Both the position numbers and the translations under genes were made by a program. From a phage, in the NCBI GenBank assembly GCA_011911785.1, contig GCA_011911785.1_4084.1: DNA of 64,000 bases; one strand, given 5' to 3'. Each line of letters begins with the position of its first letter. Within the stretch, counting starts at the first letter, position 1. The notes beneath the pieces were generated by a model, which did not search any database, was not told the origin of the DNA, and saw only the letters and a program-made list of their open reading frames with translations. Below are positions 1 to 64,000 of this stretch, piece by piece.

Positions 1-1
1 T

Positions 2-464
<463 letters not shown>

Positions 465-474
465 TTAAAAAAAG

Positions 475-1621
<1,147 letters not shown>

Positions 1622-1622
1622 A

Positions 1623-1680
<58 letters not shown>

Positions 1681-1685
1681 CAATC

Positions 1686-1841
<156 letters not shown>

Positions 1842-1870
1842 CAAAAACGAAATTACAATAGGAAATTAAA

Positions 1871-2056
1871 ATGCAACTTTTAATTCTTTCAATATTGTAT
1901 ATTATTATAATGGTTCCGATATCAATACGTTTAATTACAGTTGAACGATTTTTATCGAAACATGGAAATAGGTCTATGATCTTTGTACCAATCGGTCTGA
2001 TATTGTTTGGTATATTTGCATTTATAATGGGAATTAACGCTACATTCATTTCATAG
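1871..2056 (+). CDS. small hydrophobic membrane protein
   Basis: ATG with AGGAAA upstream; two hydrophobic segments. Confidence 0.5.
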   Translation: MQLLILSILYIIIMVPISIRLITVERFLSKHGNRSMIFVPIGLILFGIFAFIMGINATFIS

Positions 2057-2065
2057 GAAACAAAT

Positions 2066-2547
<482 letters not shown>

Positions 2548-2554
2548 AAGAACG

Positions 2555-2587
<33 letters not shown>

Positions 2588-2588
2588 C

Positions 2589-2644
<56 letters not shown>

Positions 2645-2645
2645 T

Positions 2646-2879
<234 letters not shown>

Positions 2880-2882
2880 TGT

Positions 2883-3227
<345 letters not shown>

Positions 3228-3228
3228 T

Positions 3229-3657
<429 letters not shown>

Positions 3658-3665
<8 letters not shown>

Positions 3666-4020
3666 TCTAATAGTACGTATAATGCAAGATGTTCGAAAGA
3701 ACCTTTATACAGGCAATTTTGACGATTCGAACATTAAACTATTATGTTATGATGGTTTTACCTTGGTACATCCATCTGAATCAAATAATATATACATATC
3801 ATATACTTCCAAAAATCAATTATATCAATTTGATATATATAGCACAATGGCTAAAATAACTTTGGACGTATCCAAGCAGCCTATTCTTATCGCTGTACCA
3901 GAATGCAATTACACTGAAGAATCACTGTTTCAGTACTCAATGATAAATGACATTGGCGACTTGACATTAGAAGAGATTAACGCTATACTAGATGTATCAC
4001 GTTTGATTAATGCCTACTAA
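3658..4020 (+). CDS. hypothetical protein, EE-YFQ-S module family (variant EESLFQYS)
   Basis: Overlaps upstream stop; conserved C-terminal module ...DLTLEEINAILDV. Confidence 0.6.
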
Positions 4021-4033
4021 TTTGGAGATTAAT

Positions 4034-4225
4034 ATGTTCTGGAATTTGTTATGTCTTTTTGGTCGTACCTTTGTTCTTGCAATTATTCATACACCAGGTA
4101 TTCGTAATTTTGTTTCTTATGAATTTAAGAAAAATTATCACAACAATACTGAAGTTCGTGCCACTAAAATGTGCAAAGACTTCAATGTAACAGTACCACC
4201 ATTTAAGAAGTACGAGGATGAATAA
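4034..4225 (+). CDS. small hydrophobic protein
   Basis: Internal ATG of track ORF with GGAG upstream. Confidence 0.4.
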   Translation: MFWNLLCLFGRTFVLAIIHTPGIRNFVSYEFKKNYHNNTEVRATKMCKDFNVTVPPFKKYEDE

Positions 4226-4503
4226 TGGAATTCATTGTAGCTCCTGAAGAACTCAAGACCTTTAAGTTCAAAGATAATTATACGTATTCAAATCATTCCT
4301 TGAATTCAATTCATGTAATTGCAATGGTTGCATCTGAATATAAAGATAACCCGTGTATTGATTTTAAAACCACTGATGGTGAATATACATGGGTGATCCC
4401 ACGAGATAAATATAGTTATCAAGGGGCAGTAGAAATTCGTGACTCGATTCTAAAACAAATCGAAGATGGACATACTCATCCTAAACTAAACATTCAGTAC
4501 TGA
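4225..4503 (+). CDS. hypothetical protein
   Basis: ATG with AGGATGA upstream, abuts previous stop. Confidence 0.55.
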   Translation: MEFIVAPEELKTFKFKDNYTYSNHSLNSIHVIAMVASEYKDNPCIDFKTTDGEYTWVIPRDKYSYQGAVEIRDSILKQIEDGHTHPKLNIQY

Positions 4504-4753
4504 AAATGTTATACCGATAGCTTCTGGAGCAGTACTGAATCCTCCTTTTTCTTTCAGAAGCTATCACATATTTTGTCGTAAAATGGTACTGTGAGTGGTT
4601 TGTCTTTCCATTCTCTCCAGGTCCAGTACCTATCATTGTAGTTCTGGAGAGATATAACATGTATAATGTTTTTTACCTCCTGTTTATCATTATATATGTC
4701 ACTAAACGAGTAATAACTACCCTCCCTCTAGGTTATTACTTTTGATTTTGGTA

Positions 4754-4782
4754 TTGACTTTCAATGCCGCAAATGTTATACT
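4754..4782 (+). promoter_or_regulatory. sigma70-type promoter (TTGACT-17-TATACT) followed by hairpin and T-run in the leader
   Basis: Hexamers read directly; GGCTGATTC...GAATCGGCC plus T-run lies between promoter and SD of 4833 gene. Confidence 0.5.
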
Positions 4783-4832
4783 TAAGGCTGATTCAAATTG
4801 AATCGGCCTTTTTTCTTTTTAAGGAGAACACC

Positions 4833-5228
4833 ATGAATTTGGTTGTAGAAGACGATATCTTTTCCGATGCTATTGAGTATATGTACAATCTTGTTAGACT
4901 TAATGAATTTGTACAACGTCATACATTGACACATAAGGATGGGATTATTACTGTTGGTGCATACATTAATGGATACTTAACCGAGTTTTACAATTGTGAT
5001 AACATTTTTATAACCATTGATAACATCACTACGACTAATGACATATCCATTGATTTATTCAAAGATCATATTGAAATTGATATAGACAAGATGATTGCCA
5101 TCGATATCGATCCTGTAATGTATGAGTTACAAGAAGAAATGTATGAGCAATTATGCTTTGTGTATGATTTGAGTAAAATTTCATTCTTTGACTTACGCAG
5201 AATCTGTTACGTAGTAGGTAAGTTATGA
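4833..5228 (+). CDS. hypothetical acidic protein
   Basis: ATG 7 nt after AAGGAG; track start 4764 lies inside the promoter. Confidence 0.55.
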   Translation: MNLVVEDDIFSDAIEYMYNLVRLNEFVQRHTLTHKDGIITVGAYINGYLTEFYNCDNIFITIDNITTTNDISIDLFKDHIEIDIDKMIAIDIDPVMYELQEEMYEQLCFVYDLSKISFFDLRRICYVVGKL

Positions 5229-5698
5229 CAAATATACGTGATGTATTAATGCAGTACGGTATCAGTGCTGAAATGCTTTCAGATGAAATTATTAAAAACT
5301 CTAAGATAGAATTTATGTTTAATAGACACCGTTATCCAGGTGTTTATATTAATCGATCCTGTTCATTAATTTACTTTGAATACATGGATGAATATGTTAT
5401 CATTGAAGAAATCAAACTCAATGGATGGCACTGTACAATTGAGTTAACGAAACCAAGAACCAAGAACAAAATAGTGATTAGTATTAATATCTATTACGAT
5501 ATTAGTACTGAAGATGGAGCCTCACACTTTGTTCGAGTTTTGTCATCTGATGATAATTTAAAGTTAGATTATAAATCAGAAGAAGAATACTTTCAGGAAA
5601 GTTTAATCAATGATTTAGTTTTTGATTATAACTTTTATAAAGAACTATCAAAAAACTTCGTTGAATGTATCAAACTATATGAGGAAGAGGACGAATGA
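5225..5698 (+). CDS. hypothetical protein, EE-YFQ-S module family
   Basis: ATGA overlap; C-terminal SEEEYFQESLINDL. Confidence 0.65.
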   Translation: MTNIRDVLMQYGISAEMLSDEIIKNSKIEFMFNRHRYPGVYINRSCSLIYFEYMDEYVIIEEIKLNGWHCTIELTKPRTKNKIVISINIYYDISTEDGASHFVRVLSSDDNLKLDYKSEEEYFQESLINDLVFDYNFYKELSKNFVECIKLYEEEDE

Positions 5699-6114
5699 AA
5701 AATTATAAGTTAAGTACAGAATACAATGAAATGATCATCAATGCACTTGATAATCATGGTGAGTTTCGTTATCCAGGTGAAGGATTGAACGTTTACTTCG
5801 GAGATGAAAACTGGTGCTATCTGAATAATGGTGTTCTGACTATCCATATTCAGGATATTAAAAGTGATGTATCATTTGGAATTCACCTAGTTCCCGGTAC
5901 ATTGGTTAATGACGCACGTATCAATGTTATTGTCAATGAGAACGAATTCTTTCATGATGATTTTGAAGATGTTAAAATGGCAGCTAGTAAGATGTATACT
6001 ACTGAAGAAGAGTACTTTCAGGATAGTACTGTGAAAGATATGCGAATCCCTTATGAGTTGATGGTTTCAGTACAGAAATTTATTGAGGATTTCAGATGCG
6101 ATTTGATCAAGTAG
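5695..6114 (+). CDS. hypothetical protein, EE-YFQ-S module family
   Basis: ATGA overlap; C-terminal TEEEYFQDS. Confidence 0.65.
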   Translation: MKNYKLSTEYNEMIINALDNHGEFRYPGEGLNVYFGDENWCYLNNGVLTIHIQDIKSDVSFGIHLVPGTLVNDARINVIVNENEFFHDDFEDVKMAASKMYTTEEEYFQDSTVKDMRIPYELMVSVQKFIEDFRCDLIK

Positions 6115-6563
6115 TTAATCGTGAGTACTTGGGTCGTATGGTGGGTGCTGCAATTGACATGATGGTAAAAAAGATGTGCCGTTATCATCCATCACAATGG
6201 AATGCTTCATATAGCATTGAGATATATGCATATAAACTTCATGGGGCTGCAACTTCATTTGAGAAAATTCACTCATTGAGGCTTCACATGTACAGGGGAA
6301 CCGAACGTACATACACTGTAATTGTGAATTCCGGTGGTGTTACATTACATTTAACACCATTTAATGCTGTTAATTTGGATTTAAGTTCAGTTATTGAGAG
6401 CACAGAAATCTGTCACATTGAAGTTGGTGCTAATTATCATCCATTAACCGAAGAACAGTACTTCCAGATTCAAACTCTACATGATATCCATGACTTGACA
6501 TATGAAGAAATTCGTGATTTAATAAGATTAAGTGCAATGATTCCAAATAAGGGTACAGTGTGA
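6096..6563 (+). CDS. hypothetical protein, EE-YFQ-S module family
   Basis: C-terminal TEEQYFQIQTLHDIHDLTYEEIRDLIRL. Confidence 0.65.
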   Translation: MRFDQVVNREYLGRMVGAAIDMMVKKMCRYHPSQWNASYSIEIYAYKLHGAATSFEKIHSLRLHMYRGTERTYTVIVNSGGVTLHLTPFNAVNLDLSSVIESTEICHIEVGANYHPLTEEQYFQIQTLHDIHDLTYEEIRDLIRLSAMIPNKGTV

Positions 6564-6666
6564 ACGACCACATAACTGTCTGATTTGAATGGGTTGACAT
6601 TTAACCAATGTAAAAGAATTGTTTCTATATGTAATCGAATTACATATGAGTACACGGAGATATAAA

Positions 6667-7113
6667 ATGGCATTTGGTAACATTGAAGAAGTACAACTAG
6701 TATTTGAAAACTGTGAAGTTCAAAACTTCAAGTTCACTGACATTCTGTACATGTATGTTGGTGATGAATCGCAACGTGCATATCGTTATGCTAATGGTTT
6801 GTCAATTGAATCAGTACTGAAGAAGTTTGCTATTGTCTTTAAGAAAGACACGGAGGCTGATTTTTACAACGGAACTTCATTGGTAGATCGCCTGTCAGAG
6901 CGTGATGTTACTCATGTTGTGTTCTTCGGTGCAAATGACAAAATGGCATCATATGTCATTGACTGGGGTGAATATGATTCATGTAATATGCAGTACTCAA
7001 TCAATCAGAGGTTGCAATTTACACCTGATGGACATATCATCTTCACAAGCAGTACAGAAGATATGATTAAGATTGATGCAGAAGAGATTGATTCTTTTGC
7101 GAGGTACATGTAA
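6667..7113 (+). CDS. hypothetical protein
   Basis: ATG after GGAGATATAAA. Confidence 0.55.
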   Translation: MAFGNIEEVQLVFENCEVQNFKFTDILYMYVGDESQRAYRYANGLSIESVLKKFAIVFKKDTEADFYNGTSLVDRLSERDVTHVVFFGANDKMASYVIDWGEYDSCNMQYSINQRLQFTPDGHIIFTSSTEDMIKIDAEEIDSFARYM

Positions 7114-7577
7114 TGCGTCCAGTACTGAAAGATATTAAATCCAGGAAATATTTTCCTGGGTTTATGGAGTACATCATTGGGTTAGCTGAATCCAAGACTG
7201 GAAATAAAATTGATATCCAACTAGGTAATGTACTTATTTGTGCAAGATCTTATCGTAATAATTTCATGGACATTTTTGAAAGATCCAATTCGATTCTTGC
7301 ATCTCTTGATTTAGAGGGCTATTTAAATGCTAAATTCGTATTGGATATATACAGTCATGGGTTTTCAATAAGACCTTATAATTCACATTACAATGATGAT
7401 CCCAAAAACTTCTTTGTGCATGTAGAAAATGTTGACCAATTCACTGACCTTAGTGATGAAAGTTACTTTCAGATGCAGGTGGCATATGACCTACAGGACT
7501 TGACACGTCAAGAAATCAATGCTATCCTCTATGTATGTTCTAAATTGAAAGAAAATGAGGTAAGCGGTCGTGTCTAA
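7113..7577 (+). CDS. hypothetical protein, EE-YFQ-S module family (variant SDESYFQMQ)
   Basis: TAATG overlap; conserved C-terminal module. Confidence 0.65.
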   Translation: MRPVLKDIKSRKYFPGFMEYIIGLAESKTGNKIDIQLGNVLICARSYRNNFMDIFERSNSILASLDLEGYLNAKFVLDIYSHGFSIRPYNSHYNDDPKNFFVHVENVDQFTDLSDESYFQMQVAYDLQDLTRQEINAILYVCSKLKENEVSGRV

Positions 7578-7998
7578 TACAGCAAAGATTAAAGTTCATT
7601 TTCGTGACACATGGAAAGACGTAGATACTGGTAACGTACTAAATGTAGAATACAGTACAGAAACAGTTCATGCCGATGATATGGGAACGGCTAAAGCTCA
7701 AGCACAGAAACTGAAAGAAACCGAAGGTGTTGCCATTTTTGAAGGGGTTGAGCATACTCGTGAATGTATCAATGTAGATGTGATTACTGAAAATGTCACA
7801 GTACTATCAAAGGAACAGATGTTTGATTTCATTTTAAATCACACTGTATCTATTACACCAGACAACACACTTTGGACCAAAACTGATGGCACAAAGGTAC
7901 GTAATAAGTACAAAGTTATAATTGATGGTATTAACTATCAGGGTTATGACCTGGTAGATGCAATAAATGAACATACTAGTAAGAGTAGAGGTTATTGA
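7570..7998 (+). CDS. hypothetical protein
   Basis: ORF with short overlap to neighbours. Confidence 0.55.
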   Translation: MSNTAKIKVHFRDTWKDVDTGNVLNVEYSTETVHADDMGTAKAQAQKLKETEGVAIFEGVEHTRECINVDVITENVTVLSKEQMFDFILNHTVSITPDNTLWTKTDGTKVRNKYKVIIDGINYQGYDLVDAINEHTSKSRGY

Positions 7999-8324
7999 AA
8001 ATGTATGCTATAATTATCACTGTAATATGTTGTGCTACTATAATCATCTGCCGTTGTATTGAAAAGAATGCACACATTCGTGGTATGGAAATTGAAAAAG
8101 AACTATATACTGAAAACATAGCAGAAAAGAAACCACAATCTCCATATAAACTTCAGAGAGATATGCATAATGAGTCAAAAACATGGGGTTATTGCATTAC
8201 TCAAAATGGCAGTCGTCTAACATCAAGTTCTGGACATTATCAAATCATCCATAACATTGATGAAGCAAAAGAACTTGTTTGGGAACTAGAGGATCTTGGT
8301 GGCTATGAAAGAACGAAATTTTGA
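7995..8324 (+). CDS. hypothetical protein with N-terminal transmembrane segment
   Basis: ATGA overlap; Cys-rich hydrophobic N-terminus. Confidence 0.5.
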   Translation: MKMYAIIITVICCATIIICRCIEKNAHIRGMEIEKELYTENIAEKKPQSPYKLQRDMHNESKTWGYCITQNGSRLTSSSGHYQIIHNIDEAKELVWELEDLGGYERTKF

Positions 8325-8508
8325 AATTTACAAAACAATTCAGGAATTAAACGTAAAGCATGATATAATGCTAGATGTAGACAATAAGATTGCTTACATG
8401 AAAAAAGAAACTGTTTCAATGCTTCAGAGATTTTCACAAAAAGCATTTTTAATGAAGTTCTGTGCAGATGAGCATCTCACGGGACGAAAACTCTATAACG
8501 AGGCATAA
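8296..8508 (+). CDS. hypothetical protein
   Basis: ORF in tight array. Confidence 0.45.
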   Translation: MVAMKERNFEIYKTIQELNVKHDIMLDVDNKIAYMKKETVSMLQRFSQKAFLMKFCADEHLTGRKLYNEA

Positions 8509-8509
8509 T

Positions 8510-8851
8510 ATGGATTTAAGCTCAACAATTAATTTTTTGAGTGATAATTACGAAAAGGTCATATCAAGGGGTGGTATTATTATCCACCCTGTAACAAATG
8601 AAATGTTCATGGTTCGCTTTGATGCAAATTCATATGACCAAGTACTTGTAATATCACAATTTATCGATTATAATGAAGTTGTTCAATTTTGCTGTACTGA
8701 ATTCGGAATCTATCTTAAAGATGCGGAAACTAATGAGATTGGTCATTACTTATATCAAACTCTGATGGTTACTCTAGATTTTGGACTTACTTTCGAAAAT
8801 CTGGTACAATGTCACTATATGTTTAAAAACTTTCCCGCGTCTGGGAATTAA
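8510..8851 (+). CDS. hypothetical protein (weak similarity to EE-YFQ-S C-terminal module: LTFENLVQ)
   Basis: Internal ATG with GAGG upstream. Confidence 0.5.
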   Translation: MDLSSTINFLSDNYEKVISRGGIIIHPVTNEMFMVRFDANSYDQVLVISQFIDYNEVVQFCCTEFGIYLKDAETNEIGHYLYQTLMVTLDFGLTFENLVQCHYMFKNFPASGN

Positions 8852-8861
8852 TGGAGTTCAA

Positions 8862-9704
8862 ATGTCAAACATTATCGTATTCAAAACTGTATCATTCAAT
8901 AAAGATCTTTATTCTCATTCTTATGTGTCTTCCAATAATCTCATCATTGAGTTGACAAATGGGGCAACGTTGGCGGTAGAATTCGATTCTAGTCTTGAAT
9001 CCAACGCTGCACTAAAAGAACTAGCAATGGTATTAAATGGTGAACCAGTAAACAAATCCAAACCAACTGATGGGTTGGATATGTTGGTCAATAAGATCCT
9101 AAATGGCAAATCTTCTGAAATTGTTGAACTTCTTAAAAATTGTACTGATAAAATCACTGAAACTGTTAGTACTGCAAAATCTAAGGCTGAAGATAAGCTT
9201 TATGAAGAAGCATTTAAAGTCGTTGGTGCAGCAGCAGAATCTAAGTTAAATGGTATGATTAATAATCTTGACCAAGTGCTGTCTCATATGTTCACAAAAG
9301 AATATGAAACTGAAGAACCTGAATCCCAAGAACAACCTTCCAAAAAAGAAGATGTAAAATCTAAAGTGAAATCCGCATTTACTGGTGCTAAAAAGAAATT
9401 TGGTCTATCTGAAGATATCTTTGGATATTCTGATACCACAGCACAAACCGACGATGATTCACAGTCAGATGATATTCTGATTGGTGATATGCTTGATCGT
9501 CAGTTGCGTGCTGAAATTTCAGCATTCGTTGACAGTGTTGTTAGTTCTGAACGTGCACAAGATATGTTCGAAAGTATCAGTAAGAATTTTGGTGAAGAAG
9601 AATCGAAAGCTGCTATTGATGGATTTAAAAATCTAATTTATTCCGTTGCAGTGCAGCACCAAGATAAAACATTAGAATATGTGATTCGCAATTACTTTAT
9701 GTAA
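8862..9704 (+). CDS. hypothetical acidic protein
   Basis: ATG with GGAG upstream; followed by terminator. Confidence 0.55.
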   Translation: MSNIIVFKTVSFNKDLYSHSYVSSNNLIIELTNGATLAVEFDSSLESNAALKELAMVLNGEPVNKSKPTDGLDMLVNKILNGKSSEIVELLKNCTDKITETVSTAKSKAEDKLYEEAFKVVGAAAESKLNGMINNLDQVLSHMFTKEYETEEPESQEQPSKKEDVKSKVKSAFTGAKKKFGLSEDIFGYSDTTAQTDDDSQSDDILIGDMLDRQLRAEISAFVDSVVSSERAQDMFESISKNFGEEESKAAIDGFKNLIYSVAVQHQDKTLEYVIRNYFM

Positions 9705-9712
9705 TGAGAACG

Positions 9713-9738
9713 AAAAAGCCTCCATATGGAGGCTTTTT
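9713..9738. terminator. bidirectional intrinsic terminator between convergent genes
   Basis: GCCTCCATATGGAGGC hairpin flanked by A-run and T-run. Confidence 0.7.
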
Positions 9739-10896
9739 TTATTGTTTGTCATAACCAATCACTACAATCTTAGCATCAAATGCTTCGGCAGAAGTAATTG
9801 TAACATTCTCATCATCATCAAGCTGAATTTCACATTGAACTGCATCATTGTTATTATCATATACTTGAACAAAAACAAATTCTTTTAAGTGTCCAGTACT
9901 GGATATATTAATTTCATACATTTCACCATTGCGTGTCCATTCAGAAGAAGAGACATTTTGTACATATGGAGATGTTTGTAATGTACTACCCAATATACTT
10001 AGTTTTATAGGTGTATTATCATATATTGTTACTGTAATATCACCAGTGGAGCTAACATTAATGCCAGCAGATACCAAATTATTATGATTATCATATACCT
10101 GAATAGCTAAGTTATTACCACGCCCATGTACATCACCAGGGATTCTTGCACTATACACATCACCAGGCCCAGTACTGAATGTAGTTACTGATACAGTAGT
10201 GGTAAAGCCGTCATCATCACCAACATCTAATATATTAAAATTAACGCTTTTTGTATTATAAAAATCAGACGTAAGAGTTATAGTTGCAGTTCCGGTTGAC
10301 ATAATTTCCGGTACTGTTATAATGAATTCATCATTGACTATTGTACTCGTTGAATACTCGGACCCATCTGAAAATTTTACAGTAATTGTCATTCCTGTTG
10401 TGTTGATGGTTTGTCCAGCATTGAACAGTTTACCCGATATTTCAGTATCCCCAACATGAACTGGATTAACTAAAATATTATCTATATCACGATCAATAAT
10501 TGAACAAGTTGGTGTGTACATATCAAAAGTAACATCGGAGTTTCCAAATATCGTTTTGTGTAATTGGAATTTAGTTACAAACCCTGTTGGATCTGTAGGT
10601 TTCAATTGATTAGTGTATCCACGAACAAAGAAAGTATTCTTTGCAATAACATCCAATAATTCATCATCGGATTTTTTATAGTTAAGTAAATTTCCTACCT
10701 TATCATAAGAAGTAATTTGTACGCGTCTATATATTTTGTTTGTTACAGGATCTATAATATCAAATAGTTTATAACTACGCTGTCTGTAAATTCTTATATT
10801 TTTTAATTTGGTTCCATCGATTAGTAAAGCACCATCCACGATATAACCACATTCACCGAACTTGTATTCTCCGGCATCAGCTATGGTTCTAGACAT
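9739..10896 (-). CDS. hypothetical protein with repeated beta-rich segments (possible structural/adhesin-like)
   Basis: 385-aa ORF, GAGGGG SD; only minus-strand gene in block A; recurring V(Y/I)DN motifs. Confidence 0.6.
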   Translation of the reverse strand: MSRTIADAGEYKFGECGYIVDGALLIDGTKLKNIRIYRQRSYKLFDIIDPVTNKIYRRVQITSYDKVGNLLNYKKSDDELLDVIAKNTFFVRGYTNQLKPTDPTGFVTKFQLHKTIFGNSDVTFDMYTPTCSIIDRDIDNILVNPVHVGDTEISGKLFNAGQTINTTGMTITVKFSDGSEYSTSTIVNDEFIITVPEIMSTGTATITLTSDFYNTKSVNFNILDVGDDDGFTTTVSVTTFSTGPGDVYSARIPGDVHGRGNNLAIQVYDNHNNLVSAGINVSSTGDITVTIYDNTPIKLSILGSTLQTSPYVQNVSSSEWTRNGEMYEINISSTGHLKEFVFVQVYDNNNDAVQCEIQLDDDENVTITSAEAFDAKIVVIGYDKQ

Positions 10897-10961
10897 AAAA
10901 CAAACCCCTCATTGTTGAAATGCTTATAAAATATTTATGATAAGGAGGGTGAAAATCGGCC

Positions 10962-10989
10962 TTGACAGACCTGTATTTTTGAGTATAAT
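10962..10989 (+). promoter_or_regulatory. sigma70-type promoter (TTGACA-16-TATAAT)
   Basis: Consensus hexamers. Confidence 0.6.
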
Positions 10990-11017
10990 GTACATTAATA
11001 GTGAAAAGGAGTATTTT

Positions 11018-11602
11018 ATGAATGTATTAGAAAATCGTTTAATTGTTAAAAATGGCAAGATGACTGTGAAACTATACTCTGATGAAGCAGATTCTTTCAT
11101 GGCGAAGGCAATCGAAAAGTCTGAGCGATATCAAGTTCTTGCACCTGAAAACAAATCACCTTATGGGTTTAATCACGCTCATAGTCATTTTGTTGGAATG
11201 GTTTGTGAACACGCATCGTTTGTATTGTTCTCTGAAATTGAAGCCAGTACTGGTATTAAGTTAAACATTGATCCAGCATTCCAATGTGATGGACGTGATG
11301 GTGAATGTGACATTAAAGTAAATGGATTGCGTATAGAAGTAAAAGGTATTAAGTATAAATCATGGAAAGACTTTGGTCCATGTGTCAGTACTCGACAATT
11401 GAAAAACATTCAGAAAAAAGCTGATGTTATTCTGTGGGTCTTGTATAATGAGAAAAAACAAGAATTTACGTTTGAGGGATTCAATTATGTAAAAGACATT
11501 AGTTCGATTCCAGTAGTATTAACAGGTGTACCAGGTCGTCCATTAATTGAGAATCACCCAGTTATTAGTATTCTTAAGCCACTACAGGAGCTACCACTAT
11601 GA
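11018..11602 (+). CDS. hypothetical protein
   Basis: ATG after AAAGGAG; track start 10937 precedes the promoter. Confidence 0.55.
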   Translation: MNVLENRLIVKNGKMTVKLYSDEADSFMAKAIEKSERYQVLAPENKSPYGFNHAHSHFVGMVCEHASFVLFSEIEASTGIKLNIDPAFQCDGRDGECDIKVNGLRIEVKGIKYKSWKDFGPCVSTRQLKNIQKKADVILWVLYNEKKQEFTFEGFNYVKDISSIPVVLTGVPGRPLIENHPVISILKPLQELPL

Positions 11603-11838
11603 TTAAATGTAATATTGAAGTAAATGAATACACTACTAATCAATATAACGGTGAGAAAGAGTTTTCATTTAGTACAGTACAACATGTATTGAATTTCCCA
11701 GTACTTCCATCTATTGGTTCAGTACTGACAATCACAAATACGTATGATACCCAGTACGAGATCCTTGATATTGAGTACAGAGCAAATCTTAGTTCCAGTG
11801 CAGATGTTGAAATCTATATCATCGTAGAAGAGGTATAA
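11599..11838 (+). CDS. hypothetical protein
   Basis: ATGA overlap. Confidence 0.5.
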   Translation: MIKCNIEVNEYTTNQYNGEKEFSFSTVQHVLNFPVLPSIGSVLTITNTYDTQYEILDIEYRANLSSSADVEIYIIVEEV

Positions 11839-12164
11839 TGATGTTCAAGAACTTCATTGCTATAGTAGCAGTACTATTCTTAACTACGTGCTTCATCAAT
11901 CCAGTTTATGCTGATAAAGTGCGATGGAAGGATGTTAAATCACCATCCTATTGTGCTGGTTATGCTAAGGTAAAGGATGAACAACACAATAAGCAGTACT
12001 ATAAGGATATGTTTTCATTTTACAATTCAATGATTTCAGAAACTGACTTGATGGCAAAGAGAGTTGATCGTGAAGATTTCCTTCAAGGCTATGACATGAA
12101 TGATGATGAAAAAACATTAGAATGCGTAGAAGTTTTTAATTACATACGAGGGTTTGATGAATGA
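11838..12164 (+). CDS. secreted small protein (signal peptide)
   Basis: Hydrophobic N-terminus ending VYA. Confidence 0.55.
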   Translation: MMFKNFIAIVAVLFLTTCFINPVYADKVRWKDVKSPSYCAGYAKVKDEQHNKQYYKDMFSFYNSMISETDLMAKRVDREDFLQGYDMNDDEKTLECVEVFNYIRGFDE

Positions 12165-12625
12165 CAGCACTGATATGTATTAGTCTATTTGTTATTGTAT
12201 ATCAATTGATTTTTTCTATCATTGATGATGTTGAACATATTGCATATAGTAAATCTATATCTAAGTTTGAGGGCAATCTTGCTTTTTTTAAATCATTATT
12301 TTGGACATATTTGTTACCCAAAGAATTTTTAGTTGTGTCTTCATATTATTCATCATATAATCTAAACTATAGTATTAGTGATTTAGCAAACATTGAACTG
12401 GTTTGTCGAAATGCTATTAACAATGTTAATGGATACAAAGTTGTGATGAAAAATCCAGGGGTGATCCATTTTATAGAACCAGGTAACAGCAGTTCTGAAC
12501 TAAAACTTAGTGATATGTATCTTTCATATAACTCAATGGAAAGATTCGTTTTACCACCGTACTATATTCGTTTGATCCTAAAAGCACTACAAAATAAAAC
12601 TACAGATGTTCTTGACAGGCTATAG
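12161..12625 (+). CDS. hypothetical protein with N-terminal TM segment
   Basis: ATGA overlap. Confidence 0.5.
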   Translation: MTALICISLFVIVYQLIFSIIDDVEHIAYSKSISKFEGNLAFFKSLFWTYLLPKEFLVVSSYYSSYNLNYSISDLANIELVCRNAINNVNGYKVVMKNPGVIHFIEPGNSSSELKLSDMYLSYNSMERFVLPPYYIRLILKALQNKTTDVLDRL

Positions 12626-12689
12626 GTGAAGTGATAAGATAGTACCAATGAAACACAACACTAATTTATAATCTAATGAGGAACCAATC

Positions 12690-13148
12690 ATGACAGTATT
12701 AGCTACCCAATTTAAACGAAATACAGAGCAACGTGAAGGTTACTTGAGTATCAGTGAAGTGGTTGAAGGAAACTTCAAACAATACATTTTCAATGCTTCT
12801 ATTAAATTAAAAGCGACAAAATCTGATAAAGATCGTGGCTTTACTAAGTGGGTGGCTTACTGGGAAGATTCACCTGTTGCAATTGAAATGACAGTAATGA
12901 CAACAGTACTGGAAACTGGATACATTAAAGCGACCATTGTAGATAAACAAGTACGAACCATTGATGAGATTGGTCCTTACCCAGCACGAAATTCTAAAGT
13001 ATTTGGTAACTTGATTGATGGTAAGTTTATGTTGGATAAAGATGCACAAGTTTATGTGATGGATAAGGTAGAAAAAGCGGCAGCTAAAAAAGAAGTTGTA
13101 AATCAAAGTCAAATTGACTTAATCAAACAAGCATGGGGTTTAAAATGA
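12690..13148 (+). CDS. hypothetical protein
   Basis: ATG after GAGGAA. Confidence 0.55.
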   Translation: MTVLATQFKRNTEQREGYLSISEVVEGNFKQYIFNASIKLKATKSDKDRGFTKWVAYWEDSPVAIEMTVMTTVLETGYIKATIVDKQVRTIDEIGPYPARNSKVFGNLIDGKFMLDKDAQVYVMDKVEKAAAKKEVVNQSQIDLIKQAWGLK

Positions 13149-13588
13149 TTTCTATCAAATCCGTAAAATACATTTATCTTCTTGGTATTTTGTCTTGGTT
13201 TGCATTACCAGTACTGGACTTCTTTCAAGTCACAGATGGTAACAAGTACCAAACAGTAGTTTCAGTGTTTTCACTTTTATTTTTTCTTGGTGTCTTTTTT
13301 TCTAGTGCTTTTATGATCTTTAGTGATGAAGACGATGCAAGACGTTTCTATGCAGTAGTTTTTGAATTTAAACACTATGGGTGGTATCTAACACTCCCGT
13401 TCATTCCATGTATCATTTATGCTTTCAACTATGAATACTATTCATATATGGGCATGGCAATGATTTTGTTTATTATCCTTGAACGTATGCGAACGGTTCA
13501 AAACAAGTTTGCACAGGAGTACGAAGACATGCAAACTGCGGAAGAGATACGTAGGAAGTCAATTCCAACAACAAAGGTAGATTTATAA
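13145..13588 (+). CDS. multi-pass membrane protein
   Basis: Several hydrophobic helices. Confidence 0.5.
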   Translation: MISIKSVKYIYLLGILSWFALPVLDFFQVTDGNKYQTVVSVFSLLFFLGVFFSSAFMIFSDEDDARRFYAVVFEFKHYGWYLTLPFIPCIIYAFNYEYYSYMGMAMILFIILERMRTVQNKFAQEYEDMQTAEEIRRKSIPTTKVDL

Positions 13589-14013
13589 TGAGAACATACT
13601 ATAAACTATTACTCGCTCCCTTTTCATTTGGTATTTTATGTCTAATCGACGTATTATGCACAAAGTATTCGATTAGTACAGTACTTAATCCAGCGTGGTT
13701 TACTATTGCTATTGTTGGATACTGTCTGTGTGCGGGTATGGCTGCTCTTATTACGTTACTAACAATTGCAATGGATAATGACGAGAAAGATAAAAACAGC
13801 TTTGCGAATGACTTTGGGTGGAAAACGATCAGTTCAGTAACTATTGTACCATTTGCATTACTGACAGTTTATTTCATTCAAATGGGTGAGATCATTCCTG
13901 GTGTTGCATCATCAATACTTTTGTTAATGACAATAGTTGTTCGTTCACGACAAAATTCAATAATCCAAGAGTTTCTTGAACGAGAGGCAAGGGAAGGAAC
14001 AAAAACATCTTGA
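13588..14013 (+). CDS. multi-pass membrane protein
   Basis: Hydrophobic helices; TAATG overlap. Confidence 0.55.
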   Translation: MRTYYKLLLAPFSFGILCLIDVLCTKYSISTVLNPAWFTIAIVGYCLCAGMAALITLLTIAMDNDEKDKNSFANDFGWKTISSVTIVPFALLTVYFIQMGEIIPGVASSILLLMTIVVRSRQNSIIQEFLEREAREGTKTS

Positions 14014-14038
14014 CATAAAATGTGTTAAGGGATATAAT
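14010..14038 (+). promoter_or_regulatory. sigma70-type promoter (TTGACA-17-TATAAT)
   Basis: Consensus hexamers. Confidence 0.55.
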
Positions 14039-14067
14039 TATTTTATCAAAACAAAGGAGGGACACAT

Positions 14068-14319
14068 ATGAATCTCGATGTGGTGAAATCATTAACTGAA
14101 GCTTTACAGAAAAATGAAGTCCAATGTCAAGAACTACGTGACACTATTAAGGTTGAATACGCTCGACTTCAAGGTATGTTACAAGAATCAGAATGGGTAG
14201 TTACTAAAAGCATCGAAGGTATCTACAAAGATATCGAATCAATGTTCAATAAGAAAAGTAAGATTGAATCAGATTCTTTTAATAAACGTAAAGAACTAAA
14301 TGCAGTTTTAGGTATCTAA
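14068..14319 (+). CDS. hypothetical protein
   Basis: ATG after AAGGAGGG. Confidence 0.5.
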   Translation: MNLDVVKSLTEALQKNEVQCQELRDTIKVEYARLQGMLQESEWVVTKSIEGIYKDIESMFNKKSKIESDSFNKRKELNAVLGI

Positions 14320-14323
14320 GTAC

Positions 14324-14353
14324 TTGACAGTACTGAAAATATAGGAGTACAAT
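14324..14353 (+). promoter_or_regulatory. sigma70-type promoter (TTGACA, TACAAT)
   Basis: Hexamers; -10 embedded in a short palindrome. Confidence 0.45.
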
Positions 14354-14393
14354 GTACTCCTACTTTAATTGAAAACCAAAAAGGAAAAACACA

Positions 14394-14669
14394 ATGAACT
14401 CTATTCTAGTAGCAGTAAACCTGGTTGCTTCTCCGTCTTTTGATTTTAAAAAAGTTATTTCTAATAATCTTAAAAACATTTGCCCTGATACTGAACTTAC
14501 TTTTTGTGTATTCGATTCTGAAAAAGTTACTAAAGTAGATCTTAATTATCTCATGAACGATGTTAAGAGTGTTCAAGGTAAAACTAATTTAGATGTAGTA
14601 CGTTCTGTTGCTGACGACTACGATGATGCTCTGATCATTTCTGAATCTTTTGAAGAGGGTGTACTGTGA
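14394..14669 (+). CDS. hypothetical protein
   Basis: ATG after AAAGGAAA. Confidence 0.5.
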   Translation: MNSILVAVNLVASPSFDFKKVISNNLKNICPDTELTFCVFDSEKVTKVDLNYLMNDVKSVQGKTNLDVVRSVADDYDDALIISESFEEGVL

Positions 14670-15133
14670 ATAAATTAGTTCAATGGGTAGAAAAAACTAA
14701 GGTCTATCCACCGTCTGAATTGTTTTTCCAAGCTGACTCTAAGCAAGCAAAGGCAGAAAAACGCGTTGTAGCCATTTGTGAAGACCTTTATAAACTTGAA
14801 GTACATACTCTTAGTGATATGCATACTGCGTTCACAGTGCTTGCAAACGCTGCTAAACGCGATATTCATAACATGAAGATGAAGTACATTGAAGAACTAT
14901 GCGGTGTGCTTGCATTCCATGTTGAATATTCGGTTAATGCATTAGATGCTATGCATAAGAAAGATCCCATCCTCCAAGCTTATTACAAAGGATGGTCAGT
15001 AAAAGCTAAAGAGCTAAAGGATGAAATCAAAGCATTACTTATTGAATCATTCCCTGATATTGATAAGGCAATGTTACTTTCGGAGATGCAGTACTATTAT
15101 GATTCTGAAAAAGATAAGGTACTTTCTAAGTAA
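14666..15133 (+). CDS. hypothetical protein
   Basis: GTGA overlap. Confidence 0.55.
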   Translation: MNKLVQWVEKTKVYPPSELFFQADSKQAKAEKRVVAICEDLYKLEVHTLSDMHTAFTVLANAAKRDIHNMKMKYIEELCGVLAFHVEYSVNALDAMHKKDPILQAYYKGWSVKAKELKDEIKALLIESFPDIDKAMLLSEMQYYYDSEKDKVLSK

Positions 15134-15530
15134 ACTAATTCTAAGTAAGCCCAAAGTACAAATACAAGCTCAAGAGGCTTTTGATATATACGAGGCATTG
15201 AATAATTGTAATTATGATTTACTCAATAAGCATTGTAGATCCAAAGTAGCTCTTGATTTGATTTGTGAACAAATGACAGTTAGTAACTTTTCAAAAAATT
15301 ACAACATTCACTATTTTGGATTTGATGGTTCACCTACAAAATTTGATTATAATTCTGCTTATGCAGAATTGGTTAATAGTAAGAAAAACATCAAAATAAC
15401 TGAATTCATTGCCTTGTATTTTTTCACAAAACTTGGTATAGTAACTGGATGTAAAGATCCCTTCCCATTTGATAAGGTATTGAAAGGAAGAGAACTTGAT
15501 ATATATTCCGCATTCTTAGATAAGGTGTAG
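15099..15530 (+). CDS. hypothetical protein (start uncertain)
   Basis: Frame overlaps end of previous gene; first ATG chosen. Confidence 0.35.
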   Translation: MILKKIRYFLSKLILSKPKVQIQAQEAFDIYEALNNCNYDLLNKHCRSKVALDLICEQMTVSNFSKNYNIHYFGFDGSPTKFDYNSAYAELVNSKKNIKITEFIALYFFTKLGIVTGCKDPFPFDKVLKGRELDIYSAFLDKV

Positions 15531-15531
15531 A

Positions 15532-16029
15532 ATGACTACAGTATATGTTGACAAGCGTGTTGGATTATTGCTCACTGATTCACGAGTAACAACCACTACT
15601 GAGAGGTACTTTCTCGGATTATTCCCGTTAAAACCAAAAAAACAATATGGTGTAGTTACTCAAAAATCATTATACATTCATGATCGTCTGTTTAGTGCCG
15701 CAGGTTCAGTGAATGAAATCAATAAAGTATTGATGTATCTGATATATGGTGATATAGTACTACCCAGTAGAAAAGAGAACTGCCATTGTGTCTTGTTGTC
15801 CAAAGATTATTGTATTCACTTAGGAACAAAGAACGGGAAGTTTTTTAAGTACCTTGAGTTCATGCATGAGGAATATGTGTTCTTCATGGGAAGTGGTGGA
15901 GAGTACATGGTTGATGCTGCTGTGCATGAGAACCAAGACACACTACTTCAAAAAATATTCAGTACTTTCAAAGAGGTAAAAAACCACGATGAATATACTG
16001 ACGACAATATTAATGTATACCAATTTTGA
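15532..16029 (+). CDS. hypothetical protein
   Basis: Starts 2 nt after previous stop. Confidence 0.55.
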   Translation: MTTVYVDKRVGLLLTDSRVTTTTERYFLGLFPLKPKKQYGVVTQKSLYIHDRLFSAAGSVNEINKVLMYLIYGDIVLPSRKENCHCVLLSKDYCIHLGTKNGKFFKYLEFMHEEYVFFMGSGGEYMVDAAVHENQDTLLQKIFSTFKEVKNHDEYTDDNINVYQF

Positions 16030-16050
16030 TTTTTTCATTAGGAGAAGTAA

Positions 16051-17013
16051 GTGAAGAAACTAGACTTAAACGCAATTTCCGAAGAAGTACTGGATGAATG
16101 TTTTGCGAATGAAGAAGTCAATCCATTGGAAGCAATTGAACCATCAGAAGTTATTGAAGATGATATTCCACATAAAGTTCGTAGTAAAAGTAACATTAGT
16201 CTCAAGCGTCCAGTAGGTGTGACTAATGAATCCATCATCGAAGAGATTCGTGCTGGAATTAATGTAAAAAAGAACACTGACCTATTACTTCGTTATAACT
16301 ATGGTATGATCGTTGATGTTGCTTCAAAGTGTACATGTTATATTCCGTTTGAAGATAAAATTGCATATGGTGTAGAAGGTTTTATGCGAGCACTTAAAAC
16401 CTTTGATCTTAGTAAGAATGTCAAATTCATTACATATGCAACAACGTCCGTTTATATGACTATGTATAATGAAAGTTCAGATGCAAATTACATGGTGTAC
16501 TTACCACGTTATATGAGCGTTCATAACATCCAAGTACGTCGATTTAATGAATCATATCAACGTGAACACGGTAAGCGACCTACACCAGAATTAATCTCTG
16601 AGAGTACTGGTATCGAGCTTCAGCACGTTAAGAACTGTTTGTTATACCAGAATGCATATACGACTCTTGATGCACAACTGGGTTCAGATTCAGACGGAAC
16701 CCTTGGGGATATTCTGAGTTCATCTGCTCGTGATTATAACCTTAATGTTGATAGCATTTGTAATCCATTACGTTATGCAATCACAGAAATCATTGACGAA
16801 TTGAGTACTAAAGAACGAGAAATTATCATGCGTGTTCATGGTCTGGGGGATTACAAAGCAGAAACCCTTCGTGAAATTTCTGATAATGGATATGTTGATG
16901 ATAAAGGAAACATTGTTAAGTCCCGTTCATCTGTGCACCGAAAATATAGTGAAGCTATTCAAAAGCTTAAAAAAATAGTACTTGAAAAAGGGTACGAATA
17001 CGAAGATTTCTAA
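16051..17013 (+). CDS. sigma-70 family RNA polymerase sigma factor-like protein (divergent)
   Basis: GTG start after GGAG; region-2-like ...KFITYATTSVYM... and region-4-like C-terminal segment. Confidence 0.6.
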   Translation: MKKLDLNAISEEVLDECFANEEVNPLEAIEPSEVIEDDIPHKVRSKSNISLKRPVGVTNESIIEEIRAGINVKKNTDLLLRYNYGMIVDVASKCTCYIPFEDKIAYGVEGFMRALKTFDLSKNVKFITYATTSVYMTMYNESSDANYMVYLPRYMSVHNIQVRRFNESYQREHGKRPTPELISESTGIELQHVKNCLLYQNAYTTLDAQLGSDSDGTLGDILSSSARDYNLNVDSICNPLRYAITEIIDELSTKEREIIMRVHGLGDYKAETLREISDNGYVDDKGNIVKSRSSVHRKYSEAIQKLKKIVLEKGYEYEDF

Positions 17014-17020
17014 AGAAAAA

Positions 17021-17048
17021 GGGTTGACTTAGGTCAGCCCTTTTTTTA
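17021..17048 (+). terminator. intrinsic terminator (GGGTTGAC-TTAG-GTCAGCCC plus T7)
   Basis: Hairpin plus T-run directly after sigma-like gene. Confidence 0.7.
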
Positions 17049-17560
17049 TGGGACAAAATGGATGTTCATGATACAATGATATTGTACAATTCTGTTGGCA
17101 TGGATGACATGAACCTGATCCACTCGAAAATGTAGAGGGCAGTTGAGCAGTCCAGCAGTGCGAAGTGCAGAAGAAACCCGTCAGATGTGGGCATATTATG
17201 AACCCCTCACGGCAATGCGGCACTATAAAGAACCACGTTAGGATGGCTGGTGGTTCCTCGATAGACATATAAGGATAACACCTTACGAATTATCTAAGGG
17301 AGAGTTATCAAATTTTGTACAGGAAAGTTGCGTCCAAAATTTGAGTACTCACATTAAGTATTTGATTGCATAGATACTTAATGAAGATACACTATGTTTA
17401 AAAGTGTAGACCGTCATATGAAACTGAAGTAGAGAGAAACAGGATGACCCGCTTTCGTACTCATTAAGAGTAATCTTCAATGCAATAGCTCTGATACCAT
17501 CAGCGTCAAATTCCCCTCCCAGCGGGGGGAAGAAAAATCCCTTCCTCAAATCCCGTCAAT
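17049..17560 (+). ncRNA. candidate structured non-coding region (function unknown)
   Basis: ~500 bp with no plausible ORF, locally higher GC, several G/C-rich inverted repeats. Confidence 0.2.
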
Positions 17561-17571
17561 ATTAAAAGTCC

Positions 17572-17600
17572 TTGACAGTTATTAATCATTCGCGTAGAAT
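17572..17600 (+). promoter_or_regulatory. sigma70-type promoter (TTGACA-17-TAGAAT)
   Basis: Hexamers read directly. Confidence 0.55.
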
Positions 17601-17664
17601 ACGTAGTATTAGAAGCGAACAGACATCTCGAAGAGATGGATGACTAACTATTAAGGAACATTCA

Positions 17665-17874
17665 ATGAATACTACAATCTTTTTAATTGTTGCTCTTTCA
17701 ATGCAATCCGGTGTACAAATTACCCCTATGAATTCATTAAACCAATGTTTTTCTGTACGTGATAGTACATACGAACAAGTAAACAAAAATTCTTGGATGA
17801 CAGTTAGTGAAGAACAAATGTGGTGTTACAAAAGTGATATTAAAGCGAAATTTATTGTAGGACAAACTCAATGA
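17665..17874 (+). CDS. small secreted protein
   Basis: Signal-peptide-like N-terminus. Confidence 0.5.
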   Translation: MNTTIFLIVALSMQSGVQITPMNSLNQCFSVRDSTYEQVNKNSWMTVSEEQMWCYKSDIKAKFIVGQTQ

Positions 17875-18065
17875 TTTATCGAGTGAGGTTTGAAGTTTGT
17901 AAAATTGTTTTCAATAGCAAAGGTGAAGCCTCACTCGATGAAACTCTGCACATATATAATCTCCAATTTAGGGCAAAAACAGAAGCTGATGCATTAGTAA
18001 ACATGTTTAATTTCAACCATAGGTGCGGGTATCATTTAGTAAGAGTTATAGAGGTTAAAAAGTAA
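17871..18065 (+). CDS. hypothetical protein
   Basis: ATGA overlap. Confidence 0.5.
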   Translation: MIYRVRFEVCKIVFNSKGEASLDETLHIYNLQFRAKTEADALVNMFNFNHRCGYHLVRVIEVKK

Positions 18066-18095
18066 TTACCGAATGCAGTGAAGAGGAAATCTAAA

Positions 18096-18890
18096 ATGAG
18101 TACTATCGATGAATTGATTCGACGGAATTCAAAATATTACCAACCATCAGAAATTGTGGATAATATTACTAAATCTGAGTTTGGACCTAATACTCGCAAA
18201 CTCATTCATGTAATGTCTCGTGACGGCTTTAAATGTGATTGTTGTGGTGAATCCAATGTAGTATTCACTTTACATAAGCACAGTACTAAAGAACGTTATA
18301 AATTCAGACCTTATGTACTTAAAGGGAAACGTCTTGTACGCATGACGTTAGACCATAATGTACTGGACTGTCTCCAGGGTGGTAATGATAAAGAAAACAT
18401 GACTGCACTGTGTGAGGATTGTAATGCCTTACGCCAGCATAAGTTCGCAGAGTACAGCGAGTTTAAGTACTGGTATCATAATGCAGACCGTTCAATTGAG
18501 CCTAATGTAAACTACTGCTTCATTGAGTACATCAAGAATGCAAAAGATACATACATTCTTAAATCCATGTCTCCGATTACAGTGTTTCCTGAGAATCTAT
18601 TCAGTACTATGGAGCGTGATTTTAAGCGTGGTATCATCAATGCATTCAAGCACTTAGACAAAGGTATCAAACACTTTGATGTTGAATGTTTAAATTCAGG
18701 TATGAATCGTTTAGTACAAATTTACATGAAATCGTTTATAGGTATTGACAGTGCACGACTACCAGTATATAATTACTTTATTGAAAGCGTAGAAGGTGAA
18801 TCACTTCGTGATTATGGTGAAAGATTTAATAAGAAAGTCTTCACTGCAATAGCAAATGAGATTCATTACTATAAACCATATGTAATTTAA
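18096..18890 (+). CDS. HNH-type endonuclease-like protein (possible homing endonuclease)
   Basis: CDCCG...TLDHN...GGNDKENMTALCEDCN motif arrangement typical of HNH nucleases. Confidence 0.55.
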   Translation: MSTIDELIRRNSKYYQPSEIVDNITKSEFGPNTRKLIHVMSRDGFKCDCCGESNVVFTLHKHSTKERYKFRPYVLKGKRLVRMTLDHNVLDCLQGGNDKENMTALCEDCNALRQHKFAEYSEFKYWYHNADRSIEPNVNYCFIEYIKNAKDTYILKSMSPITVFPENLFSTMERDFKRGIINAFKHLDKGIKHFDVECLNSGMNRLVQIYMKSFIGIDSARLPVYNYFIESVEGESLRDYGERFNKKVFTAIANEIHYYKPYVI

Positions 18891-18904
18891 TTAGAGGAAC
18901 TATC

Positions 18905-19072
18905 ATGCAAATCATTATCTTAATCGTTGGTATCGGTTTGGGCATCTATGGACATTCATGGGTAACTGAGAAGTTTCCTGACACCCGTCCAGATTACTGT
19001 ACAACTAAAACTGAAAGTACTGAAAGTATTGGAACTAAGATCGATAAAGTAATCGAGGTGATTAAACAATGA
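18905..19072 (+). CDS. small membrane peptide (55 aa)
   Basis: ATG after AGAGGAA; not in ORF track (<60 aa). Confidence 0.35.
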   Translation: MQIIILIVGIGLGIYGHSWVTEKFPDTRPDYCTTKTESTESIGTKIDKVIEVIKQ

Positions 19073-19160
19073 TGAAACTTAATATATTTCTGGTTGTATT
19101 CACTGTCGTTGTTATCGGTATTGGTGCACTGGCATATATCCAACCTTAAAGGAAAAATAA

Positions 19161-19361
19161 ATGTTTAAATCGAATACAAATGTTGGTAAGCAGGTTCAAT
19201 TACTTGAAGACGTATCCACTATGAGTGGAACCTTCACTAAAGGTCACATCATGACTATTATTGCCGAAACATCCCGTGGCTGGGACTTGGAAGATGCTGA
19301 TGGTAATCGCATCCTTGAGGCTGGCTTCTATGGTCATCGTGAATATAAAATCATTGATTAA
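19161..19361 (+). CDS. hypothetical protein
   Basis: ATG after AAGGAAAAA. Confidence 0.5.
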   Translation: MFKSNTNVGKQVQLLEDVSTMSGTFTKGHIMTIIAETSRGWDLEDADGNRILEAGFYGHREYKIID

Positions 19362-19459
19362 GGATGCAAACGTGACTTTAGAGATTATCGTTGGTATTGT
19401 TAGTTTTATTCATCTGTGTTGGTTGGTTTGGGTATATGATGATTTTTAGTGATTAACAC

Positions 19460-19487
19460 TTGACAGAAGATATCAGTACTGTATAAT
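19460..19487 (+). promoter_or_regulatory. sigma70-type promoter (TTGACA-16-TATAATgtttatatc)
   Basis: Consensus hexamers with cagtactgTATAAT context. Confidence 0.6.
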
Positions 19488-19532
19488 GTTTATATCAAAC
19501 GAAATCCACTTTAACAAATGATAGGAAATATT

Positions 19533-19811
19533 ATGTCTTTTACCAAAGAAGAACGTGACCTTATTAAAAAAGCAATCTGGTTTTATGCTAATGAAGGGGA
19601 GTGCGATGAAGAAAAAGCACGTGAACTGTGTAATATCCTTGAGCAGAAACAAGAACTGAAAGTGTATCGTATCCGTGTTTTGGATGATGGGGATCGTATT
19701 GTCCTAGCTGAAACAAAAGAAGAAGCAGAACAAATCTTCACTGATAAAAACGAAAATCCACATTGGATGGAAGAAGTCTGTGAAGTAAAAAAAGGTACTT
19801 ATATCGATTGA
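19533..19811 (+). CDS. hypothetical acidic protein
   Basis: Internal ATG with AGGAAA upstream. Confidence 0.5.
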   Translation: MSFTKEERDLIKKAIWFYANEGECDEEKARELCNILEQKQELKVYRIRVLDDGDRIVLAETKEEAEQIFTDKNENPHWMEEVCEVKKGTYID

Positions 19812-19836
19812 CTGTACTGAATAATAGCAGTATAAT
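19808..19836 (+). promoter_or_regulatory. sigma70-type promoter (TTGACT-17-TATAAT)
   Basis: Hexamers; followed by a long imperfect hairpin in the leader. Confidence 0.55.
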
Positions 19837-19929
19837 GTTTATATCAAAGGGAATGCAGTGAAAGGAAAGACAGCATAATCGTACTCGTCACTGCGTTCCC
19901 GCCCTTTTAAATTAAATGAGGAATTAACT

Positions 19930-20238
19930 ATGTTTCAAACTAACACTCAAGGTTTTGTAATCATCGATTTGAATCAAAACAGCGGTTATTGGATGAAACC
20001 TACTGACGCATGTATGCAGTTTGATTTTTTAGGTTACAGGATTAGTGTAAGTACTGGTGCTTCTGTACTGCGTGGTGGTTGTATCGTTGAACATCTGGTA
20101 ACTGATCCAGAAGGTCGTGAGTATGAAATCGCAGGTTCAGTACAAGATGCCATTATGTTTGTATGTCAGCGTGAAATGAATGGTTCGAATTCAAATGCAC
20201 TGACTCATGCTCTTTCTCAAGAAGTGGAGGTTCGTTAA
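19930..20238 (+). CDS. hypothetical protein
   Basis: ATG after GAGGAA. Confidence 0.55.
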   Translation: MFQTNTQGFVIIDLNQNSGYWMKPTDACMQFDFLGYRISVSTGASVLRGGCIVEHLVTDPEGREYEIAGSVQDAIMFVCQREMNGSNSNALTHALSQEVEVR

Positions 20239-20483
20239 TGAAATATATTGTAGCAGTACTCGTCGCATTTTTACTCACTGCATGTGATGCTTCAACCAAA
20301 GAACGAACTAGTGAGTTTGTTTTACCAACTGAACTCAAAGAAGCAGGGTGTAAGATTTATCGTATGCAACAAGACGGTGCTGGTGCATCTTTGTACACTG
20401 TGTACTGTCGTAATGCAAACACTACTACGTCTTATATGAGTGGTAAAGTTCGCGTGGATACATCTGTGGTTCATGGAGAATAA
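20238..20483 (+). CDS. small lipoprotein (lipobox LTAC)
   Basis: Signal peptide plus LTAC lipobox; TAATG overlap. Confidence 0.55.
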   Translation: MKYIVAVLVAFLLTACDASTKERTSEFVLPTELKEAGCKIYRMQQDGAGASLYTVYCRNANTTTSYMSGKVRVDTSVVHGE

Positions 20484-20485
20484 CA

Positions 20486-20854
20486 ATGAGTCTTGATACT
20501 ACTCGTTCGGCAAATATCTTAAAACGTTTGAATGACGAAGAATATCTAGCTAATACACGATATCAGCTTGAAAAACTCAGTCGAAATGTAAAATATATTG
20601 ATATCACTACACAGCTTCCACTGGATGAATATCACAAGTTAAACGAAGATATTGTATATCACCCAAATGAAATTTGGATTGAGTGGGAATCATGGACCCA
20701 CTCGGTTCTCCGTATCGAGGGCTATTGTGTGAAATATGAAAGTTCACTAGGTGATTTTACAAAAAAACTGTCGATATTGTGCACTGACACACATGAAATA
20801 GTTGAGGTGAATTTGAATCATATGAAGGGTTGCCGTTGGGGAGATCTTAAATGA
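20486..20854 (+). CDS. hypothetical protein
   Basis: ORF in tight array. Confidence 0.55.
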   Translation: MSLDTTRSANILKRLNDEEYLANTRYQLEKLSRNVKYIDITTQLPLDEYHKLNEDIVYHPNEIWIEWESWTHSVLRIEGYCVKYESSLGDFTKKLSILCTDTHEIVEVNLNHMKGCRWGDLK

Positions 20855-21126
20855 TTAAAAAACTATTGACTGTGTTTGTTGTATTCTGTACAATGTTTCT
20901 TACAGCATGTAATGATGACGGCAGGTTAAGTGCAAAAGACTTAGCTCGATATGATTGTACATTCACAGGTAAGTCTTTTATTAACGAGTATGAGGTATGC
21001 ACACAATCAGGTCGTATCTGTGGTGGTTGGGAGAAACGTCAGGAGCGATTGTATGTATATGAATGTCCTGGGCAACTCAACAAAGTAATAAGTACTCACA
21101 AACTTGTTTATGATAAGGTTGAATAA
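20851..21126 (+). CDS. small lipoprotein (lipobox LTAC)
   Basis: Signal peptide plus lipobox; ATGA overlap. Confidence 0.55.
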   Translation: MIKKLLTVFVVFCTMFLTACNDDGRLSAKDLARYDCTFTGKSFINEYEVCTQSGRICGGWEKRQERLYVYECPGQLNKVISTHKLVYDKVE

Positions 21127-21335
21127 TGACTACCAATGAAATGATGCAGGTTATCTGGAATAAAGGTTGTGATCTTAAAATCACTAGTACTGATGTTCGT
21201 GTATTCAAAACTGAATACATGGAATACTTGGACCTTGATACTTATAATAATATTGTATCAATTGAACACAAAGGTGCAGTACTGGAAACAATTGACGTTG
21301 TTCTCAAGAAAGCAACGGATTTATTGGGAGCATAA
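21126..21335 (+). CDS. hypothetical protein
   Basis: TAATG overlap. Confidence 0.5.
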   Translation: MTTNEMMQVIWNKGCDLKITSTDVRVFKTEYMEYLDLDTYNNIVSIEHKGAVLETIDVVLKKATDLLGA

Positions 21336-21336
21336 G

Positions 21337-21483
21337 GTGAACAATAAAGAATGGGAAGAGTACCGCAAGAAGTGCCGAGAGTTTGATAAAGAACTCACTG
21401 GTACTGTGAACGCAGTAATGTGGGTATCTGCAATAATTGCAGTACTGGGACTGTTTGCAGTTATCATTAATAAGTTTTTTTGA
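21337..21483 (+). CDS. small C-terminally membrane-anchored protein (GTG start)
   Basis: GTG with GGGAG upstream; track ORF 21169 overlaps previous gene. Confidence 0.35.
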   Translation: MNNKEWEEYRKKCREFDKELTGTVNAVMWVSAIIAVLGLFAVIINKFF

Positions 21484-21492
21484 GGAATACAC

Positions 21493-21693
21493 ATGTTTAC
21501 TTTATATCTAGCCGTAGTACTAACAAATGGTGAAATCACACGTACATTAGGTGACGGTGTATATAAAACACCTGAGCAGTGTTATTCTGCGACACACTGG
21601 CCTCGTGATGCTGGTGAAGAAACTCGTACCGAATACAAATGTATGAAGGTCAAAGGTGACTTTGTTAACCTTAAGGTCATTGAGGTGAAGTAG
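21493..21693 (+). CDS. hypothetical protein
   Basis: ATG after GAGGAA. Confidence 0.5.
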   Translation: MFTLYLAVVLTNGEITRTLGDGVYKTPEQCYSATHWPRDAGEETRTEYKCMKVKGDFVNLKVIEVK

Positions 21694-22199
21694 TGAATCT
21701 TAGTACTGATAAGTTTGTAAAGTTCATAGAGTTTATCAACTTCAATGAGAGCTACAATGGTACGTACAATACTATGAATATTGTATCTGATAAAGTATTT
21801 GATAGTACAATGTTCTATTTGTATGATACAAACGGTGATAAGCTGTGTGATGTTACATTCGGTATTGGTGATCTTTTTGAATCTGCGGTTTATCTATCTA
21901 AACCAACGGTGCGTGATACATATGAAATTCACTTTCATAATAGACCGAATCACAAAAACATTGTAGAATATGATATACCATCATCACACGAACTGTTCAT
22001 TGTAGATTACAGTACTGAAGAGGGTGTATTTCAAAGTTCATTGCTATACAACTTTGAACTACACGATCCTGATATTCCTAAAGTACTGGCAATTTCCAAT
22101 AAGGTATGTGAATTGCCATATAACATATACATGTCAGTTCCTGGTAAAAGAGTAGGTAATTTCTGTAAAGCCTTTGACATACAAGCGGATGATAAATGA
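21693..22199 (+). CDS. hypothetical protein (weak EE-YFQ-S-like motif STEEGVFQSS)
   Basis: Overlapping start; degenerate family motif. Confidence 0.55.
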   Translation: MNLSTDKFVKFIEFINFNESYNGTYNTMNIVSDKVFDSTMFYLYDTNGDKLCDVTFGIGDLFESAVYLSKPTVRDTYEIHFHNRPNHKNIVEYDIPSSHELFIVDYSTEEGVFQSSLLYNFELHDPDIPKVLAISNKVCELPYNIYMSVPGKRVGNFCKAFDIQADDK

Positions 22200-22420
22200 A
22201 CAGATACGTGATTGAATACGTGGGTATATCTGAATTTGATAACATTCGTGGCTATGAAAAGGTCATGAGTGAACGCACGATATATGTTAGGGGTCGCGAT
22301 GAAGCCCATGTTCTCTCTTTACTGTTAAATGACCTGACAAAGTTCAATACAACAAAGACACAACGTTATATTGAAACAATTAAATCTATTAAACTTTTAG
22401 ACGAGGATGATGAAGAATGA
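22196..22420 (+). CDS. hypothetical protein
   Basis: ATGA overlap. Confidence 0.5.
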   Translation: MNRYVIEYVGISEFDNIRGYEKVMSERTIYVRGRDEAHVLSLLLNDLTKFNTTKTQRYIETIKSIKLLDEDDEE

Positions 22421-22629
22421 ATTTATATCTAGTAGAAGGTACAGTGCAGGTTTTCCGTTTTGATGGTGATCGTGGTATGCGTTTCTCACATGTTGAAGAA
22501 TTTAAATTTGTCGTACATGCAGAAGGTGAGTACGAAGCAGAGATTAAAGTATCTGAATCCTTTGATAAGAAAGAAACAGTAGATGTACAGTATCAGCAAC
22601 TACAATTTAAAGTGTGGCCTACGCTTTAA
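22417..22629 (+). CDS. hypothetical protein
   Basis: ATGA overlap. Confidence 0.5.
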   Translation: MNLYLVEGTVQVFRFDGDRGMRFSHVEEFKFVVHAEGEYEAEIKVSESFDKKETVDVQYQQLQFKVWPTL

Positions 22630-22633
22630 AAAC

Positions 22634-22662
22634 TTGACACGCATGTAAAAAGCGAGTATTAT
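22634..22662 (+). promoter_or_regulatory. sigma70-type promoter (TTGACA-17-TATTAT)
   Basis: Hexamers read directly. Confidence 0.5.
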
Positions 22663-22693
22663 ATCTGTATTATGAATTAACTGAGGAATACGT

Positions 22694-23359
22694 ATGCTCG
22701 CCAATTTAAGTTACATTATTAGTGATGATATGGTACAAAGTCGTGGTATGTATCTTGAGAAAGTTCCATACGATAGCGATGGTATCAAAGGAACTTTATA
22801 CGAAAGTCGTTTTGACAGAAAGCATCCATTCTGGGAAAAGGCTAATCTAACGGAAGAAGATAGTAATCGTTTATTTTGTGCTGTGCAGACGCCTACACCT
22901 GGTATATTAGCGGGTTATGGTATAGATAAAGTCATTAACTTTATGACAGACTATGAAGTTATTAAAAGTCTGCAATATATTAATACGAACAATGGTGAGT
23001 TCTATAATTCTGATGATTTTCTTGCTATGTGTAGTGCTTCATATGAGAGTGAATTATTGCCAAGTGGTAGACCATTCCCATTGTCAACACATTGTAATTC
23101 CCCTTACGGTGTAGCTGACAACTTACAGCAGATCCTTAAGAAACATAAGAATGTTCTTACATCTGAAATGGAAGTTGTTATTGGATTTCATCCAGTGTAC
23201 AAGGAAGATCAACCTGAACATGGTGGGTGGCGTTGGCATAAGCACGGCACATACATTGGTACTCATAAGAAAAAGCATGAGTACTTGTATGATGAAGAAG
23301 GTATTGATGTTGTTTATTGTTACGAACTAATCCCAGTAAAGAAAAAGGAAACACTATAA
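22694..23359 (+). CDS. hypothetical protein
   Basis: ATG after GAGGAA. Confidence 0.55.
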   Translation: MLANLSYIISDDMVQSRGMYLEKVPYDSDGIKGTLYESRFDRKHPFWEKANLTEEDSNRLFCAVQTPTPGILAGYGIDKVINFMTDYEVIKSLQYINTNNGEFYNSDDFLAMCSASYESELLPSGRPFPLSTHCNSPYGVADNLQQILKKHKNVLTSEMEVVIGFHPVYKEDQPEHGGWRWHKHGTYIGTHKKKHEYLYDEEGIDVVYCYELIPVKKKETL

Positions 23360-23601
23360 TGTTAATTTTATACGTTGTACTGATTTTATTAGTTAACTTT
23401 TCTCCAACTATTTTAACTTTAGTATGGGGTAAATTTTATGATGCTGTAAAAGTATTTCTCTTGAATACTGCATGGGTATTGGTAAGTCTGACTCTTTATT
23501 GGTCTACTGATTGGATGATGATTGTGAGTCATATACTACTATATATTTCATTCCTAATGTTGTTCCAAGAAAAAGAAGTACTTGACAAACTTGAAGGTTA
23601 G
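23359..23601 (+). CDS. small membrane protein
   Basis: Internal ATG with AAGGAA upstream; hydrophobic. Confidence 0.45.
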   Translation: MLILYVVLILLVNFSPTILTLVWGKFYDAVKVFLLNTAWVLVSLTLYWSTDWMMIVSHILLYISFLMLFQEKEVLDKLEG

Positions 23602-23610
23602 ACCTATAAT
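23582..23610 (+). promoter_or_regulatory. sigma70-type promoter (TTGACA-17-TATAAT)
   Basis: Consensus hexamers. Confidence 0.55.
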
Positions 23611-23633
23611 ATCCTTCTACTAAGGGGGATATT

Positions 23634-23894
23634 ATGGCAGTAGGGTTTGGTTCACCAGATAACCACCAAGAAACGATACAAGCAACTATTGATAATGCTA
23701 TTGACTTTGCTCGCTCAAATCTGTATAGTGGTGAGTCTGAAGAGTACTGCATCGACTGTGACTGTGAGATACCAGAGAAGCGGAGGTTAGTACTGAAGGG
23801 TGTAAAACGATGTGTTCAGTGTCAATCAAAGGTTGACAAGGTATATCAAGAGCGTTATAATAGACGTGGAAGTAAAGACAGCCAACTCCGTTAA
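23634..23894 (+). CDS. C4 zinc-finger protein (TraR/DksA-like)
   Basis: CIDCDC...CVQC motif near C-terminus. Confidence 0.45.
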   Translation: MAVGFGSPDNHQETIQATIDNAIDFARSNLYSGESEEYCIDCDCEIPEKRRLVLKGVKRCVQCQSKVDKVYQERYNRRGSKDSQLR

Positions 23895-23914
23895 ATTAAT
23901 ATGAGGAACTACTA

Positions 23915-24247
23915 ATGTTATCATTTATTCTTTCTATCCCTTGTTTTGTTCTTCTTTTTGTATTACTTTTTGAAGCATTCCAGAAAGATGAAGAAGTTAA
24001 AAATGACCTACGTAAACTATTCAATCTGGATAGTCCAGTAGTTGGGATCTTTTATGTTTTAGTATGTGTGTATGCTGTTGTGTGGCTATTGGGCTTTTTA
24101 TTACCACTATCTACTGTACTTGCATGGATTTCCGTTGTTGAAAATTTAGTAGCTATTGTATGGTTTATTCAATGTTTGTTTAGTGGTTTGGTTTCTGATT
24201 GGATTTTCTTACTTAAAGTGAAGTTTAAATCAAAATCTGATAAGTAA
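23915..24247 (+). CDS. multi-pass membrane protein
   Basis: Hydrophobic helices; followed by hairpin plus T-run. Confidence 0.5.
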   Translation: MLSFILSIPCFVLLFVLLFEAFQKDEEVKNDLRKLFNLDSPVVGIFYVLVCVYAVVWLLGFLLPLSTVLAWISVVENLVAIVWFIQCLFSGLVSDWIFLLKVKFKSKSDK

Positions 24248-24338
24248 TAACCAAGTACTCATATAAAATACAGAATAGTATTAAATACTTGTGTACTAGT
24301 TAAGTACGCAAGTATTTTTTTATTATTTTGAGGTTAAT

Positions 24339-24704
24339 ATGGGAAAGCTTACAATTATAATAGCCATGATAATGGCACTTAATGTTATGCCAGTTGAAGC
24401 TAACGAGGACGTTGCGTGGTTCGATTGCATAGGAAATGATGGACAGTGGCATACGTTTTCCAGTGATCCATATAATGGTACTGATATACTAATAGATGGT
24501 GAAAATTATCGTTTTGTTAGTGAAAGTAAAATTGGCAACAAAAAGGTATCGACATTTAGAACTGATTCTGGTATAATTGCTAATGTCATACTGATAGTTG
24601 ATCCTGAAAATAATACAGGGGATATATATGTAGTGGTTTACCGTGATCATTCCAATAAAAGAAGTCTGGATCTTGATAAACTTCATTTACATTGTCAAAT
24701 ATAA
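24339..24704 (+). CDS. secreted small protein; paralog of 25090..25443
   Basis: Signal peptide; shared D-I-x-I-D-G-x-Y segment. Confidence 0.5.
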   Translation: MGKLTIIIAMIMALNVMPVEANEDVAWFDCIGNDGQWHTFSSDPYNGTDILIDGENYRFVSESKIGNKKVSTFRTDSGIIANVILIVDPENNTGDIYVVVYRDHSNKRSLDLDKLHLHCQI

Positions 24705-24718
24705 TTTAAGGTAAATCT

Positions 24719-25093
24719 ATGTTCAATAGTATCATTGGGTTCTCATTAGTACTTCCACAAATCATTTTTGGTATTTGTTTTGTAACTTTTATGATGGGGT
24801 CAATCTATGGTATATGGTATTACATTTTAAAACAATCAGATGGAATCATTTTAAAAATAACAATGCATTTTGATGTGGATTCACCAGCATGGAATTCATC
24901 TATTATTACCAATACATTGTATTTTATGATGATCATTTTGGAACAATTGGGATTTGTATCTAATAGTAATGTTTCTATGACCGCAGGTATGGCAAGTATT
25001 TGTTGTTTGTGGTATATTGTTTATAAGATTGATGTGTTGTATAATATGTATCGTGAAATGGTATTGAACAGAGATATGCAGAGGAAAAAATGA
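24719..25093 (+). CDS. multi-pass membrane protein
   Basis: Hydrophobic helices. Confidence 0.5.
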   Translation: MFNSIIGFSLVLPQIIFGICFVTFMMGSIYGIWYYILKQSDGIILKITMHFDVDSPAWNSSIITNTLYFMMIILEQLGFVSNSNVSMTAGMASICCLWYIVYKIDVLYNMYREMVLNRDMQRKK

Positions 25094-25443
25094 TGAAAGT
25101 TATATTATTTTTTATGTGTATTATTATGTGTGGTGTCTCTTATGCTGCACCCTTAGCCGGATTGCTTTGTAAAGAGAATTCTGAACAACACATATTCCAA
25201 GGGGATTCAGATGACCTTGATATCATTTACATCGATGGTACTGAATATACATACGTTAAAGACCATACTGTTGGTGATATCAGTTTCACTGAATATGCAA
25301 AAACAGGTGACACTGATTATAGAGCCTACCTTCAAGTGAATATGATAGAGGGTGAAGACGGAACACAAGAAGTCAAACTCGTACTTAAACGTATTGGAGA
25401 TAAGGAGGCTGATTTTGGAGGTGAGTGTACATATGATGATTGA
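25090..25443 (+). CDS. secreted small protein; paralog of 24339..24704
   Basis: Signal peptide; ATGA overlap. Confidence 0.5.
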   Translation: MMKVILFFMCIIMCGVSYAAPLAGLLCKENSEQHIFQGDSDDLDIIYIDGTEYTYVKDHTVGDISFTEYAKTGDTDYRAYLQVNMIEGEDGTQEVKLVLKRIGDKEADFGGECTYDD

Positions 25444-25450
25444 TTAAAAA

Positions 25451-25483
25451 AGGTTGACTAACGTCAGCCTTTTTTGTTATACT
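25451..25483 (+). terminator. terminator hairpin fused to extended -10 promoter (TGtTATACT)
   Basis: AGGTTGACTAACGTCAGCCT hairpin, T-run, then -10. Confidence 0.6.
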
Positions 25484-25513
25484 TATTCCATATTAATTGA
25501 ATAGGTGCACATC

Positions 25514-25954
25514 ATGATTGTATATCGTTTTGAACTGAAATTCAGCTATATTGAACCAAATCTGGAACCAGCCAAAACGGTAGGTCCATTCGCACGATAT
25601 TCATCACGATACAGTACTGCCAATGGTTTCGACCGTCTGCGTATGACCACACCTACACAATTTCAACCAGAACCCACCGACGATGGAATTTATTCTATAA
25701 AGCGTGGCTGGGCATTTGGATGCCAAAGTTTAAACGACCTGTTCAGATTCTTTACAATGGACTTAGGTAAACTTCATCGTTCAGGATTTTCTGTTTTTGT
25801 GTATGAAGTTCCTGATAACCATGTAGACATTGGACATAACCAAGTGCAGTACTATTGTGGTAGTGCAAAACTACTTCGTATTATGTCAGTAAAGGAAGCT
25901 AAAGAAGAATTTCGTGCCACAAGATTTAATAAGGAAGAGATGGTATATGGATAA
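25514..25954 (+). CDS. hypothetical protein
   Basis: First ATG after composite promoter. Confidence 0.55.
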   Translation: MIVYRFELKFSYIEPNLEPAKTVGPFARYSSRYSTANGFDRLRMTTPTQFQPEPTDDGIYSIKRGWAFGCQSLNDLFRFFTMDLGKLHRSGFSVFVYEVPDNHVDIGHNQVQYYCGSAKLLRIMSVKEAKEEFRATRFNKEEMVYG

Positions 25955-26303
25955 AACATCAACACGATTTGCAAAGTTCTTGAGTTATGAGATACCACAA
26001 GATCCGTATTTCGACCAACGTGACGATGAAGATTACATAAAGTTAACTCGTGAACTACGAAACAAGTTCCAACAGATTTTAAGTTCATACACTAATACAC
26101 ATCCACATTTAAAGTACTTCATTAAGGCAGATATAGATTCAGATGATTCTGAACTATCATTCCTTGAATACACAGTGGAGTGTGTTGGGTATGTACCCGA
26201 TAATAGTGTAATTAATCACAACAAAATAAAGTTCGACTTGTACGCTATTTGTGTTATAATGAATATAATTGCACAAATGAACAACTATTCAATAGGGGAT
26301 TAA
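25947..26303 (+). CDS. hypothetical protein
   Basis: Internal ATG with GGAAGAG upstream. Confidence 0.5.
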   Translation: MDKTSTRFAKFLSYEIPQDPYFDQRDDEDYIKLTRELRNKFQQILSSYTNTHPHLKYFIKADIDSDDSELSFLEYTVECVGYVPDNSVINHNKIKFDLYAICVIMNIIAQMNNYSIGD

Positions 26304-26567
26304 ATGAAACTGAAATTGAACTATCATGGTTTTCGTCTGCGTGATGATGTGGAGTTCCTTCGTCGCACACCAGGTGCTGAGATGTTTTTAACTGAAATGG
26401 GTGTCCCATTTAAAGTCGAGCACATTGGTGACAATGACTGCCTGGTATATGATAATCAACCGGATATCAACGTTCCGTGGTATTCTGAACATATGTACAT
26501 TGATATGGCGGCTCGCTACAACTGTACGTTCGAAATTACATCTAAAGGTATTGCTATTCAATTCTAA
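26304..26567 (+). CDS. hypothetical protein
   Basis: Abuts previous stop. Confidence 0.5.
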   Translation: MKLKLNYHGFRLRDDVEFLRRTPGAEMFLTEMGVPFKVEHIGDNDCLVYDNQPDINVPWYSEHMYIDMAARYNCTFEITSKGIAIQF

Positions 26568-26588
26568 TAGTCTGATGGACACGAGTAA

Positions 26589-26813
26589 ATGAAATACATG
26601 CTGGTGGCATTAATGTTTGTGAGCACGATAGTACAAGCCAGAATCAAGTACTTTGTGAAGTGTACAAACGTTAGCGGTGGCTACACAGAGACATATCAGG
26701 GTAAGTCGGTTAAGATGGCAATACACAATGATAGAGGAACAGTGATTTTCCTTGTGAATGATATAATCATTTTGTACAAACCAGATGTACCATGTGAAGT
26801 AAAAAGATATTAA
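26589..26813 (+). CDS. secreted small protein
   Basis: Signal peptide. Confidence 0.5.
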   Translation: MKYMLVALMFVSTIVQARIKYFVKCTNVSGGYTETYQGKSVKMAIHNDRGTVIFLVNDIIILYKPDVPCEVKRY

Positions 26814-26819
26814 ACTACG

Positions 26820-26850
26820 GGGTTGGCATAAGTCAGCCCTTTTGTATAAT
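26820..26850 (+). terminator. terminator hairpin fused to -10 (TGTATAAT)
   Basis: GGGTTGGC-ATAA-GTCAGCCC hairpin with wobble pairs, T-run, TATAAT. Confidence 0.55.
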
Positions 26851-26858
26851 GGTGACTT

Positions 26859-27437
26859 ATGAACCGTAAAGGTAAGTTTAAAGTATCAAAGAAGAATAAA
26901 AGTGGAAGGTTCAATGATATATGCTTAGGTTTTATCAAAGCACACAATAAACTTTCTGCCCTGAGTAGAAAGATAGTATCTAACAAGATTGATATTAGAT
27001 ATATAAGTACTAACAATAGTACAGGGAAAGATGCACATCCAACTGAAAATATTATTTCAGTATCCTTCGTATACGATGGTCTGGACATTACGATAGATGA
27101 TTACAGACGATACGGTACTGGGTTTATACGTATCTATTGCAGAGATGCATCTGATAAGCCGGAACGTATTCGTATTATCGGTACATTGAGTGCTGGTATA
27201 TTTGAGTGGGAGATTGTTCAACTTAAAACTATCGATGAGTACACCACAAGTTCTAATATTATTGAGTTGAATTGTAATGTGAAAGACCTCCCAAACTTGA
27301 GCGAAGAAGAATATTTTCAAGAAAGCTTGCTAACGCCAAATTTGGATGATATAATTAAACAATATAAGACAATGGTGTACTTCTTCAAATGTATCAAACC
27401 TAAGACTTGTTTGATGAATATTGTCCGTGATCTATAA
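26859..27437 (+). CDS. hypothetical protein, EE-YFQ-S module family (SEEEYFQES)
   Basis: ATG 8 nt after the -10 (possible leaderless start); conserved C-terminal module. Confidence 0.5.
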   Translation: MNRKGKFKVSKKNKSGRFNDICLGFIKAHNKLSALSRKIVSNKIDIRYISTNNSTGKDAHPTENIISVSFVYDGLDITIDDYRRYGTGFIRIYCRDASDKPERIRIIGTLSAGIFEWEIVQLKTIDEYTTSSNIIELNCNVKDLPNLSEEEYFQESLLTPNLDDIIKQYKTMVYFFKCIKPKTCLMNIVRDL

Positions 27438-27448
27438 CAGGAAAAACT

Positions 27449-27880
27449 ATGTGGGTTAACGTTAATAGTACTGAACTTAATGAAATTGATATCTTTGCAT
27501 TTGTTAATCTGGAAACTGATACCTTTGTTCGTGGACGTTTGTTCATGAGTTCTGCCTGTGTTCGCAGTATTGCAGTTATGGATGAACTCGGTCAGGTAAT
27601 TGAGTGCCTACCATTACCTGCATGGGCATATAGCAGTACTGAAGAAGATGTAATGCATAAGATCTTTGAAGGGATCAATAAGCTACCAGGTGCAGATGTG
27701 AAGAATAAGATATTCAACATTGAGAATAAGAACTACAGTGCAGATGTACTGCGTCCTTTAGTTGATTCAGTACTGCAAGCTGCATTAGCTAAACCTAAGT
27801 GCATTATTTTAAAGTACATTCCAGAACTTTCCCTAACTAAAGAGGATATGAAAGGATTTATATTCTCATCGGAGTTGTGA
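27449..27880 (+). CDS. hypothetical protein
   Basis: ATG after GGAAAAAC. Confidence 0.55.
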   Translation: MWVNVNSTELNEIDIFAFVNLETDTFVRGRLFMSSACVRSIAVMDELGQVIECLPLPAWAYSSTEEDVMHKIFEGINKLPGADVKNKIFNIENKNYSADVLRPLVDSVLQAALAKPKCIILKYIPELSLTKEDMKGFIFSSEL

Positions 27881-28104
27881 TGAAAAGGTATAAAATTGAA
27901 TACCTACTTAAAGTAAGAGAGAAAAGTATTAGTAGTGAGAAATACACCAGTGAGATATTCGTCAGAGATGAGTATTACATTGGTGAAAATGAAGTTGAAG
28001 TACTGTTACAATGCATAGAAAATGAATTTCGAGATATGACACGTTATATGTCATTTGAGATATCGTGTGCAAAAGTTACATTCTTGAACAATACTTCATA
28101 TTAA
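27877..28104 (+). CDS. hypothetical protein
   Basis: GTGA overlap. Confidence 0.5.
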   Translation: MMKRYKIEYLLKVREKSISSEKYTSEIFVRDEYYIGENEVEVLLQCIENEFRDMTRYMSFEISCAKVTFLNNTSY

Positions 28105-28108
28105 AAAA

Positions 28109-28133
28109 GGGTTGACTTTTGTTGACCCTTTTT
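28109..28133 (+). terminator. intrinsic terminator (GGGTTGAC-TTTT-GTTGACCC plus T-run)
   Basis: Hairpin with wobble pairs plus T5. Confidence 0.6.
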
Positions 28134-28175
28134 GCTATTCTATAAATATGACATAGAGGTAACATTTAATAATCT

Positions 28176-29726
28176 ATGGAGAAAAAAATGCCAGATAATT
28201 TTAAATCAAAAAGTGGGGCAACACTTTCTGGACATTCGGAGAAATGGGCTGAAAAAAATCGTCGCCAATCAAGTCATGACGCAGGTCAAGGTTCCCGTGG
28301 CTCTCGCAACCAAGGAACGGGAGAAGCGGGGAAAGCAAACACAGTTGCATCACAGGGTCTTGATACTTCAAACATGTCCCAGCATGAAAAATTGAAGTAC
28401 TTCAATAGTCTTGGTCTTTTAAATCCGCAGCAGAAGCAACAACTTGCTGCTCTGGATAAAGCACAAGAACAACCTAAAGCAGCACCTGAAGCACCTGCAC
28501 AGCCTAAAGCGGCTAATCCGGTAAAAGAACTAAGTGATAAACTTGGGAAGATCTTTGCTAACAAACCACAACTAATTCAAGGTATCGTAAAAGCACTTCA
28601 AGCGGTTCCTAAAGAACAACTCAAGGATAAAGCACAAGCTGTTCTTGATAGTATGAAAGGGAATACCAGTACTGAACCAACTGAAGTATTCAGTACTATC
28701 ATGCGTGCACTTGAAGGTAAGCCACAGGCTGATGATGATATTGAGTTTGATGAACCTGCACAAGAAGTAGCAAATCTTGACTCAATCGTTTCTACATTTG
28801 GAAAAATTGGTGCAGAAGATAAGACTAATGCACAACAAGTTAAGAATGTACAAGCTAAGTTACAAAATCGTCTTGAAGGTAAAGATGAAAAGATTAAACT
28901 TGCAGCAGATGCGTTGAAGAAAGCATTAGAATCATATAAACCTGGTGAGAAATCTCGCTTCATTACTGCAATGAATGCAGTATTCGGTGCAATGAAGAAG
29001 TATGAAGCTGAACACGGTGAGAAAGTAACTCCTGATGGATATCTCCTTCGCAAAGATGAAGAAGGTGCTGTTGACCAGAAGAACGCTGAACCAGACTATA
29101 GTGATTTACCGGATACAGTTGATATGGATGGATACATTCATCGTCCTGATATGCAAGAATTTGGTTCAGACAAAGAAGGTTTTGAACATGCTATGGCTGT
29201 GTACAAAGCATTAGTCGATAATCCACAATATGCAAATAGTTTTGTAGATGAGTTTGATAGTGCATGGAACAACTACCAAGACAAAGGATATGATTTCCCA
29301 GCAGAAGCAGCATTCTTTGAACTAGGTAAACTTCTTGCTAAAAATGGTATTAATGTTGGTTCTAATGGTGAAGCAAACACTTCGGAAATGGACGCTGAAT
29401 TGGCTAAAGATCGTAAAATGACTGATAAGTCAATTCATGAACTACAAAAGCTAATGATGTGGATTGCTGAAATTGGCAAGAAAGCTGGTGCAGATCCTAA
29501 GAGCATTAACAGCAATATTAGTTGGATTAAACATAAGGTTGATAACAATGCCCGTAAATTACAAAAGGCATGGACCGACCTAGTGAATGGTGCAGACGAT
29601 GTTGATATCGATTCACCAGAAGCATACGAGTACGCATTGAACACACTTGATAACTCTTTCCAGGATTACGAAAATGGTAACGTAACTGATTGGGAAAAGG
29701 ATATCATGCATAAGTACGGTAAATGA
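28176..29726 (+). CDS. hypothetical 516-aa charged, Ala/Lys/Glu-rich protein
   Basis: ATG after GGAGAAAAAA; bracketed by terminators; likely helical from composition. Confidence 0.65.
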   Translation: MEKKMPDNFKSKSGATLSGHSEKWAEKNRRQSSHDAGQGSRGSRNQGTGEAGKANTVASQGLDTSNMSQHEKLKYFNSLGLLNPQQKQQLAALDKAQEQPKAAPEAPAQPKAANPVKELSDKLGKIFANKPQLIQGIVKALQAVPKEQLKDKAQAVLDSMKGNTSTEPTEVFSTIMRALEGKPQADDDIEFDEPAQEVANLDSIVSTFGKIGAEDKTNAQQVKNVQAKLQNRLEGKDEKIKLAADALKKALESYKPGEKSRFITAMNAVFGAMKKYEAEHGEKVTPDGYLLRKDEEGAVDQKNAEPDYSDLPDTVDMDGYIHRPDMQEFGSDKEGFEHAMAVYKALVDNPQYANSFVDEFDSAWNNYQDKGYDFPAEAAFFELGKLLAKNGINVGSNGEANTSEMDAELAKDRKMTDKSIHELQKLMMWIAEIGKKAGADPKSINSNISWIKHKVDNNARKLQKAWTDLVNGADDVDIDSPEAYEYALNTLDNSFQDYENGNVTDWEKDIMHKYGK

Positions 29727-29735
29727 TAAAAAAAG

Positions 29736-29768
29736 AGGTTGACTTCGGTCAGCCTTTTTTGCTATAAT
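29736..29768 (+). terminator. terminator hairpin (UUCG loop) fused to extended -10 promoter (TGcTATAAT)
   Basis: AGGTTGACTTCGGTCAGCCT, T6, TGCTATAAT. Confidence 0.7.
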
Positions 29769-29795
29769 ACTCACATAACCTAAAGGAGAAACTCT

Positions 29796-30071
29796 ATGAA
29801 CACCTACGAACGTTTAGTTGGCTCAATGCGTTATGAAGAAATTTTAAGTGATATTGAAGAACTGAAAGACTCTAAAAGTTACATCCACTTAGATGAACTT
29901 ATCGTGAAGTATGGGGAGGTTGGTGCAAAAGAATTAATTTGCTTTATGGTTCATGTTCGAAATTTAAATTACTTTGATCTTTCATCGAAGAACGGTGAAC
30001 CGAATCTTTATTATCTATATTATTTGAAACATAAAGATGCATGTAATAAATTATTCTTAGAACTTTTATAA
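29796..30071 (+). CDS. hypothetical protein
   Basis: ATG after AAAGGAGAA. Confidence 0.55.
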   Translation: MNTYERLVGSMRYEEILSDIEELKDSKSYIHLDELIVKYGEVGAKELICFMVHVRNLNYFDLSSKNGEPNLYYLYYLKHKDACNKLFLELL

Positions 30072-30084
30072 CTGGAGATATCTA

Positions 30085-30345
30085 ATGCAAAACCCTGAAT
30101 TGAAAATGTTTACACAAATCCGTCTTGCTCGTGTTGAACATGACACTAACTATGTACTGAACGATGGTCCTCCACAACGCGTTGAAGTTGGTTATATTGA
30201 CGTTGATAATTCACAATCTCTTCTGATTACCATTGGATCTAACTCTTACAGTGTTGCTACACTGGAGAGTGTATTGTCCCTGGCACAATCCGCAAGGATT
30301 GCCCGTAACGCTCTTATGAACTGTGATGAACCTGATAATGAATGA
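30085..30345 (+). CDS. hypothetical protein
   Basis: ATG after GGAGATATCTA. Confidence 0.55.
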   Translation: MQNPELKMFTQIRLARVEHDTNYVLNDGPPQRVEVGYIDVDNSQSLLITIGSNSYSVATLESVLSLAQSARIARNALMNCDEPDNE

Positions 30346-30676
30346 TTATATGTATGAATTAAACCTGGTATCGTTTATCGTATCAGGACTAGGATGGATG
30401 TACTATATGCTTGGGTATATTTTATTATTCTTCCGATACAATACATTCTACAAACGCTATTGGGATGATGCACCAATTCACTTCTTCGCATTTGTATTCT
30501 TAACTATGGCAGTGGGTGAAGTACTGCTAACTGGTATCCAAAGTACTGGTGGAATGATGTGCACACTAACAACATTCTTTGTTGTTTTTGGGACTGTAGT
30601 TTGGTTTTTCGCGTGGGGACTCTTCTCTTTGATTATGAAACTTGAGAAACTCCGAGACAAATTACCAGAGCGTTGA
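30323..30676 (+). CDS. multi-pass membrane protein (start uncertain)
   Basis: Hydrophobic; overlaps end of previous gene. Confidence 0.45.
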   Translation: MMNLIMNDYMYELNLVSFIVSGLGWMYYMLGYILLFFRYNTFYKRYWDDAPIHFFAFVFLTMAVGEVLLTGIQSTGGMMCTLTTFFVVFGTVVWFFAWGLFSLIMKLEKLRDKLPER

Positions 30677-30686
30677 TGAAAAGTAT

Positions 30687-30714
30687 TTGACAAACTCAAC
30701 TAGTACTGTATAAT
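30687..30714 (+). promoter_or_regulatory. sigma70-type promoter (TTGACA-16-TATAAT) with leader hairpin
   Basis: Hexamers; GGGATGA/TCATCCC hairpin at 30725-30743 before SD. Confidence 0.6.
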
Positions 30715-30761
30715 GTTTATCAAGGGGATGAACTTCTCATCCCTTCAATCGAGGAACTACC

Positions 30762-31316
30762 ATGATTACTTTTAAGAAAACTGCCAACCACATCCATGAA
30801 ATCTACATTAACGGTCACAAAGCTGGCCTTCTTCGTTTACTCGCCCATCATCCTGATGCTACCGTATCTGATAATGAACCTAAAGATTGGCGTGTCTTTT
30901 TCTTTGGGAAGTACAGTGATTTTCAAGTATCAAACCTGAAGAACATTCGTTCAGTGTGTACGTTAACTGAAATTAAAGAAAAATTAGCAGAAGCATTGAA
31001 AACTAATCTAGATGGAGTTCTTCCACCTGATAACTTTGTAGAGAAAGGTTATGCCTTAGCTCATTTCAAAGATGGAACTATTCAATCTATCTATACTGCA
31101 TATGAATATCAATGGACTGAGTACTTCACTTATGGCTCCCGTGATACTTTGATGGCTTCACGTAGTAAATTGGAAGAAGTATTAACTATTATAAATGAAC
31201 GTGAACGTCATTTATATGATAAACCTGAAATGTGGAGTTCAACTTACATTGACCGTATTGACTATGTTATGATGACTCCAATCTTTGACACTGCTTACTA
31301 TGATTCTATGAAATAA
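30762..31316 (+). CDS. hypothetical protein
   Basis: ATG after GAGGAACTACC. Confidence 0.6.
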   Translation: MITFKKTANHIHEIYINGHKAGLLRLLAHHPDATVSDNEPKDWRVFFFGKYSDFQVSNLKNIRSVCTLTEIKEKLAEALKTNLDGVLPPDNFVEKGYALAHFKDGTIQSIYTAYEYQWTEYFTYGSRDTLMASRSKLEEVLTIINERERHLYDKPEMWSSTYIDRIDYVMMTPIFDTAYYDSMK

Positions 31317-31327
31317 GGATAACTTAT

Positions 31328-31504
31328 ATGAAACTACGTACTCGCAATCGTTTGATGGATGAACTGTACCACGAACGCTATACATTGAATGAAGTAAAGC
31401 GTCAGTTAATGCATACCTATCAGTTACCAGCCCGTGCAGCGAAACAACGTGCTAACGAATTGCTGAAAGAAGCAATCGAGTACTGGGAATCTGATTCGTA
31501 CTAA
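31328..31504 (+). CDS. small basic protein (58 aa)
   Basis: ATG after AAGGATAA; below ORF-track size cutoff. Confidence 0.4.
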   Translation: MKLRTRNRLMDELYHERYTLNEVKRQLMHTYQLPARAAKQRANELLKEAIEYWESDSY

Positions 31505-31543
31505 TATTACGTGATATGTCACGTTAATTAAGTGAGGCGATAA

Positions 31544-31795
31544 ATGAAAATTTTATTAGTTCTAATACTACTAATTGTTTTACCATTTACTTTAGTATCC
31601 CCTGAACTTGCATGGAATGTGTTTGTGTACTTAGTATGTACTATTGTAGTAAATGGTATCTTGTTCTTAGTTCTATTCATAAATGGAATAGGACACGGTG
31701 GAGGATGGACCAGTACTGCTGATATTGTACATAAAACCACTATGTCTTTATTTGTAGTGTGGAATTTATTCTGGACTTGGTTTGTGTTCTTCTAA
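31544..31795 (+). CDS. small multi-pass membrane protein
   Basis: ATG after GAGGCGATAA; hydrophobic. Confidence 0.5.
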   Translation: MKILLVLILLIVLPFTLVSPELAWNVFVYLVCTIVVNGILFLVLFINGIGHGGGWTSTADIVHKTTMSLFVVWNLFWTWFVFF

Positions 31796-31803
31796 TTAAA
31801 AAT

Positions 31804-32175
31804 ATGAATATAGATTTGAAAGGTGCAACCAGAACTGTTATCCTTATTGGGGATTATGCTATCAAGATTCCAACCTTCAAAAGCTGGAAGTTATTCCTAA
31901 CTGGAATGATAGCTAACCTCAATGAACGCTCATGGATGCAGTACTCCAAGCGTAGTGACAGTGGGATATGTCCTACTCTGTGGTCATCGCGAACTGGCTT
32001 AATAACAGTACAGAAACGTTGTAAGCCAGTACAACATAGGGGTTTGTTTTGGGTGGAGTTGAGTGCATTAGCATTGAATTCAGAGTTGAGTACTGACTTC
32101 TTCTATTCAGATGCGAAGCCAGAAAACTTTGGATATTTGAATGGTAAGTTAGTTAAGCTTGATTATGGAGATTAA
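31804..32175 (+). CDS. small protein with kinase-like motifs (DAKPEN, DYGD)
   Basis: Motifs resemble kinase catalytic loop and DFG; only ~124 aa, assignment tentative. Confidence 0.4.
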   Translation: MNIDLKGATRTVILIGDYAIKIPTFKSWKLFLTGMIANLNERSWMQYSKRSDSGICPTLWSSRTGLITVQKRCKPVQHRGLFWVELSALALNSELSTDFFYSDAKPENFGYLNGKLVKLDYGD

Positions 32176-32202
32176 TATGTACGCATTGTATAATAAAGAA
32201 AA

Positions 32203-32235
32203 GGGTTGACTTCAGTCAGCCCTTTTTGCTATAAT
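32203..32235 (+). terminator. terminator hairpin fused to extended -10 promoter (TGcTATAAT)
   Basis: GGGTTGACTTCAGTCAGCCC, T5, TGCTATAAT. Confidence 0.7.
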
Positions 32236-32263
32236 TATTTCATCGAAACGAGAGGATGAATAC

Positions 32264-32701
32264 ATGACACGCATTAACTTAGTACACGTTAAAGAACTTG
32301 CTGACCAACATCTGATGGCTGAATATCGTGAACTTCCACGTGTGTTTGGTGCTGTACAAAAACATGTTCAAGCACGTAAGCGTGTACGTGATTTCAAAAT
32401 TAACAGTACTTATCTGTTAGGTTCAGGTCATGTAACATTCTTCTACGACAAGTTACTGTACTTACAGAAGCGTCATATTGATATTGTTAACGAATGTTTG
32501 CGTCGTGGTATGAAGATTCAAAACACTGAAGTAAACGACATTAGCGGCTTCCCTGCTGAGTTTTGTAATGACTACGTACCATCGGAGTCCGAGATTAAAA
32601 CATCACGCGAGCGTTTGATTGAGAAGCTTCAGATGAAGCCTAAGTGGTATAAGTTTACTGATGTTGAGCTACCTGTATATTATGTTGATATGATACAATG
32701 A
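32264..32701 (+). CDS. denV: endonuclease V (pyrimidine dimer DNA glycosylase/AP lyase), T4 DenV-like
   Basis: [35 protein letters not shown]...[10 protein letters not shown] matches T4 endonuclease V as recalled from memory along most of its length. Confidence 0.9.
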
Positions 32702-32925
32702 ATGATGAAGAATTCAAAAAATATGCGATTGAGAAGCTTGATTCATACAAGCCACGCGAAACGTATAAATTTAATCCTGATAAAACAAAAGCATCTATAA
32801 GATGGTTGATTAATTCACCCAAATATACATTTGATGAAAAATATTCATGGATAGTGCAATGTAGTGATTATGAGGATTTGGTATATAATATTAAACTGTG
32901 TTGGTATGAATACAACAATAAATGA
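32698..32925 (+). CDS. hypothetical protein
   Basis: ATGA overlap with denV. Confidence 0.5.
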
Positions 32926-32931
32926 TATAAG

Positions 32932-32964
32932 GGGTTGACTTCGGTCAGCCCTTTTTGCTATAAT
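32932..32964 (+). terminator. terminator hairpin (UUCG loop) fused to extended -10 promoter
   Basis: GGGTTGACTTCGGTCAGCCC, T5, TGCTATAAT. Confidence 0.7.
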
Positions 32965-32990
32965 CATTTCATCAACTCAAGAGGTAACAC

Positions 32991-33227
32991 ATGAAACTAT
33001 CTTTTATACGTTTAGCAGAATTCTTCGGTACTGATGTAATTACTCTACAACAAATCGCAGATAATACATCATTAACTACGCAAGAAGTACTTGACTTAGA
33101 TGTAATTAAGAGCGATAATACTTCCATTGATTTCAAAGAAGGTCTTGTCGAAAAAGATAAGATTCAAGCTAAGATTCATGGTGCTGGGCGGGTTCAGTAC
33201 TGGAAAGGAGTTTTAAGTAATGTTTGA
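32991..33227 (+). CDS. hypothetical protein
   Basis: ATG after AGAGGTAACAC. Confidence 0.5.
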   Translation: MKLSFIRLAEFFGTDVITLQQIADNTSLTTQEVLDLDVIKSDNTSIDFKEGLVEKDKIQAKIHGAGRVQYWKGVLSNV

Positions 33228-34347
33228 ACAGTACTATTTTAATGAAGATGGTGAAAAAGTTTATTTTTATGAAGAGCATGGAATGCTTTTTGAGTGGATG
33301 AAAGCCGAAGATATAAATTTTGTAAAAAAATCCAACATTGCTCAAGATCCTATTAGTATTATGGGTGAAATAAATGATCCAAGAGTTCTTGGATTCTATA
33401 TCAATAGATCACAAGATTATATATCTAAATCAAAAACCAAACTTGTAGTGAATAACGATGGTATGTTAGTTATTGGAGCCACCTGCACGAATTTTATTAG
33501 GCAGGGATTTAATGGGAAGATTTTTTACAATATTATTAATATTCCATATTACAGCCTTAATCATATTAGTGTCATCAACAAAAAATATGGTTATGATAAA
33601 TTTACTTATAGTGGAATAACTTCGTTTAACTCTACACTTCCTAGTAGAACTAAAATTGAAGTAGTATGTAATGATTGTGGTGATATAAAAAAACCCACAA
33701 TTACTGACTTAGCTACTGGTAAAATTGGTTGTCAAGAATGCACGAAACAAACTTTAGGTGAATTTATAAAAAAATCACATCTTATACACGGAAATAAGTA
33801 TGATTATTCTTTATATGACTACATTAACAACCAAGTAACCTCTATTATAATATGCAAAGAACATGGTGAATTTCAACAAACACCAAATTCACATCTGTCT
33901 GGTTCTGGTTGTCCCACGTGTGCAGTAAAAGGATTTAAAACTTCCAAGCCTGGAAGATTTTATATTCACAATGATTATGCAAAAAAATCGGATAAAGCTG
34001 GTATTACAAACAAAACTATTAAAGCAAGATTAAGTCCACAAAACTTATCTTATAAAAAAATATATAAAGTAGATAATTTTTGGAGTAATGAAATTTCCAT
34101 TTTATTTCATAAGAATGTGGGTGGGAAACTTGCTAGAGAATTGGAAATAATAATACATACAATTGCGTTATGTGGTAAACTATATAATAAAGGTTATTAT
34201 GAAAAGGGAGATGGTTGCACAGAAACATTCAATAATATCCATCGTCCTAAAGTTAATGAAGCCATTAAAAAATTCTTAGCTGAACATGAAGGAGAATACA
34301 TCATTGAACGTGATATCAATGGTATTTTTGGTGAAGTGATTGTATAA
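33220..34347 (+). CDS. hypothetical protein with Cys/His zinc-ribbon-like motifs (possible nuclease)
   Basis: CNDC, CQEC, CKEHG, HLSGSGCPTC motifs; function not established. Confidence 0.5.
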   Translation: MFEQYYFNEDGEKVYFYEEHGMLFEWMKAEDINFVKKSNIAQDPISIMGEINDPRVLGFYINRSQDYISKSKTKLVVNNDGMLVIGATCTNFIRQGFNGKIFYNIINIPYYSLNHISVINKKYGYDKFTYSGITSFNSTLPSRTKIEVVCNDCGDIKKPTITDLATGKIGCQECTKQTLGEFIKKSHLIHGNKYDYSLYDYINNQVTSIIICKEHGEFQQTPNSHLSGSGCPTCAVKGFKTSKPGRFYIHNDYAKKSDKAGITNKTIKARLSPQNLSYKKIYKVDNFWSNEISILFHKNVGGKLARELEIIIHTIALCGKLYNKGYYEKGDGCTETFNNIHRPKVNEAIKKFLAEHEGEYIIERDINGIFGEVIV

Positions 34348-34355
34348 AACAAAAA

Positions 34356-34387
34356 GGTTGACTTCGGTCAGCCCTTTTTGCTATAAT
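34356..34387 (+). terminator. terminator hairpin (UUCG loop) fused to extended -10 promoter
   Basis: GGTTGACTTCGGTCAGCC, T5, TGCTATAAT. Confidence 0.7.
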
Positions 34388-34415
34388 CATATCATCAACT
34401 ACAGAGGGTAACGAA

Positions 34416-35189
34416 ATGAACCGTACAGAGAAAGCAATCCAAATCGAAAAGAACTTCAACTCCATGATGGCAGCACTGGAATGTCTTCTTGATACACAAA
34501 CTAACTCTATCAACTCTCTGATCGTTTCTGGCAAGGGTGGTGTTGGTAAAACTTTCAACGTTGACCAACGGTTGCAGAAAGCTGATGACAACTTTGAAAT
34601 CGACTACAAGAAAATCAGTGGCAAAGTAACTACTGTTGGTCTGTACGAAGCACTGTATCGTTCACGTCACGCTGCTTCAGTACTGTTACTTGATGATGTT
34701 GATATCTTCTCTGATGAGACGAATATTGATTTGCTTAAAGCTGTATTGGATACTTCTGAGAAGCGTGTAGTATCTTACGCTACTTCTGCTAAGTACCTGG
34801 AACAGCAGGGTATCCCTAAGCAGTTTGAATTCCGTGGTAAAGTAATCTTCCTGACTAACAAAAACCTGTCACAGATTGCTAAAGGTAAAAGCAGTTTAGC
34901 ACCACACATTGATGCACTGATCACTCGTAGTATCTTTGTTGACCTGCAACTGTTCACCAACGAAGAAGTGATGATTCACATTGAGAACATCATGAACAAA
35001 ACTAACATCCTTGAAAACAATGGTGTTAACAAAAATGGTTGTAAAGCAATCCTGAACTGGATGCTGAGCAATGAAGACCGTCTGCGTAGTCCTTCACTGC
35101 GTATGCCAGTACTGATCGCTGGTCTTTACAATAAATTCCCATACGACTGGGAATCAATGGCTGAAAATATGTTCCTGGAGAAAAATTAA
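34416..35189 (+). CDS. P-loop NTPase (Walker A GKGGVGKT, Walker B LLLDDVD)
   Basis: Walker A/B motifs read directly. Confidence 0.6.
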   Translation: MNRTEKAIQIEKNFNSMMAALECLLDTQTNSINSLIVSGKGGVGKTFNVDQRLQKADDNFEIDYKKISGKVTTVGLYEALYRSRHAASVLLLDDVDIFSDETNIDLLKAVLDTSEKRVVSYATSAKYLEQQGIPKQFEFRGKVIFLTNKNLSQIAKGKSSLAPHIDALITRSIFVDLQLFTNEEVMIHIENIMNKTNILENNGVNKNGCKAILNWMLSNEDRLRSPSLRMPVLIAGLYNKFPYDWESMAENMFLEKN

Positions 35190-35408
35190 TTGATAACATA
35201 TAACATCGATAAGGTCATGTTATTATATGCATGTATTAACATGATTGTCGTTTTAGTTAAAGTTTATAGATGGTTTCATACACTTGATATTGATACTGAA
35301 AAGGAGTATAATCCTCAAGAAGCATCTCTTGGATTAAAAATTATTGTTTTAATTAGCGTAGTATCCGTATACATGGTATTACTATCAACTATGATTAAGT
35401 TCACTTAA
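35190..35408 (+). CDS. small membrane protein
   Basis: Hydrophobic; first of eight consecutive small membrane-protein genes. Confidence 0.45.
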   Translation: MITYNIDKVMLLYACINMIVVLVKVYRWFHTLDIDTEKEYNPQEASLGLKIIVLISVVSVYMVLLSTMIKFT

Positions 35409-35418
35409 CGAGGAACAT

Positions 35419-35751
35419 ATGATTAATTTATTTTCAACTGAGGTTATGATTAAAATTACATTAGTATACATGTGTCTATTCGTATACTACCACGCTCTCA
35501 TCGGAATCTTGTGGTTCTTTAAGAAAGGTCGTCTTCTTGAGAAATTGTACCCAGACTATATGATATTGTATACAATCGTCCAGGGTGTAGGAATAGTACT
35601 GGGAATTCTAGTGCACTTGATATATTTGTTTGAACCACACCTTCCGTGTATTACACAATACATTGTATTCGGAACTACTATTATGTGGCTTGTAATGATG
35701 GGTGTGTATGGTCTGTATTTGTACAGGAAACGTATAGTGGGAGATTTCTAA
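35419..35751 (+). CDS. small multi-pass membrane protein (WFFKKGR motif)
   Basis: Hydrophobic helices; paralog motif. Confidence 0.5.
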   Translation: MINLFSTEVMIKITLVYMCLFVYYHALIGILWFFKKGRLLEKLYPDYMILYTIVQGVGIVLGILVHLIYLFEPHLPCITQYIVFGTTIMWLVMMGVYGLYLYRKRIVGDF

Positions 35752-36104
35752 TGCAAGAGGTTATTAAATGGTTGACAACCAGTGATATTGCTAGTACACT
35801 GAACTATGTACTCATTATCTTATATCCGTTTTTGATGGTTCTAAACTTCATTGGATGGTATTTCAAACGTCCAATTTACTACAAGATTAATAATTCAGAG
35901 TACTATGAAAGTGTTGTAATTGCAACCTCAATCACGTATACTATGGGTGCAGTTCTTACAGTCATAGGATTAGGTCAAGGTGATAATCTTAACTTTATGC
36001 TATGTACCTTTGTTATGATATGTATTCCAACACTAATTGTAATTCTATCGAATATTGTGTGGAAAAAAATGTTATTTGCACGCAACAAAATACCGGAGGC
36101 ATAA
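35751..36104 (+). CDS. small multi-pass membrane protein (WYFKRPIYY motif)
   Basis: Internal ATG after GGGAG; TAATG overlap. Confidence 0.5.
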   Translation: MQEVIKWLTTSDIASTLNYVLIILYPFLMVLNFIGWYFKRPIYYKINNSEYYESVVIATSITYTMGAVLTVIGLGQGDNLNFMLCTFVMICIPTLIVILSNIVWKKMLFARNKIPEA

Positions 36105-36439
36105 TGGAGTACTTTATCAGTTTACTACCGTGGTACTTGAAAGTAAGTACAATTTACTACATCATTTCCGCTGGGTTTTATTTCTTGATGTGGTTCTTTA
36201 AACGTCCAATCAGTGAATTCATCGATAATCATCTGATGAGTTTTAAACTTCACTGCTGGTTTTGGTCATCGTCAGTGATGCCATTCATCCATTACGGAAT
36301 TATCAGTACTGGTAAACGTTCTAATGGTGAAATAATTTCCTTGGGTTTTTACTGGATATCGACTATTGTTTACATTGGTGTGCTTTTGTATCCATTTGTA
36401 GTTAAACTACGAAACTCTATCCCAGATCACAGGAAATAA
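36104..36439 (+). CDS. small multi-pass membrane protein (WFFKRPISE motif)
   Basis: Internal ATG after GGAGGC. Confidence 0.5.
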   Translation: MEYFISLLPWYLKVSTIYYIISAGFYFLMWFFKRPISEFIDNHLMSFKLHCWFWSSSVMPFIHYGIISTGKRSNGEIISLGFYWISTIVYIGVLLYPFVVKLRNSIPDHRK

Positions 36440-36440
36440 T

Positions 36441-36761
36441 ATGAAGATTGAATTGATTCTTTTCACAGTAAGTGCATTCTACTTTTGGGTTTGCTGGATT
36501 GGTTTTCTCTTTGCACTAAAACCATTTGACTTCTATGCAAAGCAGTGTAAAAATGCTGCTGTTGGTAATGTAGCTTTTACATTGCTTAGTACATTATGGG
36601 TAATACTGCTTATATTCAATCCACCTGATAATGATTTGGAAATGTCATTGTGTACATTATTTGCAGTCCTGTGTGTATTCGCAGCATTCTGTAGTTATAT
36701 TGGAAAGTTATGTTCTTTGGTATCAAATTTCCATCGTAAACAAAAAGATAAGAGGGTATAA
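36441..36761 (+). CDS. small multi-pass membrane protein
   Basis: Hydrophobic; tight array. Confidence 0.5.
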   Translation: MKIELILFTVSAFYFWVCWIGFLFALKPFDFYAKQCKNAAVGNVAFTLLSTLWVILLIFNPPDNDLEMSLCTLFAVLCVFAAFCSYIGKLCSLVSNFHRKQKDKRV

Positions 36762-37144
36762 TGTACACAACAATATATGTTATTCTTAATATCCTAAGTG
36801 CATGTCTAACAATAGGTGCATTAATATACATTGGAAAGTTCTTTTGTGTAAAGTTCGTCGAAGATGTGTATGAGGATATTGAATACGACTACGAATCTAA
36901 GTGCTTCTTCCATGTTGGATATATCATTTGCTTAGTAACTACTATCTTCACATGGATTGTATACGTATTCGGGATTGGAATCACTTCAATTGGTGAACCA
37001 GTACTGTGCATTATTGGATTAGTGTTTTCTTCAATATTCGGGTTATTGTTCATGATTATTCTTATGTATAATTTAATCTGTACTGCTATTGTTCCTTTCT
37101 TTTATGAAATTCACAATAACATTAAACGTAAGAAACGAGGTTAA
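36761..37144 (+). CDS. small multi-pass membrane protein
   Basis: TAATG overlap. Confidence 0.5.
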   Translation: MYTTIYVILNILSACLTIGALIYIGKFFCVKFVEDVYEDIEYDYESKCFFHVGYIICLVTTIFTWIVYVFGIGITSIGEPVLCIIGLVFSSIFGLLFMIILMYNLICTAIVPFFYEIHNNIKRKKRG

Positions 37145-37146
37145 TT

Positions 37147-37500
37147 ATGTTTTCTCCTGCTGGTCAAGTTATATTCATGTTATGTACACTGGTATTCTTT
37201 ATGTTATCTGTACTACTTGTGATGAAATTCTTTCACATGAAACCATTCAGTACTTGGTATGATAATATTGTGTACTATATTGGTAATGCTATAACACTCT
37301 TTTCAGTTGCATACTATTTCGGTTATTTTGCAATGCTATTTGGGTTATTACTTGAAGCTCGTGCATTGCTTGTAGCTGGTATGGTGGCAGATTTAATGTG
37401 TCTAACACTAGCCTGTATTGGATTTACTGTATGTATGTCGTTAACCATTTTTGACAAATTATGTAAACTACACAAACGTTTAGGTGAGAGGATGAAATAA
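37147..37500 (+). CDS. small multi-pass membrane protein
   Basis: Hydrophobic. Confidence 0.5.
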   Translation: MFSPAGQVIFMLCTLVFFMLSVLLVMKFFHMKPFSTWYDNIVYYIGNAITLFSVAYYFGYFAMLFGLLLEARALLVAGMVADLMCLTLACIGFTVCMSLTIFDKLCKLHKRLGERMK

Positions 37501-37883
37501 TGACTTACCGTGATTACTTTTGTATTTTTGAAATTGCAGTATTCGCTTTAGGTTCAGTCTGGTTACTTCTATACTACTTCTGTATTAATCCAGTATTCAA
37601 TTGGGTTCGTCGTGCTGAACAAAGTAGTGCTGGACAAATAGCAGTTGTTATGGGTATGACATATTATATGTTCGCCGTAGCTTCTGTTGTTATTGAAGTA
37701 ATATTTGGTGGCATGAATGGTGATGATGGGGCAACGTTCTATGGATTCGTAACATTCTTTAGTGTGCTGATTCCGTGTGGTGCTCTTATTATTACTGCGT
37801 TCTATTGGCTATATCGTGGTGTTAAGAAGCTGGAATCAATTCACGTAGATATGCGTTCAAAACGAATGGGGATTGACAAATAA
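37500..37883 (+). CDS. small multi-pass membrane protein
   Basis: TAATG overlap. Confidence 0.5.
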   Translation: MTYRDYFCIFEIAVFALGSVWLLLYYFCINPVFNWVRRAEQSSAGQIAVVMGMTYYMFAVASVVIEVIFGGMNGDDGATFYGFVTFFSVLIPCGALIITAFYWLYRGVKKLESIHVDMRSKRMGIDK

Positions 37884-38434
37884 TGAAACGAAGTTCTAAT
37901 GTCATTCGTGAACGATTTCGTAAAGTAAAAACTATTAAGTACGGGACTATTGCTCTTGTACTTAGTAGTACTTTTATTATGACAGGATGTGAACGCTCTG
38001 AAGATATTTCTGTATATCAGAATGTGGACCAATGTAAAAGAAGTGGTAGCAATCCGGTACAATGTGAAGATGATTATAAAAAAGCCCTAACTGAATCGGA
38101 AAAGGTAGCACCAAAATATAGTTCACAGAGTGATTGCTCAAGCGATTTTGGTAATCAATGTCAACAACATAGTTCGGGATTCTTTTGGATTCCAATCATG
38201 AGCGGGTTCCATAGTAGTGGTAATGGGTTTGCTAGTCAACCACTATACAACTCTAAAGGGAACTACTATGATGCTGGTGGTAACTCCTACGGTAGCAGTA
38301 CTGCAAAAGGTACAACACGTACTGTATCAAGTTCCGCATTAGCTCCAAAACCTCCTACAACGACCACAATCACCCGCAATGGGTTTGGGTCTTCAATAGC
38401 CAGAAGTGCCGCTCACACGAGTTCTGGTGGATAA
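37883..38434 (+). CDS. lipoprotein (lipobox IMTGC), Gly/Ser-rich C-terminal region
   Basis: Signal anchor plus lipobox; convergent with the first beta-propeller gene. Confidence 0.55.
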   Translation: MKRSSNVIRERFRKVKTIKYGTIALVLSSTFIMTGCERSEDISVYQNVDQCKRSGSNPVQCEDDYKKALTESEKVAPKYSSQSDCSSDFGNQCQQHSSGFFWIPIMSGFHSSGNGFASQPLYNSKGNYYDAGGNSYGSSTAKGTTRTVSSSALAPKPPTTTTITRNGFGSSIARSAAHTSSGG

Positions 38435-38435
38435 T

Positions 38436-38464
38436 AAAAAAGCCCACTTAATGTGGGCTTTTTG
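38436..38464. terminator. bidirectional intrinsic terminator (AGCCCAC...GTGGGCT)
   Basis: Hairpin with A-run upstream and T-run downstream. Confidence 0.7.
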
Positions 38465-41398
38465 TTATTTGTGTTTTATGTGTAAAGTATCTAATATTGT
38501 ATTGAACAATGATTTAGCAGAAATCATGATTACTTGATCAAAATCTTTAGTATAAGAAATATTAGCAGTACTGGAAGAATCTTTCACCTCATCCGGTAAT
38601 GCATCAAACTCTTCTTTTTCCATAATCTTTTCAAGTTCTTCACGAGAAATGGCTTTTACGTTTTCAATAGTCCTTAGTTGTATATTATAATCTTTATAAT
38701 ACGAAACTAAGTTCGTTGCGTATGAACCATCTTTAGATGCTGTTCCAGTAAAATCATAACATCCTGTATCAGTACTAACCCAATCGATTTTCCCTGAGCT
38801 ACCACTATATACACCTTTGTTAAATTTAATATTAACAACATCGCCAATAGTTTTCAATATACCACCTTTACATTCATTAAATGCGTTTAATTGATAACTT
38901 GTAGTCATATAGAATTTCGGTTCTAATGTAACAGTATCACCTACAGTTGCTTTCATGTCAGAAACACTTAAGAACAATTCATTAAATCCTTTTGAATAAG
39001 TCTTGGTAATTGTTGTTCCATCCCTGTTAGTTACTGTGTATTCTAAGTCCAATTCACAAATACTATTCAATGATAAGTAAGGGATATCAAATTTATCAGT
39101 ACTAGCATCATAAGGACATCTTGATGATGGTAGTATACCAGTAGGGTTTGGTACGTATTGAACTTTTGTTAACTCATACCCGCTTGCATTCGCTGGTGTA
39201 ACTGTAATAGACGGTGTAGATATTCCTTTCATTCCACAGAAGTATATGTTATCTGGAAAATCATTTATTACGAAGTCAGTGACAGGAATATCATAAGTAT
39301 CTTTATCAGTCCAATTGAGAACAACATTAGAACTGGTTGGATCAACAATATGTTCACTAGAACCACAGAAATATACTGATTTGGTATTAGTAATCATTAG
39401 TAATGTTTTGGATGATGAGTTCAATTCAAGAACATCTTTCACTTCAAGACCAGATGGTAATGTCAATGGTAACTTCGTGAATGATGTTAAATCTTGTTCA
39501 TCTTTAACACCACTAGTCCCCGCCGGAAACTTACCTGAACCATAGAAAACACCTTTATTCGTCATGAAATACATGAACGGGGTTGATGTTCCTTTGTCAA
39601 ATAGTTTAATGTCATCACATGTTAAACCATCAGGTAAACTTACTTTAGATGGAGTTCTATAAACACCAGGCTTAATACCACCTTCACCATTACTTACATC
39701 ACCTAGTACATATAAATCTTTACCTAGTTTCAAGAACATTGATTTATTTTTAGCACACAAGAATGTATCATATGATTTATCATCAATTGGTAGCTTGGTA
39801 TATTCGGTGTATGTAGGTATTGAATCATCAATCCACGAACTATCACCACTAATGTAAATGTGATTGTTTCTGTCAATATAATATGAATACACATCAGTAC
39901 TGTTCATATATAAAGCATTTAGTGCATTTGTTTTCACTAAGTGATTGAACTTAAGAACTTGTTTTCCATCGTACTTATGGGAGTTGACACCAATATCACC
40001 ATTCAGGCTACTACCAAATGAATATATGTGACCACGTGGTAATAGAACTTGAACACCACTTTTGGTTAAATTATATTTGGAGTGCAAGAGATCGTTATAT
40101 ACAACTCTAACTTTCTTAAAGATATCAGTACATTCAATCCACGATTTAGATGGTGTACCATCCATTCCTATTATTGCTGGATCACCATAATAATAAGCTT
40201 TATTTTCATATGATATTTTAAAAGATGATTTACCATCTTTTGTATTAGCACTGAAATACACATCTTTACTATCTTTAATTGGATAAGTACTATTCTCTAC
40301 AAAAGTATTATATGAGATATCGTTGTTAGAACTATTAAGAACAAAAGAAGTAGATGTACTATTGGACTTATAGACTGCTACGGAAGATGTATCACTGAAA
40401 TCAATTTTAGTGAACGTATCTTTGTATGTTTCGTTTAATAATCCTACATAAAAAACATCAGTGCCATCAGTAACGAATATAGCATTTCTATTATTACATA
40501 AAGAAGTAATATTTTTTACTACTTTATTTGAATTATAGTTCGGTAACTTCTTTAATCCACGAACAAAATTATCACAAATAATACCAGTACCATAGAAGTT
40601 ATAATCTTTATCACAGTATATAAATGCTGTATCATATGGTGAAGTACTTAAATTCTTATAGAATGGGAATGGAGTGAATGTGAATTGTAGAACATTACGC
40701 AATTCCCCTACTGTCTCTGTTGGGAATTGTCTGTTTTTATTATTTCCAAGAAAAACAACTCTATCTGTTAGGTATGTGTACATAATTCCATATGGTTTTA
40801 CGTACAAGTCATTATATCCTAATGATAATTTAGTTGGTGATGTTAGTGGACCGGAATTTATTTTATTTTGGTTAAAAGAAAATTCATTTGAATTATAACC
40901 AGCCCCATATGTATTACCATCAGTACTTAAATAATATACAGTAGCTTCCCCTGCTCCAAGAAAAGTCTTTACATCAGTTGCTAACGTTTTTTTGAAAGTT
41001 GGATAAAATTTATTATATGTTCCCGTTCCCATCATCAGTTCACCATTGCGGTTATGACCACGAGCATATAGAATACCTTTGTCTGTATCTAAGAAGAACA
41101 TACCATTATATGTTTTGTAAATCTTACCTTTTGTAATATCGAAATTGGAAAAATCATCACTAATATCAATGAATATCGTCTCAAGGTTATTTTCAAGGGA
41201 GTTTAGAGATTTACCACAATACCATACTGAGTTATCTTTTTTAACAGCAACACAACCACACGGACTGGCATCAAAATATGTTACATCGGAAAGAACCAGA
41301 GATAAGTTCTTTGTACTGCAATAATTATCCATTGCATATAAATCGGAATCTTTAAGTATATATACGGAATTCCCTACCGCTTTAATCGAATTTATCAT
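38465..41398 (-). CDS. large beta-propeller-like protein with RCC1-like repeats (~977 aa); possible adhesin/fibre
   Basis: Start at ATG 41398 (GAGGA SD) preferred over 41488; recurring YxxGxNxxGxLG-type repeats; lacks the MLPFVR N-terminus. Confidence 0.55.
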   Translation of the reverse strand: MINSIKAVGNSVYILKDSDLYAMDNYCSTKNLSLVLSDVTYFDASPCGCVAVKKDNSVWYCGKSLNSLENNLETIFIDISDDFSNFDITKGKIYKTYNGMFFLDTDKGILYARGHNRNGELMMGTGTYNKFYPTFKKTLATDVKTFLGAGEATVYYLSTDGNTYGAGYNSNEFSFNQNKINSGPLTSPTKLSLGYNDLYVKPYGIMYTYLTDRVVFLGNNKNRQFPTETVGELRNVLQFTFTPFPFYKNLSTSPYDTAFIYCDKDYNFYGTGIICDNFVRGLKKLPNYNSNKVVKNITSLCNNRNAIFVTDGTDVFYVGLLNETYKDTFTKIDFSDTSSVAVYKSNSTSTSFVLNSSNNDISYNTFVENSTYPIKDSKDVYFSANTKDGKSSFKISYENKAYYYGDPAIIGMDGTPSKSWIECTDIFKKVRVVYNDLLHSKYNLTKSGVQVLLPRGHIYSFGSSLNGDIGVNSHKYDGKQVLKFNHLVKTNALNALYMNSTDVYSYYIDRNNHIYISGDSSWIDDSIPTYTEYTKLPIDDKSYDTFLCAKNKSMFLKLGKDLYVLGDVSNGEGGIKPGVYRTPSKVSLPDGLTCDDIKLFDKGTSTPFMYFMTNKGVFYGSGKFPAGTSGVKDEQDLTSFTKLPLTLPSGLEVKDVLELNSSSKTLLMITNTKSVYFCGSSEHIVDPTSSNVVLNWTDKDTYDIPVTDFVINDFPDNIYFCGMKGISTPSITVTPANASGYELTKVQYVPNPTGILPSSRCPYDASTDKFDIPYLSLNSICELDLEYTVTNRDGTTITKTYSKGFNELFLSVSDMKATVGDTVTLEPKFYMTTSYQLNAFNECKGGILKTIGDVVNIKFNKGVYSGSSGKIDWVSTDTGCYDFTGTASKDGSYATNLVSYYKDYNIQLRTIENVKAISREELEKIMEKEEFDALPDEVKDSSSTANISYTKDFDQVIMISAKSLFNTILDTLHIKHK

Positions 41399-41618
41399 GT
41401 TTATATCCTCATAAATTGATACCAATTCTAATGTATTTACCCACTTAAAGTACAAAAAATGATCAATTAAATGGGGAATCTTTAACAAATGAATTCATGA
41501 TGTACTTGATGAATTGCCCATACCAACGGATTCCCCAGTCCCAGCATACCACATGGTATTATCGAACTTTTTTATCATTGTAGTATCATAACCACACCAA
41601 ACATCATCAACATTAGTA

Positions 41619-42971
41619 TTACAACAATTGTATTTCTGTGAGTGTTTGATATGTTGTACCGTTGTACACACCTCTCCAATATACCCTACCTTCAGTACTA
41701 ACCACTAATAGTCCATATGTTGTAAACCCAAGAGTACCACCAACATACATAGCATCTTTAATTCGAATACCAATGTCTTCATATGTAAATGAAGCGACTG
41801 CTCCCGCTTGCCACGAAGGACTAGCGTAGTAATCACTATAAACACCATGTGCTTTATATATTGATGTTGTTCCTGGTTCAAAAATTACAGTTCCACAGTA
41901 GTTCATTCGTATTTTAGTACTGGATGAAGTCGGTACATTTATACCTATGCCATCTTTTATCCCTGTAGTTAGGACGTTAAAACCACCCGCCACACGGTTG
42001 ACGTCATTCTCACCGATTAAAAACATACCAACGTTGTAGCCCATATAATATACACTGCTACTGCCATTCCAGAAAGAAAAACCACCACCATTACCACAGC
42101 GATATAGTTGTGAATTTGAGCAGTACATCATACCTTCGTTTGTCGCATCAAATTCATCTGCTGTTCCTATTGTAGCTACAGTAGTCCACGTTTTAATCAC
42201 TTGGTTTGTACTAGCTGGTGTTTGTATACCATATCGTATATTATATCCCTTACCAACGATTGTACCATCTTCTAATTTAGCATAAAGTACAGGTCTATTA
42301 CCAACAAAATACATATTATTGTGTGACATGTCTATTGTGCATCTTAATGAAACTACTTTTTGTGTCAATTGATTATCTTTAGTAAAAGAAGTAAAGTAGT
42401 AATCCGATGTTGAGTTGTTTATTAAACCTTGTATTGACAATCCCATATACCAGATTTCACCATTGCTGTTTAATGCTGCCAAAATACAACTATATTTTGA
42501 AGTGTATGCTGGTGATGTTGTTGAAGTTGCTGGTCCTTTATCATATCCACCACAGAATACCATCTCCACAACTTCACCTACGTTCGCAAAATAAGAAGAT
42601 ACATTGATAAAACCATTTGTTATAAAAGGTGCTGTATTCATACTTGAATGTGTGAATATCCCATTTGCATATACACCACAAAAATGATATGAACCATCAT
42701 TATCTTGGACTATTATTCCATTTGATAGTAACCAAAAATTGTTTACATTTTTTCTTACTAATTCAACTCCTGCACCATTGGTTGGTGTTATACCAAAAGA
42801 AACATATTTTGTTTGACCAATACCATATAAATTTCCATTAGTTGCTAGTATTGCACCAAACCAGTTCCCACCACCATTCCTATCATGACCCATACCAATG
42901 GAGTCGAATTTCTTTACAGTAGGAACTTCAACTTTATTCCCATACTCTAGCATTCTAACAAAAGGTAACAT
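41619..42971 (-). CDS. beta-propeller family protein, MLPFVRMLEYGN N-terminal module
   Basis: Start at internal ATG behind AAGGAGGA; shared N-terminus; RCC1-like repeats. Confidence 0.65.
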   Translation of the reverse strand: MLPFVRMLEYGNKVEVPTVKKFDSIGMGHDRNGGGNWFGAILATNGNLYGIGQTKYVSFGITPTNGAGVELVRKNVNNFWLLSNGIIVQDNDGSYHFCGVYANGIFTHSSMNTAPFITNGFINVSSYFANVGEVVEMVFCGGYDKGPATSTTSPAYTSKYSCILAALNSNGEIWYMGLSIQGLINNSTSDYYFTSFTKDNQLTQKVVSLRCTIDMSHNNMYFVGNRPVLYAKLEDGTIVGKGYNIRYGIQTPASTNQVIKTWTTVATIGTADEFDATNEGMMYCSNSQLYRCGNGGGFSFWNGSSSVYYMGYNVGMFLIGENDVNRVAGGFNVLTTGIKDGIGINVPTSSSTKIRMNYCGTVIFEPGTTSIYKAHGVYSDYYASPSWQAGAVASFTYEDIGIRIKDAMYVGGTLGFTTYGLLVVSTEGRVYWRGVYNGTTYQTLTEIQLL

Positions 42972-43016
42972 ATATCCTCCTTTATTCATTATATTATATT
43001 TAATCAAAAAAGAAAA

Positions 43017-43035
43017 GCCAGTACAGAGTACTGGC
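43017..43035 (-). terminator. intrinsic terminator (GCCAGTAC-NNN-GTACTGGC), array cassette
   Basis: Perfect 8-bp stem followed on the minus strand by a T-rich run. Confidence 0.6.
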
Positions 43036-43046
43036 ATTTAAAATAA

Positions 43047-44222
43047 TCAAAATGTAGGAAGTTTGAATTCTCTCATAACAGATGAACTGCTTGCAGATAC
43101 ATTATCTGGTGATTTCCCTGCGTAGTATAATTTATTATCAATGAACATATACAATGTTGCATCATTTCCTGCTACAAGCGATTCACTTTTCTTAAATTTA
43201 ACACCACTAGGTAAAATTGCTTCAACAAATGAACCTGATTCTCGTGTAGTATTATTTGCCAATTGACCATTGTTATTATAACCAGTACTATAAATTTTAC
43301 CTGAACTATAATATACGAGTCCACGAGTACTAGTGTTTTCTATTCGAATGAATTCACTATCATCTGGAACTGTCGTTGATAGTACTGGGTTTAACTTATA
43401 AGCAGATGATACATTATTATTACCCAATTGACCATAACCTTGAAAGCCTAGTGTATACATAGGACATGATTCTGGTGTACCTTTTGTTATAATACCAATA
43501 TAATTCGTACTACAAAAAATGTCTATTACTTCTGTAATAGGTGTACCCTTATATTGAACCCAAGGGAATACATACGATTGTTGCTTACCATTTCCCAAAG
43601 TACCGGAAGTTGTTGTCCCAGTACGCCACATTGTATCATCAAGTTTAATAATCCAGTTAGCTGTCGTTATCGATGAACAGAATTTTTTAACATTATCCAC
43701 TAAAAATGTAAATTGATTATAATATGATGCAGTGTTTATACCAAACTTAGCACCAGTATTATCACCTAACAAATATAAACTATTATCTGTACCTAAAATC
43801 AAAGCATAATCATAACCCACGTATATATCTTTAATTCTTGAAATTCCAAATTGTGTAAAATAGCTTGTACATTCTGTGAATGTTGTTATATTATTGGTTG
43901 TATTATTACCCAGCCATTTATCTAAACCACTATAAAAGAATCTATCATCATTTGTGCGTATTAGACAAAAAGCGTTCATTGTACTGCACCAAAAATCTTT
44001 AACATTGCTATATATTTTTGTCCATTCAGTTAGTGGATTAGTATGACCTAAACCAAAAATTCCACCATTCTGAAGACCAATAGCCCATATTGAACCATTT
44101 TTATCAAGCATCATTGTACATGTATGTGAATAACCACCCGATGGTGTAACTAATTTAACAAAATTGGGAATATATGGTAAAACTTTATTTCCATAATCCA
44201 ACATTCTAACAAAAGGTAACAT
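43047..44222 (-). CDS. beta-propeller family protein, MLPFVRMLDYGN N-terminal module
   Basis: Conserved start context and N-terminus. Confidence 0.65.
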   Translation of the reverse strand: MLPFVRMLDYGNKVLPYIPNFVKLVTPSGGYSHTCTMMLDKNGSIWAIGLQNGGIFGLGHTNPLTEWTKIYSNVKDFWCSTMNAFCLIRTNDDRFFYSGLDKWLGNNTTNNITTFTECTSYFTQFGISRIKDIYVGYDYALILGTDNSLYLLGDNTGAKFGINTASYYNQFTFLVDNVKKFCSSITTANWIIKLDDTMWRTGTTTSGTLGNGKQQSYVFPWVQYKGTPITEVIDIFCSTNYIGIITKGTPESCPMYTLGFQGYGQLGNNNVSSAYKLNPVLSTTVPDDSEFIRIENTSTRGLVYYSSGKIYSTGYNNNGQLANNTTRESGSFVEAILPSGVKFKKSESLVAGNDATLYMFIDNKLYYAGKSPDNVSASSSSVMREFKLPTF

Positions 44223-44266
44223 ATTCCCTCCTTTATTCATTATACTATATTTAATCAAAAAGAAAT

Positions 44267-44285
44267 GCCAGCATCAAGTACTGGC
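44267..44285 (-). terminator. intrinsic terminator, array cassette (imperfect)
   Basis: GCCAGCATCAAGTACTGGC hairpin. Confidence 0.45.
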
Positions 44286-44292
44286 GAAATTA

Positions 44293-45483
44293 TTACAATT
44301 GTCTAGGTGTATCCAGAACATATCTATTTGTACTAGGACCACCATCATCATACGTTCCGGTTGAATATATATTTTTCATATCAGCAGTTAAAAATGTACG
44401 ATACGAACCTCTATATATTTTTATTTTATCATACATAGAATATGTTATTTGTGCTGGCAGTGGACATGCAGTAAATCTACCAATAGTAACATTAGAACCA
44501 ACACCCAATGTACCAGCATAACTACTCTCATTTAAACCAGTTGCATATACACCAGTACTCGTAACTAGTATACTAGATTGTGTTGGATATCCAGTATGGA
44601 TTGAATACAACGTGCCAGTTGGTAGAGTAGTACTATTATTTCCTAATACTGCTAGTGCTGTACTAGTCGTAGTGTTATTACCCCATGCACCATTCCTAGC
44701 TAAACCACCCACAAGGAACTGGCGTGCTCCTGTACTTGGATTTTCAACTAAAGCACTGACCGCACCACTTGAACAACCAGTGTATTGTAACGTTTTTGTA
44801 TATGTTGTACTTGGCTGATATAAAGTATATTCATTATAGGGAGTCCATGTGGTACTGGTACTTATACCTGACGTACCACCACCAATATATAAATTATTTT
44901 GTGTATCAAAAAACATTACACAGTTATTTGTTGACTGTATTTGTGCAATATCAACATTAGGCGTGACAGCTTTTACAAATGATCCATCTGTTATTTGTTG
45001 AGTACTACCAGTACCATCAGCGAATTGTCTAGCCCCACTCCAACCAGTACTCCATATTGTATTATTATCCATTAATACCGTAAACCACGTAGTACCTCCA
45101 TACATCTGTTTAATTGAAGTACTTGAACTTTGCGTGTACAAATTTTCAATATATTGGTTATAACTTAAAAACGTAGTAGTACTAGTTGGTAAACCAATAT
45201 GATCACCATATCCACAATAAAAATAATTTGAGTCATTATCTTTTACTAATAAAGTTCCTTGTGTAACCCAGCAATCATTAACGTTTTCTCTAATTAATGT
45301 CCATGATTTTAATGCAGTGTTGTTTCCCCTCCCAAATTTCCCAAAACTATTATCCCCACGTGCATATAGTTGACCATCCGTATACAGAACAACAACATCT
45401 AAATCAGTTGGGATTATTTTCTTAATTTGAAGTGGTACTGGGGTAATATTCCCATAATCAAATAATCTAACAAAAGGTAACAT
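44293..45483 (-). CDS. beta-propeller family protein, MLPFVRLFDYGN N-terminal module
   Basis: Conserved start context and N-terminus. Confidence 0.65.
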   Translation of the reverse strand: MLPFVRLFDYGNITPVPLQIKKIIPTDLDVVVLYTDGQLYARGDNSFGKFGRGNNTALKSWTLIRENVNDCWVTQGTLLVKDNDSNYFYCGYGDHIGLPTSTTTFLSYNQYIENLYTQSSSTSIKQMYGGTTWFTVLMDNNTIWSTGWSGARQFADGTGSTQQITDGSFVKAVTPNVDIAQIQSTNNCVMFFDTQNNLYIGGGTSGISTSTTWTPYNEYTLYQPSTTYTKTLQYTGCSSGAVSALVENPSTGARQFLVGGLARNGAWGNNTTTSTALAVLGNNSTTLPTGTLYSIHTGYPTQSSILVTSTGVYATGLNESSYAGTLGVGSNVTIGRFTACPLPAQITYSMYDKIKIYRGSYRTFLTADMKNIYSTGTYDDGGPSTNRYVLDTPRQL

Positions 45484-45529
45484 ATATTCCTCCTTTATTC
45501 ATTATACTATATTTACCCCAAAAAGAAAT

Positions 45530-45548
45530 GCCAGTATCAAGTACTGGC
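45530..45548 (-). terminator. intrinsic terminator, array cassette
   Basis: GCCAGTATCAAGTACTGGC hairpin. Confidence 0.5.
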
Positions 45549-45554
45549 CTATAT

Positions 45555-46724
45555 TTAAACTGGTGAATCTAATACAAATTCTAAACTACTAATGCCACCA
45601 TATGTGACATTTGTCCCTGTGCTATATACAAAATTACCATCAGTTATATAAGTTCGGTTATACCCACCTGCCATCTGCGACTTACTATAATCAAACCCAT
45701 CAGGAACGATTGCTTTGGTATATACTAATGCATTATTAGATGTACCAATACCTAACATACCAGCTTCTGAAGATTTATTGTAGCCGCAACAATATATACC
45801 ATCTGTTGTAGCAATAACTTGGTTATAATATGAAGTAATGTTAGCAATGCTTACTACATCACCGGGTGGCATTAGTGAAGCAGTTTGAACCTCAAATGCT
45901 CTATAATCACTGAGAGAACCATTTATCCCATCTGCTTGTGCACCAAATATTCTCGAACCGCCATTTGCGATGATGGTTTTACCAGTGGGATCAGTACCAA
46001 TTGCCATTGCCATTGAAGTACTATTCTCCATATAGTACTTGATATTAATTGTATTTCTTAAGCTGGTAGGAGCACCATAATATATAGTATATAACTTACC
46101 TCCTGAACTTGTAACTGCATTTACTCTTCCTGTATAAAATAGCCATCCTTGGTTTGTAACATAACCGTGCATTAAATTACTTGCAAACAATTTAACAGGT
46201 AATTGATCTGCTGCGGTCGGAACAGTACTTTTGACGAATTTTCTAGCAACATTGTTAGTTGTTGTCCCATCACCCAACTGACCATCACCCCCTGCTCCAG
46301 TACTCCATATTGTTTGGTCTGTTAGTAATACACTTGTAGTCTGATAACTAACTGCTATATCTAATATTGGTAATGTTAACGTATCGAATGTTGGCATAGC
46401 AGAAGTCCATATTGATACTGCTGCCCCTGGCATACCAACAGTTGTTGAACTTCCACTGTACCATATTTCATCATTGCTTTTCTTAATAACTATCGACGTG
46501 GCTCCCATCCAAAAATCTTGAACATCAGAAGTGCTAAAAGTCCATGTAGTAACAATATTTTTGTGACCTAAACCCAAAAGACCATTTGCATTCTCACCAC
46601 GCACATATAAATCACCACTGTTTGTTAAAACAGCAACATTATAGTTGTTAGCTAGTATTTTTTTAATATTTGGTTTAGCAGGTGCAATATTCCCATACTC
46701 TAACATTCTTACAAAAGGTAACAT
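45555..46724 (-). CDS. beta-propeller family protein, MLPFVRMLEYGN N-terminal module
   Basis: Conserved start context and N-terminus; GxGGDGQLGDG-like repeats. Confidence 0.65.
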   Translation of the reverse strand: MLPFVRMLEYGNIAPAKPNIKKILANNYNVAVLTNSGDLYVRGENANGLLGLGHKNIVTTWTFSTSDVQDFWMGATSIVIKKSNDEIWYSGSSTTVGMPGAAVSIWTSAMPTFDTLTLPILDIAVSYQTTSVLLTDQTIWSTGAGGDGQLGDGTTTNNVARKFVKSTVPTAADQLPVKLFASNLMHGYVTNQGWLFYTGRVNAVTSSGGKLYTIYYGAPTSLRNTINIKYYMENSTSMAMAIGTDPTGKTIIANGGSRIFGAQADGINGSLSDYRAFEVQTASLMPPGDVVSIANITSYYNQVIATTDGIYCCGYNKSSEAGMLGIGTSNNALVYTKAIVPDGFDYSKSQMAGGYNRTYITDGNFVYSTGTNVTYGGISSLEFVLDSPV

Positions 46725-46769
46725 AATTCCTCCTTTATTCATTATATTATATTTAATCCAAATAAGAAA

Positions 46770-46788
46770 GCCAGTATCAAGTACTGGC
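46770..46788 (-). terminator. intrinsic terminator, array cassette
   Basis: GCCAGTATCAAGTACTGGC hairpin. Confidence 0.5.
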
Positions 46789-46794
46789 TTTAAT

Positions 46795-47943
46795 TCATTG
46801 TATAAATGACATATCAACTTCGGTATATCTTGTAGTGTACTGCCCAGAACTTCCACCCATTACTAGATTGGAAAAACCAGTATAAAATAACTTACCTTCA
46901 TCTGTGAGAATCAAACTACCGATGTTATTCAGTACTAAACTGTAAGAACTATTAAAATTAGCATAGGACTGGGTATAATAGAACTGATTTGTAAGATTAC
47001 CAACACCCAATTGTCCACCAGTGTTAACCCCAGTTGCAAATATCGTAGTACCAAATCTGCGAATATGCGAGGCCATATTGCCGACGCAACAATGTACATT
47101 CTGAACATCCGAATTCAATAAAGTTGGTGTTGTGTATTGCTTAAGTGTTGTGCCTGTACCGAATTCATTACCATATGATACCCCATACTGTGTACCACAA
47201 GCGTACAATTTATTATCATCTTTAATAAAAAATGTACTCTGATAACTTACATCGACATCTATAACATTAGTCTGTATTCTAACAACTCCAGTACTAGCAG
47301 TTTGATTGCCTGTCCCTAACTGATAGTAAGTGTTAATACCACAACCCCATAATGTATTATCTTCTTTTAGGTATATGTTACCAACAGCTTTTTTTACCGA
47401 TGATATGGCTTCAATCTTAACAAAGGCGTTAAATGAATTTGTATTTGTGCCATTACCAAAAGATGATCTGGTTGATGTGCTGTTTGTTCCGCAGCAATAT
47501 AAAGTACCATCAGTTGTTATCAAATTCACTTTAAGATCACTGTAACTACTCATGTATTTTATATCAGAAACATTAATACCACTGGATGTTATCCATGAAG
47601 TACAATCTGTCCACGTGTTATAATATGCACCTGAACCAGAAAACGCACTCGGACTTCCTGTTATAAACACTTTTCCAGTACCGTCTTCTTCATATAATTG
47701 ACAACCACTACTGTTATTTTCCAAAAGAACTCTTTTAACATTAGTTGCACTAAGAATAAATTTACTTGACGATACACCAGTCCCCGTACCCTGACTGACT
47801 GCTGCTGAAGCATACAAATTTTTAGTGTATGTATCATGAAAATACATAGCACTACCACCGGAATATATTTTAAAACGTGTACTAGGATCTGGTGGAATTG
47901 GTGCAATATTCCCATAATCTAACATTCTTACAAAAGGTAACAT
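46795..47943 (-). CDS. beta-propeller family protein, MLPFVRMLDYGN N-terminal module
   Basis: Conserved start context; YYQLGTGN, GGQLGVGN repeats. Confidence 0.65.
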   Translation of the reverse strand: MLPFVRMLDYGNIAPIPPDPSTRFKIYSGGSAMYFHDTYTKNLYASAAVSQGTGTGVSSSKFILSATNVKRVLLENNSSGCQLYEEDGTGKVFITGSPSAFSGSGAYYNTWTDCTSWITSSGINVSDIKYMSSYSDLKVNLITTDGTLYCCGTNSTSTRSSFGNGTNTNSFNAFVKIEAISSVKKAVGNIYLKEDNTLWGCGINTYYQLGTGNQTASTGVVRIQTNVIDVDVSYQSTFFIKDDNKLYACGTQYGVSYGNEFGTGTTLKQYTTPTLLNSDVQNVHCCVGNMASHIRRFGTTIFATGVNTGGQLGVGNLTNQFYYTQSYANFNSSYSLVLNNIGSLILTDEGKLFYTGFSNLVMGGSSGQYTTRYTEVDMSFIQ

Positions 47944-47988
47944 AATTCCTCCTTTATTCATTATATTATATTTAATCCAAATAAGAAA

Positions 47989-48007
47989 GCCAGTATCAAG
48001 TACTGGC
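47989..48007 (-). terminator. intrinsic terminator, array cassette
   Basis: GCCAGTATCAAGTACTGGC hairpin. Confidence 0.5.
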
Positions 48008-48013
48008 ATTATG

Positions 48014-49123
48014 TTATTTTGGTAAATCAATTTTAGTAAAGACTGCAACATCCTCGCTTGCACCGGGAATGGCGTAATACGTTCCAGTACTATATACATC
48101 TCCATTTTTGGTTAATATTGAAGTCAAACCATCACTAAAAAGAACATCCCTAATCTCACTAACTTCAACGGGTAATTGTAAATTTGTAGCACTATATATA
48201 GCACCAGTTTGAGAATTGTTTAATCCCAAACCACGGTTCGCCCCAACACCCTTCTGATATGTACTGGTAATTACCATTTGTGTAGCAGTATTTAATGCAG
48301 GTGAATTCGTCATAAACAACGGAGAACTATTAGGAAAAGTACTTGCAGGAACTGCACGGAATGTAGTCGTGCCTGAACTAAGAAAGTTTGGAGTTTGACC
48401 ACATACGAAATATGATGTACCATTATAGTAATTAAATGCATTACCACCAATGGCTGCATCGATTACACCAGAACTACGTAATCCCCAAGTGTTAATTTGT
48501 GTTTGGTCCCCTGTACCATGCTGCCCACTGCTATTCCATCCAGAACTATATAGCTTATTATCTAATGTAATATACATACTATCATTTGCATTAGTCATTA
48601 CTTTACGCACGTTAGTAGCACATTGAGTTAATGTGTAAATCGATGATGAGCCAATACCTAAAGAACCACGATATCCATTATCTCCTGCACCATAGAGTAC
48701 TGAACTAGTGCTAAGTACAAATATTAAACCATTTGTACATACAATATTAGCAATTTCACTCACTGGTATAGCATTGGTAAACCAATTAGTCCTTTCAACT
48801 AATATAGTACTGTAAGAAGTAGTTGTAGAAGATGAGAACCAGTACGTTTCACCCGATGTCCATATCGTATTATCATTTTTAATAATAACAAGTGTACGAC
48901 CACCCACGAAAAAATTAGAAACATCTGAACTTACTAATATCCATGAAGATACCGTGTTGTTATTACCATTTCCAGATTCACCACCTTGATTTCTACCTAT
49001 GTAATATAAATCATGTGAATCAGTCAATAAGAATTGACCTTGTGTAGAAGCACCAACTTTAATTATATTTTTAGGACCAGGTACAATATTCCCATACTCT
49101 AACATTCTAACAAAAGGTAACAT
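48014..49123 (-). CDS. beta-propeller family protein, MLPFVRMLEYGN N-terminal module
   Basis: Conserved start context and N-terminus. Confidence 0.65.
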   Translation of the reverse strand: MLPFVRMLEYGNIVPGPKNIIKVGASTQGQFLLTDSHDLYYIGRNQGGESGNGNNNTVSSWILVSSDVSNFFVGGRTLVIIKNDNTIWTSGETYWFSSSTTTSYSTILVERTNWFTNAIPVSEIANIVCTNGLIFVLSTSSVLYGAGDNGYRGSLGIGSSSIYTLTQCATNVRKVMTNANDSMYITLDNKLYSSGWNSSGQHGTGDQTQINTWGLRSSGVIDAAIGGNAFNYYNGTSYFVCGQTPNFLSSGTTTFRAVPASTFPNSSPLFMTNSPALNTATQMVITSTYQKGVGANRGLGLNNSQTGAIYSATNLQLPVEVSEIRDVLFSDGLTSILTKNGDVYSTGTYYAIPGASEDVAVFTKIDLPK

Positions 49124-49169
49124 AATTCCTCCTTTATTCATTATACTATATTTAATACAAATAAGAAAA

Positions 49170-49188
49170 GCCAGTACAGAGTACTGGC
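49170..49188 (-). terminator. intrinsic terminator, array cassette
   Basis: GCCAGTACAGAGTACTGGC hairpin. Confidence 0.6.
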
Positions 49189-49195
49189 TATTATA

Positions 49196-50338
49196 TTATT
49201 TCCACGGTAGAAGTGAATCAGGAACTCTGGTTGGTACTCTAACGGCTGGAACATTTCCAAGTTCAGGTAAACCACTCATATACAAATTGTTATTTTCATC
49301 AATTATCATTGAATAGAAATTATCAATTACGAAGCCTGAAATTCGTCTTCCTTCTAATGCATCAAGAACCATTTCGGTGAAAGTTAGTATATTTTCGGAT
49401 GTTTGATTAACACCACATGCACCATAGGTATTTCGACCACAAGTATATAACTTATTATTATTTTTAACAACACATCCATTCCCTTCGTTGTTGGATAAAC
49501 CACCCACCAACTCTATTTCACCTTGGAATGATAAATTGGGAATTAATGTACTCATTGGTACTGCTGATACTCTACCTACACCAGCTTGACCATATGCATT
49601 TGGTGAAGCAACCTTCACTGAACCATCATTAAGAAATATATATGAAGTACGGTATGTATTTACAGCTTGTATAGCATTGGTGATCGTATTGTCTTTTGTA
49701 AAACTTAATATATTTGATGTTGTTGTACTACCAGGAGCAACAGTATTTCCTGCATACCAATAGGAGCCATCATCAAGTACTAACCCAGTACTGAGCAAAG
49801 AACAGCCATAACTTTTAACATTTTCTATAGTGCTGTATCTGAACGATGTGACATTAGCTGTTGACGCGTTACCAAATACACCACCTTCGCCAGCACCACA
49901 GTAGAACCATTTTCCATTTTTTAAAAATACACGCAAATTCTGCCCAACAGCAATACCATCAATATCATCAGCACTGACACCAAAATCAGTGAAGTACTGG
50001 GTTACATCAATCCAAACCCCATTTGTATTTGTTCCGATTTGTGGCATTACTATACTAGCACCTGTGAACCAAATAGTTCCATCATTCTTAATGGCAATGG
50101 AACCAAGAACACCACCCCAGTAACGTTCAATATTATTATTCACACGGGTCCATACGGTGGATGATTGTAATGAACCATTACCACCTTGTCCAAATGAAGA
50201 TGAACCATACCAGTACAAGTCACCATTAACATGCAAATAAAAACGAGTATTATAATTTGCTTGTAATCTATTTTTAAATAGAGGTTTTGGTTCTGGTGCT
50301 TCATTTCCATACTCTAACATTCTAGCAAAAGGTAACAT
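49196..50338 (-). CDS. beta-propeller family protein, MLPFARMLEYGN; near-duplicate of 50412..51554
   Basis: Same length (380 aa) and long identical stretches with neighbour. Confidence 0.7.
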   Translation of the reverse strand: MLPFARMLEYGNEAPEPKPLFKNRLQANYNTRFYLHVNGDLYWYGSSSFGQGGNGSLQSSTVWTRVNNNIERYWGGVLGSIAIKNDGTIWFTGASIVMPQIGTNTNGVWIDVTQYFTDFGVSADDIDGIAVGQNLRVFLKNGKWFYCGAGEGGVFGNASTANVTSFRYSTIENVKSYGCSLLSTGLVLDDGSYWYAGNTVAPGSTTTSNILSFTKDNTITNAIQAVNTYRTSYIFLNDGSVKVASPNAYGQAGVGRVSAVPMSTLIPNLSFQGEIELVGGLSNNEGNGCVVKNNNKLYTCGRNTYGACGVNQTSENILTFTEMVLDALEGRRISGFVIDNFYSMIIDENNNLYMSGLPELGNVPAVRVPTRVPDSLLPWK

Positions 50339-50385
50339 AATTTCCTCCTTTATTCATTATACTATATTTAATACAAATAAGAAAA

Positions 50386-50404
50386 GCCAGTACAGAGTAC
50401 TGGC
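50386..50404 (-). terminator. intrinsic terminator, array cassette
   Basis: GCCAGTACAGAGTACTGGC hairpin. Confidence 0.6.
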
Positions 50405-50411
50405 TATTATA

Positions 50412-51554
50412 TTATTTCCACGGTAGAAGTGAATCAGGAACCCTTGTCGGTACATTTGTAGTAGACACCCCATCAAGATTTGGTACACCGCATGTATATA
50501 AATTATCAGCATCGTCAACTAACATCGTATAGTTATATCCCCTACAAAAACTACTAACATTACGACCTTCTAATGCAGTAAGAATCATTTCAGTGAATGT
50601 TGTTATATTTGTCGAGGTTGAACCAACACCACATTGTCCATTTGAATTAAGACCACATAAAAATAACTTATTATCATTTTTAATTATACAGGATGGTCCA
50701 GTAAGGTTTGTACCAAGCTCACCCACTAACTCTATTTCACCTTGGAATGCTAAATTTGGAATTAATGTACTCATAGGGGCTGGTGTTGTATTCCCAGTAC
50801 CTGCTTGACCACGTTCGTTGGAAGATGCAACTTTAACTGTTCCATCACTAAGAAATATATAGGAAGTTTCAATTGTATTGACTGCTTTAATTGCAGTGCT
50901 GATAGAAGTTTCTTGTGTAAATCTTAGCACGTTTTGTGCTGACGTTCCCGATATAAACGTATTACCTGCATACCAATATGTACCATCATTGAGTACTAAT
51001 GCAGTACTTCGAATTGCACAACCAGCACTTCGAACATTTTCTATAGTACTGTACGTGAATTGTGAAACGCTTGCCGATGAACCATTTCCGAATACACCAC
51101 CACTCCCAGCACCACAGAAGAACCACTTTCCATTTTTCAAAAATACACGCATACACGCAGATATAACAATACTATCAATATCATCAGCACTGACACCGAA
51201 ATCAGCAAAGTGCGATGTCACATCAACCCAAACACCGTTAGTGTTTGATGCAATTACTGGAATAACAGAACTTGTACCAGTGTACCAAATAGTACCATCT
51301 TTCTTTATCGCTATTGTTCCTTGAACACCACCCCAATATCGTACAACATTTGTATTGACGAGAGTCCATGCGGTTGAAGAGTTCAATGAACCATTACCAC
51401 CTTGACCATATGATGAAGAACCAAACCAATATAGATTACCATTGGTGTGTAAATAAAATTTGGCATCTGCCGAGCATTGTAACCTATTTTTTAATCGTGG
51501 TGCGGGTTCCGGTGCAATATTCCCGTACTCTAACATTCTTGCAAAAGGTAACAT
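50412..51554 (-). CDS. beta-propeller family protein, MLPFARMLEYGN
   Basis: Starts 12 nt after upstream gene stop (co-transcribed). Confidence 0.7.
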   Translation of the reverse strand: MLPFARMLEYGNIAPEPAPRLKNRLQCSADAKFYLHTNGNLYWFGSSSYGQGGNGSLNSSTAWTLVNTNVVRYWGGVQGTIAIKKDGTIWYTGTSSVIPVIASNTNGVWVDVTSHFADFGVSADDIDSIVISACMRVFLKNGKWFFCGAGSGGVFGNGSSASVSQFTYSTIENVRSAGCAIRSTALVLNDGTYWYAGNTFISGTSAQNVLRFTQETSISTAIKAVNTIETSYIFLSDGTVKVASSNERGQAGTGNTTPAPMSTLIPNLAFQGEIELVGELGTNLTGPSCIIKNDNKLFLCGLNSNGQCGVGSTSTNITTFTEMILTALEGRNVSSFCRGYNYTMLVDDADNLYTCGVPNLDGVSTTNVPTRVPDSLLPWK

Positions 51555-51566
51555 AATTCCTCCATA

Positions 51567-52463
51567 TTATTTAAAAACATACTGCGTATTAACACGAGTG
51601 CCATTGTCAAAACCAAGTACATAAAATATCTCAGCACTATTCTTAGAACCAAATAACGCACCAGTACTACTACTCAAAGTAGTATTAACCGCTAAGGGAA
51701 TCCATATGTCTTCTTCTGCATCGTATCTCAATAAATTTAATGCACCATACGACACTGCATATATATTTTTATCATATGTACTGTAACATATTTTACTAGG
51801 GTTATTACCACCAACTGGTGCTATGTTAGACCACACCGCACTTTGTATATGATATTTTTGTGCAGTACTAGTACCTTGACCAGTAATATATATGTAAGTA
51901 CCATCCGTACACATATCACCACCTCCATTGTTATTTGTTCCATCACTTGTACCTAATGATGACCATGTATTAGTACTTGGAGTATAACTGTATAACGAAT
52001 TATTAGTAGGCGAACCCCACAAATATATCTTATCCCCAGCAGTAATCATCTTACTATACGCCAGTTGACTAGGCTTCCCAATACTGTTAGTGTTCAGAAT
52101 CCATGTATTTGTACTTATATTATATACATAAAAATTATTACTACTATTACCTGAACCACCAAACAAATATATTTTTCCCTGATAAGCACATAACGCACTA
52201 CCAAATGTAGATACAGGTGCATTGGCTAATTGTGACCACGTTCTTGTAGTTAAATTAAAACTCCATAACTGATTATCCGTCTGCACCGCATTCTGTATAC
52301 CACCAAATATATAAGCAATATTACTTTCCGCATCATACGTATAACCAAAGTTATTTCGTGCTGAAGGTACTGGTGTTGTAGTAAATTGTGTTCGTACTCC
52401 ACCATTTGGGCCAGGTAATGGACCTACATTCCCGAACTCAAACATTCTAACAAAAGGTAACAT
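51567..52463 (-). CDS. beta-propeller family protein, MLPFVRMFEFGN; Kelch-like repeats
   Basis: Conserved cassette start; IYLFGG/IYIFGG-type motifs. Confidence 0.65.
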   Translation of the reverse strand: MLPFVRMFEFGNVGPLPGPNGGVRTQFTTTPVPSARNNFGYTYDAESNIAYIFGGIQNAVQTDNQLWSFNLTTRTWSQLANAPVSTFGSALCAYQGKIYLFGGSGNSSNNFYVYNISTNTWILNTNSIGKPSQLAYSKMITAGDKIYLWGSPTNNSLYSYTPSTNTWSSLGTSDGTNNNGGGDMCTDGTYIYITGQGTSTAQKYHIQSAVWSNIAPVGGNNPSKICYSTYDKNIYAVSYGALNLLRYDAEEDIWIPLAVNTTLSSSTGALFGSKNSAEIFYVLGFDNGTRVNTQYVFK

Positions 52464-52511
52464 AATTCCTCCTTTATTCATTATACTATATTTAATCAAA
52501 AAAGAAAACCC

Positions 52512-52540
52512 TTGACACCCTTTCAGTACTGATGTACTAT
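52512..52540 (+). promoter_or_regulatory. sigma70-type promoter (TTGACA-17-TACTAT) for the small-gene array, divergent from beta-propeller array
   Basis: Hexamers in the 100-bp divergent intergenic region. Confidence 0.5.
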
Positions 52541-52565
52541 ATGAGAAATCTAAGGAGAATCGTAC

Positions 52566-52793
52566 ATGCCATATGCTCTAAAGTACTACATCAATGAACT
52601 AAATGAACTAGAGTACGCAAAGGTTCTCTCTGACCAATCGTGGCTAATTGAACTAAAAAATCATAAGAGCACAGGGTGTAACCTTATGCTTGGTAGTGCA
52701 CTGAATACCCTTACTGTGAGCATTGTACACAATACACTATTAGGGGATACCCGTAAACAATTTTTAAACATCTTAGTACTAGTGGCTATATGA
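52566..52793 (+). CDS. small protein, first gene of tandem small-paralog array
   Basis: ATG after AAGGAGAA. Confidence 0.55.
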   Translation: MPYALKYYINELNELEYAKVLSDQSWLIELKNHKSTGCNLMLGSALNTLTVSIVHNTLLGDTRKQFLNILVLVAI

Positions 52794-52990
52794 ACATTAA
52801 CCCGTACTACATCAATGCATTGCACCCTGGGCTACAAGATGCAATGAAGAACCAAAAAACAGTACTGAAAAATGCTAAACGCATACCAGGACTCCTGAAC
52901 TCAAACAGGAATAACCTCATATGGAATGCAATAGAAGGTAACGAAAGTATGCAGTACTATTTCATCTTAACACTACTATTGGAGTACTAA
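52790..52990 (+). CDS. small paralog-array protein
   Basis: ATGA overlap. Confidence 0.5.
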   Translation: MNINPYYINALHPGLQDAMKNQKTVLKNAKRIPGLLNSNRNNLIWNAIEGNESMQYYFILTLLLEY

Positions 52991-52991
52991 T

Positions 52992-53201
52992 ATGAATACT
53001 GAACATAAAGAATTCTACACCAAATACCTCAGCAACGAAGAACAAATGTTTCTAAGGAGTGTACCACCTGTAAGTATAGACACACCCAACACAAGGAATT
53101 GCTTTAATAATTGTATACGTAGTACTCTAGAAGCTATTGAATGCAATAACAAAAATATGCAGTACTCAAGTTTAATCGGACTAATATACTTCTATGAATA
53201 A
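52992..53201 (+). CDS. small paralog-array protein (HKEFYTKYL N-terminal motif)
   Basis: Starts 2 nt after stop; family motifs. Confidence 0.55.
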   Translation: MNTEHKEFYTKYLSNEEQMFLRSVPPVSIDTPNTRNCFNNCIRSTLEAIECNNKNMQYSSLIGLIYFYE

Positions 53202-53385
53202 TCATAAAGATTTCTACTGTAGTAAACTACACGAACAATACAGGGACTCATTCCCTCAAGAACCTATGAGAAAGAATAGTCCCTTTTATAATTACGATTT
53301 CAGGTTGGAGACACGTTATGCAATAGAACAACCATTTACTTCAACTAAGTACCGCTCTATCCTGAACCTCATCTTTAAGTTCTAA
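53194..53385 (+). CDS. small paralog-array protein (HKDFYCSKL)
   Basis: Family motifs. Confidence 0.5.
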   Translation: MNNHKDFYCSKLHEQYRDSFPQEPMRKNSPFYNYDFRLETRYAIEQPFTSTKYRSILNLIFKF

Positions 53386-53605
53386 AAAGGTACTATATGA
53401 AAACTACAAACATTCATCAGTACTACATAGATATTCTCCCTAAAGATATACAGTTCATACTTAAACAAGAATTCAGTACTTTTTAAAAACTTAAAAGAAC
53501 CGCACCGAATGTACTCATCCAGCACCAAAAAAATGTCGTGCGTAATATTCTACAAGGTGCAACAGGGACCGAGTACTTTAATATAGTAAGGCTAATTACA
53601 TTACA

Positions 53606-53791
53606 ATGAATCATATAAGCTACTATTACCAAAAACTATCCGACAGAGACAAGTACAGCCACAACTCCCATGTGTGGTACTACAAACGCGGCAGTATAAG
53701 AGACAAACAACATTACTTCTGTACTGCTATAAAAGAAACACTAACAACTAAGTACACGTACAGAGCAGTACTTAAACTTATTGAAATGTAG
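53606..53791 (+). CDS. small paralog-array protein
   Basis: Family-like termini. Confidence 0.5.
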   Translation: MNHISYYYQKLSDRDKYSHNSHVWYYKRGSIRDKQHYFCTAIKETLTTKYTYRAVLKLIEM

Positions 53792-53799
53792 AGAATACA

Positions 53800-53979
53800 A
53801 TGCTAGAATACTACCTAAGCGTAATTTACCCAGAAGATAGATACGGCTTCAATTACTTCTCAATGAGCTATCATTGTAGTTCGCAAAGAAAACAAAGAAA
53901 ATTACTCCTGAATTGTACTAAATTGGCACAGGACGAAATGTTCACATATAATGAAGTACTGAAACTAATCTCTATATAA
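53800..53979 (+). CDS. small paralog-array protein (MLEYY...), 59 aa
   Basis: Below ORF-track cutoff; ATG 9 nt after previous stop. Confidence 0.4.
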   Translation: MLEYYLSVIYPEDRYGFNYFSMSYHCSSQRKQRKLLLNCTKLAQDEMFTYNEVLKLISI

Positions 53980-53989
53980 GGAATAAACT

Positions 53990-54169
53990 ATGCTAGAGTA
54001 CTACACCGATAATCTCAGTACTAAGGATCGTTTCATGTACGACACCTTCGTGAAGTACTACAACATAGGAACAAAAAGTACTAAAACTATTAATCTCAAT
54101 AGCTGCATTCATCACGTCCTGACAAAAAATAACCCATACAGAGAAATAATCTCGCTTGTAACAGTATAA
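53990..54169 (+). CDS. small paralog-array protein (MLEYY...), 59 aa
   Basis: Below ORF-track cutoff; paralog of previous. Confidence 0.4.
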   Translation: MLEYYTDNLSTKDRFMYDTFVKYYNIGTKSTKTINLNSCIHHVLTKNNPYREIISLVTV

Positions 54170-54197
54170 GCAGTATAAGCAATTTAAGGAGACTAAA

Positions 54198-54869
54198 ATG
54201 AAACTCAATCCACAAAGCAAACGATACCTACAGCACTTTAAGTACCTACAATCAATCCAGGCTGAATCTACCACTAATGCATATACTTATCATCCTAATG
54301 TACTAAAGAACCTAAAGAAAAGTAAAAAAACCAGTACAAATGGAGTTAACGTATCAAAGAACCTTGAATTGTACATGAAGAAAAATAATATAGCTGTTCA
54401 TTATATGAATATCTATAATACTGATTTAAAAGTATTGAGTACTAATACGAGCATGAAGGTACTAAAGAACGCATCCTTCATCATCCATATGCAGTTGGAT
54501 AATACCCCGTGCACTTTAATGCTATACTTCGGGAATACATACTTCTTCGGGAATTGTAACACCTCCCACGATGTCAATACAGCACAATTCCAAATGGGTG
54601 GCATATACAGTATGGGTTCAGAAGAAATACACGATAACATGCATTTCTTCCAACAGCAACGTACAGAAGAAACTAAATCAATTGTAGAATTCCTCAAAGA
54701 ACTACAAGGCAAAGAATTATCAGAAGAAGAACTATTCATGTACAGTACTGTAATCGATAATCCTGTACTGTACAAAAACGCGTACAATCTTACAAAACAT
54801 GTACAGGAACTTATCAGTACTAATAAGAAAATTCATCACCTCATTACATATATTACAAACTATGCATAA
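54198..54869 (+). CDS. hypothetical 223-aa protein embedded in the small-gene array
   Basis: ATG after AAGGAGACTAAA. Confidence 0.55.
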   Translation: MKLNPQSKRYLQHFKYLQSIQAESTTNAYTYHPNVLKNLKKSKKTSTNGVNVSKNLELYMKKNNIAVHYMNIYNTDLKVLSTNTSMKVLKNASFIIHMQLDNTPCTLMLYFGNTYFFGNCNTSHDVNTAQFQMGGIYSMGSEEIHDNMHFFQQQRTEETKSIVEFLKELQGKELSEEELFMYSTVIDNPVLYKNAYNLTKHVQELISTNKKIHHLITYITNYA

Positions 54870-55044
54870 AGAATACTACGTAAGTAAACTTACAATAGAT
54901 CTCCAAAAACTTATTCCCCAAAAACCTGTAGATTTCAAAGATAAAAGCCAAACTATATTCTACCGATATCAAACAGAATCTGCAATAAATGAAGATGATA
55001 TCTATAACCTGTACAATGTACTAACACTTATATACAGGTACTAA
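54862..55044 (+). CDS. small paralog-array protein (MHKEYY...LIYRY)
   Basis: Internal ATG; conserved N- and C-terminal motifs. Confidence 0.6.
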   Translation: MHKEYYVSKLTIDLQKLIPQKPVDFKDKSQTIFYRYQTESAINEDDIYNLYNVLTLIYRY

Positions 55045-55045
55045 T

Positions 55046-55234
55046 ATGCACAAAGAATACTACACAAAATATTTCCCAATGTACCTCAGAACTAATCTAT
55101 TAGATAAACCTCGCGGTATCAATGCACAAAACGATAAAAAGTACTTTACTATGTGCACTAAAGCATGTATACAAGATTATGATAGCTATCATCGAGTACT
55201 GTACCACACCCTGTACCTCGCATTCGTGTACTAA
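55046..55234 (+). CDS. small paralog-array protein (MHKEYY...LAFVY)
   Basis: Starts 2 nt after stop. Confidence 0.6.
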   Translation: MHKEYYTKYFPMYLRTNLLDKPRGINAQNDKKYFTMCTKACIQDYDSYHRVLYHTLYLAFVY

Positions 55235-55243
55235 GGAAATCAT

Positions 55244-55444
55244 ATGCATAAAGAACACTACATAAAAGAACTACCAAAGTTTCTACAAGGCAATCTATTA
55301 GATGATGAACCTCGCGACATTAACTGTATATACGAAGCTGATTACTTCCGTACATGTACTGAACAAGTACTTAATGAAGAAGTTAATGAAAACAATTCTC
55401 AAGTGCAACTGTACCACACTCTGTATCTCGCGTTCCAGTACTAA
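55244..55444 (+). CDS. small paralog-array protein (MHKEHY...LAFQY)
   Basis: Conserved termini. Confidence 0.6.
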   Translation: MHKEHYIKELPKFLQGNLLDDEPRDINCIYEADYFRTCTEQVLNEEVNENNSQVQLYHTLYLAFQY

Positions 55445-55452
55445 GGACTAAT

Positions 55453-55635
55453 ATGTATAAAGAATTTTATAAAGATCATCTCCCAATGCATCTCCAACAC
55501 CATGTGCCAACAAAACCATTGGGCATAAAAGATCATGCAAAAATAATGTTCCAACAATGTACTAAGTACACCCTAATATACGATGACAATCCATATATGC
55601 TGTACTACATAACAATGCTAATATTCAGGTACTAA
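55453..55635 (+). CDS. small paralog-array protein (MYKEFY...LIFRY)
   Basis: Conserved termini. Confidence 0.6.
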   Translation: MYKEFYKDHLPMHLQHHVPTKPLGIKDHAKIMFQQCTKYTLIYDDNPYMLYYITMLIFRY

Positions 55636-55637
55636 TC

Positions 55638-55838
55638 ATGTATAAAGAATACTATATGAGTAAACTATCAAGCACCGAAAGAATCTGGTGCGGAGCCGCC
55701 GCCCCCGTTAATCCAAAAAGTGCATACGCAAAAATGTGCTTTAGGAAAGCTACAACGAACTCAATTGAAGCTCTAGAACAAGATGACACTAAAGCACTAT
55801 ACTCTAACCTAATGTTGCTAGTATATATCTATGGATAA
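55638..55838 (+). CDS. small paralog-array protein (MYKEYY...)
   Basis: Conserved termini. Confidence 0.6.
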   Translation: MYKEYYMSKLSSTERIWCGAAAPVNPKSAYAKMCFRKATTNSIEALEQDDTKALYSNLMLLVYIYG

Positions 55839-56022
55839 TTATAAAGAATACTATAAACAATTTGTTAAAGAGAACTACAAAGATGCCGTCCCCGTAATCC
55901 CTTTAAATTCCCATGACCCAAGTTCTATATTCTTGTTTAAGGACGCAATACGTACAGTACTCAATACTAAAGATGAACAGGTGCAGTACGTATTCTTACT
56001 ATTACTTATATACAGACACTAA
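55831..56022 (+). CDS. small paralog-array protein (YKEYY...LIYRH)
   Basis: Conserved termini. Confidence 0.6.
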   Translation: MDNYKEYYKQFVKENYKDAVPVIPLNSHDPSSIFLFKDAIRTVLNTKDEQVQYVFLLLLIYRH

Positions 56023-56023
56023 T

Positions 56024-56221
56024 ATGAATGACCATAAAGAATTCTATATAAGTAAACTCAAAGAGAATGAACAAGTATGGATTAACGCTCTAATCCCTCT
56101 ACCAATGACTCGATATGAATTTAATAAATGTACTAATATAGCAATAGACCCTTCTCCTGTTCTAGAGAATGTACAGTACAATCAGTACTACTATATCTTA
56201 ATGCTTATATATAGGAAGTAA
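56024..56221 (+). CDS. small paralog-array protein (HKEFY...LIYRK)
   Basis: Internal ATG 2 nt after previous stop. Confidence 0.6.
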   Translation: MNDHKEFYISKLKENEQVWINALIPLPMTRYEFNKCTNIAIDPSPVLENVQYNQYYYILMLIYRK

Positions 56222-56851
56222 TTAAACACATATAGCTAGGGGAAGCTCCGTAGTGCAAGCATTATACAGGCTTTAACATATGTTGCATATGTTAAAATTC
56301 AGCCTGGACAAATGCGATCACTAGGATTCTCCCCAGGCTAAACCCCGTAATCATAGGTAGTCATAAGTAATCATATATAAACATTTAAGTAATCATTTAT
56401 AATCATTGCAGTGAAGAGTATTGAGTACTGTTTCCCCTATATGATTCAGTACTGATATCCCACTAAGTAGGCAAATGAAGTCGCCCAAAATTTACATAAT
56501 TTTACAGTACTGAACAATTGCAAAACAAATCATTTCCAATCAAAAGTAATCACGGAATGACCAGTACTGAAAACTCCCAATCACCTATTCAAAAAAGTTC
56601 AATTTACCCTTTGTCAAAAATCCCGAATACCCATTGGGGAAAATTCCGAATACCCCTTGAGGCTCCAGCAAAAAGTTGGTTAGTACTCCATTGTAAATCT
56701 GGATCGTAAAAATTTTGGAGTACCTATGAAATAAAAGTTGGATCTTCGAAAGTTGAAATTTACATTGGGACATATAGGATTAGTGGGATATAATGAGTTT
56801 TGAAGAGATACAGAAGATATGTTTTCAGTACTGAATAATGAAAGAAATCTA

Positions 56852-56879
56852 TTGACATTATGATTCAGTACTGTATAAT
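56852..56879 (+). promoter_or_regulatory. orphan sigma70-type promoter (TTGACA-16-TATAAT) in non-coding hub
   Basis: Consensus hexamers with no ORF downstream. Confidence 0.45.
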
Positions 56880-57280
56880 GTTCTACATAGAGTGATGGAT
56901 TGCCGCAAACAATTCAGAGCCTTAACCCTCCTGTCGTGAGACAGTACAGAAGAGATTGAATCCTCCTATGCAGTGGTTCATCTTTGACAACCTCTTTTTT
57001 CGTAATATAAACAGTACTGTTATTAACAGAATGGTAGCAGTACTGATATTAATCTAATATAATGTTACCATGCAATGTGGTGAATTTCCCTTAACAGTAT
57101 TCAGTACTACATGATAGTCTTCATCCTCCTAGGGTAACATAGTGAGGGCTATTGTGGCAGTACTGAATACTCCTTTCACAAGATAGATCTATGGTATAGT
57201 ACTGACGGATTTTGGGCGTAGTAACCCTGGGTGGATTTTGGACGTAGAGATGCCTAGCCCTCCAGAAGTCTGGAAGTAAA

Positions 57281-57408
57281 GATGGCTATCCCTCTAGACG
57301 GCTGGATGGCTAGATTTCTAGATGGCTGTACTGCTAGACGTTTGGACGGCTAAACGGCTAAACGGCTAAACGGCTAGATGGTTAAACGTCTGGATGTATA
57401 GACGGCTA
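57281..57408. repeat. tandem array of ~16 copies of an 8-bp unit (consensus GAYGGCTA)
   Basis: Direct reading: gatggcta, gacggctg, gatggcta, gacggcta, aacggcta x3, gatggtta, gacggcta etc. in strict 8-bp register. Confidence 0.85.
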
Positions 57409-57573
57409 AATCAAAATTTTTATTTTGTTTTTTCCAATAGTTCCCCTACCGCGTGGGGATGGTTTCCCCGCAGTATCTGGAGTTAGATTTTTCTGAATCT
57501 GGAATCATTATCTAATAAACTGGGGGCAATGTCAACCGCCTGGATGAATATTTTTAAAAATAATCTAGTACTG

Positions 57574-57650
57574 AATTTTGGGCGTAACTATGCACCCGGT
57601 GGGCTAGAGTCTTTCTCGACTTGATGAAATAATTATAGCAGTACTGAATG
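57574..57650 (+). repeat. repeat element B copy (ttttgggcgta...gcacccggtgggctagag...taattata)
   Basis: Shares ~50-bp core with copies at 57786, 59660, 61176. Confidence 0.5.
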
Positions 57651-57785
57651 ATAAAAGCAATAGCCTAAGTGTAAAAAGTTTTAATTAATTTGCTTGCCAT
57701 CCTGGGGCGTACTATGGTACTATGATTCAGTACTGAGAAAGTGCTTTTACCTGCTAGGGTGCGGGAGTGTATCCTTTTTAAATTT

Positions 57786-57860
57786 ACTGAATTTTGGGCG
57801 TAGTTCCGCACCCCCTGGGGTATCCGCTTTCTCGCGTCTATGTAGTAATTATACGCTTTT
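57786..57860 (+). repeat. repeat element B copy
   Basis: ttttgggcgtagttccgcaccccctggggtatccgctttctcgcgtctatgtagtaattatac. Confidence 0.5.
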
Positions 57861-58078
57861 TTAGTACTGAGTCAATAGCTAAAAACAAAATAATTGAAAA
57901 TAATTTAACGCGTTTAAATGGCCCGTAAAGCCCTGGATTGTTGGGAGTGGTGCAAATGTATAGCTTAGGTGTATTAATGCGTTAGAATGCGTATGAGGCC
58001 GTTTTAAGGGTATAGTACTGAATAATAGTACTCCTATATAGAAAGAAAACTATTTTAAAAAGTATTTGTAGAAAGTAC

Positions 58079-58106
58079 TTGCAAAGTATTGGGAAAGGTG
58101 TAGAAT
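58079..58106 (+). promoter_or_regulatory. early-type promoter (aaaagtacTTGCAA-16-TAGAAT-gttttacatc)
   Basis: First of >=12 near-identical promoter units in block C. Confidence 0.6.
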
Positions 58107-58120
58107 GTTTTACATCGAGA

Positions 58121-58137
58121 GCGGGAACACTTCCCGC
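58121..58137 (+). promoter_or_regulatory. 5' leader hairpin (GCGGGAA-CAC-TTCCCGC)
   Basis: Inverted repeat between -10 and SD. Confidence 0.55.
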
Positions 58138-58161
58138 TACACTTTAAGAGAGATTAAAACG

Positions 58162-58524
58162 ATGGCTACTCAAATCAATAAAATTATTGCTAACCTGGTT
58201 AACTTCCGCGAAGAGATGAAAGGTCTTCCGGCTGAAACTGTAAAGATTCACATTTCAGCTTATCGGGAATTGATTGCGATGTTACCGCTTAAGCGTGAAC
58301 AATACGCCGCTACCGTGATGCTTGATGCGATGATCCACAAGATGATTGCCAGTGATTTAACGATGGCTTATCAGTACATGGGCGAAATGTTTGCGGTGTA
58401 TAGTAAACCAGTACCAGGGATGGAAAGTACCGAAGTATTGCACGGTTTAAACTTAAAACAAGATGCATGGGATAATATGCCTCGTTTCCTGGTATGGGCT
58501 GACAGTGGCAAGATTTACGAATAA
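58162..58524 (+). CDS. hypothetical protein
   Basis: ATG downstream of leader hairpin; track start 58105 lies in the -10. Confidence 0.6.
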   Translation: MATQINKIIANLVNFREEMKGLPAETVKIHISAYRELIAMLPLKREQYAATVMLDAMIHKMIASDLTMAYQYMGEMFAVYSKPVPGMESTEVLHGLNLKQDAWDNMPRFLVWADSGKIYE

Positions 58525-58538
58525 GTTTTAAAAAGTAC

Positions 58539-58566
58539 TTGCAAACTAAGTTTAAAAGCGTATAAT
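58539..58566 (+). promoter_or_regulatory. early-type promoter (TTGCAA-16-TATAAT)
   Basis: Repeated promoter unit. Confidence 0.6.
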
Positions 58567-58578
58567 ACTTTCTATCAG

Positions 58579-58597
58579 GTGGGGAATAGTTCCCCAC
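58579..58597 (+). promoter_or_regulatory. 5' leader hairpin (GTGGGGAA-TAG-TTCCCCAC)
   Basis: Perfect 8-bp inverted repeat. Confidence 0.6.
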
Positions 58598-58618
58598 TAC
58601 AAATAAGAGAATTTAAAA

Positions 58619-58858
58619 ATGGCTACTACTAAAACTTTCAACGGTCACAAAAACAAAACTCAATGGAATGTAAGCCTTTGGATTAATAACGATGAGTCAT
58701 TGTATCGTCTGGCGAAAGAATTTATCGACGCTAATACTAATCGTAATGATGCGGCCCGTCATATGATGCTATTTTTAGAACAAATTGGACAAGATAAAAC
58801 ACCGGACGGATTCAAGTATAGCACTACTGCGATCCGTGCTGCAATGGTTGGCATGTAA
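58619..58858 (+). CDS. hypothetical protein
   Basis: ATG after AAGAGAATTTAAAA. Confidence 0.6.
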   Translation: MATTKTFNGHKNKTQWNVSLWINNDESLYRLAKEFIDANTNRNDAARHMMLFLEQIGQDKTPDGFKYSTTAIRAAMVGM

Positions 58859-58939
58859 GAGAATAGATTAAAAGTACTATTGCACGGTGATAGTACTTTA
58901 TAATAGATTTCTTTTATACATCAACGATGGGGTAACAGC

Positions 58940-59206
58940 ATGAATATTATATACTTTGCAACGCGTGAACTAGCTCGGATTGCAGCACGCCAGGACGGGG
59001 CGACGTTTAAAGATATGGGTGTACAATCGGAACGTGGTAAACGTTGGGCCGTAGTAAAGCAAAGTACAGCCCGATCAATTCAGTACTGGTTAGCGGCGTT
59101 AAAAAGTCCTGATAGTGTATCGCGTCGAGTAGTAGAAATAAAGCACGACCGCAAGGGCAACCGTGTTACTGTGTACAGTACTAAAAAGATTGCAGTACTT
59201 GAATAA
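58940..59206 (+). CDS. hypothetical basic protein
   Basis: ATG after GGGGTAACAGC. Confidence 0.55.
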   Translation: MNIIYFATRELARIAARQDGATFKDMGVQSERGKRWAVVKQSTARSIQYWLAALKSPDSVSRRVVEIKHDRKGNRVTVYSTKKIAVLE

Positions 59207-59212
59207 AAGTAC

Positions 59213-59240
59213 TTGCATACTAAGTTTAAAAGCGTATAAT
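59213..59240 (+). promoter_or_regulatory. early-type promoter (TTGCAT-16-TATAAT)
   Basis: Repeated promoter unit. Confidence 0.6.
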
Positions 59241-59252
59241 ACTTTATATCAG

Positions 59253-59271
59253 GTGGGGAATACTTCCCCAC
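59253..59271 (+). promoter_or_regulatory. 5' leader hairpin (GTGGGGAA-TAC-TTCCCCAC)
   Basis: Inverted repeat; loop differs from the 58579 copy. Confidence 0.6.
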
Positions 59272-59292
59272 TACAATGAAGAGGATTTTAAA

Positions 59293-59523
59293 ATGGCTAT
59301 CATGTATATGACCGAAGTTAAAACCGTAAAAGATACTACCACTAATAAAACTACTTACTTACAGCGGGTATGCGGTGTATGGCAACGTATTAGTAAAGCA
59401 AAGTACTTTAAATTAACATCATATGCTAATCGTTCGGATTCATTCAGTACTGAAATAAAAGGTAATAAATTACACCAATACGGCACTTATTATTATTATA
59501 GCCTGGACGCGATTGCAGTCTAA
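59293..59523 (+). CDS. hypothetical protein
   Basis: ATG after AAGAGGATTTTAAA. Confidence 0.6.
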   Translation: MAIMYMTEVKTVKDTTTNKTTYLQRVCGVWQRISKAKYFKLTSYANRSDSFSTEIKGNKLHQYGTYYYYSLDAIAV

Positions 59524-59659
59524 GCAGTTTACAAATCTTTACAATTGCCGGTATTGACTTATTTTGTCAGTACTGGCATAATGTATCTATTGAAACGAAC
59601 AATTTGGCCCACGGGGTGCGGGAGTGTATCTATAGAAAAAGTAGTTTAGTACAGTTACA

Positions 59660-59710
59660 ATTGTGCACCCGGTGGGTTAGCTGTTGTCATGGGGTATATT
59701 ATACCAGTAC
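59660..59710 (+). repeat. repeat element B copy (partial)
   Basis: gtgcacccggtgggttagctgttgtcatggggtatattatac. Confidence 0.4.
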
Positions 59711-59772
59711 TTGATAATGCTGTCAATACTTTTTTTTACTATTCAGTACTGAAAACTATTTTTAAAAAGTAC

Positions 59773-59800
59773 TTGCAAACTATGTTTAAAGGCGTATAAT
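59773..59800 (+). promoter_or_regulatory. early-type promoter with leader hairpin but no ORF (degenerate duplicate of the next unit)
   Basis: TTGCAA-16-TATAAT, hairpin 59814-59841, then ccaggagtaaggcatacg where the next unit has ccaggagtaagcatcATG. Confidence 0.5.
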
Positions 59801-59890
59801 GTTTTACATCAGGACGGGGAACGAAATAAGTAACTCCCCGTTAAGTAGCCCAGGAGTAAGGCATACGAAAAACTCCCCTGATAAAATAGT

Positions 59891-59918
59891 TTGACAATTG
59901 TTTTTAAAAGCGTATAAT
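59891..59918 (+). promoter_or_regulatory. early-type promoter (TTGACA-16-TATAAT)
   Basis: Repeated unit; leader hairpin 59931-59953. Confidence 0.6.
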
Positions 59919-59973
59919 ACTTTACATCGAGGCGGGGGAATGATTCTCCCGCCTATAACCAGGAGTAAGCATC

Positions 59974-60207
59974 ATGATCGAACAAATCAAAACTACTACA
60001 AGCCGGACTGGAACGAAAGTACATTGCATCGCTGATAACGAAAAAGGCGTACCCTATTGTGCTGTACACGTAAACACAGATGGCGACTATTGGTTAACTG
60101 TATATGGGAGTTATTCGTTTGCTCGACCTGCTCATAGTAAGATCCTGGACGTAGTGAAGCCTACCGGAAAGGATATCACGGTAGAAAAATATTTTACTAA
60201 GCACTAA
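59974..60207 (+). CDS. hypothetical protein
   Basis: ATG after CCAGGAGTAAGCATC. Confidence 0.6.
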   Translation: MIEQIKTTTSRTGTKVHCIADNEKGVPYCAVHVNTDGDYWLTVYGSYSFARPAHSKILDVVKPTGKDITVEKYFTKH

Positions 60208-60214
60208 AAAGTAC

Positions 60215-60242
60215 TTGCATACTAAGTTTAAACGAGTATAAT
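60215..60242 (+). promoter_or_regulatory. early-type promoter (TTGCAT-16-TATAAT)
   Basis: Repeated unit; leader hairpin ~60256-60276. Confidence 0.6.
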
Positions 60243-60295
60243 ACTTTATATCGAGGCGGGGGAATGGTTCCCCTGCATTTACAGAGGATTATCTA

Positions 60296-60583
60296 ATGAG
60301 CAAAGTAATTGACTATAAAGTGTTAACCAAATCATTTTCTATCAGCCAGTGCACCGATGGTTATTGGCTTTATGATGAAACACGCGGCATGAATTTAGCT
60401 ATGCGGGAGAAAACTGCTGAGGCGGCGTATGTGCAAGCCCTGGAATACTACCAGAAACGTTTAAAGGAAGTAGAAGAGGATTATAAAAGCCTCAAAGAGA
60501 AAGTAGATAATTTCGTCGGTCAATTCGTTGACGATGACGAGGAAGACGGGTACTACTGCAACCGCTGCGGATCTTACAATTAA
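60296..60583 (+). CDS. hypothetical protein with C-terminal CNRCG motif
   Basis: ATG after AGAGGATTATCTA. Confidence 0.6.
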   Translation: MSKVIDYKVLTKSFSISQCTDGYWLYDETRGMNLAMREKTAEAAYVQALEYYQKRLKEVEEDYKSLKEKVDNFVGQFVDDDEEDGYYCNRCGSYN

Positions 60584-60600
60584 GTACTGAGGATTATCTA

Positions 60601-60804
60601 ATGAGTGATTTAATCGACCGTATCAAAGAGCTTGAAGAAAAAGAATTGCAGTTAATCGGCTTACAAAATAAAATCTTTCATGATTTGGGGAGTTTTATCA
60701 ATGCCTGGGATAGTGGCGATCCTGCTGCGTTACCTGCTAACCGCGAGGCGATGATCAATGATGTGCGTGGTGTCTTTGAGTATGTTTTAAAGCAATTAAA
60801 TTAA
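60601..60804 (+). CDS. hypothetical protein
   Basis: ATG after GAGGATTATCTA (duplicate of upstream RBS); co-transcribed. Confidence 0.6.
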   Translation: MSDLIDRIKELEEKELQLIGLQNKIFHDLGSFINAWDSGDPAALPANREAMINDVRGVFEYVLKQLN

Positions 60805-60812
60805 AAAAGTAC

Positions 60813-60840
60813 TTGCAATTAGTTTTCAGTACTGTATAAT
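60813..60840 (+). promoter_or_regulatory. early-type promoter (TTGCAA-16-TATAAT)
   Basis: Repeated unit; leader hairpin 60853-60871 (GGGGAGA/TCTCCC). Confidence 0.6.
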
Positions 60841-60890
60841 AGTTTACATCAAGGGGAGAAATGGTTCTCCCTGGTAATGAGGAAAATAAA

Positions 60891-61112
60891 ATGGCTAATA
60901 TCACTACTCTTTCCCAACTTGAAGCACTGGTTAAATCTATGCGGGAACATGCCGACAATATCGGCGTAAAAGATCCAGCCGTTTGCTTCTGCGACGAATT
61001 GAATGATGATACATTGGTAATAGCAGAAGTCCAGGACGTTTCTAACTATTCATCGCGTTACACTGGCGGCGTAGCAAATAAAGGTGACTTCTGTTTATAC
61101 CTTACAAAATAA
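60891..61112 (+). CDS. hypothetical protein
   Basis: Internal ATG after GAGGAAAATAAA; track start is inside the leader hairpin. Confidence 0.6.
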   Translation: MANITTLSQLEALVKSMREHADNIGVKDPAVCFCDELNDDTLVIAEVQDVSNYSSRYTGGVANKGDFCLYLTK

Positions 61113-61117
61113 CAACG

Positions 61118-61147
61118 AGGGGATCAATTGATCCCCTTTCTTTTTTC
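61118..61147 (+). terminator. intrinsic terminator (GGGGATCAATTGATCCCC plus T-run)
   Basis: Perfect palindromic stem followed by T-run. Confidence 0.75.
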
Positions 61148-61175
61148 AGTACTGAATCATTTAATAGACGGATCT

Positions 61176-61235
61176 ATGCACCCGGTGGGTTAGAGACTGT
61201 TTCGTCTTTATGTAGTAATTATACAGTACTGGATG
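61176..61235 (+). repeat. repeat element B copy
   Basis: tatgcacccggtgggttagagactgtttcgtctttatgtagtaattatac. Confidence 0.5.
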
Positions 61236-61357
61236 CAGTTGTCAAGAACTATTTTTCAAATACTTTTATATTAATGTACTATACAATAGTTTTTAAACGC
61301 GTATAATGTTTTACATCTAGTCGGGAATACTCCCTAGTACTAACAAAGGATATACAA

Positions 61358-61657
61358 ATGAAAACTGCAATCATCGCCCTGGCTTTATCTGTTTCCTCTT
61401 TCGCTGTTAATGCGTCGTTAGATGTACCTGGTGATAAATTCATTCAGTGCACCGTAGCAATGACCGATGAAAGTACTGGCGAGATTGTTTTAAAGGATCT
61501 GGAATTACAGCCAGAAGCATTTAAAAACGGGCCGTTCCATGAAGAAGACGAAAACGGTAGCACAACAATTTATTATGATGCAAAGAAAAAACGCGGTTCG
61601 GTCACTGTTATGGATACTGAGAAAGTAACGCATACAGGCGTTATTAACTGCCTATAA
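61358..61657 (+). CDS. secreted small protein (signal peptide)
   Basis: MKTAIIALALSVSSFAVNA signal peptide; ATG after AAAGGATATACAA. Confidence 0.6.
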   Translation: MKTAIIALALSVSSFAVNASLDVPGDKFIQCTVAMTDESTGEIVLKDLELQPEAFKNGPFHEEDENGSTTIYYDAKKKRGSVTVMDTEKVTHTGVINCL

Positions 61658-61677
61658 TACATCAGTACTGAATCACT

Positions 61678-61705
61678 AGCCCACTATAAGCAGTGGGCTT
61701 TTTTG
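61678..61705 (+). terminator. intrinsic terminator (AGCCCACT...AGTGGGCT plus T-run)
   Basis: Hairpin plus T6; near-duplicate of terminator at 62408. Confidence 0.7.
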
Positions 61706-61752
61706 TAGTATCGTAGTACTGGAATACTTTGAAAATAGTTTTAAAAAAGTAG

Positions 61753-61780
61753 TTGACATTACCGCAAAAAGGCGTAGAAT
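61753..61780 (+). promoter_or_regulatory. early-type promoter (TTGACA-16-TAGAAT) with ~120-nt leader
   Basis: Hexamers; leader shares motifs with the orphan unit at 59773. Confidence 0.55.
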
Positions 61781-61903
61781 GTATTACATCAAGACGGGGA
61801 ACACTAAGTAGACCGCCAGTAAGTCGAACGAAAAACTGGACACGTCGAGAAAACTTTGATACACTAACTAACGTAAACTAAACTTTAATTGAGGAATTAC
61901 ATA

Positions 61904-62386
61904 ATGGCTAACGTAAAATCATTCATCAAAGCACTGGTAGCAAATGAAACTAACGTAGCGGCAGAGATCCTGGCCGAACTGGATAGCGATACCATGAAAG
62001 CAGTACGCAACAATTTTAACATTGCGTACAGCGAAGCGAAAGAACTGCAAGCTAATAAAGCGGCAGCACTTGAAGCTGAGAAGGCAGCACGCGAAGCTGA
62101 ATTGCAGAAAACGATTGAAGATATTAACGCCGCCGTCGCTGGGCTTGATCTGGAAGTAGTTACCGAAATGGCACGTAAAGCCCTGGCAGCGAAATACGGG
62201 GAAGACAAGCCAGAAGTAAAAGCTAAAAAATGGATTCAGGAACGCGTGACGGTAGTACTGGATAACGGCGAGGAATACACTGTACCAGTACGCGGTAACT
62301 GCATTGCGGTAGTACTGGATGCTATCAAAGAAAGCGGATTGACTCGCGAGGAATGGATCGAAGCTCATCGCAAAGTTGAAGCATAA
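61904..62386 (+). CDS. hypothetical Ala/Glu/Lys-rich protein
   Basis: ATG after GAGGAATTACATA; antisense track ORFs are low-complexity artefacts. Confidence 0.65.
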   Translation: MANVKSFIKALVANETNVAAEILAELDSDTMKAVRNNFNIAYSEAKELQANKAAALEAEKAAREAELQKTIEDINAAVAGLDLEVVTEMARKALAAKYGEDKPEVKAKKWIQERVTVVLDNGEEYTVPVRGNCIAVVLDAIKESGLTREEWIEAHRKVEA

Positions 62387-62407
62387 CAATTAAAGTACTG
62401 AATCACT

Positions 62408-62435
62408 AGCCCACCTTAAACAGTGGGCTTTTTTG
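62408..62435 (+). terminator. intrinsic terminator (AGCCCACC...CAGTGGGCT plus T-run)
   Basis: Hairpin plus T6. Confidence 0.7.
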
Positions 62436-62588
62436 TGTCTATCGTTTACCAGGCCAGCAGCACCGCCTAGAATCGATTCTAACGCATTAAACTGATTATC
62501 TGATGCATCGCCCTAGCTGGTGGCGTTAAGGTCGTTAGAATGCGATTGAGGACGTTTAAAGTATTTTGCAAAAAGTAATAAAAAGTAC

Positions 62589-62616
62589 TTGCACGATTAA
62601 GAGATTAGCGTATAAT
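62589..62616 (+). promoter_or_regulatory. early-type promoter (TTGCAC-16-TATAAT)
   Basis: Repeated unit. Confidence 0.55.
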
Positions 62617-62661
62617 TAATTTCATCAAGGCGAGACACCTTAACTAACTGAGGATATAAAG

Positions 62662-62814
62662 ATGAATACTTATGAACTGGATTGTTTCACTTTACAAGTA
62701 ATGTCAGTATGCAGCAAGAAAGATTGGTCATCAAAGGAATTTAAAGCAGTTATCGCGTGTGCAAAACACGGCAAGACTATCAATGAAACGGCATCAATCA
62801 TTGATAAACTTTAA
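62662..62814 (+). CDS. small protein (50 aa)
   Basis: ATG after GAGGATATAAAG; below ORF-track cutoff. Confidence 0.4.
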   Translation: MNTYELDCFTLQVMSVCSKKDWSSKEFKAVIACAKHGKTINETASIIDKL

Positions 62815-62822
62815 AAAATAGT

Positions 62823-62851
62823 TTGACAATAGTTTTAAGTACTGACATAAT
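62823..62851 (+). promoter_or_regulatory. early-type promoter (TTGACA-17-CATAAT)
   Basis: Repeated unit. Confidence 0.55.
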
Positions 62852-62885
62852 ACATACATCAACTACTGAATAGGAATTAAAAAAA

Positions 62886-63113
62886 ATGGCTATCGTAATC
62901 ACTCGCGTAACTGGTACTACTGGCAATTCTTCTACTGTTGCTGTAATTACTAACAAGAAAGGTGCGGAACTACATTTTGCAATGTATAACTGGTCAGTTG
63001 ATGAGTTTGGTCAGTACGCTAGTGTAGAATACATTGAAACCTATCAAGTGCCGTCGATTAGTTTAACTGATTTGGGCGTTGAGCGTATCCTTTGCCTGGA
63101 TGAATTAAATTAA
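62886..63113 (+). CDS. hypothetical protein
   Basis: ATG after AGGAATTAAAAAAA. Confidence 0.6.
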   Translation: MAIVITRVTGTTGNSSTVAVITNKKGAELHFAMYNWSVDEFGQYASVEYIETYQVPSISLTDLGVERILCLDELN

Positions 63114-63121
63114 AAAAGTAC

Positions 63122-63149
63122 TTGCAAAGTAAAACGAATAAAGTATAAT
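63122..63149 (+). promoter_or_regulatory. early-type promoter (TTGCAA-16-TATAAT) with leader hairpin 63162-63181
   Basis: Repeated unit; GGGGAGAAATGGTTCTCCCC hairpin. Confidence 0.6.
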
Positions 63150-63198
63150 ACATTACATCAAGGGGAGAAATGGTTCTCCCCACTAAGAGGAAACGAAA

Positions 63199-63342
63199 AT
63201 GAAAACTTGTCAATGTGGTAAAAAATCTATTACTGGTTTAAAGCGGGGCGTTGCTCTTTGTCAGTATCACTATAATGCTCAAGTATGGGGTAAAGAGTGG
63301 GCCGACCAGGTTGAAGCAGTAAAGAAAGCAAAAAGTAAGTAA
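63199..63342 (+). CDS. small Cys-containing protein (47 aa, CQCG...CQYH)
   Basis: ATG after AGAGGAAACGAAA; below ORF-track cutoff. Confidence 0.4.
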   Translation: MKTCQCGKKSITGLKRGVALCQYHYNAQVWGKEWADQVEAVKKAKSK

Positions 63343-63361
63343 AATTATTATCACAGTACTA

Positions 63362-63390
63362 TTGACATAGATTGATAGTACTGGCATAAT
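63362..63390 (+). promoter_or_regulatory. early-type promoter (TTGACA-17-CATAAT), copy 1 of duplicated promoter-leader
   Basis: Unit at ~63343-63433 repeated almost exactly at ~63647-63737. Confidence 0.6.
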
Positions 63391-63433
63391 AGATTTTATC
63401 AAGACAACACATATTAATTTAAGGAATACTAAA

Positions 63434-63646
63434 ATGGCTATCATTATTAAAAACAAAGTTAACAAGACTATCGTTAAACTGGCAGAAGTGAAAGAAGGTT
63501 ATAAAGTATCTTGGGAGGGTTTTTATAGGATGTTCACAGATATAGACGATGCAATCAAGTACTACACTGATACGGTTGCTGACTTTGTTCGTTCTGATGT
63601 AGTAATGGCAGTTGCACAACATAAAGCATCGAAAGAAAGTAAGTAA
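63434..63646 (+). CDS. hypothetical protein
   Basis: ATG after AAGGAATACTAAA. Confidence 0.6.
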   Translation: MAIIIKNKVNKTIVKLAEVKEGYKVSWEGFYRMFTDIDDAIKYYTDTVADFVRSDVVMAVAQHKASKESK

Positions 63647-63665
63647 AAATATTATCACAGTACTA

Positions 63666-63694
63666 TTGACATAGTTTGATAGTACTGGCATAAT
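63666..63694 (+). promoter_or_regulatory. early-type promoter, copy 2 of duplicated promoter-leader
   Basis: Near-identical to 63362..63390 unit. Confidence 0.6.
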
Positions 63695-63737
63695 AGATTT
63701 TATCAAGACAACACATATTAATTTAAGGAATACTAAA

Positions 63738-64000
63738 ATGGCTAAAACTATCATTAACACCGTATCCCTGGCTGCAATCCGTGCAATCAATGTTGACGGT
63801 AAACGTTGGACTGATTCATATGGCAATACTTATCATTCTTGTCATGTAAGCGTTGAACTGGATAACGGTGTGAATGATCTGGCGGTTGAATCATTTACTT
63901 ATGGCTATGAAGATGCATATCAACAAACGGCGTTATCTCTCTTAAAGGAATCAGTAGATGGGCTTGATACTGTTGAAACCTCCCTTAATCGTTTGTGCAA
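63738..64000 (+). CDS. hypothetical protein (3' end outside window)
   Basis: ATG after AAGGAATACTAAA; open to window end. Confidence 0.55.
   Translation, partial: MAKTIINTVSLAAIRAINVDGKRWTDSYGNTYHSCHVSVELDNGVNDLAVESFTYGYEDAYQQTALSLLKESVDGLDTVETSLNRLC

What the first reader, a model, noticed from the sequence alone, without database searches (positions are those of the whole stretch)
20238..26813. Cluster of small secreted proteins and lipoproteins, including one paralog pair
Five small ORFs (20238, 20851, 24339, 25090, 26589) carry signal peptides or lipoboxes; 24339 and 25090 are paralogs and the two lipoproteins share the LTAC lipobox. A virulent phage exporting several small proteins to the envelope suggests superinfection exclusion or envelope remodelling.
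Basis: inference. Interest (0 to 1): 0.4.

Follow-up and report, generated by a model that had tools for sequence, protein, structure and literature searches.

The report
Exported small proteins of jumbo coliphage
A giant virulent E. coli phage encodes two small lipoproteins and three small periplasmic proteins among its small, promoter-dense non-structural genes; the export signals are real, the proteins match no characterised family, and their suggested role in shielding the infected cell's envelope is plausible but untested.

Summary
The window comes from an Asteriusvirus (RaK2-like jumbo myophage), 97% identical to Escherichia phage A4. All five ORFs exist as stated. Each has a Shine-Dalgarno site and a textbook N-terminal export signal. 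Two carry the lipobox L-T-A-C and three carry AXA-type cleavage sites. The signals are kept in orthologues whose sequence has drifted. Every mature part keeps an even number of conserved cysteines.

24339 and 25090 are true but old paralogues (22% identity). Both copies, and the membrane protein between them, are also present in Klebsiella phage RaK2.

The "cluster" is loose. The five genes belong to at least four unrelated families, sit in at least three predicted transcription units, and are mixed with about 17 non-exported genes and several unlisted small membrane proteins (scan statistic p about 0.02).

20238 belongs to a large uncharacterised lipoprotein family, phrog_902 (584 phage records, 267 sequence clusters). 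Asp at +2 predicts inner-membrane retention. 25090 is modelled, at low confidence, as an 8-stranded beta-barrel.

No sequence or profile match to characterised families appeared; Cor gave one weak hit over the signal peptide. The 20238 model matched no solved fold.

Function therefore remains an inference. I favour a periplasmic, post-adsorption protective or inhibitory role. This is an ordinary kind of phage gene set of modest interest.

The parts
19808..19836 (+). Sigma-70-like promoter (TTGACT-17-TATAAT, 11/12) upstream of the gene run 19930-22629 that contains both lipoprotein genes
   Evidence: Perfect-consensus promoters are 13 in the window against 0.19 expected. Activity was not tested.
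20238..20483 (+). Lipoprotein 1 (81 aa; signal MKYIVAVLVAFLLTAC, Asp at +2). Member of the large uncharacterised phage lipoprotein family phrog_902
   Evidence: phrog_902, E 1.7e-13; 584 phage records; 267 clusters; lipobox; invariant C38, C57; AF2 pLDDT 72.5, small beta meander; no fold match; dN/dS 0.13-0.17; Cys-Asp invariant in the closest subfamily.
20851..21126 (+). Lipoprotein 2 (91 aa; signal ...MFLTAC, then N-D-D; four further Cys). Narrow family: Asteriusvirus, Salmonella phage Munch group, Klebsiella fENko-Kae01
   Evidence: phrog_31263; 42 records; orthologues have CDE/CDD; two Cys lost together in Munch; not demonstrably related to lipoprotein 1; dN/dS 0.12-0.35.
23359..23601 (+).
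   Evidence: Similarly placed small polytopic proteins occur in 121Q (gp186, a detected homologue) and RaK2 (ORF263, no detectable sequence similarity).
23833..23861 (+). Perfect sigma-70 consensus promoter (TTGACA-17-TATAAT) upstream of 23915
23915..24247 (+). Small polytopic membrane protein (110 aa, 3-4 TM), phrog_31401, directly upstream of the trio
   Evidence: A homologue is detected in 121Q and Munch; RaK2 ORF264 holds the same position without detectable similarity.
24283..24317 (+). Conserved hairpin plus U-run 15-25 nt upstream of the trio's SD. Its 5' arm overlaps ATTAAATA (24280-24287)
   Evidence: kept in 6 phages of 2 genera; 2 pairs with compensatory changes; unique in the window; 7 of the 9 ATTAAATA sites lie upstream of the RCC1-like paralogues and one lies here.
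24339..24704 (+). Periplasmic paralogue A (121 aa; signal ...PVEA|NED; Cys near both ends of the mature protein)
24719..25093 (+). Polytopic membrane protein (124 aa, about 3 TM, basic C-terminus) between the paralogues. Its stop overlaps the start of 25090 (ATGA)
   Evidence: found only in Asteriusvirus and Alcyoneusvirus; between the pair in 121Q and RaK2.
25090..25443 (+). Periplasmic paralogue B (117 aa; signal ...VSYA|APL), modelled as an 8-stranded up-and-down beta-barrel
25445..25476 (+). Terminator-like hairpin that contains a -35-like TTGACT (promoter-like site 25454-25483); closes the trio
26589..26813 (+). Small secreted protein (74 aa; signal ...IVQA|RIK; 2 Cys in the mature part), Asteriusvirus only
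   Evidence: phrog_31284; 32 records.
26819..26840 (+). Terminator-like hairpin overlapping the promoter-like site 26823-26850 (TTGGCA-16-TATAAT)

Best explanation
The five ORFs are real genes of a virulent Asteriusvirus jumbo phage, and they encode proteins exported through the host Sec pathway.

Two (20238, 20851) are lipoproteins that would be processed by Lgt and signal peptidase II. Three (24339, 25090, 26589) are soluble periplasmic proteins cut by signal peptidase I. Each probably carries a disulfide made in the periplasm.

They are not one system. They belong to at least four unrelated families, in at least three predicted transcription units, inside a long block of small genes rich in host-type promoters, together with several small inner-membrane proteins.

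Lipoprotein 20238 is one member of a very large, uncharacterised family of roughly 60-residue lipoproteins found in several groups of phages of enterobacteria, Vibrio and Acinetobacter. Its conserved Cys-Asp start predicts that in E. coli it stays on the periplasmic face of the inner membrane.

24339 and 25090 are old paralogues, probably small beta-barrels. They flank a polytopic membrane protein in a three-gene unit kept in two phage genera.

Most likely role (inference): these proteins act in the periplasm or at the inner membrane of the infected cell. There they would block a post-adsorption step of a second infection, or inhibit a periplasmic enzyme such as a cell-wall hydrolase. That is the logic of T4 Sp/Imm and P1 Sim. 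It is not masking of an outer-membrane receptor as T5 Llp does.
For: Shown or computed here.
- The ORFs, start sites and export signals are present.
- The signals and Cys pairs are conserved across diverged orthologues.
- The two lipoprotein genes are under purifying selection, dN/dS 0.12-0.23 for unsaturated pairs.
- Host-type promoters are dense, and the neighbours include a DksA/TraR-like zinc finger.
- Cys-Asp is invariant in the closest 20238 subfamily.
- The trio is syntenic in 121Q and RaK2 and has coupled stop/start codons.
- Between the window phage and A4, which are otherwise 99-100% identical, the lipoprotein cassette 20238-21126 is a divergent patch of 91.5-97%. This fits module exchange at a host or phage interface.

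Established knowledge (my own).
- Asp at +2 is the Lol-avoidance signal in E. coli.
- T4 Sp is a periplasmic inhibitor of the gp5 tail lysozyme, and T4 Imm is a small inner-membrane protein.
- P1 Sim is a Sec-exported exclusion protein.
Against: - There is no homology to any characterised exclusion protein or inhibitor.
- The 25090 model is low confidence (pLDDT 59.8, from a four-sequence alignment). The 8-stranded barrel is a very common fold, so the inhibitor analogy is weak.
- The 20238 family keeps the same motifs in phages of E. coli, Vibrio and Acinetobacter, which have unrelated tails and receptors. That points to a conserved host target rather than a rival phage.
- The +2 residue is not conserved across the whole family (D 34, S 27, E 20, T 16 of the 136 with a canonical lipobox).
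- The timing of the trio is unresolved.
- There is no experimental evidence of export or of any phenotype.
Confidence: 0.35

Rival explanations
1. Host-directed envelope takeover. The exported proteins, above all the phrog_902 lipoprotein, bind a conserved host periplasmic or inner-membrane machine, for example cell-wall synthesis or turnover, Tol-Pal, proteases or an envelope-based defence. This would stabilise or recondition the cell during the long jumbo-phage cycle and would not be aimed at other phages.
For: - The 20238 family keeps invariant Cys residues and the Y.LP.EL..C..Y / V.CPN motifs in phages of enterobacteria, Vibrio and Acinetobacter, which have different virions and receptors.
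- In Felixounavirus the gene lies between DNA polymerase and ligase, and in the Vibrio phages it lies next to a helicase. That is among replication genes, not next to receptor-binding genes.
- Purifying selection acts on it.
- The region carries host-type promoters and a DksA-like regulator.
Against: - No target is identified, and there is no similarity to known inhibitors.
- The other four proteins are restricted to one phage lineage. That fits phage-versus-phage conflict at least as well.
- The lipoprotein cassette is a recombination patch between near-identical phages.
Confidence: 0.3
2. Lysis-timing module. The polytopic protein 24719 is a holin-like or holin-regulating protein. The two periplasmic paralogues modulate it, in the way T4 RI acts on holin T.
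For: - 24719 is 124 aa with about three TM segments and a basic C-terminus, a holin-like outline.
- It is coupled to 25090 by an ATGA overlap.
- The trio lies behind a conserved hairpin that overlaps ATTAAATA. In this window that octamer otherwise sits almost only upstream of the RCC1-like paralogue genes, and in RaK2 it reads TATAAATA, the T4 late-promoter consensus.
Against: - There is no endolysin or spanin nearby.
- The fEgEco12 paper reports a holin and a lysozyme for that phage (PMC13070987), while the record calls the trio's membrane protein 'hypothetical'.
- There is no homology to any holin or antiholin family.
- From my own knowledge, T4 RI is helical and uses a SAR signal. The signals here are strongly hydrophobic, with AXA sites.
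Confidence: 0.1
3. Llp/Cor-type 'lytic conversion'. The two lipoproteins reach the inner leaflet of the outer membrane and inactivate the phage's receptor. This would prevent re-adsorption and loss of progeny on cell debris.
For: - Both homologues are annotated 'lytic conversion lipoprotein' in the GenBank record of phage fEgEco12.
- Like Llp, 20238 is a roughly 7-kDa lipoprotein with one predicted Cys pair. Its model has a short helix plus a few beta-strands, and Llp is described as a short helix plus four strands with a C11-C58 disulfide.
- It is probably expressed early.
- A weak Cor PHROG hit exists, E 0.0058.
Against: - The annotation is not discussed or justified in the paper.
- The Cor hit spans residues 1-48 and includes the signal peptide.
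- llp lies immediately upstream of the receptor-binding protein gene. These genes lie among small genes of unknown function here, and between polymerase and ligase in Felixounavirus.
- Cys-Asp predicts inner-membrane retention for 20238 and for the JNE01 and Munch orthologues of 20851.
- The family spans phages that infect different host genera.
Confidence: 0.08
4. No functional cluster. The five genes are independent accessory genes. They are near each other only because this phage packs most of its small accessory genes into one same-strand block.
For: - There are at least four unrelated families.
- There are at least three predicted transcription units, separated by promoters and terminators.
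- About 17 non-exported genes are interspersed.
- Phyletic spreads differ widely: 584, 42, 45, 45 and 32 phage records.
- Clustering is only modest, p about 0.02 with boundaries chosen after the fact.
- Other signal-peptide ORFs lie elsewhere, at 11838 and 61358.
Against: - The sub-cluster 23359-25443 (two polytopic proteins plus the trio) has the same layout in RaK2 and 121Q, and is partly kept in Munch.
- The two lipoprotein genes stay two genes apart across the genus.
Confidence: 0.5

Closest known systems
T5 Llp (and Cor of phi80/T1/N15), lipoproteins that inactivate FhuA
   Same: Small lipoprotein of about 7 kDa made by a virulent phage, probably early. The predicted fold is beta-rich and there is one conserved Cys pair.
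   Different: No sequence or fold match. The gene is not next to a receptor-binding-protein gene. Asp at +2 predicts the inner rather than the outer membrane. The family spans phages of several host genera, whereas Llp and Cor are specific to one receptor.
T4 Sp (spackle) and Imm; P1 Sim
   Same: Small proteins of a phage that are sent to the periplasm (Sp, Sim) or the inner membrane (Imm). They act after adsorption. This is the same cell compartment and size class as the proteins here (my own knowledge for the T4 and P1 facts; for the proteins here).
   Different: None of these families appeared among the PHROG or Pfam matches. From my own knowledge, Sp is helical, whereas 25090 is modelled as a beta-barrel. 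No functional data exist here.
PliC/MliC, Brucella PhiA and Neisseria ACP periplasmic lysozyme or hydrolase inhibitors (small 8-stranded beta-barrels)
phrog_902 (homologues of Felix O1 p170)
   Same: 20238 is a member (E 1.7e-13). It shares the lipobox, two invariant Cys and the Y.LP.EL..C..Y / V.CPN motifs.
   Different: The family has no known function, so membership names the protein but does not explain it.
T4 RI/T holin-antiholin pair
   Same: A small membrane protein encoded next to small periplasmic proteins.
   Different: No homology, no lysis genes nearby, and cleavable rather than SAR-type signals (SAR features from my own knowledge).

Membership tests
Bacterial-type lipoprotein precursors (20238, 20851) | Positive n-region, hydrophobic core, and a lipobox [LVI][ASTVI][GAS]C about 15-25 residues from the N-terminus | tested here: met
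   LLTAC at residues 12-16 and FLTAC at 16-20. My heuristic flags only these two among credible genes. LipoP and SignalP were not available.
Bacterial-type lipoprotein precursors (20238, 20851) | The lipid-modified Cys is conserved in homologues | tested here: met
   C16 is near-invariant in 108 sequences, and 136 of 150 representatives have a canonical lipobox. All 20851 orthologues keep [LS][TS][AG]C.
Bacterial-type lipoprotein precursors (20238, 20851) | Actual lipidation and cleavage by signal peptidase II | not testable with these tools
   Needs globomycin and palmitate labelling.
Sec/signal-peptidase-I secreted proteins (24339, 25090, 26589) | n-h-c signal peptide with small residues at -3 and -1, and no further TM segment | tested here: met
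   VEA|N, SYA|A and VQA|R, with hydrophobic cores of 13-14 residues. The same layout is seen in diverged orthologues. This is a heuristic only.
Paralogue pair 24339/25090 | Significant sequence similarity and shared conserved positions | tested here: met
   BLASTP E 5e-5, 22% identity. Both hit phrog_27330. Both Cys are invariant and D..IDG..Y is nearly invariant across 14 sequences. Both copies are present in RaK2.
phrog_902 | Profile match over the mature domain | tested here: met
   E 1.7e-13 over residues 1-70. 267 clusters at E<=1e-3. 584 phage records.
T5 Llp | Sequence or profile homology to Llp | tested here: not met
   The only named PHROG match was a weak Cor hit. No PDB sequence hit, single or profile.
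T5 Llp | Llp fold (short helix plus four strands, with an N-to-C disulfide) | tested here: not met
T5 Llp | Gene immediately upstream of the receptor-binding-protein gene | tested here: not met
   Feature as stated in bioRxiv 10.64898/2026.03.26.714494. Here the neighbours are small genes of unknown function. In Felixounavirus the homologue lies between DNA polymerase and ligase.
T5 Llp | [quoted passage not shown] | tested here: not met
   Cys-Asp in 20238 and its closest relatives is the E. coli inner-membrane retention signal (my own knowledge). 20851 has Cys-Asn-Asp here and Cys-Asp in JNE01 and Munch. This is a prediction, not a fractionation.
T5 Llp | Blocks the phage's own receptor | not testable with these tools
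   Needs adsorption assays.
Cor (phrog_1119) | Profile match to the mature Cor domain | tested here: inconclusive
   E 0.0058, 18 bits, residues 1-48 against profile positions 1-49 of 78, so the match includes the signal peptide.
T4 Sp / Imm, P1 Sim | Sequence homology | tested here: not met
   None of the eight exported or membrane proteins matched such a family in PHROGs at E<=0.01 or in Pfam at E<=1.
MliC/PliC lysozyme inhibitors | Pfam MliC domain | tested here: not met
   No Pfam hit at E<=1.
MliC/PliC lysozyme inhibitors | 8-stranded beta-barrel fold | tested here: inconclusive
Spanins (o-spanin lipoprotein) | Adjacent or embedded i-spanin gene, and a place in a lysis cassette | tested here: not met
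   The neighbours 19930 and 20486 have no TM segment. No lysis genes are nearby. Asp at +2 is incompatible with an outer-membrane o-spanin (my own knowledge).
Anti-phage defence systems (PADLOC) | Match to any PADLOC model | tested here: not met
   No hit at E<=1 for eight proteins.

The most novel reading that the evidence does not exclude
Two things may hide in this ordinary-looking set.

(1) The phrog_902 lipoprotein may be a widespread inner-membrane-anchored effector of large phages of Gram-negative bacteria that binds one conserved periplasmic host machine. That would be a new and common host-takeover mechanism.

(2) The module 23359-25443 has the same layout in RaK2-like jumbo phages. 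It consists of two small polytopic proteins, a conserved hairpin, and the unit of periplasmic beta-barrel, membrane protein and periplasmic beta-barrel. It may be a membrane complex forming a previously undescribed envelope guard, acting either in post-adsorption superinfection exclusion or in lysis control.
Probability: 0.2. Interest if true: 0.6.

Novelty: new member of a known kind. Interest (0 to 1): 0.3.

Why it matters
Virulent phages are known to export a few small proteins that protect the infected cell. Examples are T5 Llp, T4 Sp and Imm, and P1 Sim. Few such proteins have been characterised, and I found none described for RaK2-like jumbo phages, which are candidates for therapy.

If these genes exclude other phages, they would affect how jumbo phages behave in cocktails and in mixed infections.

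The most useful concrete lead is the phrog_902 lipoprotein. It is tiny and easy to test, and it is present in hundreds of sequenced phages, including Felixounavirus and Vequintavirinae members of the kinds used in phage collections. A phenotype for it would annotate a large family at once.

As it stands, the finding is a correct description of ordinary accessory genes, not a discovery.

Tried and rejected
- **Family libraries.** Pfam, NCBIfam, PADLOC and PHROGs scans of the five proteins and three membrane neighbours gave only PHROGs of unknown function, plus sub-threshold hits to lipoprotein signal peptides.
- **PF16225.** It is listed as precomputed for the 20238 homologues, but direct Pfam scans at E<=10 did not reproduce it. 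I disregard it.
- **Word-index protein search.** It found only near-identical phage copies.
- **PDB searches.** Single-sequence and profile searches found nothing.
- **Are the two lipoproteins related?** The idea came from the shared LYVY.CP / L.VV.CPN motif, and I rejected it. There is no BLASTP alignment, and hhalign on mature sequences gives probability 5.9%.
- **Is 26589 a short relative of the pair?** Rejected: hmmsearch E 0.47.
- **Spanin hypothesis for the lipoproteins.** Rejected: no i-spanin neighbour, no lysis context, Asp at +2.
- **Fast evolution specific to the secreted pair.** Rejected. The whole block 21693-28104 is only 24-80% identical to Asteriusviruses other than A4, and most genes there fall below 60%, exported or not.
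- **Positive selection on the lipoproteins.** Not seen: dN/dS 0.12-0.35.
- **Wider locus searches.** The search for related loci failed for A3, A5 and A1, which lack a conserved enough stretch. With A6 it found no relatives in IMG/VR.
- **AFDB50 fold search.** Not available.
- **'Structural protein' label.** The 25090 homologue carries it in the CRJP21 record. No paper was found, and the label conflicts with a cleavable signal peptide, so I treat it as unverified.
- **Literature.** Searches found no study of these genes in Asteriusvirus.

Full report
**What the window is.** The region 20000-27000 is 97.4% identical over its whole length to Escherichia phage A4 (ON286972, genus Asteriusvirus, 355 kb). 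Only its first 1.7 kb is conserved at 86-92% in the other roughly 35 Asteriusvirus genomes. G+C is about 35%. A close relative is described as strictly lytic (PMC13070987). In A4 every gene under the finding is 'hypothetical protein' except a C4 zinc-finger protein.

**The observation.** All five ORFs are present at the stated coordinates on the + strand. In each, the listed ATG is the first start codon of the open frame. Four have a clear Shine-Dalgarno motif at the right distance and 26589 has a weak one.

The N-termini are textbook export signals:
- 20238: MKYIVAVLVAFLLTAC|D
- 20851: MIKKLLTVFVVFCTMFLTAC|ND
- 24339: MGKLTIIIAMIMALNVMPVEA|NED
- 25090: MMKVILFFMCIIMCGVSYA|APL
- 26589: MKYMLVALMFVSTIVQA|RIK

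A simple heuristic of my own flags 16 of 130 window ORFs. It scores n-region charge, hydrophobic core, a cleavage site or lipobox, and the absence of later TM segments. By my reading, seven of the 16 are convincing: these five plus 11838 and 61358. SignalP and LipoP were not available.

The stronger evidence is comparative. Orthologues from 121Q, JNE01, ph0011, UE-S1, RaK2 and Munch keep the same layout and cleavage motif although the residues differ. The mature parts carry conserved, even-numbered cysteines, as expected for disulfide-bonded periplasmic proteins.

The two lipoprotein genes are under purifying selection, with dN/dS 0.12-0.23 in unsaturated comparisons.

**The paralogue pair.** 24339 and 25090 align at 22% identity, E 5e-5. 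Both hit phrog_27330. In a 14-sequence alignment they share both invariant cysteines, one near each end of the mature protein, and a nearly invariant D..IDG..Y motif. No other window ORF belongs to the family.

Both copies exist in Klebsiella phage RaK2, so the duplication predates the split of Asteriusvirus and Alcyoneusvirus.

The gene between them (24719) encodes a polytopic membrane protein. It is found only in these phages, and it lies between the pair in both 121Q and RaK2. Its stop overlaps the start of 25090.

**Is it a cluster?** Only loosely.
- The five proteins fall into at least four unrelated families.
- Their distributions differ widely: 584, 42, 45, 45 and 32 phage records.
- Promoter-like and terminator-like sites split them into at least three units.
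- About 17 non-exported genes lie between them. Their neighbours have no known function, apart from a DksA/TraR-type zinc finger.
- A permutation scan statistic gives p about 0.02 for five of seven signal-peptide genes lying this close.

The tighter unit is 23359-25443. It holds two polytopic proteins and then the periplasmic-membrane-periplasmic trio. The same layout recurs in 121Q and RaK2, and it is partly kept in Munch.

**Expression.** The window holds 13 perfect TTGACA-N16-18-TATAAT sites against 0.19 expected. Eleven of them are on the + strand. Sites at 23582 and 23833 lie inside the finding, and an 11/12 site at 19808 lies upstream of the lipoprotein run. I infer host-polymerase, early transcription for the lipoprotein genes.

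The trio is different. A 14-bp hairpin with a U-run (24283-24317) lies just upstream of its ribosome-binding site. This hairpin is conserved in six phages of two genera, with two compensatory pair changes. It is unique in the window.

The 5' arm of the hairpin overlaps ATTAAATA. That octamer occurs only nine times in the window, and seven of those lie in the repeated block upstream of the RCC1-like paralogue genes. In RaK2 it reads TATAAATA. The trio's timing is therefore unresolved.

**Lipoprotein 20238.** It matches phrog_902 at E 1.7e-13. An exhaustive profile search finds 267 clusters, nearly all 74-130 residues long.

tblastn finds the family in 584 phage records. These include Felixounavirus, Vequintavirinae, 114-kb Vibrio phages, Acinetobacter phages and other jumbo phages. 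There the gene sits among replication genes, for example between DNA polymerase and ligase in Alf5.

Nearly all members have a lipobox, and a few have an AXA-type signal instead. C38 and C57 are invariant. The +2 residue varies across the family, but it is Asp in all the closest relatives. In E. coli that predicts retention in the inner membrane (my own knowledge).

**Lipoprotein 20851.** This is a narrow family. The GenBank record of fEgEco12 calls both lipoprotein homologues 'lytic conversion lipoprotein', but the paper does not mention them.

T5 Llp is an early 7-kDa outer-membrane lipoprotein, encoded immediately upstream of the receptor-binding-protein gene, with a C11-C58 disulfide (bioRxiv 10.64898/2026.03.26.714494). 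The genes here fail the position, sorting and homology tests for that family.

Between the window phage and A4, the cassette 20238-21126 is a divergent patch (91.5-97%) in an otherwise 99-100% identical background. That suggests the cassette was exchanged by recombination.

**The pair's fold.** Only four sequences could be used for the alignment. The 25090 model has pLDDT 59.8, with 72-81 across residues 41-80, and shows eight consecutive strands.

Models of orthologues in BFVD superpose at TM 0.65-0.67. This supports a fold class, not a function.

I favour a periplasmic or inner-membrane, post-adsorption protective or inhibitory role, following the logic of T4 Sp/Imm and P1 Sim (confidence 0.35). 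A host-directed envelope role is nearly as likely (0.3), especially for phrog_902, given its conservation across hosts. Lysis control (0.1) and Llp-type receptor masking (0.08) are less likely.

Most probably the five genes do not form one system.

Noticed in passing
window 41619-52463 (- strand), plus 38465-41398: Ten tandem paralogues of 298-450 aa, all starting MLPF(V/A)RM(L/F)(E/D)(Y/F)GN. One tested copy and the adjacent 977-aa protein match phrog_4219, 'regulator of chromosome condensation' (RCC1-like repeats). Most copies are preceded by the same block: a terminator hairpin (GCCAGTACT...TACTGGC plus a T-run), then TTTGATTAAATATARTATAATGAATAAAGGAGG.
   Followed up: partly
window 35190-37883 (+): Eight consecutive small genes (72-127 aa) that each encode a 1-4 TM membrane protein (phrog_19454 and phrog_26405, unknown function). 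This looks like a tandem array of membrane proteins. It is a denser concentration of envelope-targeted genes than the finding itself.
   Followed up: no
window 52566-55838 (+): A family of very small (about 60-75 aa) tandem paralogues, several starting M(H/Y)KE(Y/F)Y (phrog_11711, unknown function).
   Followed up: no
window, whole; e.g. 19460-19487, 30687-30714, 56852-56879, 61218-61245: Thirteen perfect sigma-70 consensus promoters against 0.19 expected. Several share the extended stretch AGTACTGTATAAT, which suggests one stereotyped strong early promoter.
   Followed up: partly
window 25445-25483, 26819-26850, 28104-28133: Terminator-like hairpins that carry a -35-like TTGAC/TTGGC inside the stem or loop. 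At 25445 and 26819 the scan also calls an overlapping promoter-like site. These may be combined terminator-promoter elements between gene blocks.
   Followed up: no
window 24280-24317 and the same position in L004, L005, L007, L009, L010: A hairpin with compensatory changes, conserved across two genera, overlaps ATTAAATA (TATAAATA in RaK2) just upstream of the trio. It may be a promoter embedded in a terminator.
   Followed up: partly
window 18096-18890 versus L001: A gene whose homologues are annotated HNH endonuclease in 121Q, fEgEco12 and ph0011 is present in the window but largely absent from phage A4. Conversely, A4 carries about 356 extra bases near window 25450. These are small indel differences between otherwise 99-100% identical phages.
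   Followed up: partly
window 11838-12164 and 61358-61657 (+): Two further ORFs with convincing cleavable signal peptides lie outside the finding (…NPVYA|DKV, and one ending …SFAVNA). They match phrog_36332 and phrog_31669, both of unknown function.
   Followed up: partly
window 21493-21693 (+): A 66-aa protein with a short hydrophobic N-terminus and two Cys also present in the RaK2 copy. It has a weak sub-threshold DUF1482 hit (E 0.0026). It may be another envelope-directed protein, but it has no clear signal peptide.
   Followed up: no
L004 12607-12858 and 13202-13621 (121Q gp202, gp204); L005 9432-9734 (RaK2 ORF273): In the same region, related phages carry additional ORFs whose N-termini look like signal peptides; I saw no signal-peptide ORF in the corresponding stretch of the window. 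The exported-protein repertoire of this block therefore varies between relatives.
   Followed up: no
L006 1504-1854 (CRJP21 gp_527): The 25090 homologue is annotated 'structural protein' in one GenBank record. No supporting paper was found, and the label conflicts with a cleavable signal peptide.
   Followed up: partly

What the first reader, a model, noticed from the sequence alone, without database searches (positions are those of the whole stretch)
31804..32175. Miniature protein with kinase-like catalytic motifs next to denV
The 124-aa product contains IGDYAIKIP near its N-terminus and DAKPEN plus DYGD near its C-terminus, resembling the lysine, catalytic-loop and DFG motifs of protein kinases in a chain far too short for a canonical kinase. 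It could be a degenerate kinase remnant or a minimal kinase-like fold.
Basis: inference. Interest (0 to 1): 0.45.

Follow-up and report, generated by a model that had tools for sequence, protein, structure and literature searches.

The report
Phage mini-kinase ending at DFG
This 123-residue phage protein is a conserved, drastically shortened protein-kinase-like enzyme that stops right after the DFG motif, belongs to a large uncharacterised phage family, and may be the smallest kinase core known.

Summary
The ORF at 31804-32175 (+) is real and encodes 123 aa, not 124. The window comes from an Asteriusvirus jumbo coliphage, and the ORF is 99% identical to phage A4 gene A4_221. That family has no Pfam, NCBIfam or PADLOC match. 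It comprises at least 1,211 clusters at 50% identity and occurs in 119 sequenced phages.

In 253 representatives, K21 and E41 are invariant and D120 is present wherever the column is aligned. The catalytic loop occurs as two co-varying forms, D-x-K-x-x-N and E-x-K-x-x-S. The chain ends a median of 3 residues after the DFG aspartate.

It is most likely an active, constitutively open minimal Ser/Thr-type phosphotransferase expressed early. Its substrate is unknown. The gene behaves as a mobile accessory gene, and the denV adjacency recurs in only one other lineage, the PaMx25-like Pseudomonas phages.

Verdict: a new variant of a known kind, of moderate to high interest.

The parts
31804..32175 (+). 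Mini-kinase CDS (123 aa plus stop). It is a protein-kinase-like core covering Hanks subdomains I-VII only.
31822..31839 (+). Glycine-rich-loop equivalent, G7-A-T9-R10-T-V12, at the beta1-beta2 turn. The family-specific G-x-T-R-x-V signature replaces GxGxxG.
   Evidence: G7 and R10 are conserved in 250/253 (the other 3 are gaps) and T9 is T or S in 242/253. Strands 2-4 and 10-15 are in the model. The equivalence to the PKA loop is inferred.
31864..31866 (+). K21, the beta3 'VAIK' lysine (A-I-K-I-P).
   Evidence: Invariant in 253/253 and lies in strand 18-23 of the model.
31924..31926 (+). E41, the alphaC glutamate. It lies in the conserved F31-x-x-G34-x-x-x-N38-x-x-E41 helix.
   Evidence: Invariant in 253/253. 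N38 is conserved in 250 and G34 in 251. Helix 28-43 is in the model.
32110..32127 (+). Catalytic loop D103-A-K105-P-E-N108, the Ser/Thr-kinase-type D-x-K-P-E-N.
   Evidence: hhalign places D103/K105/N108 on PKA D166/K168/N171. The HMMER alignment to TTK matches SDLKPANF. Conservation and D..N / E..S co-variation.
32161..32172 (+). D120-Y-G122-D, the DFG-type Mg-binding motif, which forms the C-terminus of the protein.
   Evidence: D120 is conserved in 249/249 aligned sequences. The median tail after it is 3 residues. It aligns to PKA D184-F-G and TTK DFG.
30687..30714 (+). Perfect sigma70-type promoter (TTGACA-16-TATAAT). It is the probable start of the transcription unit 30762-32175, which ends with the mini-kinase.
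   Evidence: Consensus scan, 12/12 matches. Function is inferred and not shown.
30762..31795 (+). Three upstream same-strand ORFs: 184 aa (30762-31316, PHROG 22186), 58 aa (31328-31504), and an 83-aa hydrophobic protein (31544-31795) that ends 8 nt before the mini-kinase ATG.
   Evidence: ORF list and PHROG hit. None of them is conserved next to the mini-kinase in other phage lineages.
32200..32235 (+). Composite hairpin terminator plus sigma70-like promoter, AAAGGGTTGACTTCAGTCAGCCCTTTTTGCTATAAT. It closes the mini-kinase unit and starts the denV unit.
   Evidence: Sequence, promoter scan with 11/12 matches and TG, and six copies of the element in the window. The hairpin is read directly from the sequence.
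32264..32701 (+). denV, the pyrimidine-dimer DNA glycosylase (endonuclease V). It is the downstream neighbour.
   Evidence: Pfam PF03013 E 8.8e-15 and PHROG 1183 E 4e-59. The mini-kinase-then-denV order also occurs in PaMx25-like Pseudomonas phages.

Best explanation
The gene encodes a stand-alone, extremely reduced member of the protein-kinase-like (PKL) superfamily. The chain contains the five-stranded N-lobe with helix C, a direct linker with no helix D, one helix-E-like helix, the catalytic loop, the beta7-beta8 hairpin and the DFG motif, and then it stops. In Hanks terms it has subdomains I-VII and lacks VIII-XI (activation segment/APE, helices F-I). The proposed mechanism is inferred from the canonical roles of the equivalent residues. 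K21 is held by E41 and positions the ATP alpha/beta phosphates. N108 and D120 bind Mg2+. K105 contacts the gamma-phosphate and D103 acts as catalytic base. The G-x-T-R-x-V loop, with its invariant R10, clamps the phosphates. There is no activation loop, P+1 pocket or helix-G platform. The enzyme should therefore be constitutively 'on' with an open active site. It would then either phosphorylate substrates loosely or depend on docking to a partner or substrate, or on self-association, to cover the surface that helix F normally covers. The D-x-K-P-E-N form of the loop is the Ser/Thr-protein-kinase signature, so a protein substrate is the most likely. The gene appears to be transcribed early by host RNA polymerase. 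It behaves as a mobile accessory gene in virulent and temperate phages of Proteobacteria, which fits a host-takeover or counter-defence role. What is shown: the ORF, the family, the conservation, the fold and the truncated architecture. What is inferred: catalytic activity, substrate class, timing of expression and biological role.
Confidence: 0.6

Rival explanations
1. It is a minimal PKL-fold kinase whose substrate is not a protein. The substrate would be a nucleic acid (RNA/tRNA 2'-OH, or a DNA end or lesion intermediate) or a small molecule such as a nucleotide or signalling molecule.
Against: The D-x-K-P-E-N loop with Lys at +2 is typical of Ser/Thr protein kinases and is not found in APH, choline-kinase or RIO-type enzymes (established knowledge of these families). 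No neighbour is conserved across lineages. RaK2, a related jumbo phage, has a nuclease and not a mini-kinase upstream of denV. Many contexts have no nucleic-acid theme.
Confidence: 0.2
2. It is a non-catalytic nucleotide-binding protein or pseudokinase. It would be a small ATP-dependent binder, switch or sponge, or an ATPase like RIO kinases. It would act by binding a host or phage partner rather than by transferring phosphate to substrates.
Against: Every residue needed for phosphotransfer is retained, including the catalytic base and K105, which a pure binder would not need. The catalytic loop also changes in a coordinated way, D..N to E..S. Pseudokinases typically lose at least one of K, D or DFG (established knowledge).
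Confidence: 0.15
3. It is a half-enzyme that becomes a complete kinase only in a complex. The complex could be a homodimer, or one with a host or phage protein that supplies the missing C-lobe surface. The comparison is OspG, which needs E2~ubiquitin.
For: In all kinases, helix E and the catalytic loop are buried by helix F (established knowledge), and here that surface would be exposed. OspG, a minimal kinase, was solved bound to an E2-Ub conjugate (4q5h, listed). LegK7 is activated by its substrate MOB1 (PMC12756638).
Against: No neighbouring gene co-occurs with the family across lineages, so a phage-encoded partner gene next door is not supported. AF2 predicts a compact, confident monomer with pTM 0.82. 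This rival overlaps with the best explanation and is a refinement of it rather than an alternative.
Confidence: 0.3
4. It is a decaying remnant (pseudogene fragment) of a full-length kinase gene, or a chance ORF with chance motifs.
For: Only the short length. No Pfam hit.
Against: More than 1,200 clusters have the same length of about 120 aa and the same end point. Catalytic residues are invariant. pN/pS is 0.05-0.11. The structure prediction is confident. A terminator/promoter element follows directly and no C-lobe coding sequence lies downstream.
Confidence: 0.01

Closest known systems
OspG / NleH1 / NleH2 minimal kinases (type III effectors of Shigella and EHEC/EPEC)
   Different: The solved kinase domains are 160-169 residues and keep helices after the DFG motif, whereas this protein ends 3 residues after the DFG Asp. 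No sequence similarity is detectable: the PDB profile search at E<=10 does not list them. They carry N-terminal secretion or targeting regions and act in eukaryotic cells. This family is phage-encoded and acts, if at all, in bacteria.
Eukaryotic-type (Hanks) Ser/Thr protein kinases, Pfam PF00069 (e.g. TTK/MPS1, PknB, PKA)
   Different: There is no Pfam match. Helix D, the activation segment/APE, and helices F, G, H and I are absent. The glycine loop is G-x-T-R-x-V rather than GxGxxG. The protein is less than half the size.
Phage T7 protein kinase gp0.7 (T7K) and its homologues
   Same: It is a phage-encoded early kinase. Its kinase domain (residues 1-242) ends about 27 residues after its DFG-like motif (DPV 213-215). 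It is hyper-promiscuous and has an anti-defence role (PMC13645617). It is the best functional analogy.
   Different: There is no detectable sequence relationship by blastp or hhalign. T7K has DPV instead of DYG, an N-terminal extension of about 65 aa and a C-terminal shut-off/DNA-binding domain. The T7K homologue reported in Asteriusvirus G17 has a DP-type motif and is therefore presumably a different gene. No T7K homologue lies in this window.
HopBF1 and Ark1/ArkI (small PKL-fold kinases)
   Different: They are about 50 or more residues longer and have structure after the DFG motif. No sequence similarity was detected. They come from a plant-pathogen effector and from archaeal tRNA modification respectively.
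PHROG 4301 (phage protein family, 'unknown function')
   Same: The query and all 118 aligned homologues match it: E 2.7e-43 for the query, covering profile positions 40-167 of 225. This is the family the protein belongs to.
   Different: PHROG gives no function. A few GenBank or UniProt records label members as 'STE family protein kinase catalytic domain', 'serine/threonine kinase' or 'Protein kinase domain-containing protein' by automatic annotation.

Membership tests
Protein-kinase-like (PKL) fold superfamily | Bilobal ATP-binding core: a five-stranded N-lobe sheet with helix C, then helix E, the catalytic loop and the beta-hairpin carrying the Mg-binding Asp. | tested here: met
Protein-kinase-like (PKL) fold superfamily | Helix F as the central hydrophobic scaffold of the C-lobe, held to be universal in PKL enzymes (from the literature, from memory). 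| tested here: not met
   The chain ends at D120-Y-G-D123. The median tail after the DFG Asp is 3 residues in 249 family members. There is no helix after strand 115-118.
Eukaryotic-type protein kinase domain (Pfam PF00069 Pkinase) | Match to the family HMM above the gathering threshold. | tested here: not met
   No Pfam family at E<=1 for the query. No member of the 118-sequence alignment hits Pkinase. Only weak ABC1 and PIP49_C hits appear.
Eukaryotic-type protein kinase domain (Pfam PF00069 Pkinase) | Catalytic residues: beta3 Lys, helix-C Glu, D-x-K-x-x-N catalytic loop and DFG. | tested here: met
   K21, E41, D103-A-K105-P-E-N108 and D120-Y-G122 are conserved family-wide. They align to PKA D166/K168/N171/D184/G186 and to TTK.
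Eukaryotic-type protein kinase domain (Pfam PF00069 Pkinase) | Subdomains VIII-XI: activation segment with APE, helix F Asp, helices G-I. | tested here: not met
   They are absent because the protein terminates after subdomain VII.
OspG/NleH minimal effector kinases | [quoted passage not shown] | tested here: met
   The architecture is as above. The definition comes from PMC12756638.
OspG/NleH minimal effector kinases | Sequence homology to OspG/NleH. | tested here: not met
T7 gp0.7 (T7K) kinase family | [quoted passage not shown] | tested here: not met
   blastp finds no meaningful alignment. hhalign probability is 0.07%. The motif is DYG, not DPV (motif definition from PMC13645617).
PHROG 4301 | Significant match to the family profile. 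| tested here: met
   E 2.7e-43 for the query, and all 118 aligned homologues match.
Active protein kinase (functional class) | ATP-dependent phosphotransfer to a protein substrate. | not testable with these tools
   This needs biochemistry. Only residue conservation and co-variation speak for activity.

The most novel reading that the evidence does not exclude
The protein of about 120 residues is a self-sufficient, catalytically active protein kinase. It would be the smallest known. That would show that Hanks subdomains I-VII alone, without helix F or any activation segment, suffice for phosphotransfer. Thousands of phages would be using this stripped-down, unregulated kinase as an early weapon to phosphorylate host proteins, including defence proteins, in functional parallel to T7 gp0.7 but from an independent lineage.
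Probability: 0.3. Interest if true: 0.8.

Novelty: new variant of a known kind. Interest (0 to 1): 0.6.

Why it matters

Tried and rejected
1. Sequence-only assignment failed. Pfam, NCBIfam and PADLOC gave nothing for the query. PDB profile searches gave only TTK at E 0.65. The kinase call therefore rests on structure plus motif conservation.

2. A relationship to T7 gp0.7 was rejected. blastp and hhalign were negative, and the window contains no T7K homologue and no paralogue of the mini-kinase.

3. The 'split kinase' idea, with the missing C-lobe encoded by a neighbouring gene, is not supported. All-against-all clustering of ORFs within 4 kb in 37 loci found no neighbour shared across lineages except denV (two lineages) and homing-endonuclease-like genes.

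4. The idea that longer family members retain a true C-lobe was rejected. The C-terminal tails of the RP12 (209 aa), OBP (273 aa), P0226 and P0250 proteins are unrelated or low-complexity, with no APE or helix-F motifs and no Pfam hit.

5. The idea of a virion protein was rejected. The 'putative virion structural protein' label in Shewanella phage SXP01 belongs to the adjacent gene. The phAPEC6 virion proteome paper does not mention the protein.

6. P0141 (1,073 aa, 16 matched stretches) is a tandem-repeat artefact, not a homologue.

7. denV as an obligatory partner was rejected. The adjacency is absent in RaK2, PaMx11, T4-like phages and prophages.

8. The afdb50 fold library was unavailable. 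The search for related loci with the deep alignment failed and was rerun with the 15-sequence alignment.

9. Five literature searches found no paper describing this family. The search on 'Asteriusvirus' and 'kinase' did not turn one up either.

Full report
**Observation.** The ORF at 31804-32175 on the + strand is present. IGDYAIKIP is residues 15-23, DAKPEN is residues 103-108, and DYGD is residues 120-123 and forms the C-terminus. The next gene, 32264-32701, is denV (Pfam Pyr_excise E 8.8e-15; PHROG 1183 E 4e-59). The window comes from an Asteriusvirus, a roughly 350-kb jumbo coliphage. The protein is 99% identical to A4_221 of Escherichia phage A4 and 92-96% identical to orthologues in PBECO4, 121Q and others, all annotated 'hypothetical protein'.

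**The family.** Pfam, NCBIfam and PADLOC give no hit. PHROGs places the protein in phrog_4301, 'unknown function' (E 2.7e-43). tblastn finds it in 119 sequenced phages of Escherichia, Pseudomonas, Aeromonas, Erwinia, Salmonella, Klebsiella, Ralstonia and others. An exhaustive HMMER profile search of 1.84 billion representative proteins finds 1,211 clusters at E<=1e-3 and 642 at E<=1e-10. Nearly all are 110-135 aa.

I aligned 253 representatives to the family HMM.
- G7 and R10 are each conserved in 250 (the other 3 are gaps).
- K21 and E41 are each conserved in 253.
- N38 is conserved in 250 and G34 in 251.
- D120 is D in all 249 sequences aligned at that column.
- D103 is D in 185 and E in 64.
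- K105 is K in 219.
- N108 is N in 191 and S in 57.
- G122 is G or A in 237.

The catalytic loop therefore exists in two co-varying versions, D-x-K-x-x-N and E-x-K-x-x-S. E pairs with S 52 times and with N only twice. This is what one expects of an active site that is being maintained, not of a decaying one.

Median length is 123 aa. The number of residues after the DFG-type Asp has a median of 3 and is 5 or fewer in 220 of 249 sequences. The few longer members carry unrelated or low-complexity N- or C-terminal tails rather than a kinase C-lobe. Among the window, A4 and 121Q orthologues, pN/pS is 0.05-0.11. The 'degenerate remnant' reading is thus excluded.

**Fold.** AlphaFold2 with a 118-sequence alignment gives pLDDT 92.7 and pTM 0.82. 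The elements in order are strands 2-4, 10-15 and 18-23, helix 28-43, strands 58-61 and 68-71, helix 79-92, a short helix 97-101, and strands 109-112 and 115-118.

- JAK 8.7, TTK 8.6, PknB 8.4, BRAF 8.3
- RIO2 8.0, RIO1 7.9, APH(2'') 7.9, Bud32 7.7

About 110 of 123 residues are aligned. The known 'small' kinases are in the list too: OspG 7.3 (169 residues in the chain), Ark1 RNA kinase 7.3 (173), NleH1 6.5 (160) and HopBF1 6.5 (176). The main non-kinase hit is SAICAR synthetase (8.3), whose nucleotide-binding part is known to resemble the kinase core.

Foldseek against the PDB is topped by Lpg2603, TTK/MPS1, RIOK2 and WbdD. Against BFVD it finds many uncharacterised phage proteins and some named protein kinase. 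HMMER aligns the C-terminal third to TTK ('SDLKPANF...LIDFG'), although only at E 0.65.

Taken together, the protein is a PKL core made of Hanks subdomains I-VII. It has no helix D, no activation segment and none of helices F-I.

**Genomic setting.** The gene is the last of four same-strand ORFs. They lie downstream of a perfect sigma70 promoter (TTGACA-16-TATAAT, 30687-30714). The gene starts 8 nt after the stop of an 83-aa hydrophobic protein.

Directly after it lies a composite element, AAAGGGTTGACTTCAGTCAGCCCTTTTTGCTATAAT (32200-32235). This is an 8-bp hairpin followed by a T-run, with a TTGACT -35 inside the hairpin arm and a TATAAT -10. The element recurs six times on this strand between 25.4 and 34.4 kb. 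I infer early transcription by host RNA polymerase in short units. This is not shown.

Across lineages the neighbours differ:
- rnlB directly downstream in JS10
- between ipI and the tRNA array in a Tequatrovirus
- near DNA ligase, a hydrolase and an exonuclease in PaMx11
- between capsid and tail-tube genes in Acinetobacter prophages
- upstream of terminase in an Aquimarina prophage
- next to Asn synthase and Dam in a large contig
- in the Rz-Nu1 'moron' slot of a lambdoid Salmonella prophage
- among small unknown genes elsewhere

Clustering of all ORFs within 4 kb in 37 loci found only one notable shared neighbour, denV. It lies immediately downstream in Asteriusvirus. It does so again in PaMx25-like Pseudomonas siphoviruses (PaMx25, NP1, PAJD-1, TIVP-H6 and metagenomic relatives). 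In these the mini-kinase is only about 30% identical to ours and denV about 38%. This recurrence in two unrelated phage types is unlikely to be pure chance. It may mark an old two-gene module or a functional link. However, it is absent in the related jumbo phage RaK2 and everywhere else, so denV is not a general partner. The overall picture is a mobile, self-contained accessory gene.

**Mechanism.** Part of this is shown and part is inferred. Shown: the conserved K/E/D-K-N/D-G constellation sits on a confidently predicted PKL core that ends at DFG. Inferred from the canonical roles of these residues:
- The K21-E41 pair positions ATP.
- N108 and D120 bind Mg2+.
- K105 contacts the gamma-phosphate.
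- D103 (or E) acts as the catalytic base.
- The G-x-T-R-x-V loop, with its invariant Arg, replaces the GxGxxG clamp.

Lys at +2 of the catalytic Asp, followed by Pro-Glu-Asn, is the signature of Ser/Thr protein kinases. It is absent from aminoglycoside-, choline- and RIO-type enzymes (established knowledge). I therefore favour a protein substrate. With no activation loop and no peptide-binding lobe, the enzyme should be unregulated and either loosely specific or dependent on docking.

There are precedents for activity in severely shortened kinases. OspG and NleH 'lack subdomains VIII-XI' (PMC12756638). T7 gp0.7 works as residues 1-242 with its DFG-like DPV motif at 213-215, and it phosphorylates most of the proteome to disarm host defences (PMC13645617). 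I found no sequence link to either, so these are analogies, not family membership.

The rivals are:
- a nucleic-acid or small-molecule kinase (contexts with denV, rnlB, ligase and tRNAs; the Ark1 precedent)
- a non-catalytic ATP-binding protein or ATPase
- a half-enzyme completed by a partner or by dimerisation

None can be excluded without experiments.

**Novelty.** The kinase resemblance has been picked up sporadically by automatic annotation. Examples are 'STE family protein kinase catalytic domain containing protein' in Erwinia phage pEa_SNUABM_5, 'serine/threonine kinase' in AH04, and 'Protein kinase domain-containing protein' for RP12 in UniProt. I found no paper that describes the family, its truncated architecture or any activity. 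The Asteriusvirus paper on Sharanji mentions only a T7K homologue and 'another protein kinase' of unknown function, without details.

It is a member of a known superfamily, but its architecture goes beyond the known minimal kinases: it ends at DFG and has no helix F. I rate it a new variant of a known kind. Interest is 0.6. A kinase structural biologist would be surprised by an active 120-residue kinase, and the question is directly testable. At present, though, activity and function are inferred only.

Noticed in passing
window 25448-25483, 28106-28141, 29733-29768, 32200-32235, 32929-32964, 34352-34387 (+ strand): A composite element of about 36 nt recurs six times: AAAGGGTTGACTTCAGTCAGCCCTTTTTGCTATAAT. 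It is a GC-rich hairpin followed by a T-run, with a -35 TTGACT inside the hairpin arm and a TATAAT -10. It looks like a combined terminator and early sigma70 promoter that divides the region into short transcription units. Its reverse-strand translation produces the recurring spurious peptide 'IIAKRADRSQP' in the ORF list.
   Followed up: partly
window 33220-34347 (+); also L009/L010/L012 (1191-2189, 4913-5926), L015 5588-6367, L041 6600-7367, L042 6246-7235: A homing-endonuclease-like gene (PHROG 681/559; weak DUF4379/DUF723 zinc-finger hits) lies about 1 kb downstream of the mini-kinase. blastp-related genes lie within 0.5-2 kb of the mini-kinase in Aeromonas phage contigs. DUF723 genes lie close to it in Acinetobacter prophages. 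This is possibly a route by which this region is mobilised between phages, or it is coincidence in endonuclease-rich genomes.
   Followed up: partly
L024 3902-4989, L025, L028, L029, L030; phages PaMx25 (51298-52100), PAJD-1 (11365-12167), TIVP-H6 (49081-49883): The gene order mini-kinase then denV is repeated in PaMx25-like Pseudomonas siphoviruses, where the two genes abut or overlap. In the close relative PaMx11 the denV position is occupied by an unrelated 183-aa 'hydrolase' with no Pfam hit. In L024 the mini-kinase ORF is extended to 200 aa by a segment that is a separate 60-aa ORF in L029 and L030.
   Followed up: partly
family-wide (alignment of 253 representatives); e.g. P0092, P0095, P0098: About a fifth of the family has the catalytic loop as E-x-K-x-x-S ('PVEnKxDSFGW') instead of D-x-K-P-E-N. 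The two changes are almost perfectly coupled. This is an unusual Glu/Ser version of a kinase catalytic loop.
   Followed up: partly
window 922-3217 (+): There is a cluster of five tRNA genes: Gly-TCC, Ser-GCT, Met-CAT, Asn-GTT and Thr-TGT. This is typical of jumbo and T4-like phages.
   Followed up: no
window 31544-31795 (+): An 83-aa, very hydrophobic ORF, probably a multi-pass small membrane protein, ends 8 nt before the mini-kinase start codon, so the two may be translationally coupled. It has no PHROG or Pfam match and is not found next to the mini-kinase in other lineages.
   Followed up: no
BFVD hits A0A1L2CVG3, A0A1L2CVI5 (Pectobacterium phage CBB), H6X4G3 (Klebsiella phage RaK2): Related jumbo phages (CBB, RaK2) encode uncharacterised proteins of 168-194 aa that match the mini-kinase model structurally (TM 0.68-0.79, 16-19% identity). 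These are possibly a second, slightly longer family of minimal kinase-like proteins in this phage group. They may correspond to the 'another protein kinase' mentioned for phage Sharanji.
   Followed up: no
P0141 (1,073 aa, representative library): A protein made of about 16 tandem copies of a 67-residue unit scored E 5e-25 against the family profile (positions 51-101). It looks like a repeat artefact or mis-assembly rather than a homologue, and it was excluded from the statistics.
   Followed up: partly

Follow-up and report, generated by a model that had tools for sequence, protein, structure and literature searches.

Several phages protect an infected cell with superinfection-exclusion membrane proteins and lipoproteins, among them Imm and Sp of T4, Llp of T5, and Ltp of Streptococcus phage TP-J34. 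These are small envelope proteins, expressed early by virulent or temperate phages; they are inner-membrane proteins, joined in some cases by a lipoprotein. A second kind of small phage membrane protein is represented by the class I holins, such as lambda S105, which have three transmembrane (TM) helices, an N-out/C-in orientation, and a basic C-terminal tail. In the Rak2-like jumbo phages, which are under development as therapeutics that target E. coli and Klebsiella, more than 80% of the genes have no known function.

Here we describe a locus in a window of 64,000 nucleotides (the whole stretch of DNA that was analyzed) from a Rak2-like jumbo coliphage that is 98.8% identical to Escherichia phage A4 at this locus. 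The function that we tentatively propose is of the same kind as that of Imm, Sp, Llp, and Ltp, but the proteins have no sequence or fold similarity to these. Moreover, whereas the known exclusion examples are single genes, the locus carries a tandem family that numbers four to nine members, depending on the lineage.

Layout and transcription of the ten-gene unit

The locus makes up the distal nine-tenths of an ∼4-kb, 10-gene unit headed by a gene for an AAA+ ATPase (34416-35189, plus strand, 257 aa), whose stop codon directly abuts the start codon of the next gene, g1. As the first-pass annotation had described, eight abutting genes for small hydrophobic proteins (g1 to g8; GRAVY 0.47 to 1.08) are followed by the gene for a 183-aa lipoprotein (g9; GRAVY -0.62), and together they occupy positions 35190-38434 of the plus strand. 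Every gene from g1 to g9 is preceded by a Shine-Dalgarno sequence. Five of the gene junctions are 1-nt TAATG overlaps, the remaining gaps measure 0 to 10 nt, and the seven genes g2 to g8 are translationally coupled.

The ATPase is a stand-alone homologue of T4 NrdC.10 (phrog_1250); the AAA+ cores are ∼40% identical, and the gene is conserved in >1300 phage genomes. It matches only positions 78-326 of the phrog_1250 profile, which has 327 positions and includes the T4-type versions, so the latter appear to carry ∼77 extra N-terminal residues.

Transcription of the unit probably starts at a composite cassette, GGTTGACTTCGGTCAGCCCTTTTTGCTATAAT (34356-34387, plus strand), in which a hairpin terminator is combined with a sigma-70-type promoter. 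The promoter, at 34358, is a consensus sigma-70 promoter, TTGACT-N17-TGCTATAAT, in which the -35 element TTGACT falls within the hairpin's 5' arm and TGCTATAAT forms the extended -10 element; the hairpin has a folding energy of -13.8 kcal/mol (z -4.5). The promoter is one of ∼30 such promoters on the plus strand of the 1- to 35-kb region. The region presumed to serve early host takeover in phage CBB is marked by RpoD-like promoters (PMC5259590). A promoter upstream of the AAA+ orthologue is kept in seven other phages: A4, 121Q, vB_Ec-M-J, and RaK2 have the same cassette there, and analogous TTGAC...TAxxxT promoters are found in GAP32, BF, and XbC2. Within the 10-gene unit, we found no internal terminator or promoter cassette.

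The unit ends at a bidirectional intrinsic terminator (38437-38463), AAAAAGCCCAC-TTAAT-GTGGGCTTTTT, with U-runs on both strands. It folds at -17.3 kcal/mol (z -5.7) on the plus strand and at -15.9 kcal/mol (z -6.3) on the minus strand. The first-pass annotation had assigned one terminator to both the lipoprotein gene and the first beta-propeller gene, and this hairpin is indeed common to g9 and a convergent RCC1-like gene (38465-41488, minus strand, 1007 aa). The convergent RCC1-like genes bear a repeated motif of their own, AAATATAGTATAAT, with five occurrences, all on the minus strand; the 10-gene unit lacks this motif of the virion-protein genes.

The layout recurs in RaK2, GAP32, BF, XbC2, EJP2, and 7t3, where the AAA+ gene is followed by four to nine members of the membrane-protein family, then in some lineages by a DUF1190 gene (the family of g9), and then by convergent RCC1-like genes. 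RaK2 is an exception at the distal end, with a head protease gene instead of an RCC1-like gene downstream of DUF1190.

A family of predicted three-helix membrane proteins

Profile comparisons revealed that g2 to g8 encode one paralogous family of predicted three-helix inner-membrane proteins, with the N-terminus out and the C-terminus in. All lie on the plus strand, and each represents an orthologous group of its own (G2 to G8): g2 (35419-35751, 110 aa; phrog_19454) has orthologues 121Q gp224/gp225 and RaK2 ORF311; g3 (35751-36104, 117 aa; phrog_19046) has orthologues 121Q gp226 and RaK2 ORF309/310; g4 (36104-36439, 111 aa) is the most conserved paralogue, with 66% amino acid identity to 121Q gp227; g5 (36441-36761, 106 aa) has an intact orthologue in vB_Ec-M-J, whereas that of 121Q is broken into two ORFs (gp228/229); g6 (36761-37144, 127 aa) carries a GKFFCV motif, and its group also recognizes the EJP2 and 7t3 members; g7 (37147-37500, 117 aa) and g8 (37500-37883, 127 aa) complete the set. 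As we define the family, a member is 105 to 130 aa long and has three TM helices, with an aromatic-basic motif following TM1 and a tail of the form (R/H)(N/K)K..KR at the C-terminus, and it resembles other members at the profile level. Genes g2 to g8 show all of these features, g1 does not, and an ORF at 30323-30676 is borderline.

The hhalign scores for the links G2-G3, G3-G4, G3-G5, G4-G6, G6-G7, and G6-G8 were 26 to 50, compared to a maximum of 22 for reversed-sequence controls. The alignments are collinear, and the basic C-terminal tail is common to the members. A W(F/Y)FK(R/K)(P/G) motif, which the first-pass annotation had noted after the first helix of at least three proteins, is present in g2 (WFFKKG), g3 (WYFKRP), and g4 (WFFKRP), with degenerate forms in g5 to g8 (LFALKP, KFFCVKF, KFFHMKP, and YYFCINP). 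The first-pass annotation had also raised paralogy for the whole set of eight, and here the outcome is divided, with g1 falling outside. Gene g1 (35190-35408, plus strand, 72 aa) has a TTG start with GGAG 9 nt upstream and encodes two hydrophobic segments; its hhalign scores against the family were no better than those of reversed controls, and it had no PHROG match. Because g1 is present in phage A4 only and is without detectable relation to g2 to g8, the paralogous set numbers seven, not eight; g1 is lineage specific and outside the detectable family.

Topology prediction, a check suggested at first pass, gave three TM helices in an N-out/C-in orientation, with three hydrophobic segments in 44 of 47 family members. 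The mean number of Lys plus Arg residues is 0.41 in the N-terminus, 2.7 in loop 1, 0.57 in loop 2, and 4.95 in the tail. The predicted protein begins in the periplasm and passes through TM1 into a basic cytoplasmic loop that contains the FFK(R/K)P motif; a short periplasmic loop, either acidic or rich in glycine, follows, and the tail is basic and cytoplasmic. An AF2 model of g4 (pLDDT 82.9), with helices at residues 2-31, 34-42, 45-67, 76-94, and 96-105, agrees with this topology.

Among 1.84 billion proteins, a search by profile identified only 23 relatives, and the family is therefore clade restricted. It is absent from Pfam, belonging neither to DUF350 nor to any known holin family; the PHROGs matches of the membrane proteins were to unknown-function or generic "membrane protein" families only, and fold searches found nothing. 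Group G8 is present as one copy in each of 45 matching phage records, all from Escherichia, Salmonella, or Klebsiella phages of the Asteriusvirus and Alcyoneusvirus types, and these copies are ≤40% identical to g8, that of A4 excepted.

The comparisons between phages indicate that these genes are more than chance ORFs and are real genes under selection, because orthologues of g2 to g8 occur in the same order in other phages, because pN/pS between our phage and A4 is 0.21 across g1 to g9, and because dN/dS between 121Q and vB_Ec-M-J is 0.10 to 0.40 (0.04 for the AAA+ gene). One-to-one orthology extends between Asteriusvirus and Alcyoneusvirus for g2 to g6 and g8. At the same time, the locus is a divergence hot spot, with flanking segments 92 to 97% identical to 121Q. 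There are lineage-specific duplicates (121Q gp224/225, RaK2 ORF309/310, and the GAP32 and XbC2 sets), the copy number varies, and one group is split in 121Q, a turnover pattern that is typical of accessory, conflict-facing genes.

The DUF1190 lipoprotein

The last gene of the unit, g9 (37883-38434, plus strand), matches Pfam PF06693 over residues 40-175 (109.8 bits, cutoff 22; E 2e-31) and NCBIfam PRK11653 at 150.5 bits, under the equivalog cutoff of 223. On these profile matches, g9 is a full-length member of the DUF1190 (YgiB/YjfM) family but not a YgiB equivalog, and it is unrelated to Llp/Cor-type proteins. The lipobox IMTGC reported at first pass is confirmed, with Cys36 as its Cys and Glu as the +2 residue. 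The mature part contains four conserved Cys, which align with those of YgiB, YjfM, and 13 phage or metagenome homologues. Like E. coli YgiB and YjfM, g9 keeps the basic MKR..FRK N-terminal region, the motifs APKY, WxPxMSG, SQPLY, and TRxGFG, and the C-terminal GG. It shares 41% identity with a bacterial YgiB whose gene lies in a tolC-ygiB-ygiC context; for E. coli YjfM, the figure is 27%. The g9 and A4 copies differ by 13 synonymous and 2 nonsynonymous changes, and the gene is under purifying selection.

In contrast to YgiB, g9 is shorter and has no adjoining tolC or ATP-grasp peptide-spermidine ligase gene (ygiC/yjfC); no such ligase gene is present in the 10-gene unit. A tblastn search with a YgiC homologue hit 143 phage records, none of them from Escherichia, Klebsiella, or Erwinia Rak2-like phages, and the phage groups with YgiC homologues differ from those carrying DUF1190.

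In all, 144 phage records, spread over several unrelated large-phage groups, contain DUF1190 genes. Among the Escherichia phages in the collection, A4 alone carries one. GAP32 gp529, RaK2 ORF317, Serratia BF gp382, and the "YgiB-like lipoprotein" of Citrobacter Moon/Merlin belong to the family of g9 (36 to 57% identity), and in RaK2, GAP32, BF, and XbC2 a DUF1190 gene closes the same membrane-protein array. The role of phage YgiB-like lipoproteins in infection has been stated as unknown (PMC4319498), and so has the molecular function of YgiB itself (PMC11762307). Host ygiB is Cpx regulated, and its loss leads to envelope-stress phenotypes (10.1101/2022.08.05.503015; PMC13435647).

Most Rak2-like DUF1190 versions have Asp at +2, whereas g9 has Glu. 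According to the Lol rule of E. coli, Asp at +2 after the lipid-modified Cys means retention in the inner membrane. This rule of thumb, derived from E. coli proteins, predicts the outer membrane for g9 and the inner membrane for most of its orthologues.

The order of g8 and g9 resembles that of E. coli yjfL and yjfM, yjfL lying just upstream of yjfM (PMC11237479). YjfL (DUF350, PF03994), encoded directly 5' of the DUF1190 gene yjfM, is likewise a small multi-pass inner-membrane protein, but it has four TM helices compared to three in the phage family. Alignment of the family to YjfL with hhalign scored ≤18, the same as reversed controls, and the family HMMs gave no match to YjfL at E values up to 1. 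A match of g8 to DUF350 (17.8 bits, cutoff 26; 1 of 32 members matching) was judged to be due to chance.

Candidate roles of the module

Our best, still tentative, reading is that the unit is an early envelope-conditioning or exclusion module. The analogy behind these roles lies in early expression, location, and evolutionary pattern: as for Imm and Sp, the promoter and the topology, both read from sequence, point to early expression and the inner membrane. The unit would be transcribed by host RNA polymerase immediately after DNA entry, and the small proteins would insert into the inner membrane. The lipoprotein would be exported and lipid modified; for this phage, the +2 rule would send it on to the outer membrane, whereas the versions of most relatives would stay in the inner one. 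Jointly, the membrane proteins and the lipoprotein would condition the envelope of the infected cell. The membrane proteins would most likely act as Imm/Sp-like blockers of superinfecting phage, colicins, or lysis from without, and the YgiB copy may replace or boost the Cpx-regulated host envelope-stress lipoprotein once host expression is shut off. Several points count against this reading. Gene-wide dN/dS is <1, so the values do not establish an arms race, and rapid divergence is also expected of weakly constrained small membrane proteins. The one-to-one orthology of g2 to g6 and g8, together with the presence of G8 in every matching record, suggests a stable core function rather than a volatile arsenal for exclusion.

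Envelope housekeeping without exclusion is an explanation that we consider less probable but worth weighing. Here the module would act much as auxiliary metabolic genes do and buffer membrane stress over the long infection cycle of a jumbo phage, the YgiB copy acting as host YgiB does and the small proteins stabilizing or reorganizing the inner membrane. The stable one-to-one orthology of the paralogues in two genera speaks for this, as do the strong purifying selection on g9, its full set of conserved DUF1190 features, and the envelope-stress contexts of bacterial DUF1190 genes (tolC operon, Cpx regulon, and PspA-linked operons). However, the DUF1190 gene is missing from most Asteriusvirus genomes and from EJP2 and 7t3 and is thus dispensable, and the copy-number variation, split paralogue, and allelic mosaicism would be unusual for housekeeping functions.

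In a more specific version of exclusion, which we regard as unlikely, the four to nine tandem paralogues would form a multispecific immunity array. Each member would stop a different attacker from crossing the envelope, be it the injection machinery of another phage, a pore-forming colicin, or an abortive-infection effector that acts on membranes, with a co-opted YgiB acting at TolC or in the periplasm.

Somewhat less likely again is an AAA+-driven machine, in which the NrdC.10-like ATPase would dock on the basic cytoplasmic motifs of a seven-paralogue hetero-oligomer, with the lipoprotein as the periplasmic partner in a transport or remodeling complex. Against this, the ATPase is a core gene of >1300 phages. 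A single T4-type phage, RB69, was examined, and its NrdC.10-like gene has no membrane array after it and no family member near it. ATPase alleles only 58% identical have also been exchanged beside the same array (UE-S1 type here, 121Q type in A4), and both the variable copy number and the split member in 121Q argue against such a complex.

The first-pass annotation had suggested exclusion, holin-like, or immunity factors, of which exclusion or immunity is a plausible role. Size (∼105 to 127 aa), three predicted TM helices, N-out/C-in orientation, and a basic tail do match class I, lambda S-like holins or antiholins, so the predicted topology upholds that part of the idea. A lysis-timing role is nevertheless improbable: the unit has a consensus early promoter, lacks AAATATAGTATAAT, and holds seven tandem copies, with no endolysin or spanin gene in or adjoining it. 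None of 32 members matched a Pfam holin family at E values up to 0.1, and there was no match to a lysis PHROG. Rak2-like phages encode their endolysin elsewhere in the genome, as a separate signal-anchor lysozyme (gp532 in 121Q; PMC5259590).

Least probable is the first-pass analogy to receptor-masking lipoproteins, in which g9 would be an outer-membrane protein of this kind tied in function to the neighboring RCC1-like genes, as T5 Llp is to the receptor-binding gene next to it. In its favor, Glu at +2 predicts outer-membrane sorting, phAPEC6 and GAP32 have RCC1-like proteins among their virion components (PMC7247149, PMC5259590), and the genes are also convergent neighbors in BF and XbC2. 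The analogy is nevertheless not supported. The g9 gene and the RCC1-like genes belong to separate transcription units with different promoter types; DUF1190 is absent from most phages with the RCC1 array (121Q, vB_Ec-M-J, EJP2, and 7t3 keep the array without it) and present in some without a nearby RCC1 or membrane array (Ea35-70 and Merlin); and a head protease gene follows it in RaK2. Most orthologues carry the inner-membrane Asp, at odds with an outer-membrane mask of the receptor. The DUF1190 family, with its conserved motifs, comes from the host and is not a dedicated phage blocker, and the receptor-binding role of RCC1-like proteins is only putative.

Ordinary explanations are possible throughout, and jumbo-phage genomes hold many such accessory membrane genes. 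Our analysis unites seven PHROG singletons, hitherto separate, and relatives from other genera as a single membrane-protein family that spans the clade, and it assigns this family to a defined early operon whose synteny is conserved. If the paralogues do form an immunity array, it would represent a new class of phage envelope shield and a first functional handle on DUF1190/YgiB. If the phage YgiB substitutes for the host protein, it would offer a route to the function of a conserved, Cpx-regulated lipoprotein of the tolC operon. Finally, if the envelope-conditioning or exclusion module does exclude phages or colicins, this would bear on cocktail design and on phage-phage competition.

Signals and boundaries of the transcription unit

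The source phage of the window is a Rak2-like jumbo coliphage. Over window positions 35190-38464, Escherichia phage A4 (Asteriusvirus, 355 kb) was 98.8% identical, and each of the other Asteriusvirus genomes aligned to only ~10% of this interval, at ~70% identity. ORF listing and translation confirmed the gene run reported in the first-pass annotation: nine plus-strand genes, made up of eight small genes, g1 to g8 (35190-37883), and the lipoprotein gene g9 (37883-38434). Their products are 72 aa (g1, from a TTG start), 110, 117, 111, 106, 127, 117, and 127 aa (g2 to g8, respectively), and 183 aa (g9) long. All nine genes end in TAA and have an upstream Shine-Dalgarno sequence, and 1-nt TAATG overlaps occur at five of the junctions. 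The hydrophobicity claimed for the eight small genes also held, with g1 to g8 strongly hydrophobic and g9 hydrophilic. The A4 homologue of g1 (A4_227, equivalent to window 35190-35408) is labelled 'endonuclease V' in GenBank, evidently an error; the true denV is the gene spanning 32264-32701 of the window, which matches Pfam Pyr_excise (E 9e-15).

Directly upstream, with no gap before g1, is a gene for a 257-aa protein (34416-35189) that is homologous to T4 nrdC.10 and has the predicted fold of a complete AAA+ module. This AAA+ gene is preceded by a composite cassette at 34356-34387 (+), in which a terminator hairpin containing the -35 box TTGACT is followed by TGCTATAAT. The cassette is also found upstream of the orthologous AAA+ gene in A4, 121Q, vB_Ec-M-J, and RaK2; GAP32, BF, and XbC2 have equivalent consensus promoters in this place. 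Within the window the cassette repeats at 29739, 32206, 32935, and 34358 (+), with variants at 25454 and 28112, and its consensus, GGTTGACTTCGGTCAGCC(C)TTTTTGCTATAAT, comprises a hairpin with the -35 box as its 5' arm, then a T-run and an extended -10. At the other end, the 30 nt 3' of g9 (intergenic) contain a perfect GC-rich hairpin between an A-run and a T-run. Since this hairpin folds well on both strands, the bidirectional terminator proposed earlier, common to g9 and the first gene of the convergent RCC1-like (beta-propeller) array, is real. Predicted promoter and terminator signals thus bound one unit of 10 genes.

Sites of the form TTGAC-N16-19-TAnnnT numbered 42 on the plus strand versus 6 on the minus strand, and the plus strand of 1-35 kb is densely filled with them. 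In this respect it resembles the region of phage CBB that was proposed to act in early host takeover (PMC5259590), and the unit would probably be transcribed early by the host RNA polymerase. The motif AAATATAGTATAAT was found on the minus strand at 44252, 45514, 49153, 50369, and 52493, upstream of five RCC1-like genes, each copy lying 3' of a GCCAGTAC...GTACTGGC hairpin; the plus strand of the window has no copies. We regard AAATATAGTATAAT as a candidate promoter, middle or late, for the beta-propeller array; in related phages, the proteins encoded by these genes are virion components (PMC5259590; PMC7247149).

Just upstream of the operon we also observed a 375-aa homing-endonuclease-like gene (33220-34347, +; phrog_681 'endonuclease', treble-clef zinc finger). 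The A4 gene at this site is longer (A4_225, ~565 aa), and 121Q and vB_Ec-M-J carry different endonuclease genes.

A family of small membrane proteins

The first-pass annotation had reported a W(F/Y)FK(R/K)(P/G) motif in at least three of the membrane proteins and raised the question of paralogy among all eight. We found the motif in g2 to g4 and degenerate versions in g5 to g8, and pairwise comparison of the window proteins by BLAST and phmmer was suggestive only. We therefore gathered the syntenic genes from 121Q, vB_Ec-M-J, RaK2, GAP32, Serratia BF, and Xanthomonas XbC2, sorted them into orthologue sets (G2 to G8, after g2 to g8), and compared the set profiles by hhalign, using reversed alignments as a composition control. 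The highest reversed score was 22. Real scores were 29.7 for G2-G3, 50.0 (full length) for G3-G4, 34.1 for G3-G5, 26.1 (full length) for G4-G6, 34.1 for G6-G7, and 35.7 for G6-G8, and the Mimasvirus and Eneladusvirus groups added links scoring 30-75. Because these scores exceed the best reversed score, g2 to g8 constitute one family, whose members have in common a C-terminal (R/H)(N/K)K..KR tail. Paralogy did not extend to g1: its hhalign scores were no better than those of reversed controls, leaving the idea of a degraded family member unsupported, and its only known counterpart is in phage A4.

Three hydrophobic segments were present in 44 of 47 family members. The mean number of K+R residues was 0.41 at the N-terminus, 2.7 in loop 1, 0.57 in loop 2, and 4.95 in the tail, a distribution that predicts an N-out/C-in topology by the positive-inside rule; the small proteins would insert into the inner membrane. 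An AF2 model of g4 built on a 32-sequence alignment (pLDDT 82.9) shows three long helices, together with a short one following the FKRP motif and an amphipathic one at the C-terminus. Foldseek searches of PDB and BFVD with this model gave no match at E < 0.1.

The distribution of the family is restricted. Its profile found 23 matches among 1.84 billion representative proteins, all but one of them same-type proteins of 106-127 aa and none of them a bacterial family. G8 occurs as a single copy in each of 45 matching phage records, all from Escherichia, Salmonella, or Klebsiella phages of Asteriusvirus and Alcyoneusvirus types. Word-indexed protein searches with these short, divergent sequences returned few matches. 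Pfam, NCBIfam, PADLOC, and PHROGs held nothing informative for g1 to g8, PHROGs assigning each paralogue to a separate family of unknown function. The sole lead was a weak match of g8 to DUF350, the YjfL family. We tested it because E. coli yjfL lies directly upstream of yjfM, a DUF1190 gene (PMC11237479), and rejected it: only 1 of 32 members matched, below threshold, hhalign against YjfL equalled the reversed controls, and the family HMMs did not find YjfL.

Outside the array, a lone 117-aa ORF at window 30323-30676 (+) has three hydrophobic segments and the C-terminal end KLEKLRDKLPER. It matched the G3 profile weakly (HMM E 2e-4; hhalign score 28, confined to the tail, versus a reversed maximum of 23) and may be an additional family member. 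The A4 version is annotated as a shorter protein of 93 aa, in which the first helix would be truncated. In 121Q the G5 orthologue appears as two overlapping ORFs (gp228/gp229, record L002 5359-5674), a split that reflects a frameshift pseudogene or else an error in the sequence; the vB_Ec-M-J gene is intact (104 aa).

Gene order and the DUF1190 lipoprotein

The order of AAA+ gene, four to nine family members, a DUF1190 gene in some lineages, and convergent RCC1-like genes recurs in RaK2, GAP32, BF, XbC2, EJP2, Salmonella 7t3, and one metagenomic contig. Of these, BF, XbC2, EJP2, 7t3, and the metagenomic contig have the convergent RCC1-like genes. The gene after DUF1190 in RaK2 encodes a head protease, and the stretch of GAP32 examined has no annotated RCC1-like gene. 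The Mimasvirus and Eneladusvirus arrays are interrupted by a second soluble protein of ~255-266 aa (records L007 2416-3180, L010 3363-4163, and L012 3131-3913) and encode, before the DUF1190 gene, a 92-107-aa acidic protein with a single helix. The window has neither of these extras.

The g9 product is a full-length DUF1190 protein (PF06693, 109.8 bits) in which the lipobox, four Cys residues, and every conserved motif of the family are retained. It is 41% identical to a bacterial YgiB whose gene lies between tolC and ygiC. It is thus a new member of a known, functionally obscure family, and its GAP32 counterpart is already annotated as DUF1190. By tblastn, DUF1190 genes were found in 144 phage records, including Rak2-like genera, the Erwinia Ea35-70 group, and Citrobacter T4-like phages, among others. 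The gene stands alone in Merlin and Ea35-70, and the role of the YgiB-like lipoprotein of phage Moon was stated to be unknown (PMC4319498). YgiC-like ATP-grasp ligase genes were found in 143 phage records (tblastn; query, the YgiC homologue at L004 6697-7857), mainly Acinetobacter and Aeromonas T4-like phages and phiRSL1, among others, and not in the DUF1190-bearing groups, so the halves of the bacterial ygiBC pair were acquired by different phage lineages.

DUF1190 is present in A4, RaK2, GAP32, BF, and XbC2 and absent from 121Q, vB_Ec-M-J, EJP2, and 7t3. A recent, A4-specific capture of g9 from the host was rejected, as the gene has the same position in RaK2, GAP32, BF, and XbC2 and its divergence parallels that of the AAA+ gene: identity to RaK2 is 57% for g9 and 53% for the AAA+ protein, and to Mimasvirus/Eneladusvirus types 43-45% and 49-51%, respectively. 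Ancestral presence followed by loss is therefore the simplest account, with DUF1190 probably lost in the 121Q lineage.

We compared the residue at +2, after the lipid-modified Cys, in phage homologues (records L006, L007, L010, L011, and L012 and P0002-P0008). Most phage and Rak2-like versions have Asp at +2, with D or E at +3; because in E. coli Asp at +2 signals retention in the inner membrane, these versions are predicted to be retained. The residue is Glu in g9, Merlin, and bacterial YgiB and Ser in YjfM, and g9 would be sorted to the outer membrane. Host YgiB, whose function is unknown, is itself a lipoprotein predicted to lie in the outer membrane (PMC11762307), Cpx-regulated and with envelope-stress phenotypes (10.1101/2022.08.05.503015; PMC13435647). 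No solved structure was found for g9 or the AAA+ ATPase. A spanin reading of g9 was also considered but would be unlikely for an early gene of the DUF1190 family with no partner i-spanin gene noted.

Allele exchange and possible roles

The membrane genes had dN/dS values of 0.10-0.40 between 121Q and vB_Ec-M-J, compared with 0.04 for the AAA+ gene. In the same comparison dS ranged from 0.12 to 1.6 between genes, a spread that indicates recombination within the array. Lineage-specific duplications were also found. Relative to A4, g9 has 13 synonymous and 2 nonsynonymous differences. The genes of the unit are functional and subject to purifying selection; their proteins evolve fast, and exchange is modular. 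Compared with 121Q, the flanks of the operon are 92-97% identical and the operon itself is 67-72% identical or unalignable. Window 38465-44180, with the first RCC1-like genes (including one of 1007 aa), has no nucleotide match in 121Q (record L014), marking a second divergence hot spot that abuts the operon; from 44.2 kb onward the RCC1-like array is again 89-97% identical. The AAA+ protein (34416-35189) shares 99.2% identity with its UE-S1 counterpart but only 58.5% with that of A4 (record L001 7230-8000); the A4 protein in turn shares 98.8% with its 121Q counterpart. Genes g1 to g9 are A4-type and the flanks on both sides of the AAA+ gene are A4-like at 96-97%, so the allele swap is limited to the AAA+ gene.

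We tentatively favor an early envelope-conditioning module, a reading in line with the timing and location and with an evolutionary pattern like that of accessory genes. Pure envelope housekeeping is possible but less probable. A membrane machine coupled to the AAA+ ATPase is unlikely, because the ATPase alleles reassort freely and the copy number of family members varies. Holin-like control of lysis is improbable, with both the promoter class and the genomic context being wrong for it. The first-pass analogy to receptor-masking lipoproteins encoded beside receptor-binding genes has very little probability left, as the DUF1190-RCC1-like linkage is not conserved and the two gene sets are separate transcription units.

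The membrane family had no description in Pfam or in the literature searched, where we also found no study of such an array or of NrdC.10 function. Early phage envelope proteins are as a general kind already known; what is new is the unification of these proteins into one membrane family and their operon context. If the unit does condition the envelope early in infection, the membrane proteins would provide Imm/Sp-like protection and g9 would stand in for a host envelope-stress lipoprotein.
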